Shown here: positions 1 to 64,000 of the stretch, piece by piece | How the letters are laid out: every line of letters begins with the position of its first letter | How positions within the stretch are numbered: position 1 is the first letter of the stretch | NCBI GenBank assembly: GCA_965214835.1 | Contig: CBDCCK010000002.1 | Location: 864,001-928,000, forward strand | DNA from: Nitrosopumilaceae archaeon | Lineage (GTDB): Archaea > Thermoproteota > Nitrososphaeria > Nitrososphaerales > Nitrosopumilaceae | DNA length: 64,000 nt | Reading direction: 5' to 3' | Notes under the pieces: model-generated | What the model was told of the DNA's origin: nothing | The model's input: the letters and a program-made list of their open reading frames with translations, nothing else | Database searches by the model: none | Position numbers and translations under genes: made by a program

Positions 1-996
1 ACTGCGCACTTTGCCTCCGTCCTGGCGTTTGTAGGGTTTGCCGTATCGGTCACAATCGTTACCCTGTTTGCACATTACGGCCTCGGATGGGAGTGGATGG
101 ACAGCATCCTGCTTTCAGTCATCGTGGGAGGCAGCAGCTCGGTAATCGTGTTTGGCCTCGTCAGGAATCTCAGGATTTCCGAGGAGGCCAAGTCGATGCT
201 GAGCTTCGAGTCCGCAGTAACCGACATCCTGGCCACAATCATCGCCTTTATCCTGTTTGAGGCGATTCTGACAGGCCAGTTTGACATGAACCTGCTCGGG
301 GAGACTATAGGCAGGGCAGTCGTTGTCGGCCTGATTCTGGGATTCGGCGTGGGCATTCCCTGGATGTACGTTACGACAAAGCTTGGAAACGCACAGCACT
401 CGTACATGCTGACGCTGGGAATCCTGTTCGTGCTGTTCTTCATGGCAAACACGCTCGGGGAGTCGGGGGCGCTGACTGCGCTGGTCTTTGGCCTGATGCT
501 GGGAAACAAGCAGCACTTTGCAAGGTATCTCAAGTTCAGGCTGCCCAGGATCGAGAGCAATGACTCCATGCACAGCCAGCTGACGTTCCTGGTCCGGTCG
601 TTTTTCTTCGTGTTTGTAGGACTGCTTGCCAGCTTTGGCCAGATAGAGTACATAGTGTTTGGGATACTGGCAACGGTTGCAATCTACATCGGAAGAATGG
701 CGGTGGTCAGGACGACGCTGACAAGGCGGTTCTCCAGGCTGGACAAGAGTGTCACAGGCGTCATGATCCCAAGGGGTCTGGCCGCCGCAGTGCTTGCGAC
801 CCTGCCGATCACCTACGGCCTGCCAAACGCAGAGGCCTATCCGCAGATTATTTTCTTTATAATTTTATCATCGGTGATCATGACGACGGTCGGGCTGGGA
901 AGGGCCAAGAAGATACCACCTCCGGAGAGTCGCGAGGGCGGATACATCAAAGAGCCGCCGGACGACGGCGGGGATCAGCCACAAAACAGCGTCTGA
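1..996 (+). CDS. Cation:proton antiporter (CPA1/NhaP-like), 5' end outside window
   Basis: Frame open from base 1; many TM segments; FESAVTD and PRGLAAAVLA motifs. Confidence 0.85.
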   Translation, partial: TAHFASVLAFVGFAVSVTIVTLFAHYGLGWEWMDSILLSVIVGGSSSVIVFGLVRNLRISEEAKSMLSFESAVTDILATIIAFILFEAILTGQFDMNLLGETIGRAVVVGLILGFGVGIPWMYVTTKLGNAQHSYMLTLGILFVLFFMANTLGESGALTALVFGLMLGNKQHFARYLKFRLPRIESNDSMHSQLTFLVRSFFFVFVGLLASFGQIEYIVFGILATVAIYIGRMAVVRTTLTRRFSRLDKSVTGVMIPRGLAAAVLATLPITYGLPNAEAYPQIIFFIILSSVIMTTVGLGRAKKIPPPESREGGYIKEPPDDGGDQPQNSV

Positions 997-1014
997 TAAA
1001 AAGCAAAAAGGGGG

Positions 1015-1929
1015 TTAGATGTTAAGAGAGTCCTTCAATCCCTTGTACCGGTTTCGGATCGTAACCTCCGTTACGTTTGCAGCCTCTGCAATATCCCTCT
1101 GGGTCTTGTCCTCGCCGTTTTTGACGCAGGACAGGTACAGTGCAGCCGCGGCCAGGCCCATCGGATCCTTTCCTGCAGACACCTCGTTTTCCTGGGCGTC
1201 CTTTAGGACCTTGATTGCATAGCGCTTTGTCTTTTCCGCAATTCCGATCCTGCTTGCAATTCTGGCCACGCATTGAATCGAGTCCGTAACGGGCATCTTC
1301 AGATCCAGCTCCTTGACCAGGAGCCTGTAGCATCTTGCAATGTCCTTTCTTTTGATGTTTGCCGCCTGTTCAACATCCTTTAGGTTTCTAGGTGTTGCAG
1401 TGTCCCTGCATGCGGCATACAGTGCCGAGGCCATGAGTGCCGAGATGGATCGTCCCCTTACAAGGCCCTTGTCAAGTGCCTTCCTATAGATGTAGGCCGC
1501 CTTTTCAATTACAGAGTCCGAGATTGCGAGCTTGTCTTTTAGGCGGTTTAATTCGCTGAAGGCCTGCCTAAAGTTCCTGTCGACCGGCTCATGGACCTGG
1601 CTCCGGCTGTCCCATGTTCTGAGGCGCTCGATGGTGCTCTTCATAGAGGCAGTCAGCGGTCTTCCGGACGCGTCTTTGTTTACGGGATTGATGATTGTCG
1701 CAAGCCCCATGTCGTGCATCGTCAGCGAGGTCGGAGCTCCCGCCCTTGCCCGGTCACCGTGCTCGTCCTGTGTAAATGATCTCCATTCCGGACCCGATTC
1801 CTGGATCTTCTCAGACAGAACGAACCCGCACTTGGAGCAAAACATCTCGCCGGACTCGTTGTCGGTGACGAGCTTGCCCTTTGCACAGCGCGGGCATAGT
1901 TCCTTTGGATTGGATGCTTGTCTTACCAT
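1015..1929 (-). CDS. tfb: Transcription initiation factor IIB (TFB)
   Basis: N-terminal Zn ribbon (CPRC...CSKCG), GPEWRSF, cyclin repeats, VTEVTIRNRYK. Confidence 0.97.
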   Translation of the reverse strand: MVRQASNPKELCPRCAKGKLVTDNESGEMFCSKCGFVLSEKIQESGPEWRSFTQDEHGDRARAGAPTSLTMHDMGLATIINPVNKDASGRPLTASMKSTIERLRTWDSRSQVHEPVDRNFRQAFSELNRLKDKLAISDSVIEKAAYIYRKALDKGLVRGRSISALMASALYAACRDTATPRNLKDVEQAANIKRKDIARCYRLLVKELDLKMPVTDSIQCVARIASRIGIAEKTKRYAIKVLKDAQENEVSAGKDPMGLAAAALYLSCVKNGEDKTQRDIAEAANVTEVTIRNRYKGLKDSLNI

Positions 1930-2014
1930 TGTTGTTCTATGGGGTAAAATCCACTACTATTTATGAATCAATAACTTTTTTAATATGATTTTTAGGCACA
2001 TCGGCCGTTTTTGG

Positions 2015-2107
2015 GTACGGGGTCACCTACCCTCATCAGCCAGGCACGAATCAGCATGCATGATTGTGATTTTCGTGTCTAGATAGCAGGGGGACGTGGC
2101 CACATAC
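2015..2107. mobile_element. 93-bp MITE (family A, IS66-like ends)
   Basis: Ends GTACGGGGTCACCTACCC / GGGACGTGGCCACATAC; 8-bp direct repeat GTTTTTGG at 2007-2014 and 2108-2115; internal hairpin. Confidence 0.85.
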
Positions 2108-2164
2108 GTTTTTGGACGCCCTGCACAACAAAGCCTTCTTTAGGGGAAAACGGGGATTGATGTT

Positions 2165-3112
2165 GTGACTGTCAAGTATGGCCTGCTTTTGGCTGCCTTC
2201 ATGGCAATTGTGATCCCCTCCGCATACGGCGAGACGCTCAGGCAGGCCATGGAGGGGGGGGTTGATGTCACCATCACATACCCCGAGTCAGTGATTTCCG
2301 GGGATGCCTTTTCAATCACCATACTAGTTGAGAACAACGGATGGGAGGATAAGCAGGACATACGGTTTGACTTCAGGCCAAGCTCCGCGCTGGCTGCAAG
2401 CCAAGACAGGCTGGTCATCGATAGAATTGCAGAGGGTGGATCGTTTGGTGAGACGATTGGCTTTGACGCATTTTCAGAAAGTGGGAATGACTATTTTCTA
2501 AACATAGGGTATTCACAGGTTTTGGTGCAGGACAATGAGACTCCACTGGAGCCGTTTACGACAGACTTTGCAATTCCAATTACGGTCAAAGACGAGCCCA
2601 GAATCCTGATACGGACCACCACGCCGGAGTCAATTTTCACCAATGCGGAGTTTCCTTTTGAGGTAGAGGTTCTCTCTGAAGACATTGACCTGTATGATGT
2701 AAACGTAAGAATCATTGCGCCCAGGGATATCGAGTTCAGGGGGGAGACACTGCACACCTTTTCAAGCGTGGATAAAAACGAGGCGGTAAACATCAGGGCA
2801 GAGATAATCACGCCAAGAGAGGAGGTAAATACGCAGCACAGGCTGCCGTTTGAGGTAATAGCCACGTACAGGGATCATCGGGATGACGAGAGGACAGAGT
2901 CGAAAATCGTCCCGCTGGTATTGCGTCCGCGAACATTTATGGAGGTGACGACTGACGGGGGGATCTGGGTGGGCAGTTTCTTTATTGCGCCGTACGTCAG
3001 CCTGGGTACCATCATAGGGATTCCGGCCGGGGCCATCCTGTCAGTACTCATAAGAAGGGCCCAAAACAACCCAAAAAAGCGCACCAGGGGAAAAGGTAGG
3101 AATAGCCCATGA
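2165..3112 (+). CDS. Exported membrane-anchored hypothetical protein (Ig-like/S-layer-associated type)
   Basis: Signal peptide, acidic beta-rich body, C-terminal TM helix with basic tail. Confidence 0.7.
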   Translation: MTVKYGLLLAAFMAIVIPSAYGETLRQAMEGGVDVTITYPESVISGDAFSITILVENNGWEDKQDIRFDFRPSSALAASQDRLVIDRIAEGGSFGETIGFDAFSESGNDYFLNIGYSQVLVQDNETPLEPFTTDFAIPITVKDEPRILIRTTTPESIFTNAEFPFEVEVLSEDIDLYDVNVRIIAPRDIEFRGETLHTFSSVDKNEAVNIRAEIITPREEVNTQHRLPFEVIATYRDHRDDERTESKIVPLVLRPRTFMEVTTDGGIWVGSFFIAPYVSLGTIIGIPAGAILSVLIRRAQNNPKKRTRGKGRNSP

Positions 3113-4647
3113 TAAGACTCTCGATAGTCCTGCTAATGGCAGTCTCGCCCGGCATCATTCATGAGGCATGCGGACACGGAGTGGGCGCCGAGACACTGCC
3201 TCCGCAGAGGCTGGGAGACAGGCAGGTCTTCATCGAAGTCAATGCGGTAAGCACAGAAGACCCCGGCATTGATCAGCAGCTTACCTTCCGGCTGATGGAT
3301 GCGCAGACAAGCGAGGCCGTAGGGGGCGTGACGTACGAGATCAAGGCATCAAAGCAGGATATCGTTTTATTTGATGAAAGGTTTGAGAGCGGATCCGGCA
3401 CCCTGGCAGTTGACTTGGTGCACTCGGACTCTGGCGGGATCAGTGTGGAAAAGCGGGCCTCGGGAATATTCGGGTTTATTTCGGGCGATACGGATCTGGC
3501 AAGGGTGACAGGCCCCTACTTTGACTATGGCGGACTGTACCGGTTCGAGATAGGGGTTCTGACCGCAGGCGGCTTTTCAAACAGCCTTGATCCGCCGCTG
3601 GAGTGGAGCTCCGGGGTCTCCATAGCAGACACGACAACCTATGATATCGAGGATGCAAACTATGGAAGGCAGACCCTTACACACATCTCGTACTACGACG
3701 TCATTGAGGACTTTAGCTACGATCCCCTTACAAGCAGCGTCTCGTTTGAGATGCCCTTTGATGGAAGCCTTGACTCGATAAACCAGACCTCCGTCGTCCA
3801 TGAAGAGTTTACAGTGTCAAAGGAGTTCGGGGATCTGATGGTCTCAGACATGTCAGCCTCCGTCAACGGGGTCGTTATGCCCCAGGAGGCGGTTCAGATT
3901 GATGATTTTACAGAGGGCAGGAGAATCGTTCATCTGACCGTCGTCAAGAGCAATATTTTGGAGCTGTACGATCAGGGCAGGTTTCGGGAAGACAGGATGA
4001 GCTTTGTGATCGGCCCGTCACAGGATGGGCTGCCCCTTGCCACCGTGACAAGGAACGGCCAGTTCAGGGTAGTCATGGAGACGGATCCGGCGGAGGCCAG
4101 GTCGGGGCAGGAGCTGGAGGTAAGATACAAGCTGCTTGATGTGTTTCTCAAGGATCGCCCCGTCAGGGTAGACTATGACCTGTATGTGGTGCAGGAAGAC
4201 AGGATGCTGTTTTCCACGAGGGGGGCAAGCAATGACGAGGCCGGAAGGTTTGACTCTGTCAGGTTTTCTGTCCCGGAGCAGTCTGCGGGAATAATCTATG
4301 TTCATTTTGAGAATCTTGCCGGAAACTCGCTGGCATCGGCAAAGCTGCCCATTGCCGTAGACAGGATCCCGCCCACGGCAGCCAGCATTCCGGAATGGAT
4401 AAGGGACAATGCAGGGGCCTGGTCTGCGGGAATTATTGGCGACGAGGAGTTTGTTGCGGGAATCCAATGGCTGATCTCAAAGGACGTCATAATGATTCCA
4501 CAGACACAGGCGGCCGCCGGCCCGGCAGGTGCGATTCCGTCATGGATAAGGTCTGCCGCACATGCGTGGTCCATGGGAATGACCAGCGACGAGGAGTTTG
4601 TAGCCGGCATTGAATTCCTCGTCTCCAACGGGATAATCAGGGTCTGA
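3109..4647 (+). CDS. Secreted protein with C-terminal IPxWI..A.aW repeats (thaumarchaeal 'peptidase'-type surface protein)
   Basis: Signal peptide; two repeats IPEWIRDNAGAWS..DEEFVAGI / IPSWIRSAAHAWS..DEEFVAGI. Confidence 0.75.
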   Translation: MIRLSIVLLMAVSPGIIHEACGHGVGAETLPPQRLGDRQVFIEVNAVSTEDPGIDQQLTFRLMDAQTSEAVGGVTYEIKASKQDIVLFDERFESGSGTLAVDLVHSDSGGISVEKRASGIFGFISGDTDLARVTGPYFDYGGLYRFEIGVLTAGGFSNSLDPPLEWSSGVSIADTTTYDIEDANYGRQTLTHISYYDVIEDFSYDPLTSSVSFEMPFDGSLDSINQTSVVHEEFTVSKEFGDLMVSDMSASVNGVVMPQEAVQIDDFTEGRRIVHLTVVKSNILELYDQGRFREDRMSFVIGPSQDGLPLATVTRNGQFRVVMETDPAEARSGQELEVRYKLLDVFLKDRPVRVDYDLYVVQEDRMLFSTRGASNDEAGRFDSVRFSVPEQSAGIIYVHFENLAGNSLASAKLPIAVDRIPPTAASIPEWIRDNAGAWSAGIIGDEEFVAGIQWLISKDVIMIPQTQAAAGPAGAIPSWIRSAAHAWSMGMTSDEEFVAGIEFLVSNGIIRV

Positions 4648-5268
4648 TCATCTTCGTCTTATCGCTACTGCCGAGGTGGCAATTGCGGCTATCCCGATTC
4701 CCACCGCCACATGCTCGATTCCAAGACCGGGCTTGGATGATTCAAGCCTTTGGATGGAGTTTTTGATTTCGGCCAGCTCGTCTTCAAAATTTTCATGCTC
4801 TGCCATGTTTGGATCCTCGGGCAGGGGGGGGAACTGGATGTACTCCTTGTTTTCTATTTTTGGGGCATGCAGTGACAGACTGACCGGGGTATCATTGATC
4901 TTGCCAAGAACGTTGACCTGGTAATATCCGGGGTTTGTGGGCTCCACAAGGGCAAAGTACTTTCCGGGTATGTGATCCGGCTGCAGGGGAAGGGTGACCG
5001 TAGTCCCGTTTTGTACCAGCTGGATCTTGAGATCCCTGTACAGCAGGGGTATGCCGTCCTCAAAGTCCTGCTCCTCGGGGGGCAGCGACGGATCCAGCGG
5101 ACTGACAAACAACTCAATCCCGTTTGGGGTGTTTGAAACCGCAGGCTCGTTCATCCAGCCTATCTGGATGCGGTACTCCCCCACATAGTCAATCTGATGT
5201 GCGTGGGCAGCAGGCACCAAGGTCACGAAAAGCAGTGAAAGCACGACAGGCGCGGTCTTTGGCTTCAT
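4648..5268 (-). CDS. Exported hypothetical protein with C-terminal coiled coil and TM anchor
   Basis: Signal peptide ending AHA-H, IGWMNEP motif, C-terminal TM. Confidence 0.7.
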   Translation of the reverse strand: MKPKTAPVVLSLLFVTLVPAAHAHQIDYVGEYRIQIGWMNEPAVSNTPNGIELFVSPLDPSLPPEEQDFEDGIPLLYRDLKIQLVQNGTTVTLPLQPDHIPGKYFALVEPTNPGYYQVNVLGKINDTPVSLSLHAPKIENKEYIQFPPLPEDPNMAEHENFEDELAEIKNSIQRLESSKPGLGIEHVAVGIGIAAIATSAVAIRRR

Positions 5269-5337
5269 GATTTTTTTGAAAGGTCAGGATATTAAAAACA
5301 TTGGAAAATCACCGTGCGTGGATTGATGGTTGTACCA

Positions 5338-6783
5338 CTAGGCATCGGTGTACATGGAGACCTCCCACGGCGTGGGGGTCTGGGCAAATGCGACGTACTC
5401 TTGTTGCTTCAAGTCAACGTATTTCTCCAAAAAGTCCCTTGTGAACACCTCCTCAAGAAACGACGAGTCGCCGCCTAGTGCGTCCAGTGCGCCCTTGAGC
5501 GATACGGGCAGCGAGCCAATCCTGTATTCGCGCTTTTTTTCTGCAGATAGCTTGTAGACGTTTTCCTCGACCGGATCGCCCGGATCCAGCTTTCGCCTGA
5601 TTCCGTCCAGTCCGGCCAGCAGCAGGGCGGCCTCCAGGAGGTAGATGTTTGCAGTCGGATCCGGGACCCTGTATTCGATCCGCTTGCTCGTTTCCTGGTT
5701 CCTATAGTACATCGGAACCCTGATTGCCGCAGAGCGGTTTCCCATCCCCCAGCACACGTTGACAGGCGCCTCAAAGCCAGGAACCAGCCTCTTGTAGGAG
5801 TTTGTCGTGGGGTTTGTTATCGCACACAGTGCCGATGCGTGCTCCAGTATTCCGCCAACGTAGTACCTGCCGATCTGACTAAGCTGCGCAACGCTGTCGT
5901 CTGGATCATACATGGCATTGGTGCTGTTATTCCAAAGGCTCTGATGGGTATGCATTGCAGACGCATTGTCCCCAAAGATCGGCTTGGGCATGAACGTCGC
6001 CACCTTGTTTCGCTTCTTGGCCTTGACCTTGACGACGTTTTTGACCGTAATAACATTGTCTGCCATTCCCAGCATCTCATCGTATGCCAGGTTGATTTCA
6101 CACTGGCCGGAGGTGGCTACCTCGTGGTGTTCTGCCTCGATTTTGATTCGGAAGTACTTGTAAAGATCATCGCAGATGTCCTTTCTAAAGGTCTCAAGCG
6201 TGTCCTTTGGCTGGGACGGATAGTATCCCTCCTTGATGTCTATCGCGGTGCTGATGTTTCCCTTGGCCCACGGGGACTCCTTTGACTCGATAGAGTATCC
6301 CGAGCCGCCTCCCGAATGCGTTGCAGCATAGGGCGACGGGTATACGTTGATGTTGTCAAAGACAAAGAACTCAATTTCTGGCCCCCAGTTGGTATGGGTC
6401 AGTCCGAACTCCCCTAGCCTGCCTGCAGCCTTGTGGGAGATCCCCCTAGAGTCCCTGTTGTACCTGGATTCCTCCGTGGTGTTTCCCTCATAAAGATCAC
6501 AGATGATTCTCGCGTTTTTCCTGCGGCCGTTGTCATATTCGGGGGGCAGGATTCTAAACGTGGATGGATCCGGCTTTAGGATCATGTCTGACTTGTTGAT
6601 GGATTTAAAGCCTGCAATCGAGCTGGCATCAAGCTTTTCCAGGCCGTTGGTGAAGCTAGAGTCGTCAATGGCATAGCTGGGCATTCCCATTCTGTGCAGC
6701 TCGCCAAAGATGTCTACGAACCAGAAATCAATGAATACTATATTCTCGTCCTGAATCGTTTTGAGGACACCGTCGACATTCAA
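5338..6783 (-). CDS. glnA: Glutamine synthetase type I paralogue (divergent substrate loop)
   Basis: GPEIEFF, HHEVATSGQCEI, FMPKP, NSYKRLVPGFEAP, NRSAAIRVP, IEYRVPDP. Confidence 0.92.
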   Translation of the reverse strand: MNVDGVLKTIQDENIVFIDFWFVDIFGELHRMGMPSYAIDDSSFTNGLEKLDASSIAGFKSINKSDMILKPDPSTFRILPPEYDNGRRKNARIICDLYEGNTTEESRYNRDSRGISHKAAGRLGEFGLTHTNWGPEIEFFVFDNINVYPSPYAATHSGGGSGYSIESKESPWAKGNISTAIDIKEGYYPSQPKDTLETFRKDICDDLYKYFRIKIEAEHHEVATSGQCEINLAYDEMLGMADNVITVKNVVKVKAKKRNKVATFMPKPIFGDNASAMHTHQSLWNNSTNAMYDPDDSVAQLSQIGRYYVGGILEHASALCAITNPTTNSYKRLVPGFEAPVNVCWGMGNRSAAIRVPMYYRNQETSKRIEYRVPDPTANIYLLEAALLLAGLDGIRRKLDPGDPVEENVYKLSAEKKREYRIGSLPVSLKGALDALGGDSSFLEEVFTRDFLEKYVDLKQQEYVAFAQTPTPWEVSMYTDA

Positions 6784-6856
6784 TGAGATAGATTGCCTTC
6801 CGGCCTACTAATGCTAGCAAGTAAGATAGTTTTAGCTATGTTGTTAAGAGTAAAAG

Positions 6857-8212
6857 TCAGTCTTTTTTCAGGCTTTTGGCGTGGCCGTACTTTTGCTCCA
6901 GTTCATCGGCAAAGAAGAACCTGTCCCCGTAGGCAGGCTTTAGGTCATCAAGCCAGATGGCATTCTCGTCGTATTGGGCATAAAACGGCCTTTGAACCCA
7001 GTCGGGGTTTCTTCCCTGAATAAACCTAAACGACATCACCCTTTTGCCGTTGATCGTGGGGGTTCCGTCAATCATGACCTTGCCTGGCGTGGCAGACATG
7101 CTGGGCCCCCTGACGGTCCTGCACAGACCGCTTGTCCTCATGTAGGCGCTCCTGAAGATTTGGTGTGCCCTGACCAGGGGGACTCCAAAGTAGTGTTGTG
7201 CGCCGGTATCGCGGACGACGAACATATAGTACGGGACGCACCCAAGCTGGACCTGTCTTCTCCACATTTCTGACCACATGTCGGCATCGTCGTTGATATG
7301 GGCAAGCAGCGGGGACTGGGTCCTGATTTCCGCGCCGGTCTTTCTGACCTCCCTTATTGCGGCCTTTACGGAGCCCGTTGACAGCTCGACGGTGTGGTTG
7401 AAGTGGGCCATAAATGCCAGGTGTAGTCCCCTTTGGGTCACGCGGGAGAACAGCTCCAGCATGTCAGAGGCATCGCCGTCTGTCAGGAATTTGTACGGCC
7501 AGTATGCAAGGGATTTTGTCCCGATTCTGATGGTCCTAAGGTTTGGAATGTCGGCCTCCAAGAGCGCATCGACGTAGGTCTTGAAGATCTTGGCCTTCAT
7601 GATCATGGGATCCCCTCCCGTAAATAGAATGTCGGTGATTTCAGGATGCTCGGTTACATACCGGACAAGCTCGTCGCTTTCCTTCATCGCAAACTTCATT
7701 TCATCCATCCCTACAAACTGCGGCCATCTAAAGCAGAAACTACAATAGGCATGACACGTCTGGCTTTGGCTCGGGAAAAACAGGCAGGTCTCCTTGTACT
7801 TGTGCTGCATGCCGTACAGCCTTGTCCCATCGGACAGGGAGGGCACGTTTAGCTCCATCTGGCCCGCAGGATGGGGGTTCAGCTGCAGGCGGATTTCGTT
7901 TGCAACCTCGGCAATCTCTTTTTTATCGGCGCCTTTTTTCAGGGTTGCGGCCATTCGTTCAAAATGCTGCGGCCTCAGCATCCCCTTTTGCGGGAATGTC
8001 AGGACATAGATTGGATCGTTTGGGATGTTGTTCCAGTCAATCAGCTGCTCTACGACATAATTGTTGGCCTTGAAGGGCAGAACGTTGCCGACAACCTCCA
8101 TTTCAAACTGCCTTTCCTCAGAAAGGCCCTGCATCTGCGGCAGATCTCGAAAGTTTGCAAGCGTGTATGATTTTAGCGATGGCGATTCATCCCAGACGGT
8201 TTCTAGAGCCAA
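6857..8212 (-). CDS. KamA-family radical SAM amino acid 2,3-aminomutase
   Basis: CHAYCSFCFR (CxxxCxxC), LFTGGDP, IRIGTK, HFNH, QSPLL. Confidence 0.88.
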   Translation of the reverse strand: MALETVWDESPSLKSYTLANFRDLPQMQGLSEERQFEMEVVGNVLPFKANNYVVEQLIDWNNIPNDPIYVLTFPQKGMLRPQHFERMAATLKKGADKKEIAEVANEIRLQLNPHPAGQMELNVPSLSDGTRLYGMQHKYKETCLFFPSQSQTCHAYCSFCFRWPQFVGMDEMKFAMKESDELVRYVTEHPEITDILFTGGDPMIMKAKIFKTYVDALLEADIPNLRTIRIGTKSLAYWPYKFLTDGDASDMLELFSRVTQRGLHLAFMAHFNHTVELSTGSVKAAIREVRKTGAEIRTQSPLLAHINDDADMWSEMWRRQVQLGCVPYYMFVVRDTGAQHYFGVPLVRAHQIFRSAYMRTSGLCRTVRGPSMSATPGKVMIDGTPTINGKRVMSFRFIQGRNPDWVQRPFYAQYDENAIWLDDLKPAYGDRFFFADELEQKYGHAKSLKKD

Positions 8213-8373
8213 CTAGTACAGTCAGTCCCTAACCCTTGTTAAAGGTTACAGGCACAAAATCGCCCAAAATGCGGCTTTTTTGCCCAAAATCAGTAAAAAA
8301 AATCTGATACTATACAACAACTAGTGTTAACCATGACACCTAACTTTTGCCTTGGGAGACAGATTGTAGGCAC

Positions 8374-10137
8374 ATGGCAGAAGACGAGATTATAGGCGTA
8401 GTATCAAGCCAGGTAGGGCAGTTTGATACGTTGTCGCAGCTCCTGGCATCGTCAACGTCGCTTCAGATGGCATTCATCATCCTGGTTGCGGGAATCATAG
8501 CGATCGTCCTAGTCTACCACAAGTTTTCAAGCTGGGTAAGGTCGCAAAGGTTTTACTATCACAGGCCGCACCTGTCCAAGTTTGTCCGGGTGGCCATTCT
8601 TCCGTTTTTTGCCATAGCCCTGATCTCGTCTACCAATGCCTACATCCAGACGTTTGAGCTGTTCGGCGAGGACGCAGAGCGCATGGCAGTCCTGGAAAGC
8701 GACGCAATGACGGTAAGCGAGACCTTTGCAAAGATCCTCAATACGATGAATGTCCTGGTCATCGGATACACCATAGCGCACCTGATCCCCGTGGTCATGG
8801 CCAAGCGGGAAAAGTCGGTCTTGGAGAGGGAGGACTTTGAGGAATGGAAGGAGATGAGGGGGTTTCCCGACGATGACGGCGACGTGTTTCACAGGTTCTA
8901 CAGGTGGGTCGCGCCCACGCAGGTACCCGAGGACATTACGGGGGAGGAGTTCGAGGAGAGACTGAAGACCGAGAAGGGGAGGAGGTACCTTGAGGAGTAC
9001 AGGACTACAAAGGGGATTCCGATAGGAAGCTTTGAGGAGCTGGTAAAGGACCCGTTTGAGGAGTGGAAGAAAAACGAGAGGATAAAGTACCAGAAATACT
9101 TCAAAGAGTGCGTCTCGGGGGATAACCAGGCGGGCAAAAAACTGCGCACGGGACAGGACGTCGAGGAGATCTATCCCATAGATGTCTGGAGGGATGAAAA
9201 GAGAATCGGTGGGTTTGATTCCATCAATCCGGGAGCAAGGCCCCCTGGACATGCATTGAGAAAGAGAAAGGATCTGCCAAAGTCAGTCTCCCAGATCCTG
9301 CCACTCGGGATCTTTGTTGCAGTGGCAATCGGCGTAGTCAGCTGGTGGGGAATCGATCTGGTGGTGCTGGCAACGGCCACCGGCGGACTTGCCATCGGCA
9401 TAGGCTTTGCACTGCAGGAGACGATGCAGAACTATTTTGCATATGTGCTGATCAGAAAGGACAAGATTTTTGTCGAGGGGGATCGCGTCAAGCTGGATAC
9501 GGGGTACAACGGATATGTGCACAAGATTACCCCGAGGGTCACATACCTGCGTCACGCATTAAACGAGTCGTTTGCAATAATTCCCACAAGGCAGCTGGTA
9601 AACGCGCAGATAGTCAACTTTTCAAAGGACATCAAGATGGTTCCGGCCGTCGTCGAGGTAGGGGTGTCATACCTTAACAATCCCAGGCAGGTCGCGGCAA
9701 TCCTGGTCAAGGTCGGAAAGAAGGCGATGAAGGAGGTCAGGGACACAAAGGGCAGGCATCTGGTCAGGCAGGCCAGGTGCCCGTATCTGGACGAGAACAG
9801 GCCAAGCTGCGGATGTGACAAGGATATCCACACGGATATAAACCAGCCAGTGGTCCGCTTTACAAAATTCAACGACTCCTCGCTGGACTTTACGCTGTGG
9901 GTGTATGTGAGGGACTATGGCTCCCAATACAAGACCAAGACTGACATGCTCATGTACATCTACGACGAGTTCAAGAGGAACGATATCAGAATTCCATGGC
10001 CGATCCGTACGGTCTACCAGGGAGACGAGAGGCGGGAGGCCGAGGAGATCGGCTCGCTTGACGCCCAGAGGAAGGCAATCATCGACGAGTACGGGCTAGG
10101 AGACATCAACCGCGGGGATGCAGACGCAGGCGACTAG
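8374..10137 (+). CDS. MscS-family mechanosensitive channel with large insertions
   Basis: GLAIGIGFALQETMQNYFA, GDRVKL, GYVHKITPRVT, VGVSY, FNDSSLDF, IPWP. Confidence 0.9.
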   Translation: MAEDEIIGVVSSQVGQFDTLSQLLASSTSLQMAFIILVAGIIAIVLVYHKFSSWVRSQRFYYHRPHLSKFVRVAILPFFAIALISSTNAYIQTFELFGEDAERMAVLESDAMTVSETFAKILNTMNVLVIGYTIAHLIPVVMAKREKSVLEREDFEEWKEMRGFPDDDGDVFHRFYRWVAPTQVPEDITGEEFEERLKTEKGRRYLEEYRTTKGIPIGSFEELVKDPFEEWKKNERIKYQKYFKECVSGDNQAGKKLRTGQDVEEIYPIDVWRDEKRIGGFDSINPGARPPGHALRKRKDLPKSVSQILPLGIFVAVAIGVVSWWGIDLVVLATATGGLAIGIGFALQETMQNYFAYVLIRKDKIFVEGDRVKLDTGYNGYVHKITPRVTYLRHALNESFAIIPTRQLVNAQIVNFSKDIKMVPAVVEVGVSYLNNPRQVAAILVKVGKKAMKEVRDTKGRHLVRQARCPYLDENRPSCGCDKDIHTDINQPVVRFTKFNDSSLDFTLWVYVRDYGSQYKTKTDMLMYIYDEFKRNDIRIPWPIRTVYQGDERREAEEIGSLDAQRKAIIDEYGLGDINRGDADAGD

Positions 10138-10149
10138 CCTGCAGGCGGT

Positions 10150-11448
10150 ATGAAAATGGCCCTCACAGAACACATCAGGAGGAACTTGTGGCTTCAGGTG
10201 GTAATCTCCCTGCTTGCCGGACTGGGGGTGGGCGCGATCCTGGGAGGCGGCCCGGGTGCCGGGATAAGTGACGACGTCATGGATTACCTGTCGTCGTATC
10301 TGAAGATTCCGGCCAACATATTCTTGAGTGTGATCATGATGATCATCGTCCCGCTGATTTTCACGTCAATCGTGGTGGCCATTACCAACCTGGGTGCAAA
10401 GGAAAGGCTGAAAACCCTCGGGCTGGGAATCGGCGCCTACTTTGTGATAACGACTACAATTGCAATACTGATAGCGGTATCTCTTGCGACGGTAATAGCC
10501 CCCGGAAGCATCCTGGATCTGACGTCACTTCAGGAGACCCATGACCTCTCCGAGGAGGATCTGCGGGTCACCGACGGCTTTTCAATAGACGACATTCCAA
10601 GTGCCGTATCGGGCATAATTCCAAGAAATCCAATATCCTCCTATCTTGAGGGACAGATGTTTAGCATTCTGGTGATGGCAGTCATCGTTGGCCTGTCAAT
10701 GGCGGTTCTTCCCAAGGAGTCGGTGAGGCCGCTGCTGAGTCTGCTCGAATCGATCCAGCGGGTAACACTGCATATCCTGCTGGTTGCAATGAAGATCGTG
10801 CCGTTTGCGGTTTTCGGCCTGATAGTCGGCATGGTTGCAAAGGCGGGGGTGGAGACGATGGGCGGACTGGGGGTATACATGGGTACGGTGGTCGCCGGCC
10901 TTGGAATCATGCTGCTGGTATATGCGGTGATCCTGAAGCTGGTGACAGGAAGGTCGATATCGTCCACATTCTCAAGATTCCGCAATCCTCAGACCCTGGC
11001 CTTTTCAACGGCCAGCTCGATGGCCACGATGCCGGTTACGCTAAAGACTGCAGAGGAGGATCTGGGGATAGATGCGCGGGTGTCAAAGTTTGTAATCCCG
11101 CTTGGAACCACCGTGAACATGGACGGCACCGCGCTGTACCAGGTCATAGCAGTCTTCTTTCTGGCACAGCTGTTTGCAATCGAGCTGAGCATGGTATCCA
11201 TGCTGGTAATCATCATAACCTCGCTACTGGCATCCATCGGGACCCCGGCCGTGCCCGGTGCGGGGGTGATTGTCCTGTCGACCATACTCATAACGGTAGG
11301 AATCCCCCCGGTCGGAATCCTGCTGCTGCTTTCGGTGGACAGAATTTTGGACATGATCAGGACCATGGTCAATGTAACCGGTGATCTTACGGCATCCTGT
11401 GTGTTTGACAGGGTGGCAAGAAGGCAGTTTGCCGGATCTGCACGCTAG
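10150..11448 (+). CDS. Dicarboxylate/amino acid:cation symporter (GltP/GltPh family)
   Basis: AFSTASSMATMP, PLGTTVNMDGT, VDRILDMIRTMVNVTGD. Confidence 0.95.
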   Translation: MKMALTEHIRRNLWLQVVISLLAGLGVGAILGGGPGAGISDDVMDYLSSYLKIPANIFLSVIMMIIVPLIFTSIVVAITNLGAKERLKTLGLGIGAYFVITTTIAILIAVSLATVIAPGSILDLTSLQETHDLSEEDLRVTDGFSIDDIPSAVSGIIPRNPISSYLEGQMFSILVMAVIVGLSMAVLPKESVRPLLSLLESIQRVTLHILLVAMKIVPFAVFGLIVGMVAKAGVETMGGLGVYMGTVVAGLGIMLLVYAVILKLVTGRSISSTFSRFRNPQTLAFSTASSMATMPVTLKTAEEDLGIDARVSKFVIPLGTTVNMDGTALYQVIAVFFLAQLFAIELSMVSMLVIIITSLLASIGTPAVPGAGVIVLSTILITVGIPPVGILLLLSVDRILDMIRTMVNVTGDLTASCVFDRVARRQFAGSAR

Positions 11449-11477
11449 TCAAAATTTAAGAGGGCCACCTCCAACGT

Positions 11478-12368
11478 GTGTTATTGGCAGCATATACCGT
11501 AATCGGCGGAAGCTCGTCGCAGGATCTGGCCAGAAGGATCTCAAGAAGGCTCAAGGCAGAGTACATCAGGGCCGAGCTGCGGGTTTTTCCGGACGGGGAG
11601 CAAAAAACCACCCTGTCTGCAAAGCCAAAAAAGGGTACAGTCGTGGTGGTCCAGTCGGCATCCCCGCCGGTGGACTCGAATCTGATCCATGCGCTGTCAT
11701 TGATTCACAAGGCAAAGGAGCACGGCTCGAGGGTTTTTGCGGTCATCCCGTACATGGGGTATGCAAGGCAGGACAGGGAGTTTCTGCCGGGAGAAATCGT
11801 CACCATGAAGGTCATTGCCGGCTTGCTAAGATCTGCTGGGGCCTCTAGGATTTTTGTTGTGGACATACACAGCAAGACCGCGCTGAGGCAGTTCAAATCC
11901 GTGGGGCGGGACGTCTCGGCGGTTCCCGACCTGGCAAGGCACCTGAAGAGATTAAGGCTCAAGGATCCGCTCGTCGTGTCACCCGATGAGGGGGGGAGGG
12001 AGAGGGCCGGGCAGTTTGCAAAGCAATTCGGCTCCGACTTTATCGTACTGCAAAAGAAGCGGGACAGGAGAACGGGCAGGGTGAGGATCATCTCGCCTGA
12101 CCTAGACGAGGCAGGGAACCGTGACCTGATACTAGTCGATGACATGATAAGTACCGGCGGCAGCATAGTCAGGGCCACGGAGTTTTTGAAAAGGCAAAAG
12201 TGCAGGCGGGTCTTTGTGGCATGTACGCACGCGTTGCTCATAAACGACGCAGAAAAGAAAATCAGGGGGGCAGGCGTGACAAAAATCGTCAGCACAAACA
12301 CAGTGCCGGGCGAGACATCCACGGTAGACGTGTCAGGCTCCGTTGCAAGGGCAATCCAGAATGCCTGA
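11478..12368 (+). CDS. prs: Ribose-phosphate pyrophosphokinase
   Basis: FPDGE, PYMGYARQD, VSPDEGG, VDDMISTGGS. Confidence 0.95.
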   Translation: MLLAAYTVIGGSSSQDLARRISRRLKAEYIRAELRVFPDGEQKTTLSAKPKKGTVVVVQSASPPVDSNLIHALSLIHKAKEHGSRVFAVIPYMGYARQDREFLPGEIVTMKVIAGLLRSAGASRIFVVDIHSKTALRQFKSVGRDVSAVPDLARHLKRLRLKDPLVVSPDEGGRERAGQFAKQFGSDFIVLQKKRDRRTGRVRIISPDLDEAGNRDLILVDDMISTGGSIVRATEFLKRQKCRRVFVACTHALLINDAEKKIRGAGVTKIVSTNTVPGETSTVDVSGSVARAIQNA

Positions 12369-13305
12369 AAACTTTTTTGTGGTGTCCAAGGGAAACCTAG
12401 AGCTTGCAGTAGACGAGATCATCGCAATAGCCAGGTCGTATGATCGATCTGCAAGGATTGAGGTTCACACAAATCTGGTTCTGGTACAGACCAAGACCCC
12501 CTGGCAGAAAATCCACCGGCGGGCATCATACGTTAAAAACGCAGGCCAGGCTGTAAAAAGGCTATCAGACCTGTTCCCGGACGGTGATGCCGGGAAGATC
12601 CTTTGCAAGTCAGGAACCTTTGCCTGCAGGGTTTTGAATCTGTCGGGGGATCGTTTTGATCCCTCAGGCGTGGAGAGGCTCGCGGGGGATGCGATCTCAA
12701 GACACTCCAGTGCTAGGGTCTCGCTAAGGAATCCGGATTTTGTCATATACGTAATAATTGCTGAAGAATGCAGCTTTTTTGGATTTTCAACCGGGGTGCG
12801 CAAACACGGGCGTCCAAGGAGGGCCAGGGCCCATCCCAGTCAGCTGGATTGGAGACTGACCAGGGCGATGATCAACCTCTGCGGCCTGAGGGAGGGGGAG
12901 ACCGTCTGTGACCCGTTTTGCGGCACCGGCACGACCCTCCTGGAGGCAGAGTCAATGGGCGTGCACGGCATCGGGATAGACATCGACGGGAAAATGTCAG
13001 ACATGGCAAGGAAAAACGTCGCATGGAACGGATACGGCTCGGAGATCATAAACGATGACTTTAAGCGCGTTGCAGGAATCCTTGACAGGGTCGACGGGGT
13101 CGTCACCGACATCCCATACGGCCGGAACTCGAAGGTTCCGATAGCGCCGGAGGTTCTGATCACGGACCTGATGAGGATGCTTCCAAAAAAGAGGTTTGCA
13201 ATAATGTGCAAGGCCGAGCTTGCCGAGCAGGTAAGGCTGAAAAATATCAGGAGATACTCAATCTATAGGCATAAAAGCCTGACTAGGACAATACTGGTAA
13301 GATGA
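12361..13305 (+). CDS. tRNA m2G10 methyltransferase (THUMP + MTase, Trm11-like)
   Basis: [22 protein letters not shown]. Confidence 0.8.
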
Positions 13306-14201
13306 AGCTTGTGTTTTTGGGCACGTCTGCCGCACAGCCGACCCCGGACAGGGGCCTGACCTGCGTCTGCCTGGAAAGGGACGGGGAGATCCTCATGTTT
13401 GATGCGGGGGAGGCGGCCCAGATTGCATACATGAGGTCGGGGCTGGGCTGGAACAGAAAGATGAGGATCTTGGTGACGCACATGCACGGGGATCACTGTA
13501 TCGGGATCCTTGGACTGCTGCAGACAATGTCGATGCAGGGAAGGACCGAAAGGCTGGAAATCTTCGGGCCAAGGGGGATTGACGAGTTTGTCTATGCAAA
13601 CATCAAGGTGTTAAACTTTGGACTGACGTTTCCGATCATGATCAGCATCATCGAGGAGGGGATGATCGTAGATGAGGAGGCATATTCCATCCATGCCTGC
13701 AAGGCCAGTCACTCGGTAACTGCATACTCGTACAGGTTTGACGAAAAGGGCAGGCCCGGGAGGTTCTTCCCCGAAAAGGCAAGGGAGCTGGGCATTCCGG
13801 AGGGGGAGCTGTGGGGCAGGCTGCAAAACGGAGGCGAGGTCGAGTTCAACGGCAGGAAGGTCTTGCCGTCACAGGTGCTAGGCGAGAAAAGGCCGGGCAA
13901 AAAGATCGGAATCTCGGGGGATACGCGTCCGACGGACGAGCTGAGGCGGTTCTTTGAGGGCTGTGACTATCTGACGTTTGATACGACGTTTTTGGAAGAG
14001 CTGAGAGACAAGGCGCTAGAGACGGGGCATTCCACGGCGGCCGAGTCCGGCAAGTTTGCCCGTGATGCAAACGTTGGAACCCTGATCATGACGCACTTTT
14101 CTGCAAGATACTCAGATGCCGAACCGCTGGTATCGGAGGGCAGGCGGTTTCATGACTCGGTAATTGCAGCCGAGGATCTTCTGGAAGTCGAGGTAGGGTG
14201 A
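13302..14201 (+). CDS. rnz: Ribonuclease Z
   Basis: [33 protein letters not shown]. Confidence 0.95.
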
Positions 14202-14923
14202 TGTACCTCGATGCGGTAAAACCGCGCCTGAGAGAGGCCAAAAGGGTCGTCTTTGTGACCGGTGCAGGCATATCCCAGGAAAGCGGCATTCCCACATTCA
14301 GGGGAAAGGACGGCCACTGGAGAAATCATGATCCCATGAGGCTGGCCACCATCGACGCGTTTTATGATGATCCAGAGCTTGTCTGGGAGTGGTATGATGA
14401 GAGGAGGCGGAACATTCTTGCGGCCCAGCCAAACGCGGGCCACAGGGCAATCTCGGAGCTGGAAAAGTTTACCGAGGTGGTCGTGCTGACGCAAAACATC
14501 GACGGACTGCACAAGAGGGCCAAAAGCTCGAACGTCCTGGAGCTGCACGGCAGCATAGTCAGGATAAAATGCACGGTCTGTGACTATCACGACGAGGTTC
14601 GGACCGGGTTTGAATCCCTTCCCCCCATGTGCGGGTGCGGAAACATGCTGCGCCCCGACGTGGTATGGTTCGGGGAACCCCTTCCCCAGGGGGTCTGGAG
14701 GGAGGCCATGAACCACGCAAGCAATGCAGAGGTAATGATAATTGCCGGAACATCGCTTGTCGTATCGCCGGCAAATGCGCTGCCGATGTATGCCAGGCAG
14801 AACAATGCCCTGCTAATAGAGATCAATCCCGAAAGGACCGCAATGTCAGACGGGATGGACGTCTCCATACGGGAGACGGCATCCGCTGCGCTGCCCGAGG
14901 TACTGGAAGTCTTCAGGGACTAG
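14198..14923 (+). CDS. cobB: NAD-dependent protein deacylase (Sir2/CobB)
   Basis: [38 protein letters not shown]. Confidence 0.95.
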
Positions 14924-14949
14924 GGCTGCGGTTGTGAGCCTGCAAGGAT

Positions 14950-15228
14950 TTACGGCGCCCCAATCTCCGAGAGTCCCCCTTTGATGTTCTCAGTCACAAA
15001 GGCAGTCGAGTCTTCCGCAAGCTCGCCCAGCTTTGTATTGACGCTGCCGATTCCACCGTCAATCTTTTCGTCAAAGCCTTCCAATACAGAGTCCCTGATT
15101 CCGTCAAGATCCTCCCCGACGGAGGACAGCGAGCCTACGGAGTTTGGAAACGTCTCGGCCAGCTCGCTTGAAAAGAGGACTCCCCCCGCCAGCAGGACTG
15201 CGCCTATTATTGCCAGCTTTATTATCAT
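14950..15228 (-). CDS. Small exported/membrane hypothetical protein
   Basis: N-terminal hydrophobic segment, acidic amphipathic remainder. Confidence 0.6.
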   Translation of the reverse strand: MIIKLAIIGAVLLAGGVLFSSELAETFPNSVGSLSSVGEDLDGIRDSVLEGFDEKIDGGIGSVNTKLGELAEDSTAFVTENIKGGLSEIGAP

Positions 15229-15313
15229 GAAAGAAACTCGAGGAGCCGTCTTTTTATCAGGCTGCTGAAAAAATTGATCTGAATGGGTTGATTTTTTTCA
15301 CATGTGCGGGGGA

Positions 15314-15709
15314 TTACGCCTGAACGAGCCACGCAGATACGGAGGCTATCTGCCTTGATATGACAGATACCTTGATCGGCCCCATGGGGGACTCGTCATC
15401 ATGCTCGCACAGGGCCGCAACGCCTGCAAAGGCCGCCTGCCTGTTGAGATAAAACCAGAAGGAGTCGTCGTGCGTGTTGAGTCGAATCTGCCTTCCAAGC
15501 GACCTTTGGGACTGCCTGTTGTGAATCTCCTCGCACAGACGGGCCAGACACCCCAGATCGGTTGAGGTGCTCTGCATTCTGTGGTTTTTTTCCCCGAAAT
15601 CCATCTCAGGGAAGATGTTGGCAAGGGCGTGGCGGACCTTTTGAGAGTCCTCAGACGGGCTCACCGAGCAGTCGACATGTACTCTACAGGAGACCTTTGG
15701 AGCCTCCAT
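15314..15709 (-). CDS. Archaeal RNA-binding domain protein (DUF54/UPF0201-like)
   Basis: PSEDSQKV and LNRQAAFAG motifs; coupled to the CoA kinase gene. Confidence 0.75.
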   Translation of the reverse strand: MEAPKVSCRVHVDCSVSPSEDSQKVRHALANIFPEMDFGEKNHRMQSTSTDLGCLARLCEEIHNRQSQRSLGRQIRLNTHDDSFWFYLNRQAAFAGVAALCEHDDESPMGPIKVSVISRQIASVSAWLVQA

Positions 15710-16254
15710 TACAGCCAGTCCTGGATGATTTGGTTGGCCCTTGCAATCAGCTCCTCCTTGCTGAGGTTGTTGTTGGAGATGGACTCGTCGGCCAGTGCAA
15801 TCGAGGTGGATATTCCAACCTTGATCTCGCGGTTATCGCGTTCTTCAAAATTATCCTTGTCCTGCGGATCATCAAAGCGCCCCCGCTTTGAAAGAAAGTC
15901 AAACCTCGTGTCAGTTGAGGCATGAATTGAAAGCAGCCTTACCTGGCAGAGCTTCCTTAACACCTCGATTTCCGCATTGGAGCGTATTCCGTCAATCAGT
16001 ATTACGCCAGAGTCCGATCTTAGAATTTCCGGCCTGATGAGCTCTGCAACTGCTCCCTGGCCGTTTTTTTCACGCAGCTCCAGCATCAGTCTTCCTAGGT
16101 TCTTACCGGTAGGCTCGAGGTTTCTGCTTGCGGCCTCGGATCGTACCGCATCGCCCATGTTGATCGTATGATATCCCTTTGACCTGAGGCCGTCAGCTAT
16201 TGTTGATTTTCCGGCGCCGGGCATGCCGGTAAGGCACACAATCAGTTTTGCCAT
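15709..16254 (-). CDS. P-loop kinase, dephospho-CoA kinase/UPF0200-like
   Basis: LTGMPGAGKST, MGDAVR, IDGIRS, RGRFDD. Confidence 0.85.
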   Translation of the reverse strand: MAKLIVCLTGMPGAGKSTIADGLRSKGYHTINMGDAVRSEAASRNLEPTGKNLGRLMLELREKNGQGAVAELIRPEILRSDSGVILIDGIRSNAEIEVLRKLCQVRLLSIHASTDTRFDFLSKRGRFDDPQDKDNFEERDNREIKVGISTSIALADESISNNNLSKEELIARANQIIQDWL

Positions 16255-16327
16255 TGGCAAAAAGCGCCGTTTCTGCTCTATGAAGCTTGCCGGAAATCAT
16301 TATAAAGACGCCGGCAAAGGCGTGGTA

Positions 16328-16867
16328 ATGCGAGTTTTTGTGGCCGTGGAGATCCAAGACGGGGACGTTTTGGGGTCGATCCGGGACGTTCAAAACGAGC
16401 TGGGCATAAGGGCAAGGCCCGTTGCAACACAAAACATGCATTTTACCCTGCAGTTTTTGGGGGAGGTATCCGAGGACAGGATTCCCGGCATAACCTCTGC
16501 GCTGAGGACTGTCAGGTTTTCCCCCTTTGGACTGGAAATTCGGTGCATCGGCGCGTTTCCCAGGCCAGAGATGCCAAGAATAGTCTGGATCGGCACCGAC
16601 AGGGAGGGAGGAGAAAACATGGCAAGGCTGGCCCGCAGTGTGGAAAACGTGCTAAAACCGCTTGGCTTTTCACGGGACAGGGCATTCAGGCCACATCTGA
16701 CCATCTTTAGGATTAAAAGCAGGATCGGAGACATTACAAAGGACTTGGACAGGTTCGAGGGGACAAAATTTGGGAGGGTCGTGATCTCTGAAATAAGGCT
16801 AAAGCAGAGCAGGCTGGCCCCGTCCGGCCCGACGTATTCCGACTTGGAGGTAGTCAGGGCTGAGTGA
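16328..16867 (+). CDS. thpR: RNA 2',3'-cyclic phosphodiesterase (2H family)
   Basis: MRVFVAV start; HFTLQFLG and PHLTIFR (two HxT motifs). Confidence 0.92.
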   Translation: MRVFVAVEIQDGDVLGSIRDVQNELGIRARPVATQNMHFTLQFLGEVSEDRIPGITSALRTVRFSPFGLEIRCIGAFPRPEMPRIVWIGTDREGGENMARLARSVENVLKPLGFSRDRAFRPHLTIFRIKSRIGDITKDLDRFEGTKFGRVVISEIRLKQSRLAPSGPTYSDLEVVRAE

Positions 16868-18197
16868 CATCGAGCGGAGGATCACAAGGCAGGTGATTCC
16901 ATCAAAAAAAATCCAGAGGGAAAAAAGGGAGATTGCAGACTCGGTAATCGGGCTGATCGAGGGGGAGATTGCCACGCTATCTGAAATCGTAGATGTCGAG
17001 ATCGGCGGCTCGTATGCAAAGGGTACGTGGCTTGCAGAAGATGCGGACATTGATGTGTTTGTCAGGTTCAGGGAGGATATCCCGGATGAGAGGTTCCGCG
17101 AGTTGGGTGAGGGGATAGGACTTTCCGCACTGGAAAAGTTCAAGCCATGCATAAGGTATTCCGAGCACCCATATGTCGAGGCCACGATCAGGGGCACGAA
17201 GGTAAACGTCGTTCCATGCTACAAGGTAATGCGGGGGGAATGGAAGAGCTCCGCGGACCGCTCCCAGTTCCACACGAAATTCATGCGTGCGGAACTAGAC
17301 GAGCGCGGGCAGAACCAGGTAAGGATCCTAAAAAAATTCCTCAAATCCAACGGTCTCTACGGTGCGGAGATCTCCAAGCAGGGCTTTAGCGGATACGTCT
17401 CGGAGGTTCTGGTTTGGAACCTTGGAGACTTTAGGGGGGTTCTTGAAAGGTTTGCGCGAATCGGCGAGTCAGACGTCATAGGGGAGACGGATAGAAAGTT
17501 CCACACGCCAGTCACCATAGTTGATCCCGTCGACAGGAACAGGAACCTTGCAGCTGCAATCTCCAATGAAAACATCTCAAGGCTGATCCTGGCTGCAAGG
17601 GCATACCTGAAAAGACCCGCCGCGGACTTTTTCAAGCCAAGAAAGGCAGCGGATGCAAGACGGGCCCTAGAGCATGTCATTACGGTGGATTTTGAGTATT
17701 CCAAAAGGAGTCCGGACATAATGTGGGGCCAGATCAAAAGGGCATCCTCGTCCATATCTAGGCAGCTGGGCATGGGGGGGTTCAGGGTTGTTCGAAATAC
17801 GGCATTTTCAGACGAAAACGGCAGGTCTACGCTTGTCTTCATGATAGAGTCGGTGAACATCCCCAAAAGGGAGGTAAGGCGGGGGCCCGACATCTTCAAT
17901 GAGGGGGACTCGGCAAGCTTTGTGGCAAAAAACCTGAAAAAATCCCAGATGATGTGGGTAGGCAGGGACAACCGCATACTGTCATTGGAGGAGAGGGAGT
18001 TTGATGATGCCGGAAGGTTCCTTGAGAACCTGCTTACGGCCGGGATAGGCCGCTCCGGCCTGCCCAAGGGCCTCAGGGCAGACTTTGAGAAGGGGTTTAG
18101 GATCTCGGTGGCGGGGAGGGGACTGCGAAAGTCAATTAAAGAAGACCTTTTGGAGTTTGTTACAACCGATGAGAGGATCTTTTCTTCCAACCAGTAG
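16860..18197 (+). CDS. cca: Class I CCA tRNA nucleotidyltransferase (start uncertain: CTG 16860 or GTG 16893)
   Basis: GGSYAKGTWL..DADIDVF, YSEHPY, SSADRS..H, GFSGYVSE, DPVDRNRNLAAA. Confidence 0.95.
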   Translation: MSDIERRITRQVIPSKKIQREKREIADSVIGLIEGEIATLSEIVDVEIGGSYAKGTWLAEDADIDVFVRFREDIPDERFRELGEGIGLSALEKFKPCIRYSEHPYVEATIRGTKVNVVPCYKVMRGEWKSSADRSQFHTKFMRAELDERGQNQVRILKKFLKSNGLYGAEISKQGFSGYVSEVLVWNLGDFRGVLERFARIGESDVIGETDRKFHTPVTIVDPVDRNRNLAAAISNENISRLILAARAYLKRPAADFFKPRKAADARRALEHVITVDFEYSKRSPDIMWGQIKRASSSISRQLGMGGFRVVRNTAFSDENGRSTLVFMIESVNIPKREVRRGPDIFNEGDSASFVAKNLKKSQMMWVGRDNRILSLEEREFDDAGRFLENLLTAGIGRSGLPKGLRADFEKGFRISVAGRGLRKSIKEDLLEFVTTDERIFSSNQ

Positions 18198-18927
18198 GCT
18201 GCTTGACCAGCCATACTCGGGGATACTGGGGTTTCCAAGGGCTACAAAACGACAGCTCCGGTCACGGGCGGGGGAGCTCGAGTCCCTGGGGGTTACGGGG
18301 GTTTCATTCCGGGGCCCGGTCAGGATAGGAACCCTGGGGATCCTGGGCAAGGGATATGTGGGAGTCGTGGTCCTGGGCAGAATGGGAAACAAGACCGTGG
18401 CAGTAAAGATCCGGCGCACGGATTCCCAGAGACGGACGCTGGCAGGGGAGGCAAGACTGTTGAGAAGGGTCAACGAGGTCAAGGTCGGGCCCAGATTCAT
18501 TGCAGGTAGCAGGAACTTTCTGGTCATGGAATACTTGGACGGTCAGAAGATATCGGACTGGATTGCAGGTGTCAGGGGCAGGGGAGCTGCAGGGGAGGCA
18601 AGGGCCGTAATAGCAAAGGTTCTTCAGGATTGCTTCAGGTTGGATGTTTCAGGGATCGATCACGGGGAGTTAAGCGTGATTTCAAAGCACGTCATTGTTG
18701 GGAAAAAGACGACCGTGATAGACTTTGAAGGCTCCAGTACCAAGAGGCGGGTCTCAAACGTTACCTCGGCGACGCAGGGAATCTACATAGGCTCGGGAAT
18801 CGCAAAAAAGGTCTCCAGAATCTACAGGGTTCCGCCCAGGCAGGAAATCATCAGTGCGTTAAGGGACTACAAACGGAATATTTCAAGGGAAAACTATGAG
18901 GGTCTGCTAAGGGTCTTGAAGTTATGA
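18169..18927 (+). CDS. RIO/Bud32-like atypical Ser/Thr kinase
   Basis: LGKGYVGVV, VAVKIRR, MEYLDG, IDHGELS, IDFE. Confidence 0.85.
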   Translation: MRGSFLPTSRLLDQPYSGILGFPRATKRQLRSRAGELESLGVTGVSFRGPVRIGTLGILGKGYVGVVVLGRMGNKTVAVKIRRTDSQRRTLAGEARLLRRVNEVKVGPRFIAGSRNFLVMEYLDGQKISDWIAGVRGRGAAGEARAVIAKVLQDCFRLDVSGIDHGELSVISKHVIVGKKTTVIDFEGSSTKRRVSNVTSATQGIYIGSGIAKKVSRIYRVPPRQEIISALRDYKRNISRENYEGLLRVLKL

Positions 18928-18931
18928 TGTA

Positions 18932-19005
18932 TGGGATCGGCAGGATTCGAACCTGCGACCACTTGTCCCCCAGACAAGTATCATACCAAGCTAGACGACG
19001 ATCCC
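18932..19005 (-). tRNA. tRNA-Pro(GGG)
   Basis: Reverse complement folds as a cloverleaf: GGGATCG/CGATCCC acceptor, CTTGT-CTGGGGG-ACAAG anticodon arm, TTCGAAT T-loop; CCA not encoded. Confidence 0.95.
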
Positions 19006-19060
19006 GTGTAATTCATGGACAGGATGAAATTATTAAATCGTGGGATGTCCCCGTAATATC

Positions 19061-19267
19061 ATGAGGATTTGCTCCATATGCGGCAGGATTTCAGGCAGCG
19101 GGCAGGATCACCTGGACTGCACCGAAAGGCGCCGCGTCGAGCTGGAGGACGAGGACTTTAAGGGTAAAATTCCGGATAAGCTGGACGTCTCGGGGGGCTC
19201 GGAGCTGGCCAAGGAGGTCAGGGCAATCATGGAGCACATGGCCAAGGACAGGGAAAGGCAGTCCTAG
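19061..19267 (+). CDS. Small hypothetical protein with CxxC...HxxC Zn-binding motif
   Basis: MRICSICG...HLDC; AT-rich promoter-like sequence upstream. Confidence 0.6.
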   Translation: MRICSICGRISGSGQDHLDCTERRRVELEDEDFKGKIPDKLDVSGGSELAKEVRAIMEHMAKDRERQS

Positions 19268-19439
19268 CGTGTTTTTTAGGCCGGGCCCAGAATCAGTGGC
19301 TCCCGTCATGGCCTGAAAATGTAGCAAAATGGCATATAATCATCCAGGGAGGGCCCAGGGCCCGGCCGAGCAACACAACCCGAAAATGACAAAACGTGTC
19401 AGTGTCCGTTGAGCCTCAGGGGATGGACGTGTTGGATAG

Positions 19440-19521
19440 CCCTGGCCTAGGCAACAATCAGGCACGAATCTGCCTGCAGTTGTGATTTTCATGCCTGACC
19501 TGTAAGGGACGTGGCTCCAAC
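19440..19521. repeat. Degenerate MITE family A copy
   Basis: CAGGCACGAA...TTCATGCCTG hairpin and GGGACGTGGCTCC end match 2015-2107. Confidence 0.65.
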
Positions 19522-19615
19522 TCTAAGCAGGGGTTATTCCGTTACGATGGATGTACTGGATTCTGGCACATAAGGCCAAGATGCCCAAGTCCGCCCTGCT
19601 GCGCTCGGTTCTGGC

Positions 19616-20101
19616 AGGTTCTGGATTGCCCAGATGGTGTCAGAACACAGGGGAAACGATGACGTCTCACCAATGTTCAAAGAGGCAAAAAAGAGGGCAG
19701 GCAAAGTCCCCTTAACGCTAATTTCCGACGGGGCAGCAAACTTTCACCATGCCTAGAGGGAGCAATACCGCTCAAAAAACTTCCTGCACAAGGATATGGA
19801 ACACCACAGGCACATCCACATGACGGGCGACATGAACAACAACCAGATGGAATCCTTCAACGGCGACACGCTGAGGGCGAGGGAGAAGGTGATCCGTGGG
19901 ATCAAGAGGGATGACTCTGCAATACTCAAGGGGATGCAGATCCATCACAACTACATCCGCCCGCACTAGGGACTTGACGGCGACACACCGGCAGCAAGGG
20001 CCGGAATCAGAATAACCGGTGATAACAAATGGAAGACGGTAATACAGAATGCCGCTAAATCCGATCTACCGACATGTCCCACGAAGAATCATCTGCCGTA
20101 A
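19616..20101 (+). pseudogene. DDE transposase/integrase remnant (IS6-like)
   Basis: RFWIAQMV...LISDGA...NNNQMESFNG...HHNYIRPH; in-frame TAG at 19754 and 19967; 5' part missing. Confidence 0.75.
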
Positions 20102-20296
20102 ACGTCCCAGTTCCTCTGGACCGATTACGCATAAAGTCTAGTGTGTACAGTTGAAAACTGATTATTTTTTTAACGAAATAGACACGATGTGCCAAAATTA
20201 TGATCCATTTTTGGTGTGAGTACTGTGAACCCAAGTAAATTCAATCAAAGCATTCCTTTTACTTGATACACTACATCGTATATTTCTGAGAATTAA

Positions 20297-20581
20297 TTAC
20301 AACACACCGATATCATTGCAGTCCATAAAGTACAATTTTTTGTCATCGCAATCAGGCCTGATTAAAATTTCTACTCTGCTACCCAGTATAAACAACATGT
20401 GGTTTTTGCTTTTTTCAACATGGTTGCATGGCACATAATCTTCATGTTTTGATATCTCGTCATATGTCACAATTTCTTGTTTGAAATGCTCTATAAGATC
20501 TATTGAAGGTTCTGAGAGATAACGGATTTTTTTATAATACTCAGAGTTGGAGGTAGTCTTACAATTCCAAAAAATCTCCAT
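20297..20581 (-). CDS. AT-rich hypothetical ORF, probably a fragment of a disrupted gene
   Basis: ORF in low-GC island sequence; upstream part frameshifted and hit by MITEs. Confidence 0.35.
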   Translation of the reverse strand: MEIFWNCKTTSNSEYYKKIRYLSEPSIDLIEHFKQEIVTYDEISKHEDYVPCNHVEKSKNHMLFILGSRVEILIRPDCDDKKLYFMDCNDIGVL

Positions 20582-20753
20582 GAAACAAATGAAAAAGTAT
20601 CAAACTAAATATCTATCTCTTCGCCCTGAGTATTATCTCGGAACATTTTGTCAGACTTTTCTGCCATACGATAGTGGCGCTCTTCCCATTTATGCTCTGT
20701 TTGTTTCATATTATAATAATACAATACAATGTTTATATATGTATCAGCTAGGT

Positions 20754-20936
20754 CAGCTAAGTGAAAAGTACCCCGGATGAAATCAACAGGAAGCTGAAAC
20801 AGCGCTATAAAATCCTGGCATGTCCTGTACCCCAGCGTGGTGATGCCTGCAGCATGTATGGAGGGCATGACGGCTTATCTCAGGGAGTCCAAACCCCCTC
20901 CATGACGTCAGATCCGGGGTACTTTTCACTTAGCTG
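20754..20936. mobile_element. 183-bp MITE (family B)
   Basis: TIR CAGCTAAGTGAAAAGTACCCCGGAT / ATCCGGGGTACTTTTCACTTAGCTG; TAGGT on both sides. Confidence 0.85.
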
Positions 20937-20942
20937 TAGGTC

Positions 20943-21053
20943 CAGCTAAGTGAAATGTAAATGAGATTTGTTGTTTTGCCTTGCCGTTGAGGCGTCGTGC
21001 CGCATGCCCGGTTTCTGTTTTTGCTCGATTTCATGGTACTTTTCACTTAGCTG
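20943..21053. mobile_element. 111-bp MITE (family B)
   Basis: TIR CAGCTAAGTGAAA / TTTCACTTAGCTG; TAGGTC at 20937-20942 and 21054-21059; inverted homologue at 46801-46911. Confidence 0.85.
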
Positions 21054-21063
21054 TAGGTCAGCG

Positions 21064-21444
21064 GTACGAGGTCACGTTCCTAAACCAGTTTCATGACCTC
21101 ATCTGCTACGGATCTGCCCCTTGCCCTCCATGTCAGTATGCACGTCATAAACTGCGACCACCTCCTCATCCAGAGTTCCCCTCCCTTGATCTGCCCGCTT
21201 ATCTTGCGGAAGACGACGGCGTAACGGAGGGCACGCTCTGCGGCGTTGTTTGTGGGATGCACGTTGTCGTGCTCCAGGAACGTAAACAGGTGCGGCAGCG
21301 AGCTTGTCAGTCTGCGCAGTACCGGGCCCAGGACGGGGTCGTCCGTGCCTTCCCGGTACCCGGACAGTATGTTGCGCAGCTAGGACTCGAACCTTCTGCG
21401 CAGATCCTTGCCCCTGTCCTTCCTCCTCCTAGGTGACCTCGTAC
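21064..21444 (-). mobile_element. Internally deleted IS66-family element
   Basis: Ends GTACGAGGTCAC / GTGACCTCGTAC; encodes only the C-terminus (HPTNNAAERALR...RKISGQIKG), homologous to 50641-50871. Confidence 0.8.
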
Positions 21445-21684
21445 GCTTGGGCGTCTCAAAGGATTCCATGCACTTGGGGCAGGCGTACGTCAGGATCCGG
21501 AACTCGTTTGGTTCCCGGGCGCGCTCAGCTGCGGATAATACACCAGCTGGGCACCGCAGTCGATATAGAAGCGCTTGACGGTGGCCATTATCTGAGAAGC
21601 GATTCTTAATTAGCAGATTTTGACCCACTTGGGCACTAATCTATGCCTGACGGATCAAAATACCTGTAAAACCATGTACAAATC

Positions 21685-22200
21685 ATGTGTTTGATCGATA
21701 GACTGACAAAAAACCCACGGACGTTCCGGATGTTTGCAGGAATGACCGAGGCAGAGTTTGACCAGCTGTGTACCGAGGTGCAAAAGAAATTTCCAGATAC
21801 CGAGAAGAAGAGGCTCTCAAGGCCCGACCGTGTGCGGGATATAGGCGCAGGCAGGCCCTTTGCCCTGGATCTGAGGAACCGCGTACTGCTGGTCTTGTTC
21901 TACTACAGGACGTACGTCTCCCAGGACGTGGCTGGCGCCATGTTCGGTATAGGACAGGCGTCGGTCTCGCGCTCCATAAGCCTGACTGAGCCCCTGCTAA
22001 AACAATGCCTGCCGATCCCCGAGAAGATCTACAAGGACTCCAAGAGGATCTCCTCAGTCGAGGAGCTGGCCGAGATCTTCCCGGGGATGGTGTGCCTGAC
22101 TGACGCCTCCGAGCAGCCCACAAACAGGCCCAAGAGAAAGGACATGGAAAAGTCGCATTATTCGGGCAAGGCAGGCACGCACACGGCCAAGGTCGTAACA
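21685..22200 (+). pseudogene. Truncated IS5-family (HTH_Tnp_4/DDE_Tnp_4 type) transposase
   Basis: GAGRPFAL, YYRTYVSQ..MFGIGQASVSR, DASEQP..RP, YSGK; similarity lost after HTAKV. Confidence 0.75.
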
Positions 22201-22608
22201 GCTCGGGCTCTGGAAGTTCAGGCACGAATTTTGCCATCAAAGAAGGCCGATCAAACAGAATTTGTGCCTGAAATTGTAAATCACTTCCGAAGCCCGAGCT
22301 GTTACCCAAGGTCCAGTATACGGTCAACATACACGGGGTAATTATTTTAATTTTTGCCCCATTACATCCGGCCACAAGCTGGATGCTAGGCGAACTCGGA
22401 TCCGGGAGGCGGCGGGCCGGGATCTCCGCTGATCTGTCTGCAGTGCCTTCAGGCTTTGATCCAGTCAACACACATTTCACTTGACTGCCGTAGGACAAAC
22501 GGTTACGCAGCCGGGCAGTTGAAGAAAAGGAAAAGCGTATGGGGTTGCCTACCCAAGATCCCGGGTAATGGAAAACGCCATCCAGGATTACGACATGGGA
22601 AGCTTCCC

Positions 22609-23349
22609 TCAGCGCTCCTGCGCCACAGGCCTGATCAGGATCTCGTTTACGTTCACGTGCGGGGGCGAGTCGACCGCGTACAGAATCGCCTCGGCAATGT
22701 CCTGCGCCCGCAGCGCGTCCATTTTCTTGGAGCTCTCGACAAACCCCCGGAGCGACTCGTCGGTGATCGTATCGGTGAGCTCCGTCGCCACGACCCCCGG
22801 CTCGATGCACGTCACCCGGATGTTCGAGCGCGCGCTGAACTCCTGCCTGAGGCCCTCGCTGAGCGCGGCAACGGCGTGCTTTGTCGCACAGTAGACGCTG
22901 CCGGCGGGAAACACAATCCTTCCCGCAACCGACGAGACGTTTACAATGTGGCCGGATTTTTTCTCCCTCATGTGGGTGATCACGGCGCCCGTGGCGTACA
23001 GGACGCCCCTGATGTTGACATCTATCATCCTGTCCCACTCGTCTACCTTGAGGTTCTTGAAAAAGCTCAGGGGCATGAGGCCCGCGTTGTTCACCAGGAT
23101 GTCAATCGCGCCCCACTTGTCTAGGACCGCCCCCGCAAAGGCATCGCACTCGGAGCGCCGGGTGACGTCCAGCTTTTGGTAAAAGGCCTCCCCGCCGCTG
23201 CCGGCGATCCGCCCCGCGAGATCCTCGAGCCTGTCTGTCCGTCTTGCCCCGATGGCGACCCTTGCGCCGGCCCTTGCAAGCGTCTCCGCCGTGGCATGCC
23301 CGATTCCGCTGCTTGCACCCGTAATCACGGCAACCTTTCCGTCCAGCAT
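22609..23349 (-). CDS. SDR family oxidoreductase
   Basis: TGASSGIG, NNAG, YCATK, IEPG. Confidence 0.95.
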   Translation of the reverse strand: MLDGKVAVITGASSGIGHATAETLARAGARVAIGARRTDRLEDLAGRIAGSGGEAFYQKLDVTRRSECDAFAGAVLDKWGAIDILVNNAGLMPLSFFKNLKVDEWDRMIDVNIRGVLYATGAVITHMREKKSGHIVNVSSVAGRIVFPAGSVYCATKHAVAALSEGLRQEFSARSNIRVTCIEPGVVATELTDTITDESLRGFVESSKKMDALRAQDIAEAILYAVDSPPHVNVNEILIRPVAQER

Positions 23350-23433
23350 AAAACTCACTGGTACTCGGCGCAGACCGTAAATATATTTTCTCAGCCGCAC
23401 CGGAAGGCCCCCTAGCTGATTTATTAAAAGCAG

Positions 23434-23676
23434 ATGCGTACCGTGTCTGTGAAACAGGAAAAGTGCGCCTATTGCGGAGACCTGACGGACATGCCCTTTC
23501 AGTGCAACTATTGCAAGGATCACTTCTGCCCCGAGCACAGGCTGCCCGAGGAGCACCGATGCGTGAGACTGACGCAGATCAGGGCAAGAAAGTTCGGGGA
23601 GAGGGGGGTGATTCGCGACGGCGGACGGAACAAGCCGGGCCTGTTCAGCCGCCTTTTTGGAAGGAAGAGGGGCTAG
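23434..23676 (+). CDS. AN1-type zinc finger protein
   Basis: CAYC...FQCNYCKDHFCPEHRLPEEHRC. Confidence 0.88.
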   Translation: MRTVSVKQEKCAYCGDLTDMPFQCNYCKDHFCPEHRLPEEHRCVRLTQIRARKFGERGVIRDGGRNKPGLFSRLFGRKRG

Positions 23677-23954
23677 TAGGGGGACTTGTCAGGCGAGATC
23701 TTGGCCCGCCTTCCCTGGTATGCCAGGGCCACTGCCAGCGCCAGCAGCACCACCGCCGTCAGCGGCAGGCTCTCGTCGCCGGGAAACGTAAGGTATGCGG
23801 CTGCAAACCCGGCAGATACCACCGCCTGTGCCCACAGCTTTGCCCACTTTGGCGCCCCCACGGCCCTGCTGGCCATCTCCACTGCAAAGATGCCGGCCAC
23901 CGGATAGATCGTAAGCAGGAGAAAGTCAAAGACCTCGACGCCGGTATGCGACAT
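23673..23954 (-). CDS. Small membrane protein (about 3 TM)
   Basis: Hydrophobic ORF downstream of GINS. Confidence 0.7.
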   Translation of the reverse strand: MSHTGVEVFDFLLLTIYPVAGIFAVEMASRAVGAPKWAKLWAQAVVSAGFAAAYLTFPGDESLPLTAVVLLALAVALAYQGRRAKISPDKSPY

Positions 23955-23980
23955 GCCGTCCTTCCGGCACCGAGTAATTT

Positions 23981-24532
23981 CTAGTCTTCCAGGCGCACCC
24001 TGACGACTGCCTGCTTGGAGATCAGTGCCTGGGCGTTGTCGTAGGGGATTGTGGCCAGATCCTCGGTCTTGTAGGGCCCGTACTTGGCAAAGTCAGCGCC
24101 CACAAACTCCTCGATATCCTGCAGGAACCTGACGGTTATGGGCCTGGTCTTGTGGTTTTCAGAGATCGAGTCCAGCAGCTTGGACTTGCCGTTGAGCATG
24201 GCCGACAGTATGACCTCGGTTCTTTCCTGCCGCTCCTCCTCAGAGTCCAGTATGTATTTTTCCTCGTCAAGCAGGTTGACAGGGTCGAGGTTGTTGATGT
24301 TCTTTTCCAGCCGTATGTTGACAAGCAGCGTGGTCAGCTCCGTGGCCATGCCGACCAGGGCCTCCTTGATTTTGCTTTCAACGTTGTCAAACTCCTGCCG
24401 CTTGAGTTTTCCTATGAACTCAGCTATGCTGTCATACAGGCCGGGATCAAGCTCCTGGACCGCCTCGCTTTGCACCTCGCGGACAACTATGGAGTAAAGC
24501 GAGTTGATTGTGATCTCCTTTGATTCAGACAT
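23981..24532 (-). CDS. DNA replication complex GINS subunit (Gins51-like)
   Basis: Helical A domain plus C-terminal B domain VRFLQDIEEFVGAD..YGPY..EDLATIP..NAQALI. Confidence 0.8.
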   Translation of the reverse strand: MSESKEITINSLYSIVVREVQSEAVQELDPGLYDSIAEFIGKLKRQEFDNVESKIKEALVGMATELTTLLVNIRLEKNINNLDPVNLLDEEKYILDSEEERQERTEVILSAMLNGKSKLLDSISENHKTRPITVRFLQDIEEFVGADFAKYGPYKTEDLATIPYDNAQALISKQAVVRVRLED

Positions 24533-24586
24533 ATCCTACCTAATCCTTAAATGACAGGTGTATTTGTGTTAGCTTGACGTATAAAA

Positions 24587-26047
24587 TTGCCGTATAAAGT
24601 CAGTCATGGAAAGCCGATCCAGATCACATACTCCCCCGACGAGGTGTTTTCAAAGATCCAGCACGACGAGATAAAGTTCATCGACCTGCAGTTTACCAGC
24701 CTGACTGGAAGGTACCACCACACCACAATCTCCGCAGACACGTTTTCCCCCGAGCAGATGAGGGACGGGCTTCCAAAGCTTGACGGCTCCTCCATCGTGG
24801 GCTTTACGAGCATTGATGACTCGGATCTGATTCTAAAGCCGGATCCAAACACGTATGCAAAGATTCCCTGGTATACGGAGAACAACACCGGCAGGCTAAT
24901 CTGCGATGTCTACTGGGGCGAGGACAGGGGACGGCTCTCAAGGGATCCCAGGGGAATAGCGCAAAAGGCAGAGGGACACCTGAAGGCGCAGGGCTTTGAG
25001 ACCAGCAACTGGGGGCCGGAGGTCGAGTTTTTCGTATTCGACGAGGTTCACTGGGACGTGCTGACCCCGTACAAGGGCCAGTCATACAGCATCGAGTCCA
25101 AGGAGGCCCCGTGGAGCCAGGAGGGAAAGGGCTATCCGATGGGGCTGCAGGAGGGATACTATCCAAGCACGCCTTCAGACACCCTCTCGCCGTTTAGAAA
25201 CGAGTGCGTCAACATCCTAAACGAGGAGTTTGGGATTCTGTGCGACAACCACCACCACGAGGTCGCCACGGCAGGACAGTGTGAGATCGACATCAGGTAT
25301 GATCACCTGACCAATGCTGCAGATGCGGCACAGTCCTACAAGTTCGTCGTAAGGAACATTGCCCAAAAGTACGGAAAGATTGCAACCATGATGCCAAAGC
25401 CGATCTCGATGGATTCGGGCTCCGGCATGCACACAAACGTGAGCCTGTGGAAGGGAAAGCACAACGTGTTCTATGATCCGGATGCCGAGGACGAGCTGAG
25501 CCAGCTGGGAAGATACTTTTGCGGCGGAATCATCCACCACGCAAAGGCGCTGTCTGCGATTTCCAATCCGACGACCAATTCGTATCACCGGCTGGTTCCG
25601 GGCTATGAGGCCCCCGTATACATCGCATGGAGCGCAAGCAACAGATCCGCGATTGTCAGGGTTCCAAAGCACTTCAAGGGAGCAGGCTATGCGCATTTGA
25701 AGAGGCTGGAGTTCCGGGCGCCGGATCCCTCGGCCAACCCATACCTAGTATTTGCATCGGTCCTGTCGGCCGGCCTGGACGGGGTCAGAAAGAAGATGGA
25801 TCCGGGCGACCAGGTCCGCGAGGACATATTCAAGATGACAAAGGCCGAGAGGGTAAGGCGCGGAATCGGCGTCCTGCCTGCAAGCCTGGGCGAGGCGTTA
25901 GACGAGCTGGAGAGCGACAGGGAGTTCCTGCTTCCAATCTTCACAGACGACGTAATTGACACCCTCATAGCAATCGAGAGAAAGGAGCAGCGCGAGATCT
26001 CAATCAGGCCCCATCCGCACGAGTTTTACCTGTACTTTGACGTATGA
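24587..26047 (+). CDS. glnA: Glutamine synthetase type I
   Basis: LDGSSI, GPEVEFF, HHEVATAGQCEI, GSGMH, RLVPGYEAP, LEFRAPDP. Confidence 0.95.
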   Translation: MPYKVSHGKPIQITYSPDEVFSKIQHDEIKFIDLQFTSLTGRYHHTTISADTFSPEQMRDGLPKLDGSSIVGFTSIDDSDLILKPDPNTYAKIPWYTENNTGRLICDVYWGEDRGRLSRDPRGIAQKAEGHLKAQGFETSNWGPEVEFFVFDEVHWDVLTPYKGQSYSIESKEAPWSQEGKGYPMGLQEGYYPSTPSDTLSPFRNECVNILNEEFGILCDNHHHEVATAGQCEIDIRYDHLTNAADAAQSYKFVVRNIAQKYGKIATMMPKPISMDSGSGMHTNVSLWKGKHNVFYDPDAEDELSQLGRYFCGGIIHHAKALSAISNPTTNSYHRLVPGYEAPVYIAWSASNRSAIVRVPKHFKGAGYAHLKRLEFRAPDPSANPYLVFASVLSAGLDGVRKKMDPGDQVREDIFKMTKAERVRRGIGVLPASLGEALDELESDREFLLPIFTDDVIDTLIAIERKEQREISIRPHPHEFYLYFDV

Positions 26048-26362
26048 TCAGACCCTTCCCGTCAGCTGAAATATGTAGAAAAGCGATATGGCAACCAGGC
26101 CGAATCCGGCTCCCAGGTAGATCATCCTTCTGGATTCGGAAACGGTGGCCTTGTAAAGCAGGATCCCGCCTGCAAGGCCTACAAAGAGGACCAGCGTTCC
26201 GGTCACGACGCCGTCAAAGCTGGTTTTCGTAATAAGGGGGTAAAAGAATCCCGACAGCAGGACAAAGAACGCCGCTATGTAGACATACTTGAGGCCCGAC
26301 TTGATTCTCGAGCCGGAGGTCTTTGGGGGCGGAACGTTCCTGGCCTTTTTCCGCTTTTTCAT
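26048..26362 (-). CDS. Small membrane protein (about 3 TM)
   Basis: Basic N-terminus and hydrophobic segments. Confidence 0.7.
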   Translation of the reverse strand: MKKRKKARNVPPPKTSGSRIKSGLKYVYIAAFFVLLSGFFYPLITKTSFDGVVTGTLVLFVGLAGGILLYKATVSESRRMIYLGAGFGLVAISLFYIFQLTGRV

Positions 26363-26501
26363 CGGGATTCCTCAATCAGGCAATCAAATAAACTTTTGAC
26401 GGCGGAGGGTGACGTGGCTCCGTACGTGCTACCGGCAGGCAAGGTCACAGATACATGCAGGATAGTGCTTGGCTGGCTGGGGACGGGCGGGTTCCGTACC
26501 A

Positions 26502-28199
26502 CTACATCATGCCGCCCATATCAGGCATTCCGCCCATGCCGGGCATTCCACCGCCCATTCCCGGCGGCATTCCGCCTCCCATGCCGCCTTCGGCTCCCGG
26601 CGGGGGTCCGGCGGATTTTGCGGTCTGAACCACGTCGTCAATTCTTAGAATCATGCATGCGGCCTCTGTTGCAGCAGATACGACCTGGTGCTTTACCGAT
26701 AATGGCTCTACGACATCGCCCGAGTTCATGTTTCCAATCCTGCCGTTCATGACATCAATGCCAGTCCATTTTTCCCCCTTGAGCTGTTTTGCCCTCAGTG
26801 AGGTCAGGGTGTCAATTGGATCCATTCCCGCATTCTCTGCTAGGGCCAGCGGAATCGCCTCAAGGGAGTCGGCAAACTTTTCAACTGCCAGCTGCTCGCG
26901 GCCCTCCAGGGATTTTGCCCAGCTGCGCAGCTTGGTCGCAGCATACGTCTCGGGGGCCCCTCCCCCCGCCACGATCGACGGCTCCTCCATCACGTCCTTG
27001 ACTACCATTACGGCGTCATGAACGGATCTGTCAACCTCGTCAACCACCCTCTGTGATCCTCCGCGTAGCAGTATGGTGACGGATTTTGGATGCCTGCATC
27101 CCTCGACGAAGACCCACCTGTCCTCCTCGATTTTACGCTCTTCTACGGTCTCGGCGGCGCCAAGATCCTTGTCGAACAGGTCGTCAAGGTTGGTGACGAT
27201 TCGGGCGCCCGTGGCCTTGGCAAGTTTTGTCAGATCGCTTTCCTTGATCCTTCTGACTGCTATGACGCCTGCCTTGGCAAGATAGTGCTGGGCCATGTCG
27301 TCGATGCCCTTTTGGCACAGTACGACGTTGGCGCCTGAGCCAATCACCTTGTCAACCATGTTTTTGAGCATCCTGTTTTCCTCATCCAGGAAGCTCTTCA
27401 TCTGTTGGGGGTTCTGGATGTTGATTTTTGCATCGGTCTCGGTCTTGCTGATCTCCAGTGCCGTGTTGATCAGTGCGATTTTTGCATCAGAGATCTTTTT
27501 TGGCATTCCGCCGTGTACGATCTCCTTGTCCAGCACTATGCCCTGGATGACGCCAGAGTCTCCAATCGAGCCTCCCGCCTTTTTTTCCACCTTTATATCA
27601 TCAATATCCACGTCATACCTGTCGCCGTTTCTCTCCGCCACTGCAAAGACGGACTGTACGGCGAGGTCGGCTAGCAGGTCAGAGTCCTTTCTGACAAGCT
27701 TTGTCTGCATCGAGGTCTTTGCGATTTTTTTGAGGACTGCCTTGTCGCCTGCCGTGATTTTGTCTGCAATGCCTTCAAGGTACTGCCTTGCCTTCTTTCC
27801 TGCCTTTCTATAGCCGTCTACTATAATCGTCGGGTGAACGTCCTGTTCTATTAGCGACTCTGCATTCTCTATCAGCGCCCCGCCCAAGACCACGGCGGAC
27901 GTCGTCCCGTCGCCTACCTCGTTGTCGGTGGTCTTGGAGATCTCGACCATCATTTTGGCTGCAGGATGCTGCACGTCTATTTCCTTGAGAATCGTCGCAC
28001 CGTCGTTTGTAATCGTAACATCGCCGAGGGAGTCCACCAGCATTTTGTCCATCCCCCTTGGACCCAGGCTGGTATGAACGATCTCCGCTATGATCTTGCA
28101 TGCAGAGATGTTGTTCTTTTGAGCATCACGTCCCTTGCTTTCGGAGGCACCGTCCTTTAGTAACACAACTGGCATGCTGCCCTTATTGGTCGCACTCAT
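26502..28199 (-). CDS. Thermosome (group II chaperonin) subunit
   Basis: [26 protein letters not shown]-rich tail. Confidence 0.97.
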
Positions 28200-28310
28200 C
28201 GGTCTCAAAATCCCAAATTCCCCTTTTTATATCCTTCCTTAATCCCACACTCCGCAGATCGGGCGGGCCTCAGACGGTGTTTTTAAATTGGGAAATCCCC
28301 GCCCTAACGC

Positions 28311-29633
28311 ATGGCCAAGTCAGCAAGTAGAAGGTCCTACGACATGATCTTTGGAAAGCTGAGGGACCACAACAGGTGGTTTGAGAACTCCATCCCATTG
28401 ATTGCAAGCGAGAACGTTCCCAGCCCGGCAGTCAGGGAGGCGATGATCTCCGACTTTGGAAACAGGTACGCAGAGGGCTGGCCGGGGGAGCGGGTTTATG
28501 CGGGATGCACGTACATCGACGACGTGGAGGTCGAATGCATGAGGCTGGCAAGGAGGCTGTACAAGGCAAGGTTTGCAGATGTCAGGCCCATTTCAGGCGT
28601 GGTGGCCAACCTGGCAATCTACTCGGCATTTACCAATCCAGGCGACGTGATGCTTGCGCCGTCAATCCCGGCAGGAGGCCACATCTCCCACGGGAAAAAA
28701 GAGCATGCGGGGACTGCAGGCCTAGTTCATGGCCTGGAAATCGAGTTTTATCCATTTGATGCCGGAGAGATGACCATTGATGTGGACAAGACCAAGCAGA
28801 AGGTAAGGGATCTCAAAAAGGCCGGCCGTCTGCCCAGGATGGCGATGTTTGGCGGCTCGTTGTTCTTGTTTCCCCACCCGGTAAAGGAGCTATCAGACTT
28901 TTTGAAAAGCTACGACATGCACATCAATTATGACGCAGCGCACGTTGCCGGCTTGATTGCGGGCGGCCGGTTCCAAGATCCCCTGAGGGAGGGGGCCGAC
29001 ACCATGACAATGAGCACCCACAAGACGCTCTTCGGCCCGCAGGGGGGCCTAGTTTTGGGCGGAGAGGAGCATGCCGAGGCAGTCAAAAAGGCAACGTTCC
29101 CCGGCCTGACAAGCAATCACCACATCCATCACATGGGCGCAAAGGCAGTAGCATTTGCCGAGGCGCTGGAGTTTGGCAGGGACTATGCAAGACAGGTTGT
29201 TAAAAACGCAAGGGTGCTTGCCGGTGCCCTAAGCGACCGCGGCTTTAAGGTCCTAGGAGAGGGTGTGGGGTACACCAAGTCCCACCAGGTTGCGGTCAAC
29301 GTTTTAGACTATTCAGACGGCGGAAAGGTCGAGGCCGACTTGGAAAAGGCCAACATCATCGTCAACAGGCAGCTGATTCCGGGGGACATCAGGGACGGAA
29401 GGAACTACTTCCACCCCGGAGGGATAAGGCTGGGCGTTTCTGAAATAACCAGGCTGGGTATGAAGGAGGCCGAGATGCAGGACATTGCAGAGTACATCAA
29501 GGGGGTGGTCATCGAAAAGAGGGATGCGGGGAGGGTTCGATCCAAGGTAAGGTCCCTGAGAAAGGACTTTCAAAGGGTTCATTACTGCTTTGACAAAAAG
29601 CTGGGCGCGTATGAATACGTCAGGCTAAGATAG
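28311..29633 (+). CDS. glyA: Serine hydroxymethyltransferase
   Basis: LIASEN, RYAEGWPGER, YDAAH, STHKTLFGPQGG, GIRLG. Confidence 0.97.
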   Translation: MAKSASRRSYDMIFGKLRDHNRWFENSIPLIASENVPSPAVREAMISDFGNRYAEGWPGERVYAGCTYIDDVEVECMRLARRLYKARFADVRPISGVVANLAIYSAFTNPGDVMLAPSIPAGGHISHGKKEHAGTAGLVHGLEIEFYPFDAGEMTIDVDKTKQKVRDLKKAGRLPRMAMFGGSLFLFPHPVKELSDFLKSYDMHINYDAAHVAGLIAGGRFQDPLREGADTMTMSTHKTLFGPQGGLVLGGEEHAEAVKKATFPGLTSNHHIHHMGAKAVAFAEALEFGRDYARQVVKNARVLAGALSDRGFKVLGEGVGYTKSHQVAVNVLDYSDGGKVEADLEKANIIVNRQLIPGDIRDGRNYFHPGGIRLGVSEITRLGMKEAEMQDIAEYIKGVVIEKRDAGRVRSKVRSLRKDFQRVHYCFDKKLGAYEYVRLR

Positions 29634-32600
29634 TCAGGAATAATCGGTAAGCAGCAGCTGATCCCCGGCGTTTTTGCCAAAGACCAGATCTATCTCGTCT
29701 GCCAGCGCCCTGATTCTTCCGGCCTGGTACTGGCCCACATCATATTTTTGAACCAGTCTTTTTGCAAGCTTTAGGTATTTTTCGACCGAGGCCCGGGTGA
29801 TGGTCTGGATTAGCTTGTGTCCGCACACGCAGTTTTGGATCAGCGGCGTCCTTCGATAGCTGCGTCCGCATGCCGTGCATCGGAAGCTCTGCCTGGCATA
29901 CGAACGGAGGTTTCCCATGATGTCAGGCACCAGGTGTGTGGAGATTACGTTGGATACGATCTCTGCAGTGTCGACTGCCTCGATCAGATCGGCGTTTTTG
30001 ATCTGCATGTCAAGCTTGTCAAGCATTGATCCAAGGGTGGAGTATGCACTGCGTGATTTTGACGTTGTCAGGCCGGATGTGGGGTGGGTAAAGTGATAGC
30101 CGTAAAACTGCTCGGCCGTCTCCAGCCTGCTTTTGATAATCTCCACGGAATCAACGTTTGATGCCTTTTCTTGCCTGAGCGTATCCTCAAAGAACCGCCT
30201 TGGGAATGATTTTGCCACCTCCAGGTTGTGTGCCTGGGGCTGGGACTCGTGGGGCAGAACAAGCGGTTGTATGAGCAGTGGGGCATCCATCAGGCCCCCG
30301 ATTTTGTCCGACAGGAACTGCCTTGAGAAGTTCAGGAGGCTGTCCATTAGCAGCATGATAGAGTCGGCATCGCCGTCTGCGTCACGCCTTTTTGCCGAGT
30401 GCCAGTTCGGGGTTCCAAAGCACACGTGGGTCTCGGTATATCCGATTATCCTGCCGACGATTCCCACCGAGGTGTGCGGGGCCAGTCCAATGACCAGGTG
30501 TCCAACCAGCTCGTCGGTGTTTTTTACGTTATAGAACGGACTCTTTTCGTAGAGTTTGATCATCTCCGAGTCGATGTACCTGCACGTGTCAACGAGGTAC
30601 TTTCCACACTCGTGTGGTATTATCACGTCCTGCATGCGAATCTCCAGGATCTGCTCTTTATTGGTCAGGGGCTCCCCGTCAGCATCATGCGTGTATCCCA
30701 ACTCCCTGAGTCTTGAGATGGGGGTTCCAATCCACGAGGGCTTGAAGTGGGTCAGGGGCGAGTTTGTAGCGTCATATCTTACCGTGCCGTCCTTGAATAC
30801 CGTAAGTCCGTGACTTTGCCTCATCAGGCCTTTTTCCAGGGGCTCGGCAATCTTGTCCTGGTTGATCATCTCCCTTACCCCCTTGAAGGGCTCCTGGGCG
30901 CGAATGCCGGTTTTTTCCTGGGCCGCCATCAGCTTGTTCTTGAGAGGAAATGCGCGGTACGAGTATGTCTGTGTTTTTCGCTTGCATTTTTTACAATAGT
31001 CCGAATCCACGGTGTTCTTGCATGCAAAACACCTGTAGGAGATGGCAGTCTTTTCTCCGCAATGCTGGCATCGAATTCCAATCGAGGGCACGCCGCAGCT
31101 CTTACACATCCTGTTGGAAATGCTTGTGTAAAAGTCGGGCCCCTGTGACGCCTTGAGCAGATCCCTGGTAATGCCGCCCTTGTCACCAACAGGGAACAGC
31201 GCGTGAATCGGGGGCTTCATCTGCCGCGGTGCCGCCTTTTCAGGCCTGCCTATTCTAACGCCTATGGCAGTCGAGAACTTGTTTCTAATGGCGATGCCGG
31301 AGGTTTTTGAGATGTTCTCAGCTGCCGACAGACTGGAATCGATGTCAAGCCTGTTTCGAAACAGCAGGTTATAGAAAACCTTGGACTCGGTGCCTTCCAA
31401 GACTATTCTGCCGTCTTGGTTTTTGTGGGGAACCCCCAGGTTTTCGAGGATTTTTTTGGCAGACTGTGGGTATAGGGTTTGGTGGTTTTCTACCTTTCCC
31501 CCAAGAAGGACCTTGAGATCCCCGTTGGTTATCTTGTCCCAATAGTAAAGATATTGGGGATGCAGTGGGATTTTGAATTTTAGTGCAAGATCAACTGCCT
31601 CGTCGGGGCCCGGTGGCCTGTCAAGAAACTGCCTGAGCGACTCGTCGCCGGGTGTGTGCTTTGAGAGTTGGGCTTTGAGATCCTCCGTCCAGTATTCCTC
31701 AACATAGGCAGTCGGTACGAGCTGCGCGTTGTTTTCTAAAAAGTCCCCAAACGAGATCAGGACATCGCCCAGGTGGAGGATTCTCTCAATTTCGGGCTTT
31801 AGCGATATGCCGTGATGGACGTCCCTTACCTTGACAACGTCGCCGTTTTTGAGCCTCACGGTGGGAGTATCAATCGAGTCTACAAATGCCACAGTGGCGC
31901 CCTTTCCGGGCATGTCAATTTTGACCTGTGTGCCCACGGTGATGGTATGATCCAGGATTTCGGCGATTACGGGATGGAATCCGATCGAGGCAAATCCGGT
32001 GTTGCATGCTCGCCCATACCGCAGTCTAAAGCCCCCCAGTCTGTTGGGCGTGGACAGGACGGAGCGGCCGGTGATGACTTCGCGCATTCTTTTGGCAGCG
32101 GCGTCCTCCTCCTTGTCTCCCGCCTGAACGGCCCCCTTTAGATCATTGAGCCATTCCCACCCATCAAGATTGTACAGCTCGATTCTTTTGAGGAGTTTTT
32201 TGGCACGTCCAATCAATCCGTCGTTTAGGACCCTCAGTGCTCCGCCCCGAACCCTGTCGGTCTTCATTCGTGCCATGCCCTTGTGATTTACAACCTCGTA
32301 GGGATCGGTATCAACGCCGTCAAGCTCCACGGGAAGGTGTGAGATCACCGTGGCAATGTCGTCATCCAGTACATGAAACTGGAAGCTTCCGGCCTCCCTT
32401 TCATAGATTCTTAGCTCCTCTACGAACCGACCGGTTTCGTCGTCAAATGAGTTGGCTTGGTACTCGCCCAGGCCTGCTGCCTTTCTAACATGATCCGCAA
32501 TCAGCATGGTTACTGCGGATTCCGTACCTCCCGCAGAGCGCATCGGTCCCGCTATGGAGACGGACAGGTACTCAGTCGAGTCCTTGTTCTTTTTGATCGT

Positions 32601-33011
32601 GACCTCGCTGATTCCCTGTAACGGGGCTATGGTAACGCCCTCCGTAACAACTGCGAGGCCCACCCGGACTGCAAGATCAAGTCTTTCCTCCAAAGTCGCA
32701 TCCTGTGGAAGATACTTTCCACGTGCAATTTCCTCGGACATTATGAGCGCAGACAGCTCCTTTCCGTTGGTTTGGAGAAGATCCCGCAGTGGATCGGAGA
32801 TGTCGATGTCGTGCATTTTTGCCACACGATCAGCCAGGTCAAAGGCTATTTTGGGCTCAACCATGCCCGAAGAGTCCACAAGTGTGGACTTGGCATCTGC
32901 TGCCCTTTCAAATATTTTGTATGTGTCCTCGGACAGTACAGAGTAGTAGTTCCGGTAATAGTCTGGCATCTTCATGCCCCGAATTCTGTTTAGAGTGGTG
33001 TTGTCTGACAT
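29634..33011 (-). CDS. polC: DNA polymerase D large subunit (DP2)
   Basis: GGFRLRYGR, AKRRDADGDAD, GGLMDAPL, Zn fingers; no intein evident. Confidence 0.97.
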   Translation of the reverse strand: MSDNTTLNRIRGMKMPDYYRNYYSVLSEDTYKIFERAADAKSTLVDSSGMVEPKIAFDLADRVAKMHDIDISDPLRDLLQTNGKELSALIMSEEIARGKYLPQDATLEERLDLAVRVGLAVVTEGVTIAPLQGISEVTIKKNKDSTEYLSVSIAGPMRSAGGTESAVTMLIADHVRKAAGLGEYQANSFDDETGRFVEELRIYEREAGSFQFHVLDDDIATVISHLPVELDGVDTDPYEVVNHKGMARMKTDRVRGGALRVLNDGLIGRAKKLLKRIELYNLDGWEWLNDLKGAVQAGDKEEDAAAKRMREVITGRSVLSTPNRLGGFRLRYGRACNTGFASIGFHPVIAEILDHTITVGTQVKIDMPGKGATVAFVDSIDTPTVRLKNGDVVKVRDVHHGISLKPEIERILHLGDVLISFGDFLENNAQLVPTAYVEEYWTEDLKAQLSKHTPGDESLRQFLDRPPGPDEAVDLALKFKIPLHPQYLYYWDKITNGDLKVLLGGKVENHQTLYPQSAKKILENLGVPHKNQDGRIVLEGTESKVFYNLLFRNRLDIDSSLSAAENISKTSGIAIRNKFSTAIGVRIGRPEKAAPRQMKPPIHALFPVGDKGGITRDLLKASQGPDFYTSISNRMCKSCGVPSIGIRCQHCGEKTAISYRCFACKNTVDSDYCKKCKRKTQTYSYRAFPLKNKLMAAQEKTGIRAQEPFKGVREMINQDKIAEPLEKGLMRQSHGLTVFKDGTVRYDATNSPLTHFKPSWIGTPISRLRELGYTHDADGEPLTNKEQILEIRMQDVIIPHECGKYLVDTCRYIDSEMIKLYEKSPFYNVKNTDELVGHLVIGLAPHTSVGIVGRIIGYTETHVCFGTPNWHSAKRRDADGDADSIMLLMDSLLNFSRQFLSDKIGGLMDAPLLIQPLVLPHESQPQAHNLEVAKSFPRRFFEDTLRQEKASNVDSVEIIKSRLETAEQFYGYHFTHPTSGLTTSKSRSAYSTLGSMLDKLDMQIKNADLIEAVDTAEIVSNVISTHLVPDIMGNLRSYARQSFRCTACGRSYRRTPLIQNCVCGHKLIQTITRASVEKYLKLAKRLVQKYDVGQYQAGRIRALADEIDLVFGKNAGDQLLLTDYS

Positions 33012-33767
33012 CTACTTCTTGACGGATTCGATGGCTTTTGCTATTTCGGTCAGTTTTTTGGAGCTTCCAGGTTTTTCCAACATCGTACCAATAACCAGCG
33101 CGTCTGCGCCGGATTGGGCTAGGGACTTGGCGGTCTTGGGATTATGGATGCCCCCACCTACGATTATGAAGCCCTTGAAGGTCCTTCTTACGGTTCTGAC
33201 CATCTCTGGTGTGACGCTGGTCTTGGCTCCCGAGCCGGCCTCCAGATAGACGAACCGCATGCCCAAAAACTGGGCAGCCAGTGAATATGCGGCTGCTATT
33301 TTGGGTTTTTCAAATGGAATTCCTCTTGCAGAGCCCACAAACCAGGCAGAGGTTCCCTCACCGATTATTAAATACGCGGTAGGCAGAGGTTCCAGTCCAA
33401 ATTTTAGGACGCTGGGAGCTCCCAAGGCCTGAGCTTGGGTGATAAAGTATGGGTTTTCAGAGTTCATTAACGAGCTAAAGAGAATGGCGTCTGCCTCTGG
33501 AACAATACCGGTTACGTTTCCAGGAAACAGAATGGTTGGGATTTTGATGTTTTTTTTAATGTTTTTTACCACCTTGGACATCTCCAATTGATCAGTGGCA
33601 GAAGAACCTCCAACCAGTATGGCCGAGGCCCCTATTTTTTCAACCTCGGCTGCCAGTTTTGAAGACGAGTCCGGGTCTGAAACTTCAGAGTCAATCAACA
33701 CGAAAAGCAGGGTGTTTTTCCTTTTTAATTCGGATTGCAGGTGGTCTTCTACGGTGTTTCTAGTCAT
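33012..33767 (-). CDS. Geranylgeranylglyceryl phosphate synthase
   Basis: LVGGS, ILFPG, YLEAGSGA, IVGGGI. Confidence 0.92.
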   Translation of the reverse strand: MTRNTVEDHLQSELKRKNTLLFVLIDSEVSDPDSSSKLAAEVEKIGASAILVGGSSATDQLEMSKVVKNIKKNIKIPTILFPGNVTGIVPEADAILFSSLMNSENPYFITQAQALGAPSVLKFGLEPLPTAYLIIGEGTSAWFVGSARGIPFEKPKIAAAYSLAAQFLGMRFVYLEAGSGAKTSVTPEMVRTVRRTFKGFIIVGGGIHNPKTAKSLAQSGADALVIGTMLEKPGSSKKLTEIAKAIESVKK

Positions 33768-33832
33768 AAATCAGGTTCTAATCTAGCTCTTTAAAGTTTA
33801 ATTGGAACAATAGTATACAGGTTTGTATAGCT

Positions 33833-34195
33833 ATGTCGGGGTTTGGGTCTTCTAAATTTAATAATATCATAAGACAAATTATAGAAAAATCGTTGTTTAC
33901 AGAGCGACAAATTGAAATTATTTTAAATCAGAAGAACCTTAGTGAGTCCAAGTTTTCCATAACAAAGGGGGCGTACTACAGGCAGGTAAGCCAGTCCAGG
34001 AGCAAGTTGGTGGGTCTTTACTATTCAATCATTCTTTTGCGCGGACTAGGCGTGCTCTTGCCTGATGACATTGATGTGATAACAAGGCTTTCGGAACAGG
34101 TTTCCGTGATAAAAGATGGTGATGTTTTCCCTGAAAGAGAGGAGGAAGTCATTGATGTGATAGACAGGGTGGTCAGGCAGGCCTGCAATATGTGA
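33833..34195 (+). CDS. Hypothetical protein, probable HTH
   Basis: SLFTERQIEI...ITKGAYYRQVSQ. Confidence 0.7.
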   Translation: MSGFGSSKFNNIIRQIIEKSLFTERQIEIILNQKNLSESKFSITKGAYYRQVSQSRSKLVGLYYSIILLRGLGVLLPDDIDVITRLSEQVSVIKDGDVFPEREEEVIDVIDRVVRQACNM

Positions 34196-34318
34196 TGGTT
34201 GGAGAGTTTGTGAATAAAATTTCGTGTTTGTTGTGATAATGTGGTGGTGTTTTTCTTTACCCATTAGGTAAATAATGTTTGTCCATATATGATAAATCAC
34301 CATGCATGATGTAGGATA

Positions 34319-34909
34319 GTGATGTTGGTAGAAATTCCCGATCCTGAAGTGATATTTGTGGTGGTTGTCGCGTTTTTAGTGGGGTTGGGTGGATTTTATG
34401 CATACTATAAAATACGGCCCTATGTTAATCTGAAGAGGGTGGAAATCGATCCCAGCCAACTGGCGCGCCTAGAGTATTACGAGCGTCAACTAATCGATAT
34501 GAAAATACGCCTAGATGCCCTAGGGTTGGATGATGGTGTTGTAAAAAAACCTCAAAAAGAACCAGGGGTCGAGGTGGGGATCAGGCAAGCTTCACAGGTT
34601 ATAGAAGATGTCCCACAAGTGAAGGTGGAGGTTGAAAAACAATCATCCCAGGCACAAAGGCTGCCCAACATGACCTCAAATGACGCCGTAGATTATGTGT
34701 TGCAACTAATCACAGACAAATCAATGACGTCACGTGATATACAAGTCACACTTGGAAGGAGTAGGGAGCACACTTCCAGGTTAATGAAGAGGTTGTTTGA
34801 GGGGGGTTATGTTGATCGAAATGTTAGTACAAAACCATATACTTACTCAATTACCGATAAAGGTAAGGAAAGAGTTGGTTTGGTTAAAGGTCCCATAACT
34901 GCTACATAA
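34319..34909 (+). CDS. Membrane-anchored winged-helix (MarR-like) protein
   Basis: N-terminal TM, coiled coil, C-terminal TSRDIQ..LGRSREHTSRLMKRL..GYVDR..YSITDKG. Confidence 0.8.
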   Translation: MMLVEIPDPEVIFVVVVAFLVGLGGFYAYYKIRPYVNLKRVEIDPSQLARLEYYERQLIDMKIRLDALGLDDGVVKKPQKEPGVEVGIRQASQVIEDVPQVKVEVEKQSSQAQRLPNMTSNDAVDYVLQLITDKSMTSRDIQVTLGRSREHTSRLMKRLFEGGYVDRNVSTKPYTYSITDKGKERVGLVKGPITAT

Positions 34910-35119
34910 CCCCGGTTTTTTATAATTTTCCAAGTTCCACACAATGGGGTGGGGGGGTGATGTGTCAGCCAAAAACACAGGTTAGAGAACCAAAACTCAC
35001 CAGACCCTGCAGGGTTGCCCCTTTGTTGTGGTTTGGTTTGTTAGTTTTTCTTTATATTTTATTTAAATTTTTAAATTGTAAAGTTTTATTAATTATAATC
35101 ATTATAAATTATAATAAAA

Positions 35120-35281
35120 ATGTCTGCAGGTGGTTTGGAGGTTTTGGTAAAGATTTCATCGGTTGGTACCATATCACTACCAAAACAGTTTCGAAAGTAT
35201 ATGGACATGCAAAAAGGTGATTATGTTAAAGTTGTTATGGAAAGAGACCGTCTAATTATTAGAAGGGTTGTAATTAGTTAG
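35120..35281 (+). CDS. AbrB/MazE/SpoVT-family DNA-binding protein (53 aa, below the ORF-track cutoff)
   Basis: MSAGGLEVLVKISSVGTISLPKQFRKYMDMQKGDYVKVVMERDRLIIRRVVIS fits the AbrB pattern. Confidence 0.85.
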   Translation: MSAGGLEVLVKISSVGTISLPKQFRKYMDMQKGDYVKVVMERDRLIIRRVVIS

Positions 35282-35665
35282 GTGGGGTTTTTGGCCCGTT
35301 TTTGTTATTTGATAGGTCCATTCCCTGCCTGATTTAACCCTGTTTACCCTGCCTTTTTCATTAAATCTTGATAAATATGTGGAAATTACACTGAGTTTGA
35401 TCGGCTCGTTATACTCATCCTCATATTTTTCAAGTAGGTCTGTAGAGGTGAATTTTCCTATTAAATAGAATTTGTTAATAATATTCCAGATTTTACCCCC
35501 AATAGAATCTAGGTTCTGTGGTTGAGATTCCTGTTCAACATCCATTATACCCATCGAATCCAATAATTTGAAAAGGCGTTCTCTGGTTATGTTTCCCTCT
35601 AATTTAAGATGAAGGGGATTACCATCAGAGTCTACCGTACCTATACTAATCTTATTTCTTACCAT
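35252..35665 (-). CDS. Winged-helix DNA-binding protein
   Basis: FTSTDLLEKY...LSVISTYLSRF..KGRVNRVKSGREWTY. Confidence 0.75.
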   Translation of the reverse strand: MVRNKISIGTVDSDGNPLHLKLEGNITRERLFKLLDSMGIMDVEQESQPQNLDSIGGKIWNIINKFYLIGKFTSTDLLEKYEDEYNEPIKLSVISTYLSRFNEKGRVNRVKSGREWTYQITKTGQKPHLTNYNPSNN

Positions 35666-35699
35666 ATGTGATCAATAAGGATTAATTATTAACCATTCA

Positions 35700-36133
35700 A
35701 TAGGTCTATAAAATTTTGTTAATAAACAGGGTTGTTAATATTGACTGCCTAGCCCACGCCTAGGGGGTTTTTTATTATTAACAATTTTTTAAAAAAAACT
35801 ACCAAAAATCCCTTGTTTTCATGCCTGGAGTGGAAATAAAGGGGTCAAAATTTGTATATTAACCATGTTAAGGGGTTGTTTAACACCTAGAGTGGAAATA
35901 AAGGGGTCAAAATAACCATTTTTTGTCAATTTTAACACCAGATTAACCTATCTGTCAAGCCAAAAAACCACCCACACACCTTTATTTCCACTCCTTTTTT
36001 TTTCAAATTTTTTTTAAGAAACTAAATCTAACCAAAAATAATTAATCATATACTGAATTTGAGTTGTTGTTTGATTCTATACAGTTCTAGGAGAGGTATT
36101 GTGGTAACTAATGGAAATAAAGGTGTGTGGGTG
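35700..36133. other. Probable replication origin (oriC) with ORB-like repeats and AT-rich unwinding element
   Basis: GAGTGGAAATAAAGGGGTCAAAA twice (35824-35850, 35886-35912); perfect 22-bp inverted pair 35969-35990 / 36112-36133 around T/A runs; directly upstream of cdc6. Confidence 0.85.
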
Positions 36134-37338
36134 TGTCTGGTGACCCGGTTGATAGGTTATTGGATGCTGCAGAAGGTGGCAAGTCCCTTATCAAAAACAG
36201 GGAAATTTTACATTTTGACTATATTCCAAACATAATTTTACATAGGGATGTTGAACAGGAGCGAGTCACACAATCATTACTTCCAATCCTAAAACAATCA
36301 AGGCCATCAAACCTTCTTGTATATGGAAAGCCGGGAACCGGCAAGACCCTTGTCGTAAGAAAGGTGTTGTTAAAAATCCAAGAAAGGGTGGAAAAAAGCA
36401 ACTTTCCAATCAAACTAGCATATGCAAACTCCAAGGTGGAAACCACCCTTTATGGATTGTTGGTTAGTTTGGGCAGGCAGTTGGGCCTGTCAGACAGGGA
36501 TCTACCATCAACAGGCCTGTCAATCAGTGAAGTCTTCAAACGTCTGCTGGCCAACATAAATAAAAACAAAACAAACGCGGTTTTTGTGATAGATGAAATT
36601 GACTATCTTGCTCACTTGGTCACCAAAACGGGAAAGGACATACTTTACCAACTAACCCGCGCAAACGAGAACCTAAAATCAGGCACGCTGACCATAATAG
36701 GCATCTCAAATGATCTCACCTTCAAAGAACGCCTGGATGCAAGGGTTATCAGCAGCCTCGGGGAAGAGGAGATTGTATTTACAAACTATTCGGTAGGCCA
36801 ACTTCGAAAAATCCTGGAAGGAAGGGTAAACGAGGCCTTTGAGAACTCCTCGATCGAAGAACCGGCATTGAATCTATGTGCTGCCATGGCAGGCCGCGAG
36901 CACGGTGACGCCAGACGGGCAATCGATCTACTCAGGGTTGCGGCTGAAACCGCCGAACGCCAACAATCCGACAAAATCACCGAACAACACATCCGTGACG
37001 CCTCCCAAAAAATCGAGGAAGACAAGGAGACGACGGCCCTCAAATCATACCCACTACATGAAAAACTCCTAATCATTGCCGTGATGCGGACTGCAGGATC
37101 ATCCACGGGCGGGATTTACACTGCATACAAGGCATTATGCAAGACAGTAAGGCAAAAGGAGCTAACCCAAAGACGGGTCACACAAATGCTCAGCGAGATA
37201 GAACTGTCCGGAATCATCTCGGGAAGACTAGTTCACCAGGGAATCCACGGCAGAACAAAAAAATTCAAGCTTACCATTCCACCAGAAATGGTAAAAGAGA
37301 CACTCAAAAACGATCTGTCCTTGGAGGACATCATCTAG
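36127..37338 (+). CDS. cdc6: Orc1/Cdc6 replication initiator
   Basis: YGKPGTGKT, IDEIDYL, GDARRAIDLLR, C-terminal wHTH with GRT. Confidence 0.97.
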   Translation: MGVSGDPVDRLLDAAEGGKSLIKNREILHFDYIPNIILHRDVEQERVTQSLLPILKQSRPSNLLVYGKPGTGKTLVVRKVLLKIQERVEKSNFPIKLAYANSKVETTLYGLLVSLGRQLGLSDRDLPSTGLSISEVFKRLLANINKNKTNAVFVIDEIDYLAHLVTKTGKDILYQLTRANENLKSGTLTIIGISNDLTFKERLDARVISSLGEEEIVFTNYSVGQLRKILEGRVNEAFENSSIEEPALNLCAAMAGREHGDARRAIDLLRVAAETAERQQSDKITEQHIRDASQKIEEDKETTALKSYPLHEKLLIIAVMRTAGSSTGGIYTAYKALCKTVRQKELTQRRVTQMLSEIELSGIISGRLVHQGIHGRTKKFKLTIPPEMVKETLKNDLSLEDII

Positions 37339-38768
37339 TCTTCAGAAAAGTCCTTCTTGTATACCTTGAAGGTCTTGAGATTTACAATAATGGCTATGCC
37401 TGGCGTAGGCGCCACGCCCACACTGCTTTGAAAGGGTGTTTGTGCCTGCCATGCGCCTGAGTTTACCAACAAGACGCCCTTGTACATATCCAAGCCCACC
37501 ACGTGCACATGTCCCATGTGAAGGACGTCCGGCACATCGTCAATGACCATCATGTCATCGGTCTCTGGGGCAATTGGCGTCTGTGAACCATAGATCGGAC
37601 TCATATGCCGCGCCATGATCAGGCGCCTCATCACGTTTACCGGCTTGTCATAGCTCAGACCGGGAGTCGTCTTGACAATATCGTCGATACTCTGTCCATG
37701 AAACATCAATATTTTGACCCCGTTTAAGGAAACCATTGCAGGATTGCCCAAAAGGTGGTAGTTTTCCCTCTCCCAAATGCTTTGGTTGTATTTCTGGGGC
37801 AATGCCGGTTGTGGGAGGGCGCGCCGGCCGGGATCGTGATTTCCTGTAATCATAAAGACCTTGACGTTCCTTGGAATTTTTGATAGCATTTCGTCCAACT
37901 TGGACAGTTGGGATTCTATTGTGGGGTGGACTAACTCCTTGTCTTGGTTTGGGTATATTCCGACCCCATCCACAACATCTCCCGCTATTAACACAAAGCG
38001 CACCTTCCGTGCTATTGGGTCCGGGGACTGGAGCCAGCCGGTAAAGGACTCAAACTGCCCCTCCATAAAATACCTGCTCCCGACATGCAAGTCCGAAAGG
38101 AGCACCGCATAGGCCTCGGTCTCTGAACGGTTGGAGGCCCTATCCGGAACGTCAGGCAGAATAATATCCCTCGCAATATATCCACCACTCTTGCCGGGGG
38201 CCGCCCTGACCACAACAAACTGGTCCAAGAGCAGGCCCCGCGCCTCCTCTTTGAGATCCTCATCAAACACAATGACCTCCATGGAGGATGAGGGATCCTC
38301 TATGACCAGCCTTACGATGCTACGCTCGGAACTGCGCTCGGTGACCAACCCACAGACGTATATGTCGTCCTTTGACTTTTCATCCACCACACTGGAAATC
38401 GACTTTAACATTCTTGACTCGGGACGGTCCGAAACGATTCGTTTTAACTTTGAGAACCTGCTTGCAAACAAGGAGTTGTACCCACTTACCCCCTCCGCAG
38501 AGGTGATGCTCTTGGTCGGATCAGACAGGATCTCAAAATCACCATCAATGGCACCATCATCCTTTATTCCCAGAAACTCCTCCAAGTCATCCTGGTTGAT
38601 GTGGTAGAGCCTCTGCCTGGCCTTCTCCTTGACCAGATCCTTGATGATCCTTTCTAACTCCCCGGCCTCAATCCTCCCCAGGACTTCAAAGGCATCCGGA
38701 TGTATCTGAAATCCCTTGCTCAGCGCATAGTTTAGCGCAAAAGACACCTCTCTGTTCAATAGAACCAA
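37335..38768 (-). CDS. polB: DNA polymerase D small subunit (DP1)
   Basis: SDLHVGS, AGDVVDGVGIYPNQ, GNHD, GHVH, NSGAWQAQT. Confidence 0.95.
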   Translation of the reverse strand: MVLLNREVSFALNYALSKGFQIHPDAFEVLGRIEAGELERIIKDLVKEKARQRLYHINQDDLEEFLGIKDDGAIDGDFEILSDPTKSITSAEGVSGYNSLFASRFSKLKRIVSDRPESRMLKSISSVVDEKSKDDIYVCGLVTERSSERSIVRLVIEDPSSSMEVIVFDEDLKEEARGLLLDQFVVVRAAPGKSGGYIARDIILPDVPDRASNRSETEAYAVLLSDLHVGSRYFMEGQFESFTGWLQSPDPIARKVRFVLIAGDVVDGVGIYPNQDKELVHPTIESQLSKLDEMLSKIPRNVKVFMITGNHDPGRRALPQPALPQKYNQSIWERENYHLLGNPAMVSLNGVKILMFHGQSIDDIVKTTPGLSYDKPVNVMRRLIMARHMSPIYGSQTPIAPETDDMMVIDDVPDVLHMGHVHVVGLDMYKGVLLVNSGAWQAQTPFQSSVGVAPTPGIAIIVNLKTFKVYKKDFSED

Positions 38769-38831
38769 ATATTGCGTGTTTTAATTAAACCTGCCCACCG
38801 TCCTGCCAACCCTCAAATATGATCGGCCTGG

Positions 38832-39377
38832 ATGAACAGTGTGAAAATCCGCATTGTGTTGTTTTTCATTTTTGTCGGCATCTTCTCTGCAGCGTACTCG
38901 GTAGGGGCCGAAACGGAGGTGTCAGAGGAGGAGGCTGAGATCTTCATGGAGGAGTTCAATGAGTTAATAGATGGAATTGATGGGTTTGGCATATTTGTAC
39001 ATAACACCATGCTTGCAGTTCCAATGTTTATTCCTGGATTCGGGGTGGCCTGGGGCCTGTTCTCTGCCTGGTCTACCGGCATGGCGTTTTCTGCAATCAC
39101 CACCACCACTCCGGAACTAATCGGCATACCCCCACTGGCAATACTGTATCTTTCACCCTTTGGAATCATGGAGCTTGCAGCCTATTCCCTGGGAATATCT
39201 AGGAGCTACATGTTGATTTATGCCATTGTAAGAAAAACACCACTAAAACCACAGTTCAAACCTGTCGGGATCGAGGTTGGAGTTGTGGTAGGCCTGTTGT
39301 TGGCTGGTGGATACCTAGAATTCTATGCAATAGAGCTGGCGATGGAGTCTAACCTTGAGATGCCGCCGGGCCTTTAG
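38832..39377 (+). CDS. SpoIIM-family membrane protein
   Basis: IFVHN..., PFGIMELAAY, LLLAGGYLE; multiple TM. Confidence 0.75.
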   Translation: MNSVKIRIVLFFIFVGIFSAAYSVGAETEVSEEEAEIFMEEFNELIDGIDGFGIFVHNTMLAVPMFIPGFGVAWGLFSAWSTGMAFSAITTTTPELIGIPPLAILYLSPFGIMELAAYSLGISRSYMLIYAIVRKTPLKPQFKPVGIEVGVVVGLLLAGGYLEFYAIELAMESNLEMPPGL

Positions 39378-39584
39378 GGGTTTTGCCTAGCCAGCCCAAA
39401 ACAACCCGTACTGATGGGTCGGGCGCTTACACAAACGTAGCCGTGACTTTCCTGCCTGGCCAAAGTGGCGTGGCCTCACAGTCGACAGTACGAGGCCCCC
39501 AAACCGTTTGGTTTAGATATACTGTTCCTTACATCTAAAATAATTTAGTAGTAAATTATAAACCAAACCTGGCGAAAAAACCTC

Positions 39585-40550
39585 ATGAATCCGGGCCTAG
39601 TCTTGCTTGCGACCGTTGCAGTGCTAGTTTTGGGCCTAGCCGCAGGCGACGCCCATGCGATATCTCCAAACCAATCCCTTGTCTTGGAAGGTGCGGGATA
39701 TCTTGCCACCGAGCGGACAATCAAGACCTCCGATCTGAACATTGTCCTGGAAACCGGCGCCCAGTCGGGAAGCAGAACCAGCATAGACATTGAAGGCGGC
39801 CTTGTGACAATCACCAACAACGACTATACCATTACTGGTTCCCAGGCATCATCATTGAGGGAGGGCAAGTACATTAGAATTTCAGCGACTGCAGAGTCCG
39901 CCGACGGCGGTGACGAGATAACAATTAGCGCACTGGGCAGGCTAATCCAAAACAGCAAAAGCGGCTCGATTTACACGTTTACCGGCAGGATCATAGACGG
40001 GGACACGACTTACAAGATTATCTATATTGGCCAACTCTCAAATGCACCCACACCGGCCACCACGGAAGGCCCTGCAGGGGAGATAACCGTTCACATCCTC
40101 AAGGGCGCATCAAACCCAGCCCTCACATCAAGCTATATCGGAAGGGACACCTACCAAAAAGGGGGATACTTTTCAGTTGACAGCCTGACTATCACTCCGG
40201 ACACGTCTGTTACGTTTGTAAACGACGATGTCGTGCCTCACACCCTGGTGAGTGGAACCGGCCTGGCGGCAACCGTCAGGATCAACTCGGGCGGATTTAT
40301 GCTGTGTGAATCTCAAGACGAGGCCCAAAGCGGCTCTAGCTATGTTGGAGATAACTGCGACTTTACGTTTGACGGCAGACTTGACAGCGGGGAAATTGCA
40401 CCGGGGGAATCATGGACTGCCACATTCGAGGAGATGGGCTTTTACAGGCTAATTGATCCTGCCTACCCCTGGATGAACCTCGTATCCTATACGTTTCCCG
40501 AGTCTGACACCCTGATCCTTAGACAAGACAGCAACCGACCGGGCAACTAA
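39585..40550 (+). CDS. Exported protein with C-terminal cupredoxin-like domain
   Basis: Signal peptide; VTFVNDDVVPHTLVSG, LDSGEIAPGESWTATF, PWM. Confidence 0.75.
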   Translation: MNPGLVLLATVAVLVLGLAAGDAHAISPNQSLVLEGAGYLATERTIKTSDLNIVLETGAQSGSRTSIDIEGGLVTITNNDYTITGSQASSLREGKYIRISATAESADGGDEITISALGRLIQNSKSGSIYTFTGRIIDGDTTYKIIYIGQLSNAPTPATTEGPAGEITVHILKGASNPALTSSYIGRDTYQKGGYFSVDSLTITPDTSVTFVNDDVVPHTLVSGTGLAATVRINSGGFMLCESQDEAQSGSSYVGDNCDFTFDGRLDSGEIAPGESWTATFEEMGFYRLIDPAYPWMNLVSYTFPESDTLILRQDSNRPGN

Positions 40551-41263
40551 CCCCCCCACTGCCATTTGTAGTTCATGTACGAGTCCGGCTCCGTTTGGTC
40601 AAAAACCATTATGGAGAGGGGGGAAAACTCCACCCCCACCAACTCATCGACCACCCCCTGAAAATGCGTCTCATCACCGGTGGTCACCGCCTCAAACACG
40701 TGCACCTTCAGAGCGGAGGTGTCTATACCCATTTTTTTCAGGTACTGGGCTATCTCTGACGGCATAAAGTGTTTTTCAGGTATTTTTGGCCACGGCCTGG
40801 GAACCAGAACCACACTAAACCCGTCAACAATGGCCTTTACAAGCTCCAGTTTTTTCTCCTCAATGGGAGCCGTTACGTGAAGCGTGATCACCCTTGACTT
40901 GTCCAGCGGCACGGCAGTTCTTGCAGCGGCAACCTGCACCGAGCTGATTCCCGGAATTATGGTCACCTCTCCAAACAACTCTATCAACCTATCAACGACC
41001 TCTGATTCTGAAAAGCTAACATCCCCCGTAAAGGGGACAACCACGGTCTTTCCCCCGGGCCTTGACAGAACCTTACGGTACGCCTCCTCCTGGCTTGACA
41101 TTGTTACGGTAACGACCTCCTTGTTCTTCAAAAGATGCCTGATTGTCCTTAGCGTGTATTCGTATCCAATGATGATATCAGACTCGGAAATTATCTCCTC
41201 TGCCAGTCTTGTTACGTATTTTGGAGAGCCCGGACCCACGCCTACGGCATATACCTTTGACAA
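40547..41263 (-). CDS. cbiE: Precorrin-6Y C5-methyltransferase
   Basis: VGVGPGSP, GDVSFS, IPGISSVQVAAAR, ITLH. Confidence 0.85.
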   Translation of the reverse strand: MSKVYAVGVGPGSPKYVTRLAEEIISESDIIIGYEYTLRTIRHLLKNKEVVTVTMSSQEEAYRKVLSRPGGKTVVVPFTGDVSFSESEVVDRLIELFGEVTIIPGISSVQVAAARTAVPLDKSRVITLHVTAPIEEKKLELVKAIVDGFSVVLVPRPWPKIPEKHFMPSEIAQYLKKMGIDTSALKVHVFEAVTTGDETHFQGVVDELVGVEFSPLSIMVFDQTEPDSYMNYKWQWGG

Positions 41264-41264
41264 C

Positions 41265-41765
41265 CTATCTCGTAATCTTCTGTCTGTCTTTAATGTATTT
41301 TACAAACGGCTCCCAGTCCACCTTCATGAACTTGGTGGGATCCTTTGCCGGATACTTTACCCAGTCCTGGACTATGGAGTATTGATGCCGCTCAATTTTA
41401 CCGCCCCTTTGATACTCCACCGACAGGACACTGCCCCACGTCTTGTCCTCGTGGCCGATATCCAAGATGTCATCAAACCCCAAAACCACGTTTTTTTCAT
41501 TTTCTACATCCTCCCCAAAGTTCTCCTCGTCATATCCGTCATGAATGTTCATGACGTTTTTTGACTTGATAAGCATCACGACCTGTCTTGAGACGACTGC
41601 CTGCCACCACCTCATCTTTGCATCCGTCTTGTGGATGAAGGCCAAATGCCTGTCAGTCAGCACCAGCATGCCCTCCCTTCCCCCGATCGAGAGAAACTTC
41701 TTGGGCTCGCGCCACACCGATACTATGTGCGCCTGAATTTTCTCACCAAAATCCACATTTACCAT
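41265..41765 (-). CDS. Hypothetical protein (PH-like fold possible)
   Basis: GMLVLTDRHLAF motif; fills the gap upstream of cbiE. Confidence 0.7.
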   Translation of the reverse strand: MVNVDFGEKIQAHIVSVWREPKKFLSIGGREGMLVLTDRHLAFIHKTDAKMRWWQAVVSRQVVMLIKSKNVMNIHDGYDEENFGEDVENEKNVVLGFDDILDIGHEDKTWGSVLSVEYQRGGKIERHQYSIVQDWVKYPAKDPTKFMKVDWEPFVKYIKDRQKITR

Positions 41766-41831
41766 TCACGGGCCCGCTCGTTAAAAACAATGTTGTCAGG
41801 GCTTTTATTTAACCCAGAAGGAGGGATCCTC

Positions 41832-43397
41832 ATGCGGAAACTCGTCCTCCTTGCGATTTTCAGCGCCTTTCTCGTGGGATTTTCTGGATCCAGCCACGGA
41901 CAGGCCCAGGACGTCGTCGTATTGCATACCCCGTCTGGAGAACTCGTCATAGAGTTTTTCCACGAGGATGCGCCCAACCACGTCGATAACTTCATCAGGC
42001 TGGCCGGCGAGGGGTTCTATGATCGCACCGTGTTTCACAGGATAATCTCTGGATTCATGATCCAGGGGGGCGATCCGCAAACAAAACCCGGGACATATGA
42101 TAGTACCACACAGTGGGGAACGGGAAATCCCGGATATCACATTGACGCGGAATTCAACGATATCAGTCATGTCAGGGGAATCGTCTCGATGGCAAGATCA
42201 AGTGATCCAGACAGTGCGGGCTCGCAGTTCTTTATAGTTCATAGGGATTCTGCCTTTCTAGATGGCAGCTATACCGTGTTTGGCCGGCTGGTAACGGCGG
42301 AGAGCTTTGAGACGCTTGACAGGATTGCGCAATTGGAAACCCCCCTCACACAAGGTACTGCATCACAAAACGAGCCGGGGGCCACCATTCCTGTGGACCG
42401 GGAAGGCGCCCAAATCCTCCGGGCCGAGGTACTGCCCAAATCCGAGGTCGATGATCTGATTGAGCTTGGAGAACCTGCACGCCTGGAAAACAACATCACT
42501 CTTCCTGACAACCAGGTATACTCCAACAAAAAACTGGGCGTAGAGTTCCTGGCACCTGTTGGATGGCTGCTACAGGAACCCCAAAAATCCAGGCCGGACG
42601 TTCCTGACATCGTGGCAGTAACACAGGGAACCGAGGGAATCAACCCCTCCATCTCAGTAACAATATCGTACTCTGGCGGCCAGTCACTGGACGACAAAAT
42701 AAGCGAGCGCAAGCAATCCATTCGACCGGCACTGGACTCTGGTGATCTGGAGTTGGTATCTGAGGAAAAAACCGATCTTTATGGCCGTGAAAGCTTTGTG
42801 CTGCTGGCAGACGGAACGTTTGATGACGGCGAGACCGCCGTAAATGTAAGGTTCAACGAGGTCACATTTCTTGAAAATGAAAAATTCTACGCACTAACAT
42901 ATACTGCCTCAGAAGGCGACTATGGATCCCACCTGGACGAGTTTGATCAGGCCGTAGAGACGTTCAGGACGCTTGAGGCAGAGGAGCAAACCCAAGCCAG
43001 CGCCGACGGCGGCCAGGACGGAGGGTGTCTTGTTGCAACTGCAGCATATGGCTCGGAGATGGCGCCGCAGGTTCAACTCCTCCGGGAAATCCGTGACAAC
43101 GCGGTGCTGAACACCCAGTCCGGCTCTGCATTCATGGCCGGATTCAGCCAGTTGTACTATTTGTTCTCCCCCACGGTTGCCGACTGGGAGCGGCAAAACC
43201 CCGCCTTCAAGGAGGCAGTAAGGATAGCAATTACACCACTGCTTTCCACCCTTGCGATTCTGAGCCATGTCGATATCGGCTCTGAGCACGAAATACTGGG
43301 CTATGGCCTAGGCGTTATTGCAATCAACGTCGGAATGTACCTAGTCGCGCCAGCGATGATCATCCGCAGGATTCTCAGAAAATATAATGGCGGCTAA
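41832..43397 (+). CDS. Exported cyclophilin-type PPIase with C-terminal CFI-box-CTERM domain
   Basis: FHRIISGFMIQGGDP, SMAR..DPDSAGSQFFI, YTVFG; GGCLVATAAYGSE..QVQLLREIRD. Confidence 0.9.
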   Translation: MRKLVLLAIFSAFLVGFSGSSHGQAQDVVVLHTPSGELVIEFFHEDAPNHVDNFIRLAGEGFYDRTVFHRIISGFMIQGGDPQTKPGTYDSTTQWGTGNPGYHIDAEFNDISHVRGIVSMARSSDPDSAGSQFFIVHRDSAFLDGSYTVFGRLVTAESFETLDRIAQLETPLTQGTASQNEPGATIPVDREGAQILRAEVLPKSEVDDLIELGEPARLENNITLPDNQVYSNKKLGVEFLAPVGWLLQEPQKSRPDVPDIVAVTQGTEGINPSISVTISYSGGQSLDDKISERKQSIRPALDSGDLELVSEEKTDLYGRESFVLLADGTFDDGETAVNVRFNEVTFLENEKFYALTYTASEGDYGSHLDEFDQAVETFRTLEAEEQTQASADGGQDGGCLVATAAYGSEMAPQVQLLREIRDNAVLNTQSGSAFMAGFSQLYYLFSPTVADWERQNPAFKEAVRIAITPLLSTLAILSHVDIGSEHEILGYGLGVIAINVGMYLVAPAMIIRRILRKYNGG

Positions 43398-43416
43398 GTC
43401 TATGATCATTCCTGGC

Positions 43417-43505
43417 GTACAGGGCCACCTCCTGACTGGTCGGACATGAATTTTGATGCAACCGTGATTTTCATGCCTGGCCGGCAAGAGGGCGTGACTT
43501 TGTGC
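43417..43505. repeat. Degenerate MITE family A copy
   Basis: GTACAGGGCCACCTCC...GACATGAA...TTCATGCC...GGGCGTGACTTTGTGC. Confidence 0.65.
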
Positions 43506-43646
43506 CACTCCGATTCACACCGGCAAAGTGTGCCATAGTACGCACAATTGAAAATCGAACACTTTTGTGTAAAAACAGGCAACTATGTCAAATTATGATC
43601 GATTATTTTATGTTCATACTACGGCTCTACTGCGCTAGGCGGCCTA

Positions 43647-44102
43647 TCAGTCAGATTGTGCATGATCGCCAAATTTCAGAAGCTCCCTTGTTTTTACAAC
43701 GAAAATGTCTGCCATTTCTACCAGTTTCTTTCCCTGAGTTTCGGATATGGTTCCTGCTTGGCCGTACAAGGATTCATTTCGGCGCAATCTCGCCTTCCTA
43801 AATGCCCGAATGACATCTTGTGGTATTTTTGCAAAATATACCACCTCGATAAACGATACCACCGCCATGTGGTGTTCGTGACTCTTTGGCCTGTATCCAC
43901 GTGAAAACATCAATGCCCTGCCGGCCTGTAGCATCGCATTGTAGGCCGCATTGTGGGCCCAGCCCCATTCTTTAATCTCCGCCATTTTTTTAGCAGAGGC
44001 GACATCACTTATTGCAATTTGTACCTCGTTTTTGACCTGCTCGGTGTCGGCAGAGCCAAACTTTTCAACCAAATTCTTTCTTAATAGATCGCTTAAATTC
44101 AT
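43647..44102 (-). CDS. HEPN domain protein
   Basis: AYNAMLQAGRALM..GYRPKSHEHH, RNESLY (Rx4Y); overlaps the MNT gene. Confidence 0.85.
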   Translation of the reverse strand: MNLSDLLRKNLVEKFGSADTEQVKNEVQIAISDVASAKKMAEIKEWGWAHNAAYNAMLQAGRALMFSRGYRPKSHEHHMAVVSFIEVVYFAKIPQDVIRAFRKARLRRNESLYGQAGTISETQGKKLVEMADIFVVKTRELLKFGDHAQSD

Positions 44103-44670
44103 TCTTGTCTCCTGCCGTCATTATTATGGGAGTCTTTAAAATTTCCCTTATCAGTGGAATCCGCTCGCTTGATTTTTGCCTGAATTCCTTTTCAGTCCAT
44201 ATTGAAATGTTGATCTCACGCCCGATATTTTTTTCAATTTTTGCAATTGAATACAGCACTGAATCCTCATTGACGTTGTCGCCGACTACCAGCATGTCCA
44301 CATCGCTTGTGGCCGTTTCCGTACCCCTTGCCACCGATCCGTATATGGCAGCGTACTTGATCCCCTCGCTGCAGTCATTACCCATCCCCTCACGTATCAC
44401 CTGTCCCACACTTTCGGTCTTGAGGAATATTCTTTTAAGATCATCCCAGATCGGAGACCTTCTCTCGGAACGGTACAGTACCATGTTTCCTTCCCTTCTG
44501 CTTTTCAGGAGACCGAGTGACTGCAGGTTGCTCAGTTCTTTTTGTGCCTGAACCGGGGAAACACCGACAACTCTTGACAGCTTGCGTATGTGGTACTCTG
44601 CATCTGGATTCAACAGAACCTGTTCAAGTATCCTTACCCTAGACTTTGATGTAAAGAGTCTCTCTAGCAT
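44065..44670 (-). CDS. wHTH + minimal nucleotidyltransferase (MNT) protein
   Basis: MLERLFTSKSRVRIL wHTH; IYGSVARG..TSDVDML. Confidence 0.88.
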   Translation of the reverse strand: MLERLFTSKSRVRILEQVLLNPDAEYHIRKLSRVVGVSPVQAQKELSNLQSLGLLKSRREGNMVLYRSERRSPIWDDLKRIFLKTESVGQVIREGMGNDCSEGIKYAAIYGSVARGTETATSDVDMLVVGDNVNEDSVLYSIAKIEKNIGREINISIWTEKEFRQKSSERIPLIREILKTPIIMTAGDKNEFKRSIKKEFG

Positions 44671-44710
44671 TGTAAACCAAACATATACAAATGTAAATAA
44701 AAAGTTTACG
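44671..44710. promoter_or_regulatory. Tandem palindromic operator candidates upstream of MNT-HEPN
   Basis: TGTAAA-N7-TATACA (44671-44689) and TGTAAA-N7-TTTACG (44692-44710). Confidence 0.55.
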
Positions 44711-44719
44711 AAAGGATCT

Positions 44720-46126
44720 CCGCAGGCGATGTCAATCCACCCTCCACAGGCTTCATAGACCTCTTTTGCCTTGATTTTGGGCTCGCCGTCCCTAGTCTGC
44801 GTTGCCTGCTCTGCACCGTACTGCCTGGCGCTGTTGGAGTGTTGCTGCCAGAGCCACTTGATGTCCTCTTCTGACTGGCCGTGTGAGAGGCCGCCGCCCT
44901 CGATGATTTTTCTGGCCTCCTTGAGCAGGAGGTTCAATATCCTAGATTTCTCCCTTGGCTCGGTAAGCTGGGCGAGCAGCTGCTTGTTGTCGGTATCGCC
45001 CCCGAATATCTCTTCAAACCTGAACAGGGCGATCCGGCACAGATCCGCTTTTTTCATCTTTGGGAGCTCCGGCAGGGCATTGTATGAAAATAGTAGCCTG
45101 CCGGTAAACGTCATTGAATAGCTGTCCTGCCCTTGTGGTGCACGTAGATGTTCTCATCGCCCATGACTGGTGACTTTCACACTCGTGGATTTTAGGGCGC
45201 CCTCCGGTAAATCATAGAAGATATTGGCGTGCTTGCCGCCCAGATTCACGGCGGCAAAGCGGTCATGCTCAAGGGCCTGCCAGGGGATTGAGCTTACGGC
45301 GCTTCTGCCAAGGATTGCCTTGAGGACTTTTAGCAAGGTGCTCTTGCCGTCATGCCTGTCGCCCTGCAATAGGCAGTACTTGGGGACGCTTACCCTATTC
45401 TGCAGCAAGACGGAGGCGCAGAACTCAGAGGGCAGCCCTAGTGTCCGGATCCGGCATTATTTCCTCTAGGAATTTCAGGAATTTGGTAGACTCGCCTGCA
45501 TCCGGGACGAAATTGACGTCAAGCTGCCTGGTACTCAAAAACGGATTGTCGGGATCCTCATCTATCTTTCTGCCGGATTCTAGGTGGACGAACTCGTTCT
45601 TACAGTTCAGCAGATTGGGATCAGAATCAAAGTCCAGCCTTGAGGCCAGCGTCCTGTCCTTGATGTGTGAGATGATCTCGGAGCGCTCGTGGTTTGTCCG
45701 TGTCGGCCACGTCTGGGTTATGGCTGCCTTGAGCTCTGCCATCTCCCTTCCTGCATAGTGATAAACGCGGTTCTGTCTCAAGTAAACCTCACCGGTCTCC
45801 TTGAGTGTGATGATGTCGCGCTTTTTTCCCGCTAGGATCTGCATTGCCGTCTTGTACGGGTCAGGCCTCTCCTCCTCTGCGGATTCCTTGGGCTTCTTTT
45901 TGGTTTTCTTCTGCTGCTCCTCCAGCTGCAGGGCTGAGGCAAGCTTGGAATGTGCCATTACAGTATGTTCTATCTGCATCTTACAGTCTGCGTGTTCTGT
46001 TCTGTCCTCCTCCTTCTTGAGGTTGATCCATTTGCCGTGAGCCAAGCAGTACCGCGCGCCGTCGTCCATCTTAACCGTCCTAGTATACTCCCGGAGGTCA
46101 TGTCCCTTCTTTCTGCAGGAGCTCAA
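44720..46126 (-). pseudogene. Fragmented phage/plasmid primase-helicase (D5/P4-like SF3)
   Basis: FDSDPNLLNCKN..VHL, FLKFLEEI, degenerate Walker A GDRHDGKSTLL, KHANIFYDL, FTGRLLFSYNALP spread over three frames. Confidence 0.75.
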
Positions 46127-46800
46127 TGCCTCGGATCATTCGTCCTTGGCATAGTCGCCATCGCAGGTGTTGCACCGGATCATCTCGATCCTCTTGCAGT
46201 CCTCACTTGACAGGAACCAAGACCTCCTGATAATAGTTGATTTTGCAGCCCCGTCGTTTGTGGCGATCCATGAGCAGGTCACCACTTAGCAGCCGATACG
46301 AGGCCGGGAACGTCCTGTTACAACCATGGCAGAAAACATAGGTTATTGATGGCCTCAAGAGTCCTCCCCCTCACCGTTTTTGGGCTCTGCATCACGTACA
46401 GAGCCAAGCCGCCTACCTGTAAGGTCGCAGATGTGGTTATCGCCTCGCCACCAGGCAACGGTCCTGTGTAATCTTCGAGACCTGAAATATGGACTTCTCT
46501 GAAATTATCATGCCTGAATCCTTCTTCTCTCAACGATGTCTGTTCCCCGTATGTCAAAAAGTCCCCTGGGTGAGAACCTGAACTGTAGCAACCGGGGCAG
46601 TTGGCTTTCTGCCGTCACCGCCTTTTCTTTGGATCGTCAGTTCGCCGAGTTTGAGGTTTCCCCTATCCGTGATTGAGGCCCCACCCATGCAACATTCTAT
46701 GACTTTGTCAATTGGCAAGACTGCCTACCTGTACGGGTGGGTTCTGTGTAATCTTCGCGATATGGATCTTCTCTGAATTGAGCTCAACCTGTTCTCTTAT

Positions 46801-46911
46801 CAGCTAAGTGAAAAGTACCCTGAAATCGAGCAAAAACAAAAACTGGGCACGAGGCGCAACGCCTCAGCAGCAAGGTAAAACAGCAAATCTCATTTACATT
46901 TCACTTAGCTG
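46801..46911. mobile_element. 111-bp MITE (family B)
   Basis: CAGCTAAGTGAAA ends; 6-bp direct repeat TCTTAT on both sides; reverse complement of 20943-21053. Confidence 0.88.
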
Positions 46912-47090
46912 TCTTATGGGTCATGTAACGCTGCCGGGACGTGAGAGAATGCAATCATTCTGTATTCCTTTGTGGCCTACACTGCTTCCTAAAACAGGCA
47001 AAATACCTTTCAAATCATATGACTGAACTGATATCGGAGATGACCCGCACAGACAAATGCATTCCAAGACGATTCAAGAGTGGAACGAGC

Positions 47091-47345
47091 TCATTTCAAA
47101 TATTCGAGCAAAATCACCCTGAGTTGCTCTCTGCTCTTATCATGAAGAGGCTCGCCCGGATCAGTTCCAATAATGTTCCGCAACTTTCCTATCATAAATA
47201 TGTCCTCGACCATATTCTCAACAAGATGCTCACGTATTCTTTGCCGATCCCTGTTCTTGATCGCTGGAAGAAGTTCTCTGTATGATTCCATCTTCTTGTT
47301 CATGAAATCCAAAAAAACACCAGTTGCTTTGTCTTCTTCTTTCAT
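47091..47345 (-). CDS. Hypothetical protein (possibly a fragment)
   Basis: ATG 2 bp after the stop of the upstream nuclease fragment. Confidence 0.4.
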   Translation of the reverse strand: MKEEDKATGVFLDFMNKKMESYRELLPAIKNRDRQRIREHLVENMVEDIFMIGKLRNIIGTDPGEPLHDKSREQLRVILLEYLK

Positions 47346-47347
47346 GT

Positions 47348-47880
47348 CTACAGCACACTCTGTCTTCCACTCTGCCTTTTCTCTGTAACCGGCACCTGCA
47401 TGATGTTGCTGATCTGAGGCAGGTTTGGAAGCCTCCCGTCAAAATAGTCCATAATCGTGTAAATCTGAATCTTCGGATGTTCTGTACCTAGCGGCGTCTG
47501 GGTCATGCCGCCGGATGCGGCCTCCTTTTTCATTTCGGATGTGGGTTCTCTTACGCAGACAAATATGCCAAACCCCGCACCTTCGCACTCGACCGTTCCC
47601 TTGAGATCACGCACCATTGCAGGGCCTATCTGATTTCCTCCCTTTACGGAGACTATCACTTTCTCGTATTTGGGTTGTCCCCTAGAACCAGATCCTACAT
47701 GGATGTATCCCCTTCCGTCGATTCCCTTGTCCCTACCCTTCTTCTGGTTTGGCATTATGCCGTCTATCCTTGTGGCGGCCCACACCTCAAACTGGTACTT
47801 GTCACGTTTTGCCAGATCCTTTGCTGATTCGAGCGTAATCGGCATTCCCTTCACATCTGGCCTTACTCCGAATGCACTCT
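47348..47880 (-). pseudogene. C-terminal Mrr-like nuclease domain of a methylase-endonuclease fusion, 5' truncated
   Basis: DKYQFEVWA, DKGIDG, IVSVKGG, MVRDLKG, PKIQI. Confidence 0.7.
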
Positions 47881-48067
47881 TCATGCGACGGTGCACTGGA
47901 CGGCCAGACCCCGGCAGAATCGGCCCTGATAAGCGTGGACGGCACAAACAAGTGGATGACGATAATCCAGAACGCCTCACTAAGTAAAAATTCAGCCTAG
48001 TCGTAAAAATCGAATCTGAAGAAGATCCATATTTCAGGTCTCGAAGATTACACAGAACCCAGGCATG

Positions 48068-49211
48068 TGGGATCCGAAAAGTAGTTCACCCCCCCTATCT
48101 GACATGATATTCCTCCCTGGTCTGCCCATCTATGACCGTTTCGCCCGCAGGGGGCATCTTGCGCTCATATGCCTGCGCCGGCGTCTCCCGGTTCTCCCGG
48201 TCAAGGGACATGTGGGGCCTGTCGTAGTTGTACCATTTCATGAACAGATCCATGGGATCGCTTGTTCTCATCATGATATCCTCAAACTCGTGCAGCTTGC
48301 GCTGTATCTCGCCGTGCAGCCTCTCGACCTTGCCGTTTGTCTGCGGGTGGCGCACCCCGGCAAGGACCTGCCGTATGCCTAGGGCCTCCAGGCTCTCCTC
48401 GAACTCGCTGTGCCCCCTCTTTGCGCCCTGTTTTTCGTTTGCATAGAACTGGCTTCCGTGGTCCGTCATTATGGAGGCGGGCCTGCCGTGCTTCTGCATG
48501 GCCCCGTCAAGCACCTTGAGGGCGTTTTCTGTAGTCGCGTTGTCAAATATGCCGTATCCGGTCACGAACCGGGATGCGTCGTCCTCGTAGCACAAAAACC
48601 ACCTGCCATCGTGCATTCCGCCGTGTATCTGCTTCCAATCGGTGTGCCACATGGAGTTGGAATACTCCATCTCCCAGCGCAGCCACCTGCGTTTTCTGCG
48701 CCCGTTGGGCTCGTCTCTGGCCATCCCTTCGTCCTTTAGCATGCCGTGCAGTGTATGTCGCGGGATATTAATCCCGGTCTTTTCCCTTATGAGATCCTGC
48801 AGGGATGCCGCACCCAGGTGCTCGGAGGGTCGCACCGAGAGGACCGCCGAGTGCTCCCTGCGCCCGGGCATGCCGTTCTGGGGCCTTCCCATCCGTGCGG
48901 GGTGCGATATGTCCTGTATGGTGCCTGACCTGTGCCGGGCCCACAGTTTCTGTACCCAGCGGACCGAGACGTTCATGGATTCGGCTATCTGGGCGTTTGT
49001 CATGTCTCCCTTTTGCTTTTGGCGTACTATCCACTGTACGCCTGACTTGTTTAGATTCATGTTGTTGGGGCGTGCAAGACTGACGTATTTACCAGCCCTT
49101 TTGCGCCAGACCCACACACCCTTGTTTCCAGTGGCATGCATGAGGCCCGTGCATCTGATCCTTACCGACTTTACACCCTCGGAGAAGGGGTGAACTACTT
49201 TTTGGATTATA
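48068..49211 (-). mobile_element. IS481-family element (transposase about 48095-49060)
   Basis: WHTDWK, DDASR, TDHGSQF, HPQTNGKVERLH, YNYDRPH; ends ATCC.AAAAGTAGTTCACCCC inverted. Confidence 0.88.
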
Positions 49212-50253
49212 GATCGCACCATCACCGGTGTCCTCCTCCATCCATTTTGGGTTGCTTTTCCTGATCGCATCTGTGGCCTCCCTGTCGGAGAATGCTCGCA
49301 GCGGCGTCTCGTAGTTGTCTATATCCAGCGACCAGTGCAGCCTGTCCTCGTTGTAGTAGCCTATGTATGCAGACAGGCTCTCGTGGTTCCATATCTCCTC
49401 CTCGATGCTCCGATGGAAGCGTTCCAGCTTGCCGTTGGTCTGTGGGTGGTACGGCCTGGAGTTTATCAGCTCGATTCCGCAGTTGAGCAGCTCCTCCTCA
49501 AAGGCAGTGGGCCTCCACACGCCCTTGGGCGGACTCTTCTTTTTCTTTGGATCCGAGCGCGCCCCGACAAAGCACTTGCCGTTGTCTGATAAAATGGTTG
49601 CAGGCGCGCCGAACTGGGCCACGGCCTGCCGCAGGACCGCCACGACGTTCTCCGAGGTGGCCTCCCTGAACAGGCCCGCACCGGTCACGCACCGGGACGA
49701 ATCGTCCAGAAACGTGACTAGGTTGAGCCCTACAAAGCGCGGATCCTTCATGGTATGCCAGTCCACGTGCCACATGGCGTTGGAGTACCTGCGCTCAAAG
49801 CGGACGTATTTCCGGGGTCTGGATTTTGCAGGCGACGGCGTCACCAGCCCGTGCTCACTCATTATCCTGTATACCTCGCAGTAGCTTATATCGTGTTGTC
49901 TTCGCAGCCTCCTGGCCGTATGAACAACGCCTGCTGCACTGTGCTTGTGCTCCTCTAGGACGGCGCGCACGACACTGTCGGGAACCGGGGCGTTCCTTTT
50001 TCTTCCCGGCCTGAGCGGCACGTGGTGCGCACCACCCGTCTTCCTGAACCGGGCGTACATCCGCTGGACGTGTCTTTTTGTGACGCCTATCTCGGCGGCC
50101 ACCTCCGAGGGCCTTCGTCCCTTGGCACACTGCGTTACTGCGTATCTGATCTGCCTTGCCTTGAGCCTTGCAACCATCGGCTTTCTTGATCGGTAAAGCC
50201 TAAAGTAATCCTTTGCAATCCTCTTCAAATTAGTGCGATCTAATTTTCGTACA
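49212..50253 (-). mobile_element. Second IS481-family element (transposase from about 50177), distal end disrupted by the neighbouring IS481
   Basis: WHVDWH, DDSSR, SDNG, HPQTNGKLERFH; end TGCGATCTAATTTTCGTACA, with only AGATCGCA left at the other end. Confidence 0.85.
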
Positions 50254-50322
50254 ATAGAGATGTTGGGCATTGGCATGATTTTAGTTCAATTCAATATATT
50301 ACAGAAGGCAAAGAATGACAAC

Positions 50323-50409
50323 GATAGCGTTAGGGTACCGGTATGCCCTGCCGAGCTCAGACCTCGGTGGCGCCGACACACCATAGGGGTTCGAATCCCC
50401 TCGCTATCG
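50323..50409 (+). tRNA. Atypical class II tRNA with CAG anticodon (nominal tRNA-Leu; amino acid identity uncertain)
   Basis: GATAGCG/CGCTATC acceptor, AGGGTA/TGCCCT D-stem, CCGAG-CTCAGAC-CTCGG anticodon arm, long variable arm, AGGGG-TTCGAAT-CCCCT T-arm. Confidence 0.85.
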
Positions 50410-50466
50410 CTATAATCTACTGGAGATGTTTCTTATAAAAAAGGTTGGGTTTGGGCGGTTTGTAAG

Positions 50467-52237
50467 GTACGAGGTCACCTACCCCCATCAATCAGGCACG
50501 AATTAGATGCATGATTGTGATCTTCGTGCCTAGCTGGCAGCCCCCGTCAATGATCTTGTCCCCTTCAAGCGCAATCCATGGACTGCAGGCCTGAATTTTT
50601 TCACGGATTGTGTAGATCTGCCGTACGAGGTCACCTACCCCTAGATTATTTTGGCTACCTCAGCCACGATGGACTTGTCCTGCAGCTTCCACGTCGACGT
50701 GCATGTGTTGAACCATCCATACCTGTTCATCCAGACCAGGCCGCCCTTGATCTGACCGCTTATCTTGCCCTGCAGTACGACGGGGCGCAGCGCCCGCTCT
50801 GCGTTATTGTTGGTGGGCTCTACGCCCTCGTATTCCAAGAACGCAAACAGGCCCGGCAGGGCATTGTACATCCTCTTGACAAGGGACTTTAGCGATTCAT
50901 CCTACGTATCCCTGTATCCGAACAGGATGTTGCGCATCATGGTCTCAAACAGCCGGCGCAGCTCCGGCGAGTGCCGTCCCATCAGTCCGTCGGCCGCCCT
51001 TATCCCCGTCCTCTCCTCGAGCTCCCGGAGATCCTTCTCGGACAGCTTGTCCCAGCCCTCAAGACACTCCTTGGCATCCTTGAACAGCTGCTGCATCTGC
51101 CGGTACAGGACTCCTGCAAACAGCAGGGCGCCCTTTTTCTGCGAGCCATACAGGAGGAACCGCAGCTCGTGCGCCCAGCACCGCTGGAGCCTTCCCAGCA
51201 GCCCGAACCTCTTGTATGCGGGATATCCGTCCGATGTGACGATGCCCCCGTACCCGCCCATGTACTGGTCCAGGATCCGGGCGCTCCTGGTGTCTGCATA
51301 TATCATGAACACGCCCACCGCCGACAGCATGGCCCACGCCCATCCCAGCCTGCCTGCCAGGTTGATCCCCGTCTCGTCTATGCAGACGGTCTTTGAGCTT
51401 CTTACCTCCTCTGCGATGGCCTCGGCAGGCGCCTTTGCGGCGTCGCAGACGCGTCCCATGCTGTTGATTGCAGTTGACTTTGACATGTGCACGCCCAGGA
51501 TATCTGACATGACGCCCCGGATCCTGTTGTATGGGACGCCCTCGCTGCGCAGCTTTGTGACGGCTGTGACTATACTCGTGTCGTAGCTGCCGCGTCGGGG
51601 CAGGTCGTTGGGGGCAGTATGTATGGTGCCGCATTTCGGGCACACTGCCCTCTGTGTCTCGTGGCGCGTCTCAGTCGTCTTTATCTTGAATCCTATCATG
51701 TCGCGCACCTGCGGCTTTTTCATGATCTCTGTGGTGGTGCCGCAACTGCACTCCGGCGCCCGTCCCCCCGGAAAGCAGTGTTTCTGTACCCTGGCGGGCC
51801 GGTGGGTGCGCGATACGCCCTTGTGGCCCTTCTGGCCGCCGGGCTTTTTCCTGTCCCCCTTGGCGCCGTCATTTCCTGCTGCAGCATCGGACCTGGCCCT
51901 CTCCCTTCTCCTCTGCGCCTTTTGCCTCTTCCACTCCAGCGAGTCTGCCGACGGGGGCGAGTTCTCGTTCTCGTAGTATCGGAGCCTGTTGCCCTGCTCC
52001 CTGATGGTCTTGTTTAGCTTTTCGATTATCTTGTCCTTCTTTTCGATTATCTTGTCACGCTCCTTGAGGTCCTTTTTTAGATTCCTTATCGTCTCCGTGG
52101 GCGATGCTGCAGATGCCTCGATCTTGCAGCATGTGAGGAGTTGACCTTTCATAATGCCTAGTCTACGCGATCATAGTATAAGGATCAGGTACAGTCAGTA
52201 ATGTTTACCCTACTGTGAGGGGTAGGTGACCTCATAC
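50467..52237 (-). mobile_element. IS66-family (single-ORF, ISBst12-like) element with extended end; transposase 50641-52152 has one in-frame TAG
   Basis: TIR GTACGAGGTCACCTACCCC (50467 and 50623) / GGGGTAGGTGACCTCATAC; 8-bp TSD TTTGTAAG; NSPPS.D, GGQKGHKG, DETG, SDGYPAY, QRCWAH, PTNNNAERALR. Confidence 0.9.
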
Positions 52238-52245
52238 TTTGTAAG

Positions 52246-52486
52246 AGTTTACCTCTCCCCAGAGATACGGCGTGGCAGGCGTGATCATGAAGGCTCCGAC
52301 TAGCAGTGTAGCCTGGGGGTAAACTCTTACGGGCAGTTTACCATTAACGGTTAACGCCGGAATCGCCCCAGATCCTGCCAGAACCGAGCGCAGCAGGGCG
52401 GACTTGGGCATCTTGGCCTTGTGTGCAGCCGCGTCCAGAGCGTCCCACTCCTTGAGGATCAGCGGCATGCTTGCCCTTTTTGCCAT
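52246..52486 (-). CDS. Small ribbon-helix-helix-like protein (possibly a remnant)
   Basis: MAKRASMPLILKEWDALDAAAHKAKMPKSALLRSVL pattern; homologous fragment at ~19570-19625. Confidence 0.4.
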
Positions 52487-52771
52487 CTTGGGTTAACGGT
52501 TAACCCTGCCCAGCTGGGTCTTGAGCTCCAGGTTCTCCCTGAGCACGTCGTCAATCCGGGCCTCAAGCCTGCCTATCTTCTGGGATGGGAATAGGCCCTC
52601 CTGCAGCACGTCGGTTAGCCGTTTACCCTTCTTTTTTGTCTAGCTGCATGGCTGCCGCCTAACCCATCAGAGCCCCTGAAAACCATGCGACGTCATCCGG
52701 ACCGGGGCGTGCAGGCGGGGCAGAAGTTCAGAAAAACGGAGTCCGCGGGCGGAACTACGCGACAGCCGCGG

Positions 52772-54121
52772 TCACCAGACATCGTCTACCTCGTCGAGAA
52801 CCCTGTACTCCTTTTCCACATCCTTTCTCATGAACTTTAGCCTTGAAATGTCCCTGCCAAACAGGACGTCTGCGGTCCAGTCCAGGAAGACCCTAAAGCG
52901 CTTGTCCCAGGTCGGAATTTTTGAAAGATAGACGTTTCTCCACAGAATCCAGGCAAGCAGCCCGTGGATGTTCATGCCCAAAAACAGCGCGATGCCGGTT
53001 CTTTTCCCGATGATGGCCATCTGGCCCCTAGACTTGTACTCGAACCTTTTCTTGCTTCTGTTTTCAAGCAGGGCCTGCAGGTTGTATGCCGCGACCTTGG
53101 CCTGGGCCTCGGCAATCTGCGCCGTTGGCGGAAACGGCCTCCTGCTCTCCGGATCCAAAAACAGCGCACAGTCCCCGATCGCAAAGACGCCCGGAAAGTC
53201 CCTCGCCTCCAAACTATCATCAACGATAATTTTTCCCTTTTCAGTCTTGAACAGCGAGCGCTTGATCGTGTTGACCGGGGTCACGCCTGCAGTCCAGATC
53301 ACGGTCCTGGTCCGTATTGATTCGGCCGGGCCGCCTGCCGCCCCGTCCCCCACAGGATCCAGTCCCTTGACCACCACCTCCTCGCCGTCAAAGCTTGTCA
53401 CCGCAGTCCTCAGCCTGATCTCGATTCCCTGCTCGGTCAGCTTGTCCTGGGCAAACGCAGCAAGGCTTTCAGAAAACCCGGGCAGTATTGCGGGCAGGGC
53501 CTCCAGAATGACGACCCGGATGTCCTTTGCCGAGATGTTCCGGTAATGCCTGGTGACGTCCACCAGCAGGCCCATCAACTCGCCTGCCGTCTCGACTCCG
53601 GCAAACCCTCCCCCCACCACAACAAAGGTGAGCAGGCTCTTCTTCAGGATCGGATCGGTCTCGTTTTCTGCCTGCTCAAGCATGTCAATCACCCTGTTTC
53701 TGACCAGGACCGCGTCATTGAGGGTCTTCATCTGATAGGCGTTTTTTTCCAAATCACTCATTCCAAAAAAATTGGTTTCGCTGCCCAACGCAACAACCAG
53801 ATAATCGTAATGGATCGAAACCCCGCGCCTGTCCCCGCTTCCCCACAGGTTCACGATTTTTCCATAGGGATCAATGTTCTTCACCCTGCCTTCATAAAAT
53901 ACCGCCTTTTGCGTAATCGTCCTGATTGGCATGACGATGTGCCTAGTCTCAATCATGCCAGATGCCACCTGGGGCAGCATCGGCGTGAACAGCAGGAAGT
54001 TATCCTCACTGACCAAAACAATCTCGACCCCGGCTTCGTCTCGAAGGCGACCCTCCAGCTGCCTAGTGCACTCTACCCCTGCAAACCCCCCGCCTAGAAC
54101 CACTATACGCTTTTTCCTCAT
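52772..54121 (-). CDS. Type II NADH dehydrogenase-like FAD oxidoreductase
   Basis: Two GGGFAGVE motifs, LFTPMLP, WTAGV, AIGDCA, PPTAQIA. Confidence 0.92.
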   Translation of the reverse strand: MRKKRIVVLGGGFAGVECTRQLEGRLRDEAGVEIVLVSEDNFLLFTPMLPQVASGMIETRHIVMPIRTITQKAVFYEGRVKNIDPYGKIVNLWGSGDRRGVSIHYDYLVVALGSETNFFGMSDLEKNAYQMKTLNDAVLVRNRVIDMLEQAENETDPILKKSLLTFVVVGGGFAGVETAGELMGLLVDVTRHYRNISAKDIRVVILEALPAILPGFSESLAAFAQDKLTEQGIEIRLRTAVTSFDGEEVVVKGLDPVGDGAAGGPAESIRTRTVIWTAGVTPVNTIKRSLFKTEKGKIIVDDSLEARDFPGVFAIGDCALFLDPESRRPFPPTAQIAEAQAKVAAYNLQALLENRSKKRFEYKSRGQMAIIGKRTGIALFLGMNIHGLLAWILWRNVYLSKIPTWDKRFRVFLDWTADVLFGRDISRLKFMRKDVEKEYRVLDEVDDVW

Positions 54122-54183
54122 TTGGATACCGCTACTGTCATGCCATGAAAAACACGCCCATATAAAAAAATCCGGCCCAATGC

Positions 54184-54852
54184 CTAGTTATTCCTGGTAA
54201 TTTCTCCCCTGAGTATCTCATATGCCCTTGATGCCTCTCTCTCGTTTAGAATTATGATTATGTTCTCCTGACTGAAATACGCGTTAACCAGCTCGATGCC
54301 ACTGTCATGCAAGACCTCTGCTACATATGAGACGACATCCGAGCGATTTTCATGGGGCGGTATCAGGATTTTGATCTTGGCCAAACCCGTACTGAACATC
54401 TCCTTCTGTCCAGAATATGCATCAAACAACCGCCTGATGGACTCCATGTCCTCTGTAAGCAGCCTAAAAGAGTCTGTCAGCCTAAAGAACTCGTAATCCT
54501 GGGATATCTGGGAGAACTTGTCAATCAATGACGCAGCCTCTGCCCTGTTCATGTCTCTGGTTGAAAACTTGATGTCCATGATGCCGTCAGTTAGTGAAAG
54601 CCTGGCATTTTTGAGAACCGACTCCTCCTCTATCCCCTCCGTCCTGTCAAAGGAATCCGCATAGCGCTTGATGGCCACCACGATGGTGTTCAGATTTACA
54701 CTGCCCTCAAGCTGCCTTTCGACCTCTGGTTGCAGCTTTACCGCCAGTGCGGTATAGTTGATCACATCCATTTTCATGCAATCATAGACGGATCGGTTCC
54801 TCGTTATCAACTCCCTTACGACCTCTGGAACCGATATCCCCGTAGTCCTCAT
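54184..54852 (-). CDS. Conserved archaeal ACT-domain regulator-like protein
   Basis: INYTALA, TIVVAIKRY, C-terminal ACT-like segment. Confidence 0.75.
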   Translation of the reverse strand: MRTTGISVPEVVRELITRNRSVYDCMKMDVINYTALAVKLQPEVERQLEGSVNLNTIVVAIKRYADSFDRTEGIEEESVLKNARLSLTDGIMDIKFSTRDMNRAEAASLIDKFSQISQDYEFFRLTDSFRLLTEDMESIRRLFDAYSGQKEMFSTGLAKIKILIPPHENRSDVVSYVAEVLHDSGIELVNAYFSQENIIIILNEREASRAYEILRGEITRNN

Positions 54853-54948
54853 GGATATATTATACGTGTCACTTATAATAGGCTTATGTAATTATACCGT
54901 CTAATATTCATAATACTTATATTATGTCATACATATTACATATACTAG

Positions 54949-55449
54949 GTGAATATGACAATGTTCTTCGACGATGAATATGACAGACTCTTCAAAAAAA
55001 TGTCAAGATCCTTCAATCTTGAAGACGTCCTAGGAGAGTTTGGAAATGCAGGTTCGCCTTCCGGACCACTTTATTACGGTTATACAATGACCGTTGGCCC
55101 AGACGGCAAACCGGTGATACGGGAGTATGGCAATGTTAGACCAAGATCACTGCCTGCTTCAAATGGACGTGAGCCACTAGTGGATACGATTGTCGATGAA
55201 AAAGACAACGTGGTCAAGCTAGTCGCCGAAATGCCCGGCGTTGAAAAAAACGACATCAAGGTTGTCGTAGAAGGAAAATCGGTCGACATCTCAGCTGAGC
55301 ACGGCGAGAAAAAATACCGAGTAAAGGTTCCTATCAAGGACAACGTTGACAAGGATTCTGCAGGGGCCACCTACAAGAACGGAGTCCTGGAGGTATCCTT
55401 CAAAAGGATTCAGGCCAAGCCTACGGGCAAAACACTGGAGGTAAACTAA
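54949..55449 (+). CDS. hsp20: Archaeal small heat shock protein Hsp20
   Basis: YYGYTMTVGPDGKP, EPLVD, AEMPGV, ATYKNGVLEV. Confidence 0.95.
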   Translation: MNMTMFFDDEYDRLFKKMSRSFNLEDVLGEFGNAGSPSGPLYYGYTMTVGPDGKPVIREYGNVRPRSLPASNGREPLVDTIVDEKDNVVKLVAEMPGVEKNDIKVVVEGKSVDISAEHGEKKYRVKVPIKDNVDKDSAGATYKNGVLEVSFKRIQAKPTGKTLEVN

Positions 55450-55475
55450 CCTCCTTCTTTTTTTGGTGATACGAT

Positions 55476-57605
55476 ATGAGTAAAACAGAACTGAAAATCG
55501 CAGAAATACCCCAGCAGCATGTTGGAAAGGGAAGGGCGATAATTGATCCAAAGGTCCTTGAGGAAAATAACTGGACCTCTGGACAGATAATCGAGTTGAC
55601 ATATAACAAAAAATCCCACGTGAAACTGTGGCCAGGAGCAACGTCAGACTATGATACTGGCACAATCAAAATTGACGGCGTGACCAGGCAAAACATCGGG
55701 GCGGGAATAGGAGACAGGGTATCCATCAAATCCGTAGAGGCGGATCCGGCAGAGCAGATCACGCTCTCCCCAACCGAAAAGGTTCGTGCCGGGGGCCTGC
55801 AAGAATACATGGCTCAAAACTACCTCAACCACGTGTTCACAACGGGCGATACCATCACCCTTAATACGCAGATGGGAGGCAAAATTCAGTTTGTCATAAC
55901 CAGTACAAAGCCCCCCAAGCCGGTAATTGTAACCGAGGACACCGAGTTCAAGCTTGGCTCGCTGACCAAGGCAGTGGACACGTCGGTTCCACGGGTCACC
56001 TATGATGATCTTGGCGGTCTAAAAACCGAGGTTCAAAAAATACGTGAGATGGTCGAGCTTCCAATGAGGCATCCGGAGATCTTTGAGAGGATAGGCGTGG
56101 AGGCGCCAAAGGGAGTCCTGCTGTACGGGCCACCTGGAACCGGAAAGACGCTGCTGGCAAAGGCCGTTGCGGGGGAGACCAATGCCAACTTTACCTCGCT
56201 GAGCGGTCCTGAAATAATGGGCAAGTATTACGGGGAAAGCGAGGAGCGCATCAGGGAAATCTTCAAGCAGGCAGAGGAGAACTCTCCGAGCATAGTGTTC
56301 ATTGACGAGATAGACTCCATTGCTCCAAAAAGGGACGAGGTCTCCGGCGAGGTGGAAAAAAGGATTGTTTCACAGCTTCTGACCCTGATGGACGGGATGA
56401 AATCCAGGGGAAAGGTGGTAGTCATTGCGGCCACCAACAGGCAGGACTCGATTGATCCTGCGCTGAGGCGCCCGGGAAGATTTGACAGGGAAATCGAGAT
56501 TGGAATTCCCGACGAGGAGGGCCGCCGGGACATCCTCAGTATCCATACAAGGGGAATGCCAATAGACGACAAGGCTGACCTAAATGAGGTATCGAAGATA
56601 ACCCACGGCTTTGTGGGGGCCGATCTTGAGATCCTCTCAAAGGAGGCGGCCATGCGCTCGTTACGGAGAATTCTGCCGGAAATAGACCTTGATCAGGAAA
56701 AGGTATCGCCTGAGATCCTGCAGAAGATCAGGGTTACCGGCGAGGACTTTAGGGACGCGCTAAAGGAGGTACGGCCCTCTGCCTTGCGGGAGGTACTGGT
56801 CCAGATTCCCAACATTACATGGAATGACGTGGGCGGACTGGAGGATCTCAAGGCCGAGCTTGAGGAATCCATAGAGTGGCCCCTCAAGCACGTAGAGGCA
56901 TTTGAGTACGCCGGAGTCCGGGCCCCCAGAGGAATCCTGCTTCACGGTTCGCCGGGAACCGGGAAGACGCTGATTGCAAAGGCTGTCGCAAAAATGACGG
57001 ACTCTAACTTCATCGGAATCAAGGGTCCGGAACTGCTTTCAAAATGGGTAGGCGAGTCTGAAAAGGGAGTGAGGGAGATCTTTAGAAAGGCGCGACAGGC
57101 TGCCCCCTGCATCATATTCTTTGACGAAATCGACGCAATAATTCCCAGGCGCGGCGGCTCTGACTCGGGCTCGCATGTGACCGAAAGCGTGGTGTCTCAG
57201 ATCCTGACCGAGATCGACGGGCTGGAGGAGCTGCAGGACGTGCTGATAATCGGTGCCACAAACCGGCTGGACATCATAGATCCTGCACTGCTGCGGCCCG
57301 GCAGGTTTGACAGAATAATCGAGGTGCCAAAACCAGACAAGGCAGGCAGGGAGCACATATTCAGGATACATACAAAAAACAAGCCGCTGGCACCAGACGT
57401 CAACCTTGCAAGGATGGCCGAGATCTCCGAGGGACTAAGCGGCGCAGAAATCGAGTCCGCTACAAACAGGGCCGCACTGGCATCCCTGAAGCGACATGTC
57501 AGCGGCGGATCTGAAAACGTAAAGGAAATCAGGATTACGCAGGAGGATCTGGCCGATGCAGTCAGGCTGGTCTCCCCCGGCCCCCTGCCGGGGAAGAGAT
57601 TTTAA
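55476..57605 (+). CDS. CDC48/p97 family AAA ATPase
   Basis: Two AAA modules ([16 protein letters not shown]; [11 protein letters not shown]). Confidence 0.97.
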
Positions 57606-57636
57606 CCCCCGAGCCAAAGCAAGACCCGGCATAACC

Positions 57637-57855
57637 TTGAAGCTTTACATTGATTTTGAGCCCTGTGATGAGTGCAGGACCATGATGCAGGAGCTAAACA
57701 GCCTGGAGATGGCGTTTGCCGACGAGGCAATCCGTGCCGACGAGTCTGCAAGATTCCTGCGCCATTTGACATACAACCATACCGAGGTCGTAAGGGGCGT
57801 CATGAAGGACCTGCCAAGGCAAAAAAGAGGCCAGGAATACGACTTTTTCAAGTGA
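57637..57855 (+). CDS. Small hypothetical protein (CxxC, HxxxxH)
   Basis: LKLYIDFEPCDECR...RHLTYNH. Confidence 0.6.
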   Translation: MKLYIDFEPCDECRTMMQELNSLEMAFADEAIRADESARFLRHLTYNHTEVVRGVMKDLPRQKRGQEYDFFK

Positions 57856-57861
57856 CATTTC

Positions 57862-57937
57862 GTGCTAGGCCACCTGCCCCTTCAGCCAGGCACGAATTAG
57901 CATGCATGACCATGGTTTTCATGTATGCCAGCAGGGT
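57862..57937. repeat. Degenerate MITE family A copy
   Basis: GGCCACCTGCCCC..CAGCCAGGCACGAATTAGCATGCATG matches 2015-2107. Confidence 0.7.
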
Positions 57938-58482
57938 CCAACATACGATCAACATACGCGATGTCGGTGCAAGACCCGCACTCGCCGGGGCACGTAAACG
58001 ATGTCAGGCATTGCCGGATGAGGCATTCCACGTTCTGGGGCGATGTAGTCAACTCATAAAAAAAGTGGATAGTTTTGACAATTGCTTTTGGCCCAAGGGT
58101 CTAGGATCAGGCAAACCGTACGCGCATGCATGGAAAAACAGACAGAATTCGCGACATCGGGGGCAGATTCCTGCCAGGCAAGGCACCCATGCCTTTGCAA
58201 GGCGTACCAGACCGGCAAAAGGGAACGCGGCAGGCTGCCGTTGCGGTCAGCCCGTCAGGTATCGGAACATCTTTACCGGAAGGATCTCGCGCCTGGCAAA
58301 CAGCCTTCGCTTTATCTCCCTGTACCGTATCTCGACGGGGTTGAGTTCCGGCGTGTACGGTAGTAGACCTCATGCGTAATCGGTTAAAATCAAAAAAACC
58401 AAGCAGCTTTTGCGTCATTTTTGGCAAATACGCACAAGGCCTACTGCCGATCTTTTGATCTACCTTCCGCGGTTTTGCCGCG

Positions 58483-59487
58483 TCATATTGTTTCCCTTAT
58501 CAGACGTACCAGGGACTCTGAGGCCACGTCGTTTGTAAGGTTCTTCATGGTGTGCCGCTTTCCCTGCAGGGCTATCTGCTCCCACCTTGGACTGTCCGGG
58601 TCGTCTAGATAGTCCTGAAACTTTCTGCGGTAGTTTCTCTGGTTGATAAAAATTGCCGTCTCCCCGTCACGAAACCCAAGATATCCGCCGTCGTTTTCAG
58701 GCGTCATTTCCATGAACGTAAGGCATCCTGCAGCGGTGGACTCGTAATACTTGATCGTGGGATAGTATCCGGTGGCGGCAATGGCCGTCCTGTACTGCGA
58801 CAGGTGTGTGATAAAATCGGGATGGCCGCCGTGCACGTATGTGATGGTTCCCGGTATGACTCCGGCATGATCCACATATGGCAGCTTTTTGCACATTTTT
58901 CTTAGCTTGTAGATGTTCCACACTGTACTGCGCCCTAACTTCATGGCATTGAGCATACGGCCAACGAGCGATTTGGGCTCTCCAAGCATGCCTGTAAGCA
59001 GGATGCGATCCTTTATCCTGTCTCCAAACGGCTTGCAGTACGGCAGATCCGGCTCGACGCCATATGTTATAGTCCTGTATTTGAAATCACCGGGAAAATG
59101 CCTGTAAAAATAACTGGAAGGCATGAAGTTAAAGTAGCAGTTGATCCTGTATTTTTCATGAAATCCGATCAGATCCCAGCTTTTTGCAAAGTGTGGATCG
59201 TGGGTATGGGCAACCACCGGGATGTCGGCTCTCCTTATGTTGTCAAGGCATGGCGTGCTCTTGTCGCTGTTTGTGCACAGTATCGCGTCGTACCTTCCAC
59301 GCAGTTTGAGCGTATCAAAGCTGTGCTCTGCGGGAAAATACCCCATGTCCAGGTTTTTGTTTCGCCGTAGCGCGTGGAAGAAGAAATAATACCTGTTGTT
59401 GATGGAGTTGTTTTTGCTATAGTATGGCCATGACGGCCTGTAGACAAAGGCGACCCTGATCCTGTTCCCCCCCACCTGACCTGTCAT
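58483..59487 (-). CDS. Glycosyltransferase-like protein (GT-B, Glyco_trans_1_2 type)
   Basis: HDPH, KYYESTAAGCL, GFRDGETAIFI, IALQGKRH. Confidence 0.7.
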   Translation of the reverse strand: MTGQVGGNRIRVAFVYRPSWPYYSKNNSINNRYYFFFHALRRNKNLDMGYFPAEHSFDTLKLRGRYDAILCTNSDKSTPCLDNIRRADIPVVAHTHDPHFAKSWDLIGFHEKYRINCYFNFMPSSYFYRHFPGDFKYRTITYGVEPDLPYCKPFGDRIKDRILLTGMLGEPKSLVGRMLNAMKLGRSTVWNIYKLRKMCKKLPYVDHAGVIPGTITYVHGGHPDFITHLSQYRTAIAATGYYPTIKYYESTAAGCLTFMEMTPENDGGYLGFRDGETAIFINQRNYRRKFQDYLDDPDSPRWEQIALQGKRHTMKNLTNDVASESLVRLIRETI

Positions 59488-59734
59488 TTTGGCCTGCCCC
59501 CCACCATGGCAGCTCTTTCTGCTGTAGTACAGCTGCACAAGCCATCTTGTACAGATCCCTGTCCTCGGTTTGTCATGCTCCGCACTTTTGCCTCACCATG
59601 TATCGGCAGCAGGATTTTCTGTATTTGCCTGCTGTATCTGCACCCGACAAGAAAACTCATCCCTAGATCCAATGTTGTTTCGTACTAGCCCAGATATATA
59701 GTGTGAAGCAAAAGCTTGTGAAGATCAAGATGTC

Positions 59735-60310
59735 ATGGGATGCCTCGGAAAAGTCCAGGATTTCACGAACTTGTGTTTTTCACTATATGTAACCACGAAT
59801 CCTGCCTTCCTATATGTAGCCAGACTCATGGCGGTGCGGACGGTGGCGTGCGGATCTGCACGCTGGCCTCATTTGCCGAACAACTTGGCAGGTCGTACTC
59901 CGATACGCGACTGGCTGATACGGGCCGTGCATCTTGGCGCACAAGGCAGGTACGACATCAAGGGCCCGGCACCAAGATGTGGCTGGACACAGAGCAGCTT
60001 GAGCTGGTGCGTGCCGACTGATTGCAGGCCCGCGCAGCTGCGGATTCGAGTCGGAGGTGTGGACCACACCACTGCTTGCCTAGCACATCAGAAGAAAATA
60101 CGGTGTCAATTACGCCATCTCCAGCGTACACGATACCCTGCACAAGCTGGGCTTGTCATGCAGGAAACCCGTCATCCAAAACACCCAAAATCAGCCACGG
60201 AATCCGAGAAAAGGAAGTTCAAAAAAAGCTGGGCGGTGTGCGAGGTACTATTCGAAGAAGGGATACACGGTAATGATGGACGACGAGGCCTCGTTCATCC
60301 CGGGGCGGAA
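59735..60310 (+). pseudogene. IS630-family transposase remnant
   Basis: WTTPLLA*HIRRKYGVNY..SVHDTLHKLGLSCRKP, RKFKK, DEASF across frames. Confidence 0.6.
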
Positions 60311-60529
60311 CTGTGTTATGTGGAAATAATGTCCGCTATCCATTGATGTCTCCCTCCATCCTTTTGGGGTCAGATTTCCTGATCGTATCCCTAGTCGTTT
60401 TATCCGAGAACGCCATGATGGGCGTCTGGCGGTTGGCTATGTCCAACCCAAAGTGCAGCCTGCGTTCGTTATACTCCACGTATACAGACAGGCTCTCATA
60501 GTGGTGTATTTCCTTCTCGATGGGGGGGG

Positions 60530-60660
60530 GGGGTTGTCGCCTAATTCCACTTGTTTGACCCAACCTGCACGTTTTTCTGAATTTCCACTCCTTTTACACG
60601 CCTGATCCATATGGCAGCTCAATGGTTTTCAGGAATTCTGATGAATTAGGCGACAACCCC
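60530..60660. mobile_element. About 131-bp MITE (family C)
   Basis: TIR GGGGTTGTCGCCTAATTC / GAATTAGGCGACAACCCC; 9-bp direct repeat TCTCGATGG. Confidence 0.85.
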
Positions 60661-60790
60661 TCTCGATGGTACCGTGGAGTCGCTTCAGCTTGCCGTTGGT
60701 CTGCGGATGGTACGGTCTGGAGTTTATCAACCCGATTCCGCGATCCAAAAGCTCGGCCTCAAAGGCCGTCGGCTACCACATACCCCGAGG

Positions 60791-61984
60791 GGGGTTGTCC
60801 AATTTTTTTCCGCAGGCTGCCAATTTGCCCCCGATATAGGCAGTCTCAGACGGCAATATAGAGCACTTGGCGGCCCCGGACGGCCAGAACGGCGCATACA
60901 GCAACGCAAATATCCATGCAGGCCATACCTTACGGTAGTGTTGCGGTCCAACAGTACGGGATTTGTGATGATTTACACCGTAAGGTTGTAGCACAACACG
61001 CGAGCGAACAGCTCTACAGTGATGGTTCCGTCCAGCTTTGCACGCAGGACGGATCCAGCCCTTTCCTTCATTACCGAGAACAGGGACTCTGCCTGGCTCC
61101 TCTTGTGATAGGCCTGCCAGAACTCGTCTGGCCTGTCACGCAGCCACTGCAGCATCCTGGCCCGGGCGCCAAACCCGCGTGGCTTTTCATGCCCCTTTGC
61201 CGGCTTTATGACAGGTCCGCGGCCGCTCTTTGCAATCAGCTCGCAGTTTTTGTACGAGTCGTATGCCGAATCCAGCGCCACGATTCCGTATCCGCCCTTG
61301 GGGATGCGGCTCATCATGCGGGCAAACTCCGGCGAGTCCCCCGACGTGCCCGGCGTGGCCTCAAATGACAGTATCTTGCCCCCGATTGCAGCAATTGCGT
61401 GCAGTTTTGCAAAGTCGTGTCCGGTCACCTCCCCATGTTTTGCGTGGCTCCAGCTCTTGTACTTGCGGAGGCCGAATCCCGTCGAGTCGCCGTGCAGGTC
61501 CGCTATGCGCTCGCCTTCGGACATGGCCAGTACGACCTCGTCCATAAAGTCCTTGCCCATTCTCCAGAGCATGGTCATCCTGTTGTGCAGCGTCGACTTG
61601 GAGAGCGTACGACTCAGGCCGCATCTCCTGAGATCGTCCGGGTTTGACTCCAGGTGCGTGACCATCCTCCTGTAGGACAGGCGATTCTCGATTCTGAGGA
61701 TCGCAATGCGTATGGCAGACCACGCAAGGCCGGCATCGATTCCCGTTTCGGCGGCCATCTTCTTGGCCACCCTGCGTACGATCTTTCCCAGGTTCCTCCT
61801 TGTCCTCTTCTTGCGGGAGCTCTCCTGCCTGCGCTTTTGCTCGTAAAGGCGGTTATAGTCCGTGTCCTTCCTGTTGTTGCTCATTGGGATATCCAGGATC
61901 GGCAGATCAAAATCATTTTCGGCGCCGTGCGCTCATGATCTATAAGCTTGTCGGTCGTTTTGCGGAAATTTTTTGGACAACCCC
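60791..61984 (-). mobile_element. IS5-family element (IS903/ISH1-like), transposase 60973-61884
   Basis: TIR GGGGTTGTCCAA / TTGGACAACCCC; 9-bp TSD ACCCCGAGG; DSTG, KLH, DSAYD, YHKRSQAESLFSVMK. Confidence 0.85.
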
Positions 61985-62457
61985 ACCCCGAGGCACCGTC
62001 TTTTTGTTCCTGTCCCCGTTAAAGCACATGTCGTTGTCTGAGAGTATCGTGGCAGGCGTGCCAAACCTACCTATGACATCCCTGAGCACGGCTACCGCAT
62101 TCTCAGAGGTGGCCTCGGTGAAGACCTGTGCTGCCACCATGCACCTAGAAGCATCATCCAGATACGTGGCCAGCTTGAGCCCCCTGAACCTAGGATCCTT
62201 CATCTCATGCCAGCCTGCGTGCCACATGGCATTAGAATAGATACGTTCATACTGCAGCCACTTCTTTTGGCATGACTTGGCATCTGATGCAGCAACGAGT
62301 CCCTGCTCCTTCATCATCCGATATACGCGATTGTAGCTTATAGCGTGACCTGCATCCTGCAGGCGCATGGCCGTACGCATCACGCCTATGTGCTTGAGTG
62401 TATGTCAAGGACTGCCTGCACCTAGTCTGACGGGGGTTGTTGCAAAAAAAAATTCAT

Positions 62458-63412
62458 GGTAATACGTAATCATTTGGCCGAGCAAAAAACAGATAATACG
62501 ACCAGCATTCGTGCAAGTCGTGCCTAGCACAGATCCAATAAAACTGGCCAACAGCATGTCAAAAAGTAGGGTCTATTTTCGGCACGCCAGATGGAATGGA
62601 AGGAGGACATGTCCCAAATGCGAGTGCAGGGGGGGGTCTATCACACAGGAGATCGATTCCGGTGTAAAAGATGCTGGTATAGGTTCGACGAGTTTACTGG
62701 CACATACTTGGCAAGGATCAGGCTTCCACCCAACACGGTAATCCTTCTGCTGTATCTGTTTTCGGTAGGAGTTCCGGCATACAGGCTACGATTTAGCATA
62801 AACGTCAGTCTTAGGTCCATAGAACATGCGTTCATGGTGTTTCGCGATGCCATATACGAGGCCGCAATCAGAGAGATGAAAATGCTGTCTGGAGACATAG
62901 AATTTGATGAGGCGATGTTCGGGGGACATCGTAAAGGAAAGCGTGGCTGGGGTGCCGAAGGCAAGACGATCGTATTTGGAATATATGCGAGAAGCGGACA
63001 GGTAATGACGTTTCCAGTACCTGACCGAAAACGCACCACTCTCCGGCCGCTGATCGAAAAGCACACCAAGGCAGGTTCGCTATACTATACAGACGAGCAT
63101 GCTGCATATGCGTTTCTCTCCACCAGGGGAATGCACAAGACGGTAACCCACAGCAACGACGAGTTTGTACGTGATGTAAATATCCACAGCAACGACGAGT
63201 TTGTACGTGATGTAAATATCCACATCAATGGAATGGAGGGGTTCTGGAGCTATGCCAAACACTGGATGTACCAGTACCGTGGGATTCGAAAACGGTACTT
63301 TCCCCTTTATTTGAAGGAGGTAGAGTTCAGATTCAACCATCGAGACGAGGATTTGTTTCCGGTATTGGTGGATCTGTTAGTAAATCGCTCGGCCAAATGA
63401 CTACGTATTACC
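62458..63412 (+). mobile_element. IS1595-family (ISXO2-like) element, transposase frameshifted
   Basis: TIR GGTAATACGTA.TCATTTGGCCGAGC; AATTCAT duplicated; CPKC..CKRC, EFDEAMFGG, YTDE, HINGMEGFWS, YLKEVEFRFN; frameshift in a G-run near 62630. Confidence 0.9.
63149..63220 (+). repeat. 36-bp tandem duplication within the IS1595 transposase
   Basis: CACAGCAACGACGAGTTTGTACGTGATGTAAATATC x2 (HSNDEFVRDVNI x2). Confidence 0.95.
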
Positions 63413-63800
63413 AATTCATTTTTGGAATTCATGAAAACCGTTGAGATGCCATATGATTAGGCGTGCAAAAGGGCGAAAATTCAGAAAAACGTGCAGATTG
63501 GGTCAAACAAGTGGAGTTAGGCAACAACCCCGGTCTGACGGTACCGGGCGTAAACCCATCCCACGTGTCGTGGTGTCACATTCATGTCCCGGGTCAGTGA
63601 TGTGGCGCTCTTTTCCGGCAATTACGGCACAGGACGACATGATCTCCTTGTCCGACATTTTTCTTGTCACGTCTTTGATCGGCACAGTCTGAAATAATCC
63701 TCAAGTACGCCTAATCTCGGATGGAACTAATTTTCATACGATACACGCTTTTCAAGTAATATTAGAAAATTTTAAGAAAAGCAACAAATCCCCCTCTATT

Positions 63801-64000
63801 ATGAACCGTCTCGCGCTTGTAGCCATCGCCCTGTCACTGATAATGATATCCGTTCATGAGGCACAGGCCAAAGAGGCCCCAACCGAGCCCGGACCCCCGG
63901 CAATTCCGCAGCCAGAGCCCAAGCCGCAGCCCATACCCTCACCCGTACCCGAGCCGATAGAGGATCCGTTTCCAGAAGAGTCCGACTCGGAAAAGGTAAA
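63801..64000 (+). CDS. Exported Pro-rich protein, 3' end outside window
   Basis: MNRLALVAIALSLIMISVHEAQA signal peptide, then PEPKPQPIPSPVPEP. Confidence 0.7.
   Translation, partial: MNRLALVAIALSLIMISVHEAQAKEAPTEPGPPAIPQPEPKPQPIPSPVPEPIEDPFPEESDSEKV

What the first reader, a model, noticed from the sequence alone, without database searches (positions are those of the whole stretch)
5338..11448. Aminomutase + divergent GS + MscS + amino acid symporter: candidate beta-glutamate/beta-glutamine osmolyte module
Seen: a KamA-type radical SAM gene directly upstream of and co-oriented with a second glnA, divergent from an MscS gene and a GltP-type symporter. No lysine acetyltransferase (ablB) or EF-P ligase is adjacent. 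Known: KamA homologues include glutamate 2,3-aminomutase; beta-glutamate and beta-glutamine are archaeal osmolytes; GS can amidate beta-glutamate; MscS releases osmolytes on downshock. Inference: an uptake, isomerisation, amidation and release system, possibly also storing nitrogen, with the second glnA (24587-26047) doing housekeeping.
Basis: partly seen in the sequence, partly recalled or inferred. Interest (0 to 1): 0.75.

Follow-up and report, generated by a model that had tools for sequence, protein, structure and literature searches.

The report
Likely beta-glutamate osmolyte gene module
An ammonia-oxidising archaeon carries a conserved gene cluster that most likely makes, modifies and vents beta-glutamate, the dominant internal solute reported for a marine relative, for which I found no assigned biosynthetic gene in these archaea.

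Summary
Four ORFs sit exactly as described: a type I glutamine synthetase paralogue (GS1), a KamA-like radical SAM gene, a divergent long MscS-like channel and an SDF/GltP-type symporter.

The KamA-like gene is the only KamA-family gene in this 3.2 Mb genome. It has a lysine 2,3-aminomutase (LAM) fold (Z 34) but reaches no curated KamA cut-off. It keeps the cluster cysteines and the Arg that aligns with LAM Arg134. It has Arg at the position of LAM Asp293, and Ser at that of Asp330 (spacing partly recalled).

It groups with bacterial homologues (45-55% identical). One lies in a polyketide cassette that matches the incednine Glu→β-Glu→3-aminobutyrate route by gene composition.

Published metabolomics found 730 mM β-glutamate in Nitrosopumilus maritimus.

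Among 151 family genomes:
- KamA-like gene: 109
- long MscS: 91, of which 90 also have the KamA-like gene
- GS1: 79, of which 78 also have it
- the one exception sits at contig ends

The symporter adjoins the cluster only in the window's closest relatives and is not part of the module.

Best reading: a glutamate 2,3-aminomutase makes β-glutamate and a dedicated release valve vents it. GS1 may amidate β-glutamate to β-glutamine, but this is untested.

The parts
6857..8212 (-). KamA-like radical SAM, PLP-type aminomutase (451 aa); proposed glutamate 2,3-aminomutase that makes beta-glutamate
   Evidence: TIGR00238 121.7 bits (below the 199.2 cut-off); all KamA equivalog models are far below their cut-offs. 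Motif CHAYCSFC; R162 aligns with LAM R134 and R334 with LAM D293. S371 and K378 correspond to D330 and K337 by equal spacing. AF2 model pLDDT 90.5; Z 34 to 2a5h. Only KamA-family gene in the genome.
5338..6783 (-). GS1: type I glutamine synthetase paralogue linked to the aminomutase; candidate beta-glutamate amidating enzyme
   Evidence: TIGR00653 514.8 bits, above the 429 cut-off. 45% identical to GS2. All catalytic and ammonium-site residues are kept; 36 GS1-specific invariant positions. Found in 79 of 151 family genomes, 78 of which carry the KamA-like gene.
8374..10137 (+). Long MscS-like channel (about 587 aa from the ATG at 8374; the ORF is open from the TTG at 8347); proposed solute release valve
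   Evidence: PF00924 28.5 bits and PF21082 35 bits, both above cut-off. Only PF00924 gene in the genome. The long form is divergent from the KamA-like gene in 64 of 69 loci. Found in 91 of 151 genomes, 90 of which carry the KamA-like gene.
8213..8373 (.). Divergent promoter region. A conserved box at 8233-8252 (- strand) holds a TATA-like core about 29 nt before the aminomutase start. A second conserved box lies about 30 nt before the MscS ATG.
   Evidence: Alignment of 70 intergenic regions. The promoter role is inferred from position only.
6784..6856 (-). Aminomutase-GS1 spacer with a conserved upstream element and a TATA-like box about 30 nt before the GS1 TTG start. GS1 probably has its own promoter.
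   Evidence: Alignment of 56 spacers. No Rfam match. Function is inferred.
10150..11448 (+). SDF (GltP/DctA-type) symporter; a lineage-specific insertion, not a conserved part of the module
   Evidence: PF00375 369 bits; GltP equivalog 210 bits, below the 638 cut-off. Present in 1 of 80 loci. Found in 6 of 41 relatives, adjacent only in G000 and G002.
24587..26047 (+). GS2: the universal, housekeeping-type glutamine synthetase
   Evidence: TIGR00653 538 bits. A GS2-type match (43-51% identical to GS1) was found in all 25 family genomes searched and is the only GS type found in the 14 of 16 other-family genomes that had a match.
4648..5268 (-). Conserved downstream gene: secreted, C-terminally anchored protein of unknown family. 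Membership of the module is doubtful.
   Evidence: Signal peptide and C-terminal hydrophobic anchor read from the translation. No Pfam match. Follows GS1 or the KamA-like gene in most of the 80 loci at 44-85% identity.

Best explanation
The cluster is a beta-glutamate osmolyte module of Nitrosopumilaceae.

Step 1 (inferred, strongest). [quoted passage not shown] It would bind the alpha-carboxylate with the conserved Arg162 and form the aldimine on Lys378. Arg334, which replaces the Asp that holds the lysine epsilon-amine in lysine 2,3-aminomutase, would hold the gamma-carboxylate. The amino group then migrates from C2 to C3, giving beta-glutamate, an anionic compatible solute balanced by K+.

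Step 2 (inferred from linkage and family function). The divergently transcribed long MscS-type channel is the only MscS in this genome. It would vent the solute on hypo-osmotic shock.

Step 3 (inferred, weakest). GS1 is a fully competent ATP- and ammonia-dependent ligase found almost only where the aminomutase is present. It would amidate beta-glutamate to zwitterionic beta-glutamine, tuning the charge of the solute pool. GS2 would handle nitrogen assimilation.

The SDF symporter is a local addition in this lineage and not part of the system.
For: Sequence and fold:
- It is the sole KamA-family gene in G000.
- The fold is that of lysine 2,3-aminomutase over the whole length: Z 34, 343 residues aligned, model 1-437 against chain 6-404, next hit Z 15.
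- A profile alignment places Arg at the LAM D293 column with posterior about 0.9; the single-sequence alignment agrees.
- In 80 AOA sequences (79 orthologues plus the window), PYYMFVVRDTG occurs in 77, VRGPSMSATPGK in 73 and CHAYC[ST]FCFR in all 80.

Relatives:
- Eight bacterial homologues (45-55% identical) carry the same Arg and Ser signature.
- One of them (48.7% identical) lies between type I PKS genes, next to a proline-iminopeptidase-family hydrolase, a class I/II PLP enzyme and an adenylating enzyme. This is the composition described for the incednine starter-unit cassette.
- In that cassette the radical SAM enzyme IdnL4 supplies beta-glutamate from L-glutamate, shown by feeding and knock-out (review PMC11284099, passages; PMC9230918, passages).

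Product:
- Beta-glutamate was the most abundant identified metabolite of N. maritimus, at 730 mM (PMC8269262, passages).

Linkage:
- Divergent MscS in 64 of 69 loci; GS1 in 53 of 71.
- Among 151 family genomes: KamA-like gene 109, long MscS 91 (90 with the KamA-like gene), GS1 79 (78 with it). The single exception, G074, has GS1 150 nt from a contig start.
- In the patchy genera g17 and g15 the KamA-positive and GS1-positive sets are identical.
- GS1 keeps every metal, glutamate and ammonium-site residue checked.

Precedent:
- The GS of Methanohalophilus portucalensis makes beta-glutamine from beta-glutamate (review PMC1224877, passages).

Not found:
- ablB in the genome.
- Any KamA relative in the representatives of 16 other families of the order.
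Against: - There is no biochemical or expression evidence for any step.
- The protein reaches no curated cut-off. That includes the clostridial glutamate 2,3-aminomutase model (78 bits against 650) and even the KamA family model (121.7 against 199.2).
[quoted passage not shown] I could not compare with IdnL4 itself, the methanogen enzyme or the clostridial enzyme, because no sequence was reachable.
- The D330 and K337 correspondences rest on equal spacing plus recalled numbering. The C-terminal piece alone did not align to LAM.
- Other clade members sit in NRPS, siderophore-like or catabolic contexts, so the substrate may vary within the clade.
- GS1 is missing from 31 of the 109 KamA-positive genomes and has its own conserved promoter-like element. 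It is therefore dispensable and separately controlled.
- The G265A change is also seen in 4 of 6 sole GS genes of other families, so it is not specific to GS1.
- I found no report of beta-glutamine in these archaea. The Dryad tables of PMC8269262 were not visible.
- The gene also occurs in named low-salinity genera.
- Related genomes are not independent, so the co-occurrence counts overstate the evidence.
- SCM1 itself was not checked for the gene.
Confidence: 0.6

Rival explanations
1. GS1 is an ordinary alpha-glutamate glutamine synthetase isoenzyme. It would serve, for example, to keep glutamine supply or nitrogen assimilation stable while glutamate is drained into beta-glutamate, or under different regulation. 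The aminomutase and channel parts of the main reading still hold.
For: GS1 passes the GlnA equivalog cut-off (514.8 against 429) and keeps all catalytic and substrate residues checked. It has its own conserved promoter-like element. It is absent from 31 of the 109 KamA-positive genomes. I found no report of beta-glutamine in these archaea.
Against: GS1 is found almost only with the aminomutase: 78 of 79 genomes, and not in the representatives of 16 other families. The universal GS2 already covers assimilation. GS1 carries 36 invariant paralogue-specific positions, several next to substrate loops: G51A, G267A, Y326F and positions 342-346.
Confidence: 0.45
2. The KamA-like enzyme makes a different beta-amino acid, or acts on another substrate, for a purpose other than osmoprotection. 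The linkage to MscS and GS would then reflect something else.
For: No curated model is reached. Clade relatives sit in varied natural-product contexts, including an N-monooxygenase fusion. No enzyme of this clade has been assayed in vitro.
Against: The residues at the substrate positions examined are the same in the archaeal enzymes and in the homologue inside the cassette that matches the beta-glutamate route. A cationic Arg at the distal site argues for an acidic side chain. A 730 mM beta-glutamate pool needs a source, and this is the only KamA-type gene in the genome. The gene co-occurs with the only MscS in the genome.
Confidence: 0.15
3. It is a lysine 2,3-aminomutase, as databases annotate it, making beta-lysine for an N-epsilon-acetyl-beta-lysine-type osmolyte.
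For: Source names such as 'lysine 2,3-aminomutase'. The best equivalog score is to AblA, at 103.5 bits.
Against: 103.5 bits is far below the 525 cut-off. The two Asp residues that bind the lysine epsilon-amine correspond here to Arg and Ser, the latter by spacing. ablB was not found in the genome while the search found it in control genomes.
Confidence: 0.04

Closest known systems
IdnL4-type radical SAM aminomutase of macrolactam (incednine-type) biosynthesis
   Same: The archaeal enzyme is in the same clade as an actinomycete homologue (48.7% identical) that sits in a cassette of PKS, amidohydrolase, PLP enzyme and adenylating enzyme. Both carry the same Arg and Ser residues at the positions of LAM D293 and D330. 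The literature assigns L-Glu to beta-Glu conversion to IdnL4 by feeding and knock-out.
   Different: The archaeal gene has no decarboxylase or PKS partner. It is paired instead with a channel and a GS paralogue, so beta-glutamate would be the end product. IdnL4 itself was not compared, and its activity has not been seen in vitro.
Clostridial glutamate 2,3-aminomutase (Eam, NCBIfam TIGR04368)
   Same: Same proposed reaction and superfamily. By my recollection of the original paper's abstract (paper not held), Eam also replaces the two lysine-binding Asp residues, the first with a basic residue.
   Different: It is a separate clade: 78 bits against a cut-off of 650. Eam serves fermentation, not solute synthesis.
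Methanogen glutamate 2,3-aminomutase (Tunckanat et al. 2022, Biochemistry 61:1077)
   Same: An archaeal enzyme that makes beta-glutamate as an osmolyte (title seen in reference lists; abstract recalled).
   Different: As recalled, that enzyme has an N-terminal extension of about 160 residues. The protein here aligns with LAM from its first residues.
ablA-ablB operon (lysine 2,3-aminomutase plus beta-lysine acetyltransferase) of methanogens
   Same: Same logic: a KamA-type mutase followed by an enzyme that neutralises the charge of the beta-amino acid, for osmoprotection.
   Different: Different substrate-site residues. ablB was not found. The proposed second enzyme is a GS paralogue, and a channel gene is part of the locus.
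Beta-glutamine synthesis by the GS of Methanohalophilus portucalensis
   Same: A type I GS that amidates beta-glutamate (review passages).
   Different: The review names only that organism's GS. Here a dedicated paralogue sits beside a universal GS2. The activity of GS1 is untested.
MscS-family channels, including the glutamate-exporting MscCG of Corynebacterium (recalled)
   Same: The MscS beta-domain and C-terminal domain are present. The proposed role is efflux of an anionic amino acid.
   Different: About 590 aa, with a charged insert of about 170 residues between membrane segments and a Cys-rich insert in the C-terminal domain. This long form is confined to aminomutase-bearing genomes apart from G074.

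Membership tests
KamA family radical SAM (TIGR00238) | CxxxCxxC cluster motif | tested here: met
   CHAYCSFC in the window protein; CHAYC[ST]FCFR in 80 of 80 AOA sequences.
KamA family radical SAM (TIGR00238) | Curated HMM cut-off | tested here: not met
   121.7 bits against 199.2. None of the 45 clade relatives scanned reaches it either.
KamA family radical SAM (TIGR00238) | Lysine 2,3-aminomutase fold over the N-terminal, barrel and C-terminal parts | tested here: met
   Z 34, rmsd 3.7, 343 residues aligned to 2a5h; next hit Z 15. Model pLDDT 90.5.
KamA family radical SAM (TIGR00238) | PLP-binding lysine | tested here: inconclusive
   G377-K378 is invariant in 20 diverse sequences and lies 14 residues after the Cys that aligns with LAM C323. 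The identification with LAM K337 uses recalled numbering. The C-terminal piece alone did not align.
Lysine 2,3-aminomutase (AblA, TIGR03820) | Two Asp residues that bind the lysine epsilon-amine (LAM D293, D330) | tested here: not met
   Arg334 is at the D293 column. Ser371 is at D330 by spacing. Both are conserved in AOA.
Lysine 2,3-aminomutase (AblA, TIGR03820) | Curated cut-off | tested here: not met
   103.5 bits against 525.4.
Clostridial glutamate 2,3-aminomutase (TIGR04368) | Curated cut-off | tested here: not met
   78.2 bits against 650.
Methanogen glutamate 2,3-aminomutase | N-terminal extension of about 160 residues (recalled) | tested here: not met
   Model residues 1-437 align with LAM residues 6-404, so there is no extension.
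Methanogen glutamate 2,3-aminomutase | Sequence relatedness to the characterised enzyme | not testable with these tools
   The paper is not held and no route to the sequence was found. The attempt through P0229 reached only a Phycisphaerae genome.
IdnL4-type aminomutase | Same clade and same substrate-position residues as the enzyme of a beta-glutamate starter cassette | tested here: met
   48.7% identical to the Streptomyces NBC_00334 homologue in a cassette of PKS, hydrolase, PLP enzyme and adenylating enzyme; same Arg and Ser residues. Equating that cassette with the incednine one is by composition only.
Type I glutamine synthetase (TIGR00653) | Curated cut-off and catalytic residues | tested here: met
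   GS1 scores 514.8 against 429.15. The equivalents of E129, E131, E212, E220, H269, R321, E327, R339, E357, R359, D50, S53 and Y179 are invariant in 52 of 52 GS1 sequences.
MscS channel family | Beta-domain and C-terminal domain models | tested here: met
   PF00924 28.5 bits against 20.2; PF21082 35 bits against 21. All MscS, MscK and MscM equivalog models are far below their cut-offs.
GltP glutamate/aspartate symporter (NF008440) | Curated equivalog cut-off | tested here: not met
   210 bits against 638. It is a member of the SDF family (PF00375, 369 bits).
abl operon | Presence of the ablB acetyltransferase | tested here: not met
   TIGR03827 was not found in G000 (99.95% complete). The same search gave matches in 6 control genomes, 2 of them above the cut-off.

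The most novel reading that the evidence does not exclude
Nitrosopumilaceae run a two-step, charge-tunable beta-amino-acid solute system. An oxygen-tolerant glutamate 2,3-aminomutase of a third, bacterial-type clade makes anionic beta-glutamate. A dedicated glutamine synthetase paralogue converts part of it to neutral beta-glutamine. A clade-specific long MscS vents the pool. The three genes would be gained and lost together, which would make them a genomic marker for a major organic-nitrogen pool of the deep ocean.
Probability: 0.35. Interest if true: 0.8.

Novelty: new variant of a known kind. Interest (0 to 1): 0.66.

Why it matters
[quoted passage not shown] In six of my ten full-text searches I found no paper that assigns a gene to its synthesis in these archaea. 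Databases call the gene 'lysine 2,3-aminomutase'.

A correct assignment would have three uses:
- Metagenomes and transcriptomes could track this carbon and nitrogen pool.
- It would point to a radical SAM aminomutase that works in an obligate aerobe, which a synthetic carbon-fixation preprint names as a missing part.
- It would open a direct test of a dedicated beta-glutamine synthetase.

Tried and rejected
- Rfam: only a tRNA in the window; nothing in 6700-8450.
- The sigma-70 and terminator scan gave no more sites than shuffled sequence and does not apply to archaea.
- Ectoine synthase (PF06339) was not found, but the control genomes gave no match either, so this is uninformative.
- Reaching the methanogen enzyme through the long relative P0229 returned one Phycisphaerae locus with an uninformative context.
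- Cluster look-ups and the protein Atlas gave only generic names and mostly bacterial taxa.
- The C-terminal 97 residues alone did not align to any aminomutase structure.
- Papers not held: Ruzicka & Frey 2007, Tunckanat 2022, Robinson 2001.
- A search for N. maritimus locus tags found nothing useful.
- An earlier-findings look-up returned nothing.
- I considered the G265A change in GS1 as a marker of specificity and rejected it, because 4 of 6 other-family GS genes share it.
- I considered the symporter as the uptake arm of the module and rejected it on distribution.

Full report
**Observation.** The window is part of a 3.22 Mb archaeal genome in two contigs, 99.95% complete. Named relatives place it in the Nitrosopumilaceae.
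- 5338-6783 (-) is a type I glutamine synthetase, here called GS1. It scores 514.8 bits on TIGR00653 against a cut-off of 429.
- 6857-8212 (-) is a KamA-like radical SAM protein of 451 aa.
- 8347-10137 (+) is an MscS-like channel.
- 10150-11448 (+) is an SDF-family symporter.
- 24587-26047 (+) is a second GS, here called GS2, at 538 bits.

No ablB or EF-P ligase is adjacent. ablB (TIGR03827) was not found anywhere in the genome, while the same search found it in control genomes.

**The aminomutase.**
- It carries the motif CHAYCSFC.
- It is the only KamA-family gene in the genome.
- It reaches no curated model: KamA family 121.7 bits against 199.2; AblA 103.5 against 525; EpmB 100.6 against 369; arginine mutase 92 against 600; clostridial glutamate mutase 78 against 650.
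- An AlphaFold model built on a 20-sequence alignment has pLDDT 90.5 and pTM 0.90. It matches lysine 2,3-aminomutase (LAM, 2a5h) at Z 34 over 343 residues, model 1-437 against chain 6-404. The next hit is at Z 15. The protein therefore has the whole LAM architecture and no N-terminal extension.

The alignment to 2a5h runs without a gap from the PYY strand onward, at an offset of 41.
- LAM Arg134 aligns with Arg162. I recall Arg134 as the alpha-carboxylate ligand.
- LAM Asp293 aligns with Arg334. A profile alignment supports that column with posterior about 0.9.
- The HMMER alignments stop at LAM residue 323/324. The same offset puts the invariant Lys378 at LAM Lys337 and Ser371 at Asp330. That step uses recalled numbering, and the C-terminal piece alone would not align.
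- In 80 AOA sequences (79 orthologues plus the window), the Arg-Asp strand motif is present in 77 and the Ser...Gly-Lys motif in 73.

A cationic residue where LAM holds the lysine epsilon-amine argues against lysine and for an acidic side chain.

**Relatives of the aminomutase.**
- A search of 1.84 billion representative proteins gave 3654 hits at E <= 0.001 and 327 at E <= 1e-30.
- None of 45 mostly full-length relatives (399-882 aa) reaches any curated KamA cut-off, so this is a separate clade.
- tblastn against plasmids found homologues covering about 90% or more of the protein at 45-54% identity in actinomycetes and Burkholderiaceae. A Phycisphaerae genome holds one at 55%.
- All eight bacterial homologues compared have the same Arg and Ser signature.
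- In Streptomyces sp. NBC_00334 the gene lies between type I PKS genes. Its neighbours are a proline-iminopeptidase-family hydrolase (255 bits against 168), a class I/II PLP enzyme and an adenylating enzyme.
- That composition matches the incednine-type starter cassette. In incednine biosynthesis, feeding and an idnL4 knock-out show L-glutamate going to beta-glutamate and then to 3-aminobutyrate. IdnL4 activity has not been seen in vitro (PMC11284099, passages; PMC9230918, passages).
- Other homologues sit in NRPS, siderophore-like or catabolic-looking contexts. One metagenomic protein is fused to an N-monooxygenase.
- In a quick maximum-likelihood tree of 57 rows, the archaeal sequences form one clade (SH-aLRT 96) nested among sequences with the Arg-Asp signature. 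A group of 13 rows that mostly lack the Arg-Asp signature (12 of 13) is separate, with support 100.

**The product.** Heal et al. (PMC8269262, passages read) found beta-glutamic acid to be the most abundant identified metabolite of N. maritimus SCM1, at 730 mM. They named no gene. Six full-text searches found no paper linking an aminomutase to these archaea. The aminomutase hits were in cobalamin, haem, salinity-stress or other unrelated contexts. I did not verify the locus in SCM1 itself. All 17 sampled genomes of genus g14 and many named Nitrosopumilus records carry it.

**Linkage.** The conserved gene order is PRPP synthase <- MscS <- | -> aminomutase -> GS1 -> a secreted protein.
- The divergent MscS is present in 64 of the 69 loci with enough flank.
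- GS1 is present in 53 of the 71 loci with enough flank.
- The SDF gene is present in 1 of 80 loci.

**Distribution within the order.** The aminomutase was found in 20 of 24 genomes of the family and in 0 of 16 representatives of other families.

**Distribution within the family.** In a sample of 151 genomes, all at least 90% complete:

| Gene | Genomes with it | Of these, also with the KamA-like gene |
|---|---|---|
| KamA-like aminomutase | 109 of 151 (22 of 24 genera) | - |
| Long MscS | 91 of 151 | 90 |
| GS1 | 79 of 151 | 78 |
| All three | 69 of 151 | - |

- The aminomutase is patchy in genera g6, g9, g11, g15, g17, g20 and g41.
- The one exception to co-occurrence, G074, has GS1 150 nt from a contig start.
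- In g17 (8 of 17) and g15 (3 of 5) the aminomutase-positive and GS1-positive sets are identical.
- These tallies include the unpublished genomes G098 and G169. The g6 count rests on G098.
- Related genomes are not independent, so the counts are descriptive only.

**GS1 and GS2.**
- A GS2-type match (43-51% identical to GS1) was found in every family genome searched. It is the only GS type found in the other-family genomes that had a match. GS2 is therefore the housekeeping enzyme.
- GS1 is 45% identical to GS2.
- Using the Salmonella numbering, GS1 keeps all metal, glutamate, ATP-arginine and ammonium-site residues in 52 of 52 sequences. The roles of those residues are recalled. Retention of the ammonium site favours an amide product over a gamma-glutamyl-amine.
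- 36 positions are invariant in GS1 and different from the GS2 type. They include G51A, H209E, A216S, G267A, Y326F and three residues after the Glu327 flap.
- G265A is not specific to GS1.
- The GS of Methanohalophilus portucalensis is the precedent for beta-glutamine synthesis (PMC1224877, passages). That review also records older NMR work arguing against a mutase route in methanogens. A 2022 paper, of which I saw only the title, reports a methanogen glutamate 2,3-aminomutase.

**Channel and promoters.**
- The MscS-like gene is the only PF00924 gene in the genome.
- Its long form (about 575-610 aa) was found only in aminomutase-bearing genomes, apart from G074. Other lineages have short forms.
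- It has a charged insert of about 170 residues and a Cys-rich insert.
- Relatives align from residue 10 or so, and several show a stop just upstream, so the ATG at 8374 is the likely start.
- Each of the three genes has a conserved TATA-like box about 30 nt before its start. GS1 has an additional conserved upstream element. Transcription is therefore probably separate and leaderless. This is inferred.

**Symporter.** It is the only SDF gene in the genome. SDF genes were found in 6 of 41 relatives and adjoin the cluster only in G000 and G002.

**Verdict.** GS1 as a beta-glutamine synthetase is an attractive but open extension. The symporter should be dropped from the module. Nothing here is biochemical. 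The decisive assays are simple and are listed under next steps.

Noticed in passing
window 4648-5268 (-): 206-aa protein with a signal peptide, a mature N-terminus that begins near a His-rich stretch, and a C-terminal hydrophobic anchor. It has no Pfam match. It is conserved just downstream of GS1 or the aminomutase in most relatives (44-85% identity).
   Followed up: partly
window 6784-6856 (-): A conserved non-coding element of about 45 nt lies upstream of GS1 across Nitrosopumilaceae, distinct from the TATA-like box. It may be an operator. It has no Rfam match.
   Followed up: partly
window 8347-10137 (+), residues about 150-310 and about 495-515: The MscS-like protein has a long, highly charged cytoplasmic insert. 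Its C-terminal domain has an insert with three cysteines, which may be a metal or redox site.
   Followed up: no
window 34001-36000: G+C drops to 0.38 against about 0.53 elsewhere, which may mark an island.
   Followed up: no
L103 (Amycolatopsis sp. AA4 plasmid) 8014-20218: An aminomutase homologue sits among a Glu/Leu-type dehydrogenase, a PLP enzyme, a CoA transferase, two MaoC dehydratases and two CoA ester lyases. This looks like a catabolic route for a C5 dicarboxylic amino acid.
   Followed up: no
protein P0128 (metagenomic, 882 aa): Fusion of an N-monooxygenase-like domain (residues 9-420) with an aminomutase of this clade (443-865).
   Followed up: no
G082:C10:28206-28298 and G123:C29:5411-6724: In genus g39, one genome keeps only a short remnant of the aminomutase gene with two stops, and another has an in-frame TAG. 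This points to ongoing gene loss.
   Followed up: no
window 2165-4647 (+): Two adjacent ORFs (315 and 512 aa) have no Pfam or NCBIfam match. The 512-aa one is conserved near the cluster in the two closest relatives.
   Followed up: no

Follow-up and report, generated by a model that had tools for sequence, protein, structure and literature searches.

Is a tRNA-shaped gene with the leucine anticodon CAG, the discriminator base G73 and a long variable region a decoder of leucine codons, an inserter of serine at CUG codons, or something else? The question is raised by a locus of a Nitrosopumilaceae archaeon (genome of 3.22 Mb, 52.6% G+C) within a stretch of 64,000 nucleotides that was analyzed as a whole (C2:864001-928000, hereafter the window). 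An earlier note, made from the letters of the window, had described the locus as an intact tRNA with a Leu anticodon on a Ser- or Sec-like body, perhaps charged with serine. The main point of the present analysis lies beyond the view of that note: the window gene is one copy of a family of tRNAs that switch their anticodons.

The locus is a real tRNA-shaped gene (Table 1). The acceptor stem (50323-50329 with 50402-50408, 7 bp) is followed by G50409 as position 73, the D-arm (50332-50349) has a core of 4 bp with two further pairs possible (6 bp in all), the 5-bp anticodon stem (50351-50355 with 50363-50367) can be lengthened by G50350 opposite U50368, and the T-arm (50385-50401) combines 5 bp with the loop TTCGAAT. 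The anticodon loop reads CUCAGAC, with the anticodon CAG at 50358-50360, U33 and A37. ARAGORN calls a tRNA-Leu(cag) at 50323-50410, and the score under the Rfam model RF00005 is 37.8 bits (gathering score 29; E 1.1e-6 in a 331-base stretch, E 2.6e-6 for the whole genome). The cloverleaf, with its discriminator, A37, extendable D- and anticodon stems, 17-nt variable region and T-arm, is thereby as the earlier note had drawn it, and the TATA-like tract that it had seen upstream is present as well. A search of the whole window with RF00005 at the gathering score missed the gene, presumably due to loss in the speed filter, because the search of the 331-base stretch scores it above that threshold.

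Table 1. Features at the tRNA locus and next to it, in window coordinates
Feature	Position	Strand	Basis and remarks
rve-type IS copy, end abutting the putative promoter region of the tRNA	49089..50258	-	several genome copies end at window 50258 (BLAST); Pfam rve E 1.1e-13; contig X6 diverges at 50260
TATA-like tract AATATATTA, putative promoter	50293..50301	+	AT-rich, -30 to -22 from first tRNA base; matching tract upstream of paralogues; T>C at 50295 in X6
tRNA-type gene, G1 to discriminator G73	50323..50409	+	ARAGORN; Rfam tRNA 37.8 bits; R1 64.5 bits; 3 double compensatory pairs versus paralogues
Variable region, 17 nt; degraded counterpart of the relatives' 8-9-bp variable arm	50368..50384	+	alignments A2 and A3; X6 contig without 8 bases at 50376
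Conserved 3' flank with motif TATAAAAAAG (50434-50443)	50410..50447	+	common to paralogues; similar TTATAAAA motif after genus-g2 copies
Two ~74-nt MITE-like repeat copies (50467-50540, 50548-50622)	50467..50622	.	between tRNA unit and IS66 copy; >150 BLAST matches genome-wide
IS66-family element; transposase ORF 50902-52152	50623..52200 (right end approximate)	-	repeat boundary 50623; Pfam DDE_Tnp_IS66 E 6.4e-23
Small ORF, 84 aa, convergent with tRNA	52232..52486	-	homologous stretch beside paralogue C2:1090321 (tblastn 76% identity over 38 aa)

Some details of the fold are less regular. The minimum-free-energy structure (z -2.68) keeps the acceptor, anticodon and T arms and pairs the D region with the variable region. 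No more than four pairs, grouped around a C.A mismatch, are possible in the variable region, where ARAGORN draws no pairing. Pair 30:40 is A:U, not G:C. C50322 is able to pair with G50409 (-1:73), which the earlier note had offered as an alternative acceptor stem of 8 bp; the same pair is possible in canonical tRNAs of this genome, so that it is no evidence for a longer stem. Of the flanking elements, the TATA-like tract is a promoter candidate, and the motif in the 3' flank might act as a second promoter or terminate transcription of the convergent small ORF.

The window tRNA is surplus to the normal decoding set. Applied to the whole genome, ARAGORN and Rfam return the usual complement of tRNAs together with additional ones. 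The window tRNA is not the cell's CUG decoder, since C2:1091389-1091474 encodes a canonical tRNA-Leu(CAG) that has A73 and G37 and whose body is that of Leu(GAG) and Leu(UAG); the earlier note had asked for such a gene to be looked for, and the possibility that the locus is the sole CAG isoacceptor falls with its discovery. Orthologues of the canonical gene (91-94% identity) are kept in all 5 of the 5 other family-bearing genomes tested, so that the family is surplus there too. CUG is the commonest leucine codon, making up 46% of Leu codons and occurring 37 times per 1000 codons (523 ORFs of at least 400 aa). The genome encodes one SerRS of bacterial type (C2:472011-473252) and one LeuRS (C2:300598-303447); neither an extra SerRS or LeuRS nor a dedicated synthetase was found in it, the best PSTK candidate reached 25 bits against a cut-off of 290, and SepSecS had no match. 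A further surplus family, made up of class-I tRNAs, likewise has AAG, GAG and GAA anticodons.

The window gene is a diverged member of a multi-copy family of class-II-like tRNAs with G73, which comprises 23 genes in 9 Nitrosopumilaceae genomes. In the window genome itself (G000), BLAST of the locus and the long tRNA calls of ARAGORN identify five paralogues, here termed family A, which are 95 nt long and have G73, a 9-bp variable arm and near-identical bodies with differing anticodon loops. Their anticodons are GAU (C2:1826707), CAG (C2:c2887467), GAA (C2:c1090321) and again GAU in C2:182875 and C2:1824008, both of which have lost part of the D-arm. The window copy is ~69% identical to family A and shares its flanks, namely the TATA-like tract upstream and the TATAAAAAAG motif ~25 nt downstream.

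Sequence similarity alone does not reach far, as BLAST of family A (41 genomes) and of the window copy (201 genomes) matched only G000 and G002, and a covariance model was needed to reach members in other genera. A pattern scan of one genome per species returned the G002 contig again and added a UAG copy from a 2.8-Mb Nitrosopumilus sp. MAG. A covariance model built from six sequences (R1) was run over 150 relatives and gave at least 47 bits in 7 genomes, namely G000, G002, G106 (7 copies), G089 (4 copies, two in tandem), G062, G050 and G078; G095 counts only in this 150-genome tally. Under R1 the window copy scores 64.5 bits, and no canonical Ser(GCU) or Leu tRNA exceeds 45 bits. One gene in G091, with the anticodon GAA, reaches 42.6 bits, yet its acceptor stem is the one common to family A and G050. 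BLAST found no orthologue of the window copy itself in 200 other genomes of Nitrosopumilaceae. Scans for family patterns gave 0 matches in viral contigs (two patterns) and 0 in metagenome contigs (two patterns), which says little because the patterns demand exact matches. Five of the nine family-bearing genomes are large (2.8-3.9 Mb; IS load was checked in G000 alone). In small genomes, family members sit amid housekeeping genes, which argues for a maintained function and against mobile junk.

The family is a folded RNA under selection. Homologues and covariation, for which the earlier note had proposed a search, were both found. Alignment A3 contains 19 of the 23 genes, fitted to the model (the G002 copy, which is identical to C2:1826707, the two copies with D-arm deletions and G089b were omitted). 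Of its cells 98.7% are paired, and double changes occur in 22 of the 30 pairs; none of 500 shuffles came as high, and controls with slid partners reached 37-56%, although the pair counts are inflated because the alignment was fitted to the structure of the model. In the comparison of the window copy with family A, 98.6% of cells are paired, three pairs are double compensatory changes and 1 of 500 shuffles came as high; in the window copy, every pair of the acceptor, D, anticodon and T stems is intact. Among the four distinct family A sequences, variable columns number 2/60 in stems, 4/7 in the anticodon loop, 3/6 in the loop of the variable arm and 1/22 at other unpaired positions.

Anticodons vary within a narrow frame. 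In all 23 genes (19 aligned, 4 read individually) the loop has a decoding-type shape, with Y32, A35 and R37 in 23/23 and U33 in 22/23, and G73 is likewise present in 22/23. The anticodons are GAU (8), CAG (4), UAG (4), GAA (3), GAG (2) and AAG (2). Position 34 thus takes four bases and position 36 three, and all anticodons are NAN triplets, limited to those for Leu CUN, Ile AUY and Phe UUY. The invariance of A35 is not predicted by SerRS charging and is the main feature left unexplained. It could reflect a partner that reads A35, or selection on the codon boxes that may be touched, and it fits better with an amino acid or partner for which the hydrophobic nature of the codons matters. In part it could be chance: counting no fewer than 8 substitutions at positions 34 and 36 but none at 35, one would arrive at (2/3)^8 ∼ 0.04, a rough estimate and not a computed test.

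Sequence profiles place the window copy with neither Ser nor Leu tRNAs. We used nhmmer with sequence-only profiles of 11 Ser and 6 Leu tRNAs from four genomes of the genus, which are not the isotype models of tRNAscan-SE. Canonical Ser tRNAs score 63-76 bits with the Ser profile and 6-25 bits with the Leu profile, canonical Leu tRNAs 20-29 and 78-94 bits, and the window copy 10.7 and 5.0 bits; family A does not match the Ser profile at all. The gene is indeed unlike the tRNA-Leu of its genome, as had been noted before, but the Ser-like body proposed with it is not borne out by the Ser score or by the A:U pair at 30:40. Identity of the window copy over 68 core columns does not separate the groups either (0.51 with Ser(GCU), 0.56 with other Ser and 0.52 with Leu tRNAs); the member in G062 alone leans to Ser(GCU), with a maximum of 0.74 versus 0.67.

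In architecture, the intact family members come closer to the Ser type, with G73, a D-stem of 4 bp whose loop is short after G18-G19, and a variable stem preceded by one unpaired base and followed by two. All canonical Leu tRNAs examined in the genome and its relatives have A73, from which G50409 differs, and the Leu-type D-arm has a 3-bp stem and a long loop, whereas the window tRNA has a stem of 4-6 bp and a short loop. A37, which had been taken as anomalous for leucine, does not set the gene apart, as canonical A73 Leu tRNAs of relatives with CAG or UAG anticodons also carry it (L085, L090, L091). Among the features of tRNA-Ser, the window tRNA has G73 and lacks a Ser anticodon (NGA or GCU), G30:C40 and resemblance to the profile. 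With G73 and class II architecture joined to Leu, Ile and Phe anticodons, the family shows the mismatch by which nev-tRNA-like genes are recognized, a functional grouping that does not mean common descent.

Two other body types were considered and discarded, both of them suggested earlier. A Sec-like tRNA is contradicted by the 7/5 branch, by the anticodon CAG, by a 6-bp D-stem confined to this copy (the 18 relatives in A3 were aligned to a D-stem of 4 bp) and by the genome, in which neither PSTK nor SepSecS was found. An allo-tRNA is contradicted by the 7-bp acceptor stem and 5-bp T-stem, which covary as such in 19 members; even with the optional C-1:G73 pair the branch would be 8/5, not 8/4, and so not that of an allo-tRNA.

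The window copy appears worn. Its variable arm is eroded: the 9-bp arm of family A is matched by the variable region over part of its length only. The X6 contig, of a sister strain and from a run of another study, carries the locus at ~95% identity without the IS at 50258-50260, and lacks a further 8 bases of the variable region at 50376. In the 63 bases upstream, X6 differs by T>C inside the TATA-like tract, by two further substitutions and by a TTT insertion; in the tRNA body no substitution is listed. With three substitutions and an insertion upstream versus none in the body, the window copy could still be constrained, and its intact core stems leave room for residual function. The earlier view that the gene is intact and hence selected is therefore correct only in part: compensatory changes have preserved the four core stems, but the variable arm has degenerated, and X6 has lost more of it, besides carrying a base change in the TATA-like tract. 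Other members also decay (the two D-arm deletions in G000, C33 together with T73 in G106g), and decay in several members suggests that the family undergoes birth-and-death turnover.

The window copy lies in an island (43.6-52.5 kb) that is flanked by housekeeping genes and contains three IS copies, a HEPN/nucleotidyltransferase pair and fragments of a D5_N primase and of a restriction enzyme. The position between IS elements was correctly seen in the earlier note, the rve-type IS ending at 50258 and the IS66 copy starting at 50623, and several family copies in G000 adjoin IS66 elements. The 84-aa ORF was probably the neighbour of the tRNA before the IS and MITE insertions; it has no Pfam or NCBIfam match, and a resemblance to ribbon-helix-helix proteins is our own reading only. 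A small convergent ORF adjoins two family copies, and a 140-aa membrane ORF, also without Pfam or NCBIfam match, lies upstream of two. ValRS lies beside the G078 copy and a gene for a ThrRS editing domain beside the G089 pair, single cases that may be due to chance. The idea that the window tRNA served as an integration site was dropped, as BLAST found no partial duplicate of its 3' half in the window or elsewhere in the genome.

We think it slightly better than an even bet (roughly 0.55) that the window locus is a genuine surplus tRNA, a diverged paralogue of the family that is weak or decaying, and not an active recoder of CUG. The family consists of tRNAs with a 7/5 branch, a 4-bp D-stem, a long variable arm, G73 and a TATA-like putative promoter tract of their own; its genes duplicate inside mostly large genomes and often change the anticodon, only among NAN triplets. 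The gene, its fold, its family and surplus status, the pattern of anticodons and the erosion of the variable arm are shown here; promoter use, serylation and low activity are inferred. For their charging, the published identity rules are informative. As set out in PMC9976931, leucine identity in Archaea rests on A73 and the variable arm, and G73 of tRNA-Ser is an antideterminant for the LeuRS of Haloferax volcanii, the sole system tested. The same source describes G73 as a strong determinant for both archaeal and bacterial-type SerRS, and serine identity as independent of the anticodon. By these rules, G73 should bar charging by LeuRS, and G73 with a long variable arm should admit the tRNAs to the single bacterial-type SerRS, which would be blind to the anticodon.

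With LeuRS blocked and SerRS ignoring the anticodon, the intact members should be serylated, and would be seryl-tRNAs that read hydrophobic codons (Leu, Ile or Phe read as Ser). The prediction leans on identity rules of other organisms. Since Leu, Ile and Phe codons are common, serylated family tRNAs could be tolerated only if they were scarce, conditional or excluded from the ribosome, acting at a low or conditional level or outside elongation. The window copy has lost most of the pairing in its variable arm and lies in an IS-ridden island, and would probably be charged poorly if at all and show little activity. Serylation is opposed by the A:U pair at 30:40 of the window copy, where G:C would help SerRS, by its Ser profile score of 10.7 bits and by the missing Ser match of family A.

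An active serine-accepting tRNA that places serine at some CUG codons, as tRNA-Ser(CAG) does in CUG-clade yeasts, is an unlikely alternative for the window copy, although several features would suit it. Its discriminator is G73 and its variable region is 17 nt long, the anticodon loop still has 7 nt and U33, a tract resembling a promoter lies upstream, compensatory changes have preserved the core stems, and by the rules given in PMC9976931 SerRS ignores the anticodon while G73 blocks LeuRS. Yet pairing in the variable arm is weak, the sister strain has lost more of this arm, pair 30:40 is A:U, and the Ser profile score lies far below that of true Ser tRNAs (10.7 vs 63-76 bits). CUG is moreover the commonest Leu codon, at 37 per 1000, and the canonical tRNA-Leu(CAG) competes for it, so that appreciable insertion of serine should be costly. 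The failure to find an orthologue of this copy in the 200 other genomes of Nitrosopumilaceae points in the same direction.

We are similarly doubtful that the family RNAs act outside translation, be it as decoys or spare parts against toxins that cut tRNAs or as regulatory RNAs tied to toxin-antitoxin systems or mobile DNA. Such roles have been proposed for inactive allo-tRNAs of Acidobacteria, and the account of these tRNAs contains the same kind of association and members inactive in translation (PMC5389517). The content of the window island, with its HEPN/nucleotidyltransferase pair, primase and restriction-enzyme fragments and three IS copies, would fit, as would the copies in G000 that adjoin IS66, and a second surplus family with AAG, GAG and GAA anticodons would suit a threat aimed at A35 tRNAs. 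However, no toxin of known tRNA specificity was linked to any copy, and the members in small genomes lie amid housekeeping genes. The conserved Y32-U33...R37 loop is what decoding needs, though a nuclease decoy would need it too.

It is very improbable that the window gene supplies just one more tRNA-Leu(CAG) for LeuRS to charge, within a family of correctly charged extra Leu, Ile and Phe decoders. In favour of this, 12 of the 23 anticodons are for Leu CUN, the invariant A35 holds all members in hydrophobic codon boxes, IleRS and PheRS read the anticodon (PMC9976931), and leucine charging of V-arm tRNAs with odd anticodons is known from nev-tRNAs (PMC3333845). Against it, G73 is present in 22/23 genes versus A73 in every canonical Leu tRNA examined and blocks archaeal LeuRS in the sole system tested (PMC9976931), archaeal Phe identity uses A73 according to the same source, the Leu profile gives 5.0 bits, and the D-arm has a 4-bp stem and short loop, unlike that of Leu tRNAs (3-bp stem, long loop).

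The preferred reading, a surplus and probably fading copy of a maintained family, can be set against known tRNAs with discordant bodies and anticodons. Full-text literature searches, with most subscription journals outside their coverage, returned no account of such tRNAs from Archaea, and we regard the family as previously undescribed in ammonia-oxidising archaea; allo- and nev-tRNAs are its nearest analogues. Allo-tRNAs (Acidobacteria, Clostridia and Proteobacteria; Mukai et al., 2017; PMC5389517) are likewise surplus, with a long variable arm, serine-type identity elements and diverse non-serine anticodons that include Leu and Ile. Pseudogene copies and association with transposable elements and toxin-antitoxin systems are also reported for them, and some members are active in translation, others inactive (PMC5389517). 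They differ, as described there, in being bacterial and in having a 12-bp branch of 8/4 or 9/3, in contrast to the archaeal family with its 7/5 branch and NAN anticodons only. The nev-tRNAs of nematodes (Hamashima et al., 2012; PMC3333845) share the class II V-arm, an anticodon that mismatches the identity set of the body, lineage specificity and multiple copies. In the description given there, they derive from tRNA-Leu, are charged with leucine and carry Gly or Ile anticodons, whereas the present family has G73 and the anticodon of the window gene is itself Leu.

Other systems share some of these features. Like the family, tRNA-Sec has G73 and a long variable arm, and its initial serylation is carried out by SerRS. 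In Archaea, tRNA-Sec has a 9/4 branch. It also has a 6-bp D-stem and the anticodon UCA and needs PSTK and SepSecS, none of which holds here. In CUG-clade yeasts, tRNA-Ser(CAG) with its serine-type discriminator is the main or established decoder, and CUG usage has adapted proteome-wide. The window gene resembles it in having a CAG anticodon on a body with a serine-type discriminator, with possible ambiguous reading of CUG beside a Leu tRNA; it differs in that CUG is here the commonest Leu codon, the canonical tRNA-Leu(CAG) is kept and the window copy looks degraded. Some tRNA-ProX are accompanied by a dedicated synthetase paralogue, in contrast to the window genome, where no extra SerRS or LeuRS was found. 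The tRNA-ProX of Streptomyces and Kitasatospora also join the identity elements of one amino acid to anticodons that belong to others, but are described as bacterial, Pro-type and class I (PMC11415595). Competing Ser and Leu tRNAs at CUG are described in Ascoidea (PMC6041473).

The window locus itself is of modest interest, and the family that it reveals of considerable interest. A practical consequence concerns annotation, as callers that go by the anticodon will label the family genes tRNA-Leu, tRNA-Ile or tRNA-Phe, and apparent decoding sets are therefore inflated. A far-reaching interpretation, which we put forward very tentatively, is that some Nitrosopumilaceae maintain serine-type G73 tRNAs with long variable arms for NUN codons (Leu CUN, Ile AUY, Phe UUY), of which the window gene is a fading copy. 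This would amount to natural, probably conditional ambiguity of sense codons with fast switching of anticodons, or else to an unrecognised charging route that needs A35.

Changes in the genetic code start from natural transfer RNAs with a mismatch between body and anticodon, and such tRNAs also serve as a chassis in code engineering. Known examples come from Bacteria (allo-tRNA, tRNA-ProX) or from eukaryotes (nev-tRNA, CUG-clade yeasts), and an archaeal family would extend them to the third domain. With its 7/5 branch, covariation across genera and anticodons confined by A35, the family would offer a clean test of the archaeal rules for Ser and Leu identity, and it poses the question why only hydrophobic codon boxes are sampled.

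The five paralogues of the window tRNA in its source genome (G000), which we call family A, have nearly identical 95-nt bodies with G73 and a 9-bp variable arm. The copy with anticodon GAA lies in housekeeping surroundings, with dnaK-dnaJ on one side and the canonical tRNA-Leu(CAG) and gatE-gatD on the other. Two copies are immediately preceded, within a common unit of ~730 bp, by a 140-aa ORF that has a hydrophobic segment at its N-terminus and is without any Pfam match; diverged paralogues of this ORF were also found at other sites in the genome.

Around the window tRNA itself, a MITE-like repeat of ~74 nt is present twice. It has more than 150 copies across the genome, and its initial ~21 bases match the end of IS66 copies. 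A HEPN/nucleotidyltransferase gene pair, a D5_N primase fragment and an Mrr_cat/NA-iREase1 fragment, taken together, resemble what is left of an element once integrated beside the tRNA.

More surplus tRNAs with G73, a long variable arm and non-serine anticodons were detected in G000 and in three relatives (G004, G001 and G229), and do not belong to the modelled family of 23 genes. The D-arm is of the serine type in most of them. With the exception of G001 L049, they lean towards serine (18-37 bits) versus leucine (8-25 bits) in profiles that consider the sequence only.

Among the modelled genes, most members from genus g2 (loci L093-L103 in genomes G106 and G089) have A at position 8 in place of the U8 that ordinary tRNAs conserve. 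A tandem pair in G089 adjoins a gene with an archaeal ThrRS editing domain, and a copy in G078 adjoins a ValRS gene; these are single cases, possibly due to chance.

In three genomes of the genus, tRNA-Val(CAC) carries an extra stem-loop of ~20 nt 3' of the anticodon arm, probably a non-canonical intron. G004 has a second tRNA-Ser(UGA) (L032) besides the canonical one (L038), with a D-arm unlike that of the lineage's own serine tRNAs, and this gene may be foreign.

Finally, G000 contains a second family of surplus tRNAs, which are class-I molecules of 71 nt (four copies in the table). The copies have in common an acceptor stem starting with GGGCC and a conserved upstream region, score 59-62 bits with the Rfam tRNA model, and all have A73 and a mismatched 31:39 pair. 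As judged from their anticodons, A35 is found also in this class-I surplus family.

Locations of the features (C, contig; L, locus; w, window)
Feature	Location	Strand	Anticodon or remark
Family A	G000 C2:1826707-1826801	+	GAU
Family A	G000 C2:2887469-2887563	-	CAG
Family A	G000 C2:1090322-1090416	-	GAA
Family A	G000 C2:182875-182968	+	GAU; part of D-arm missing
Family A	G000 C2:1824008-1824095	+	GAU; part of D-arm missing
140-aa ORF	L017:8080-8502 = G000 C2:1826079-1826498	+	
ORF paralogues	C2:2888095-2887775, 175052-175468, 2918140-2917940, 188031-187840		
MITE-like repeats	w 50467-50540, 50548-50622		
HEPN + nucleotidyltransferase (MNT-type)	w 43650-45114	-	gene pair
D5_N primase	w 45428-46126	-	fragment
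Mrr_cat/NA-iREase1	w 47351-47980	-	fragment
Other surplus G73	G000 C2:381279-381363	-	UAU
Other surplus G73	G000 C2:702318-702405		GAA
Other surplus G73	G000 C2:148334-148418	-	CCU
Other surplus G73	G000 C2:2806142-2806225		GAA
Other surplus G73	G004 L033; L037		UAU; GAA
Other surplus G73	G001 L049; L051		GAG; UUC
Other surplus G73	G229 L075		GUG
Tandem family pair	L066, G089 C1:405785-408877		
Family copy	L069, G078 C19:2442-5031		
tRNA-Val	G000 C2:2048555-2048647	-	CAC
tRNA-Val	G004 L039; G001 L046		CAC
Class-I surplus	G000 C2:66617-66687	-	AAG
Class-I surplus	G000 C2:2756709-2756779		AAG
Class-I surplus	G000 C2:3019690-3019760		GAG
Class-I surplus	G000 C2:2234423-2234493		GAA
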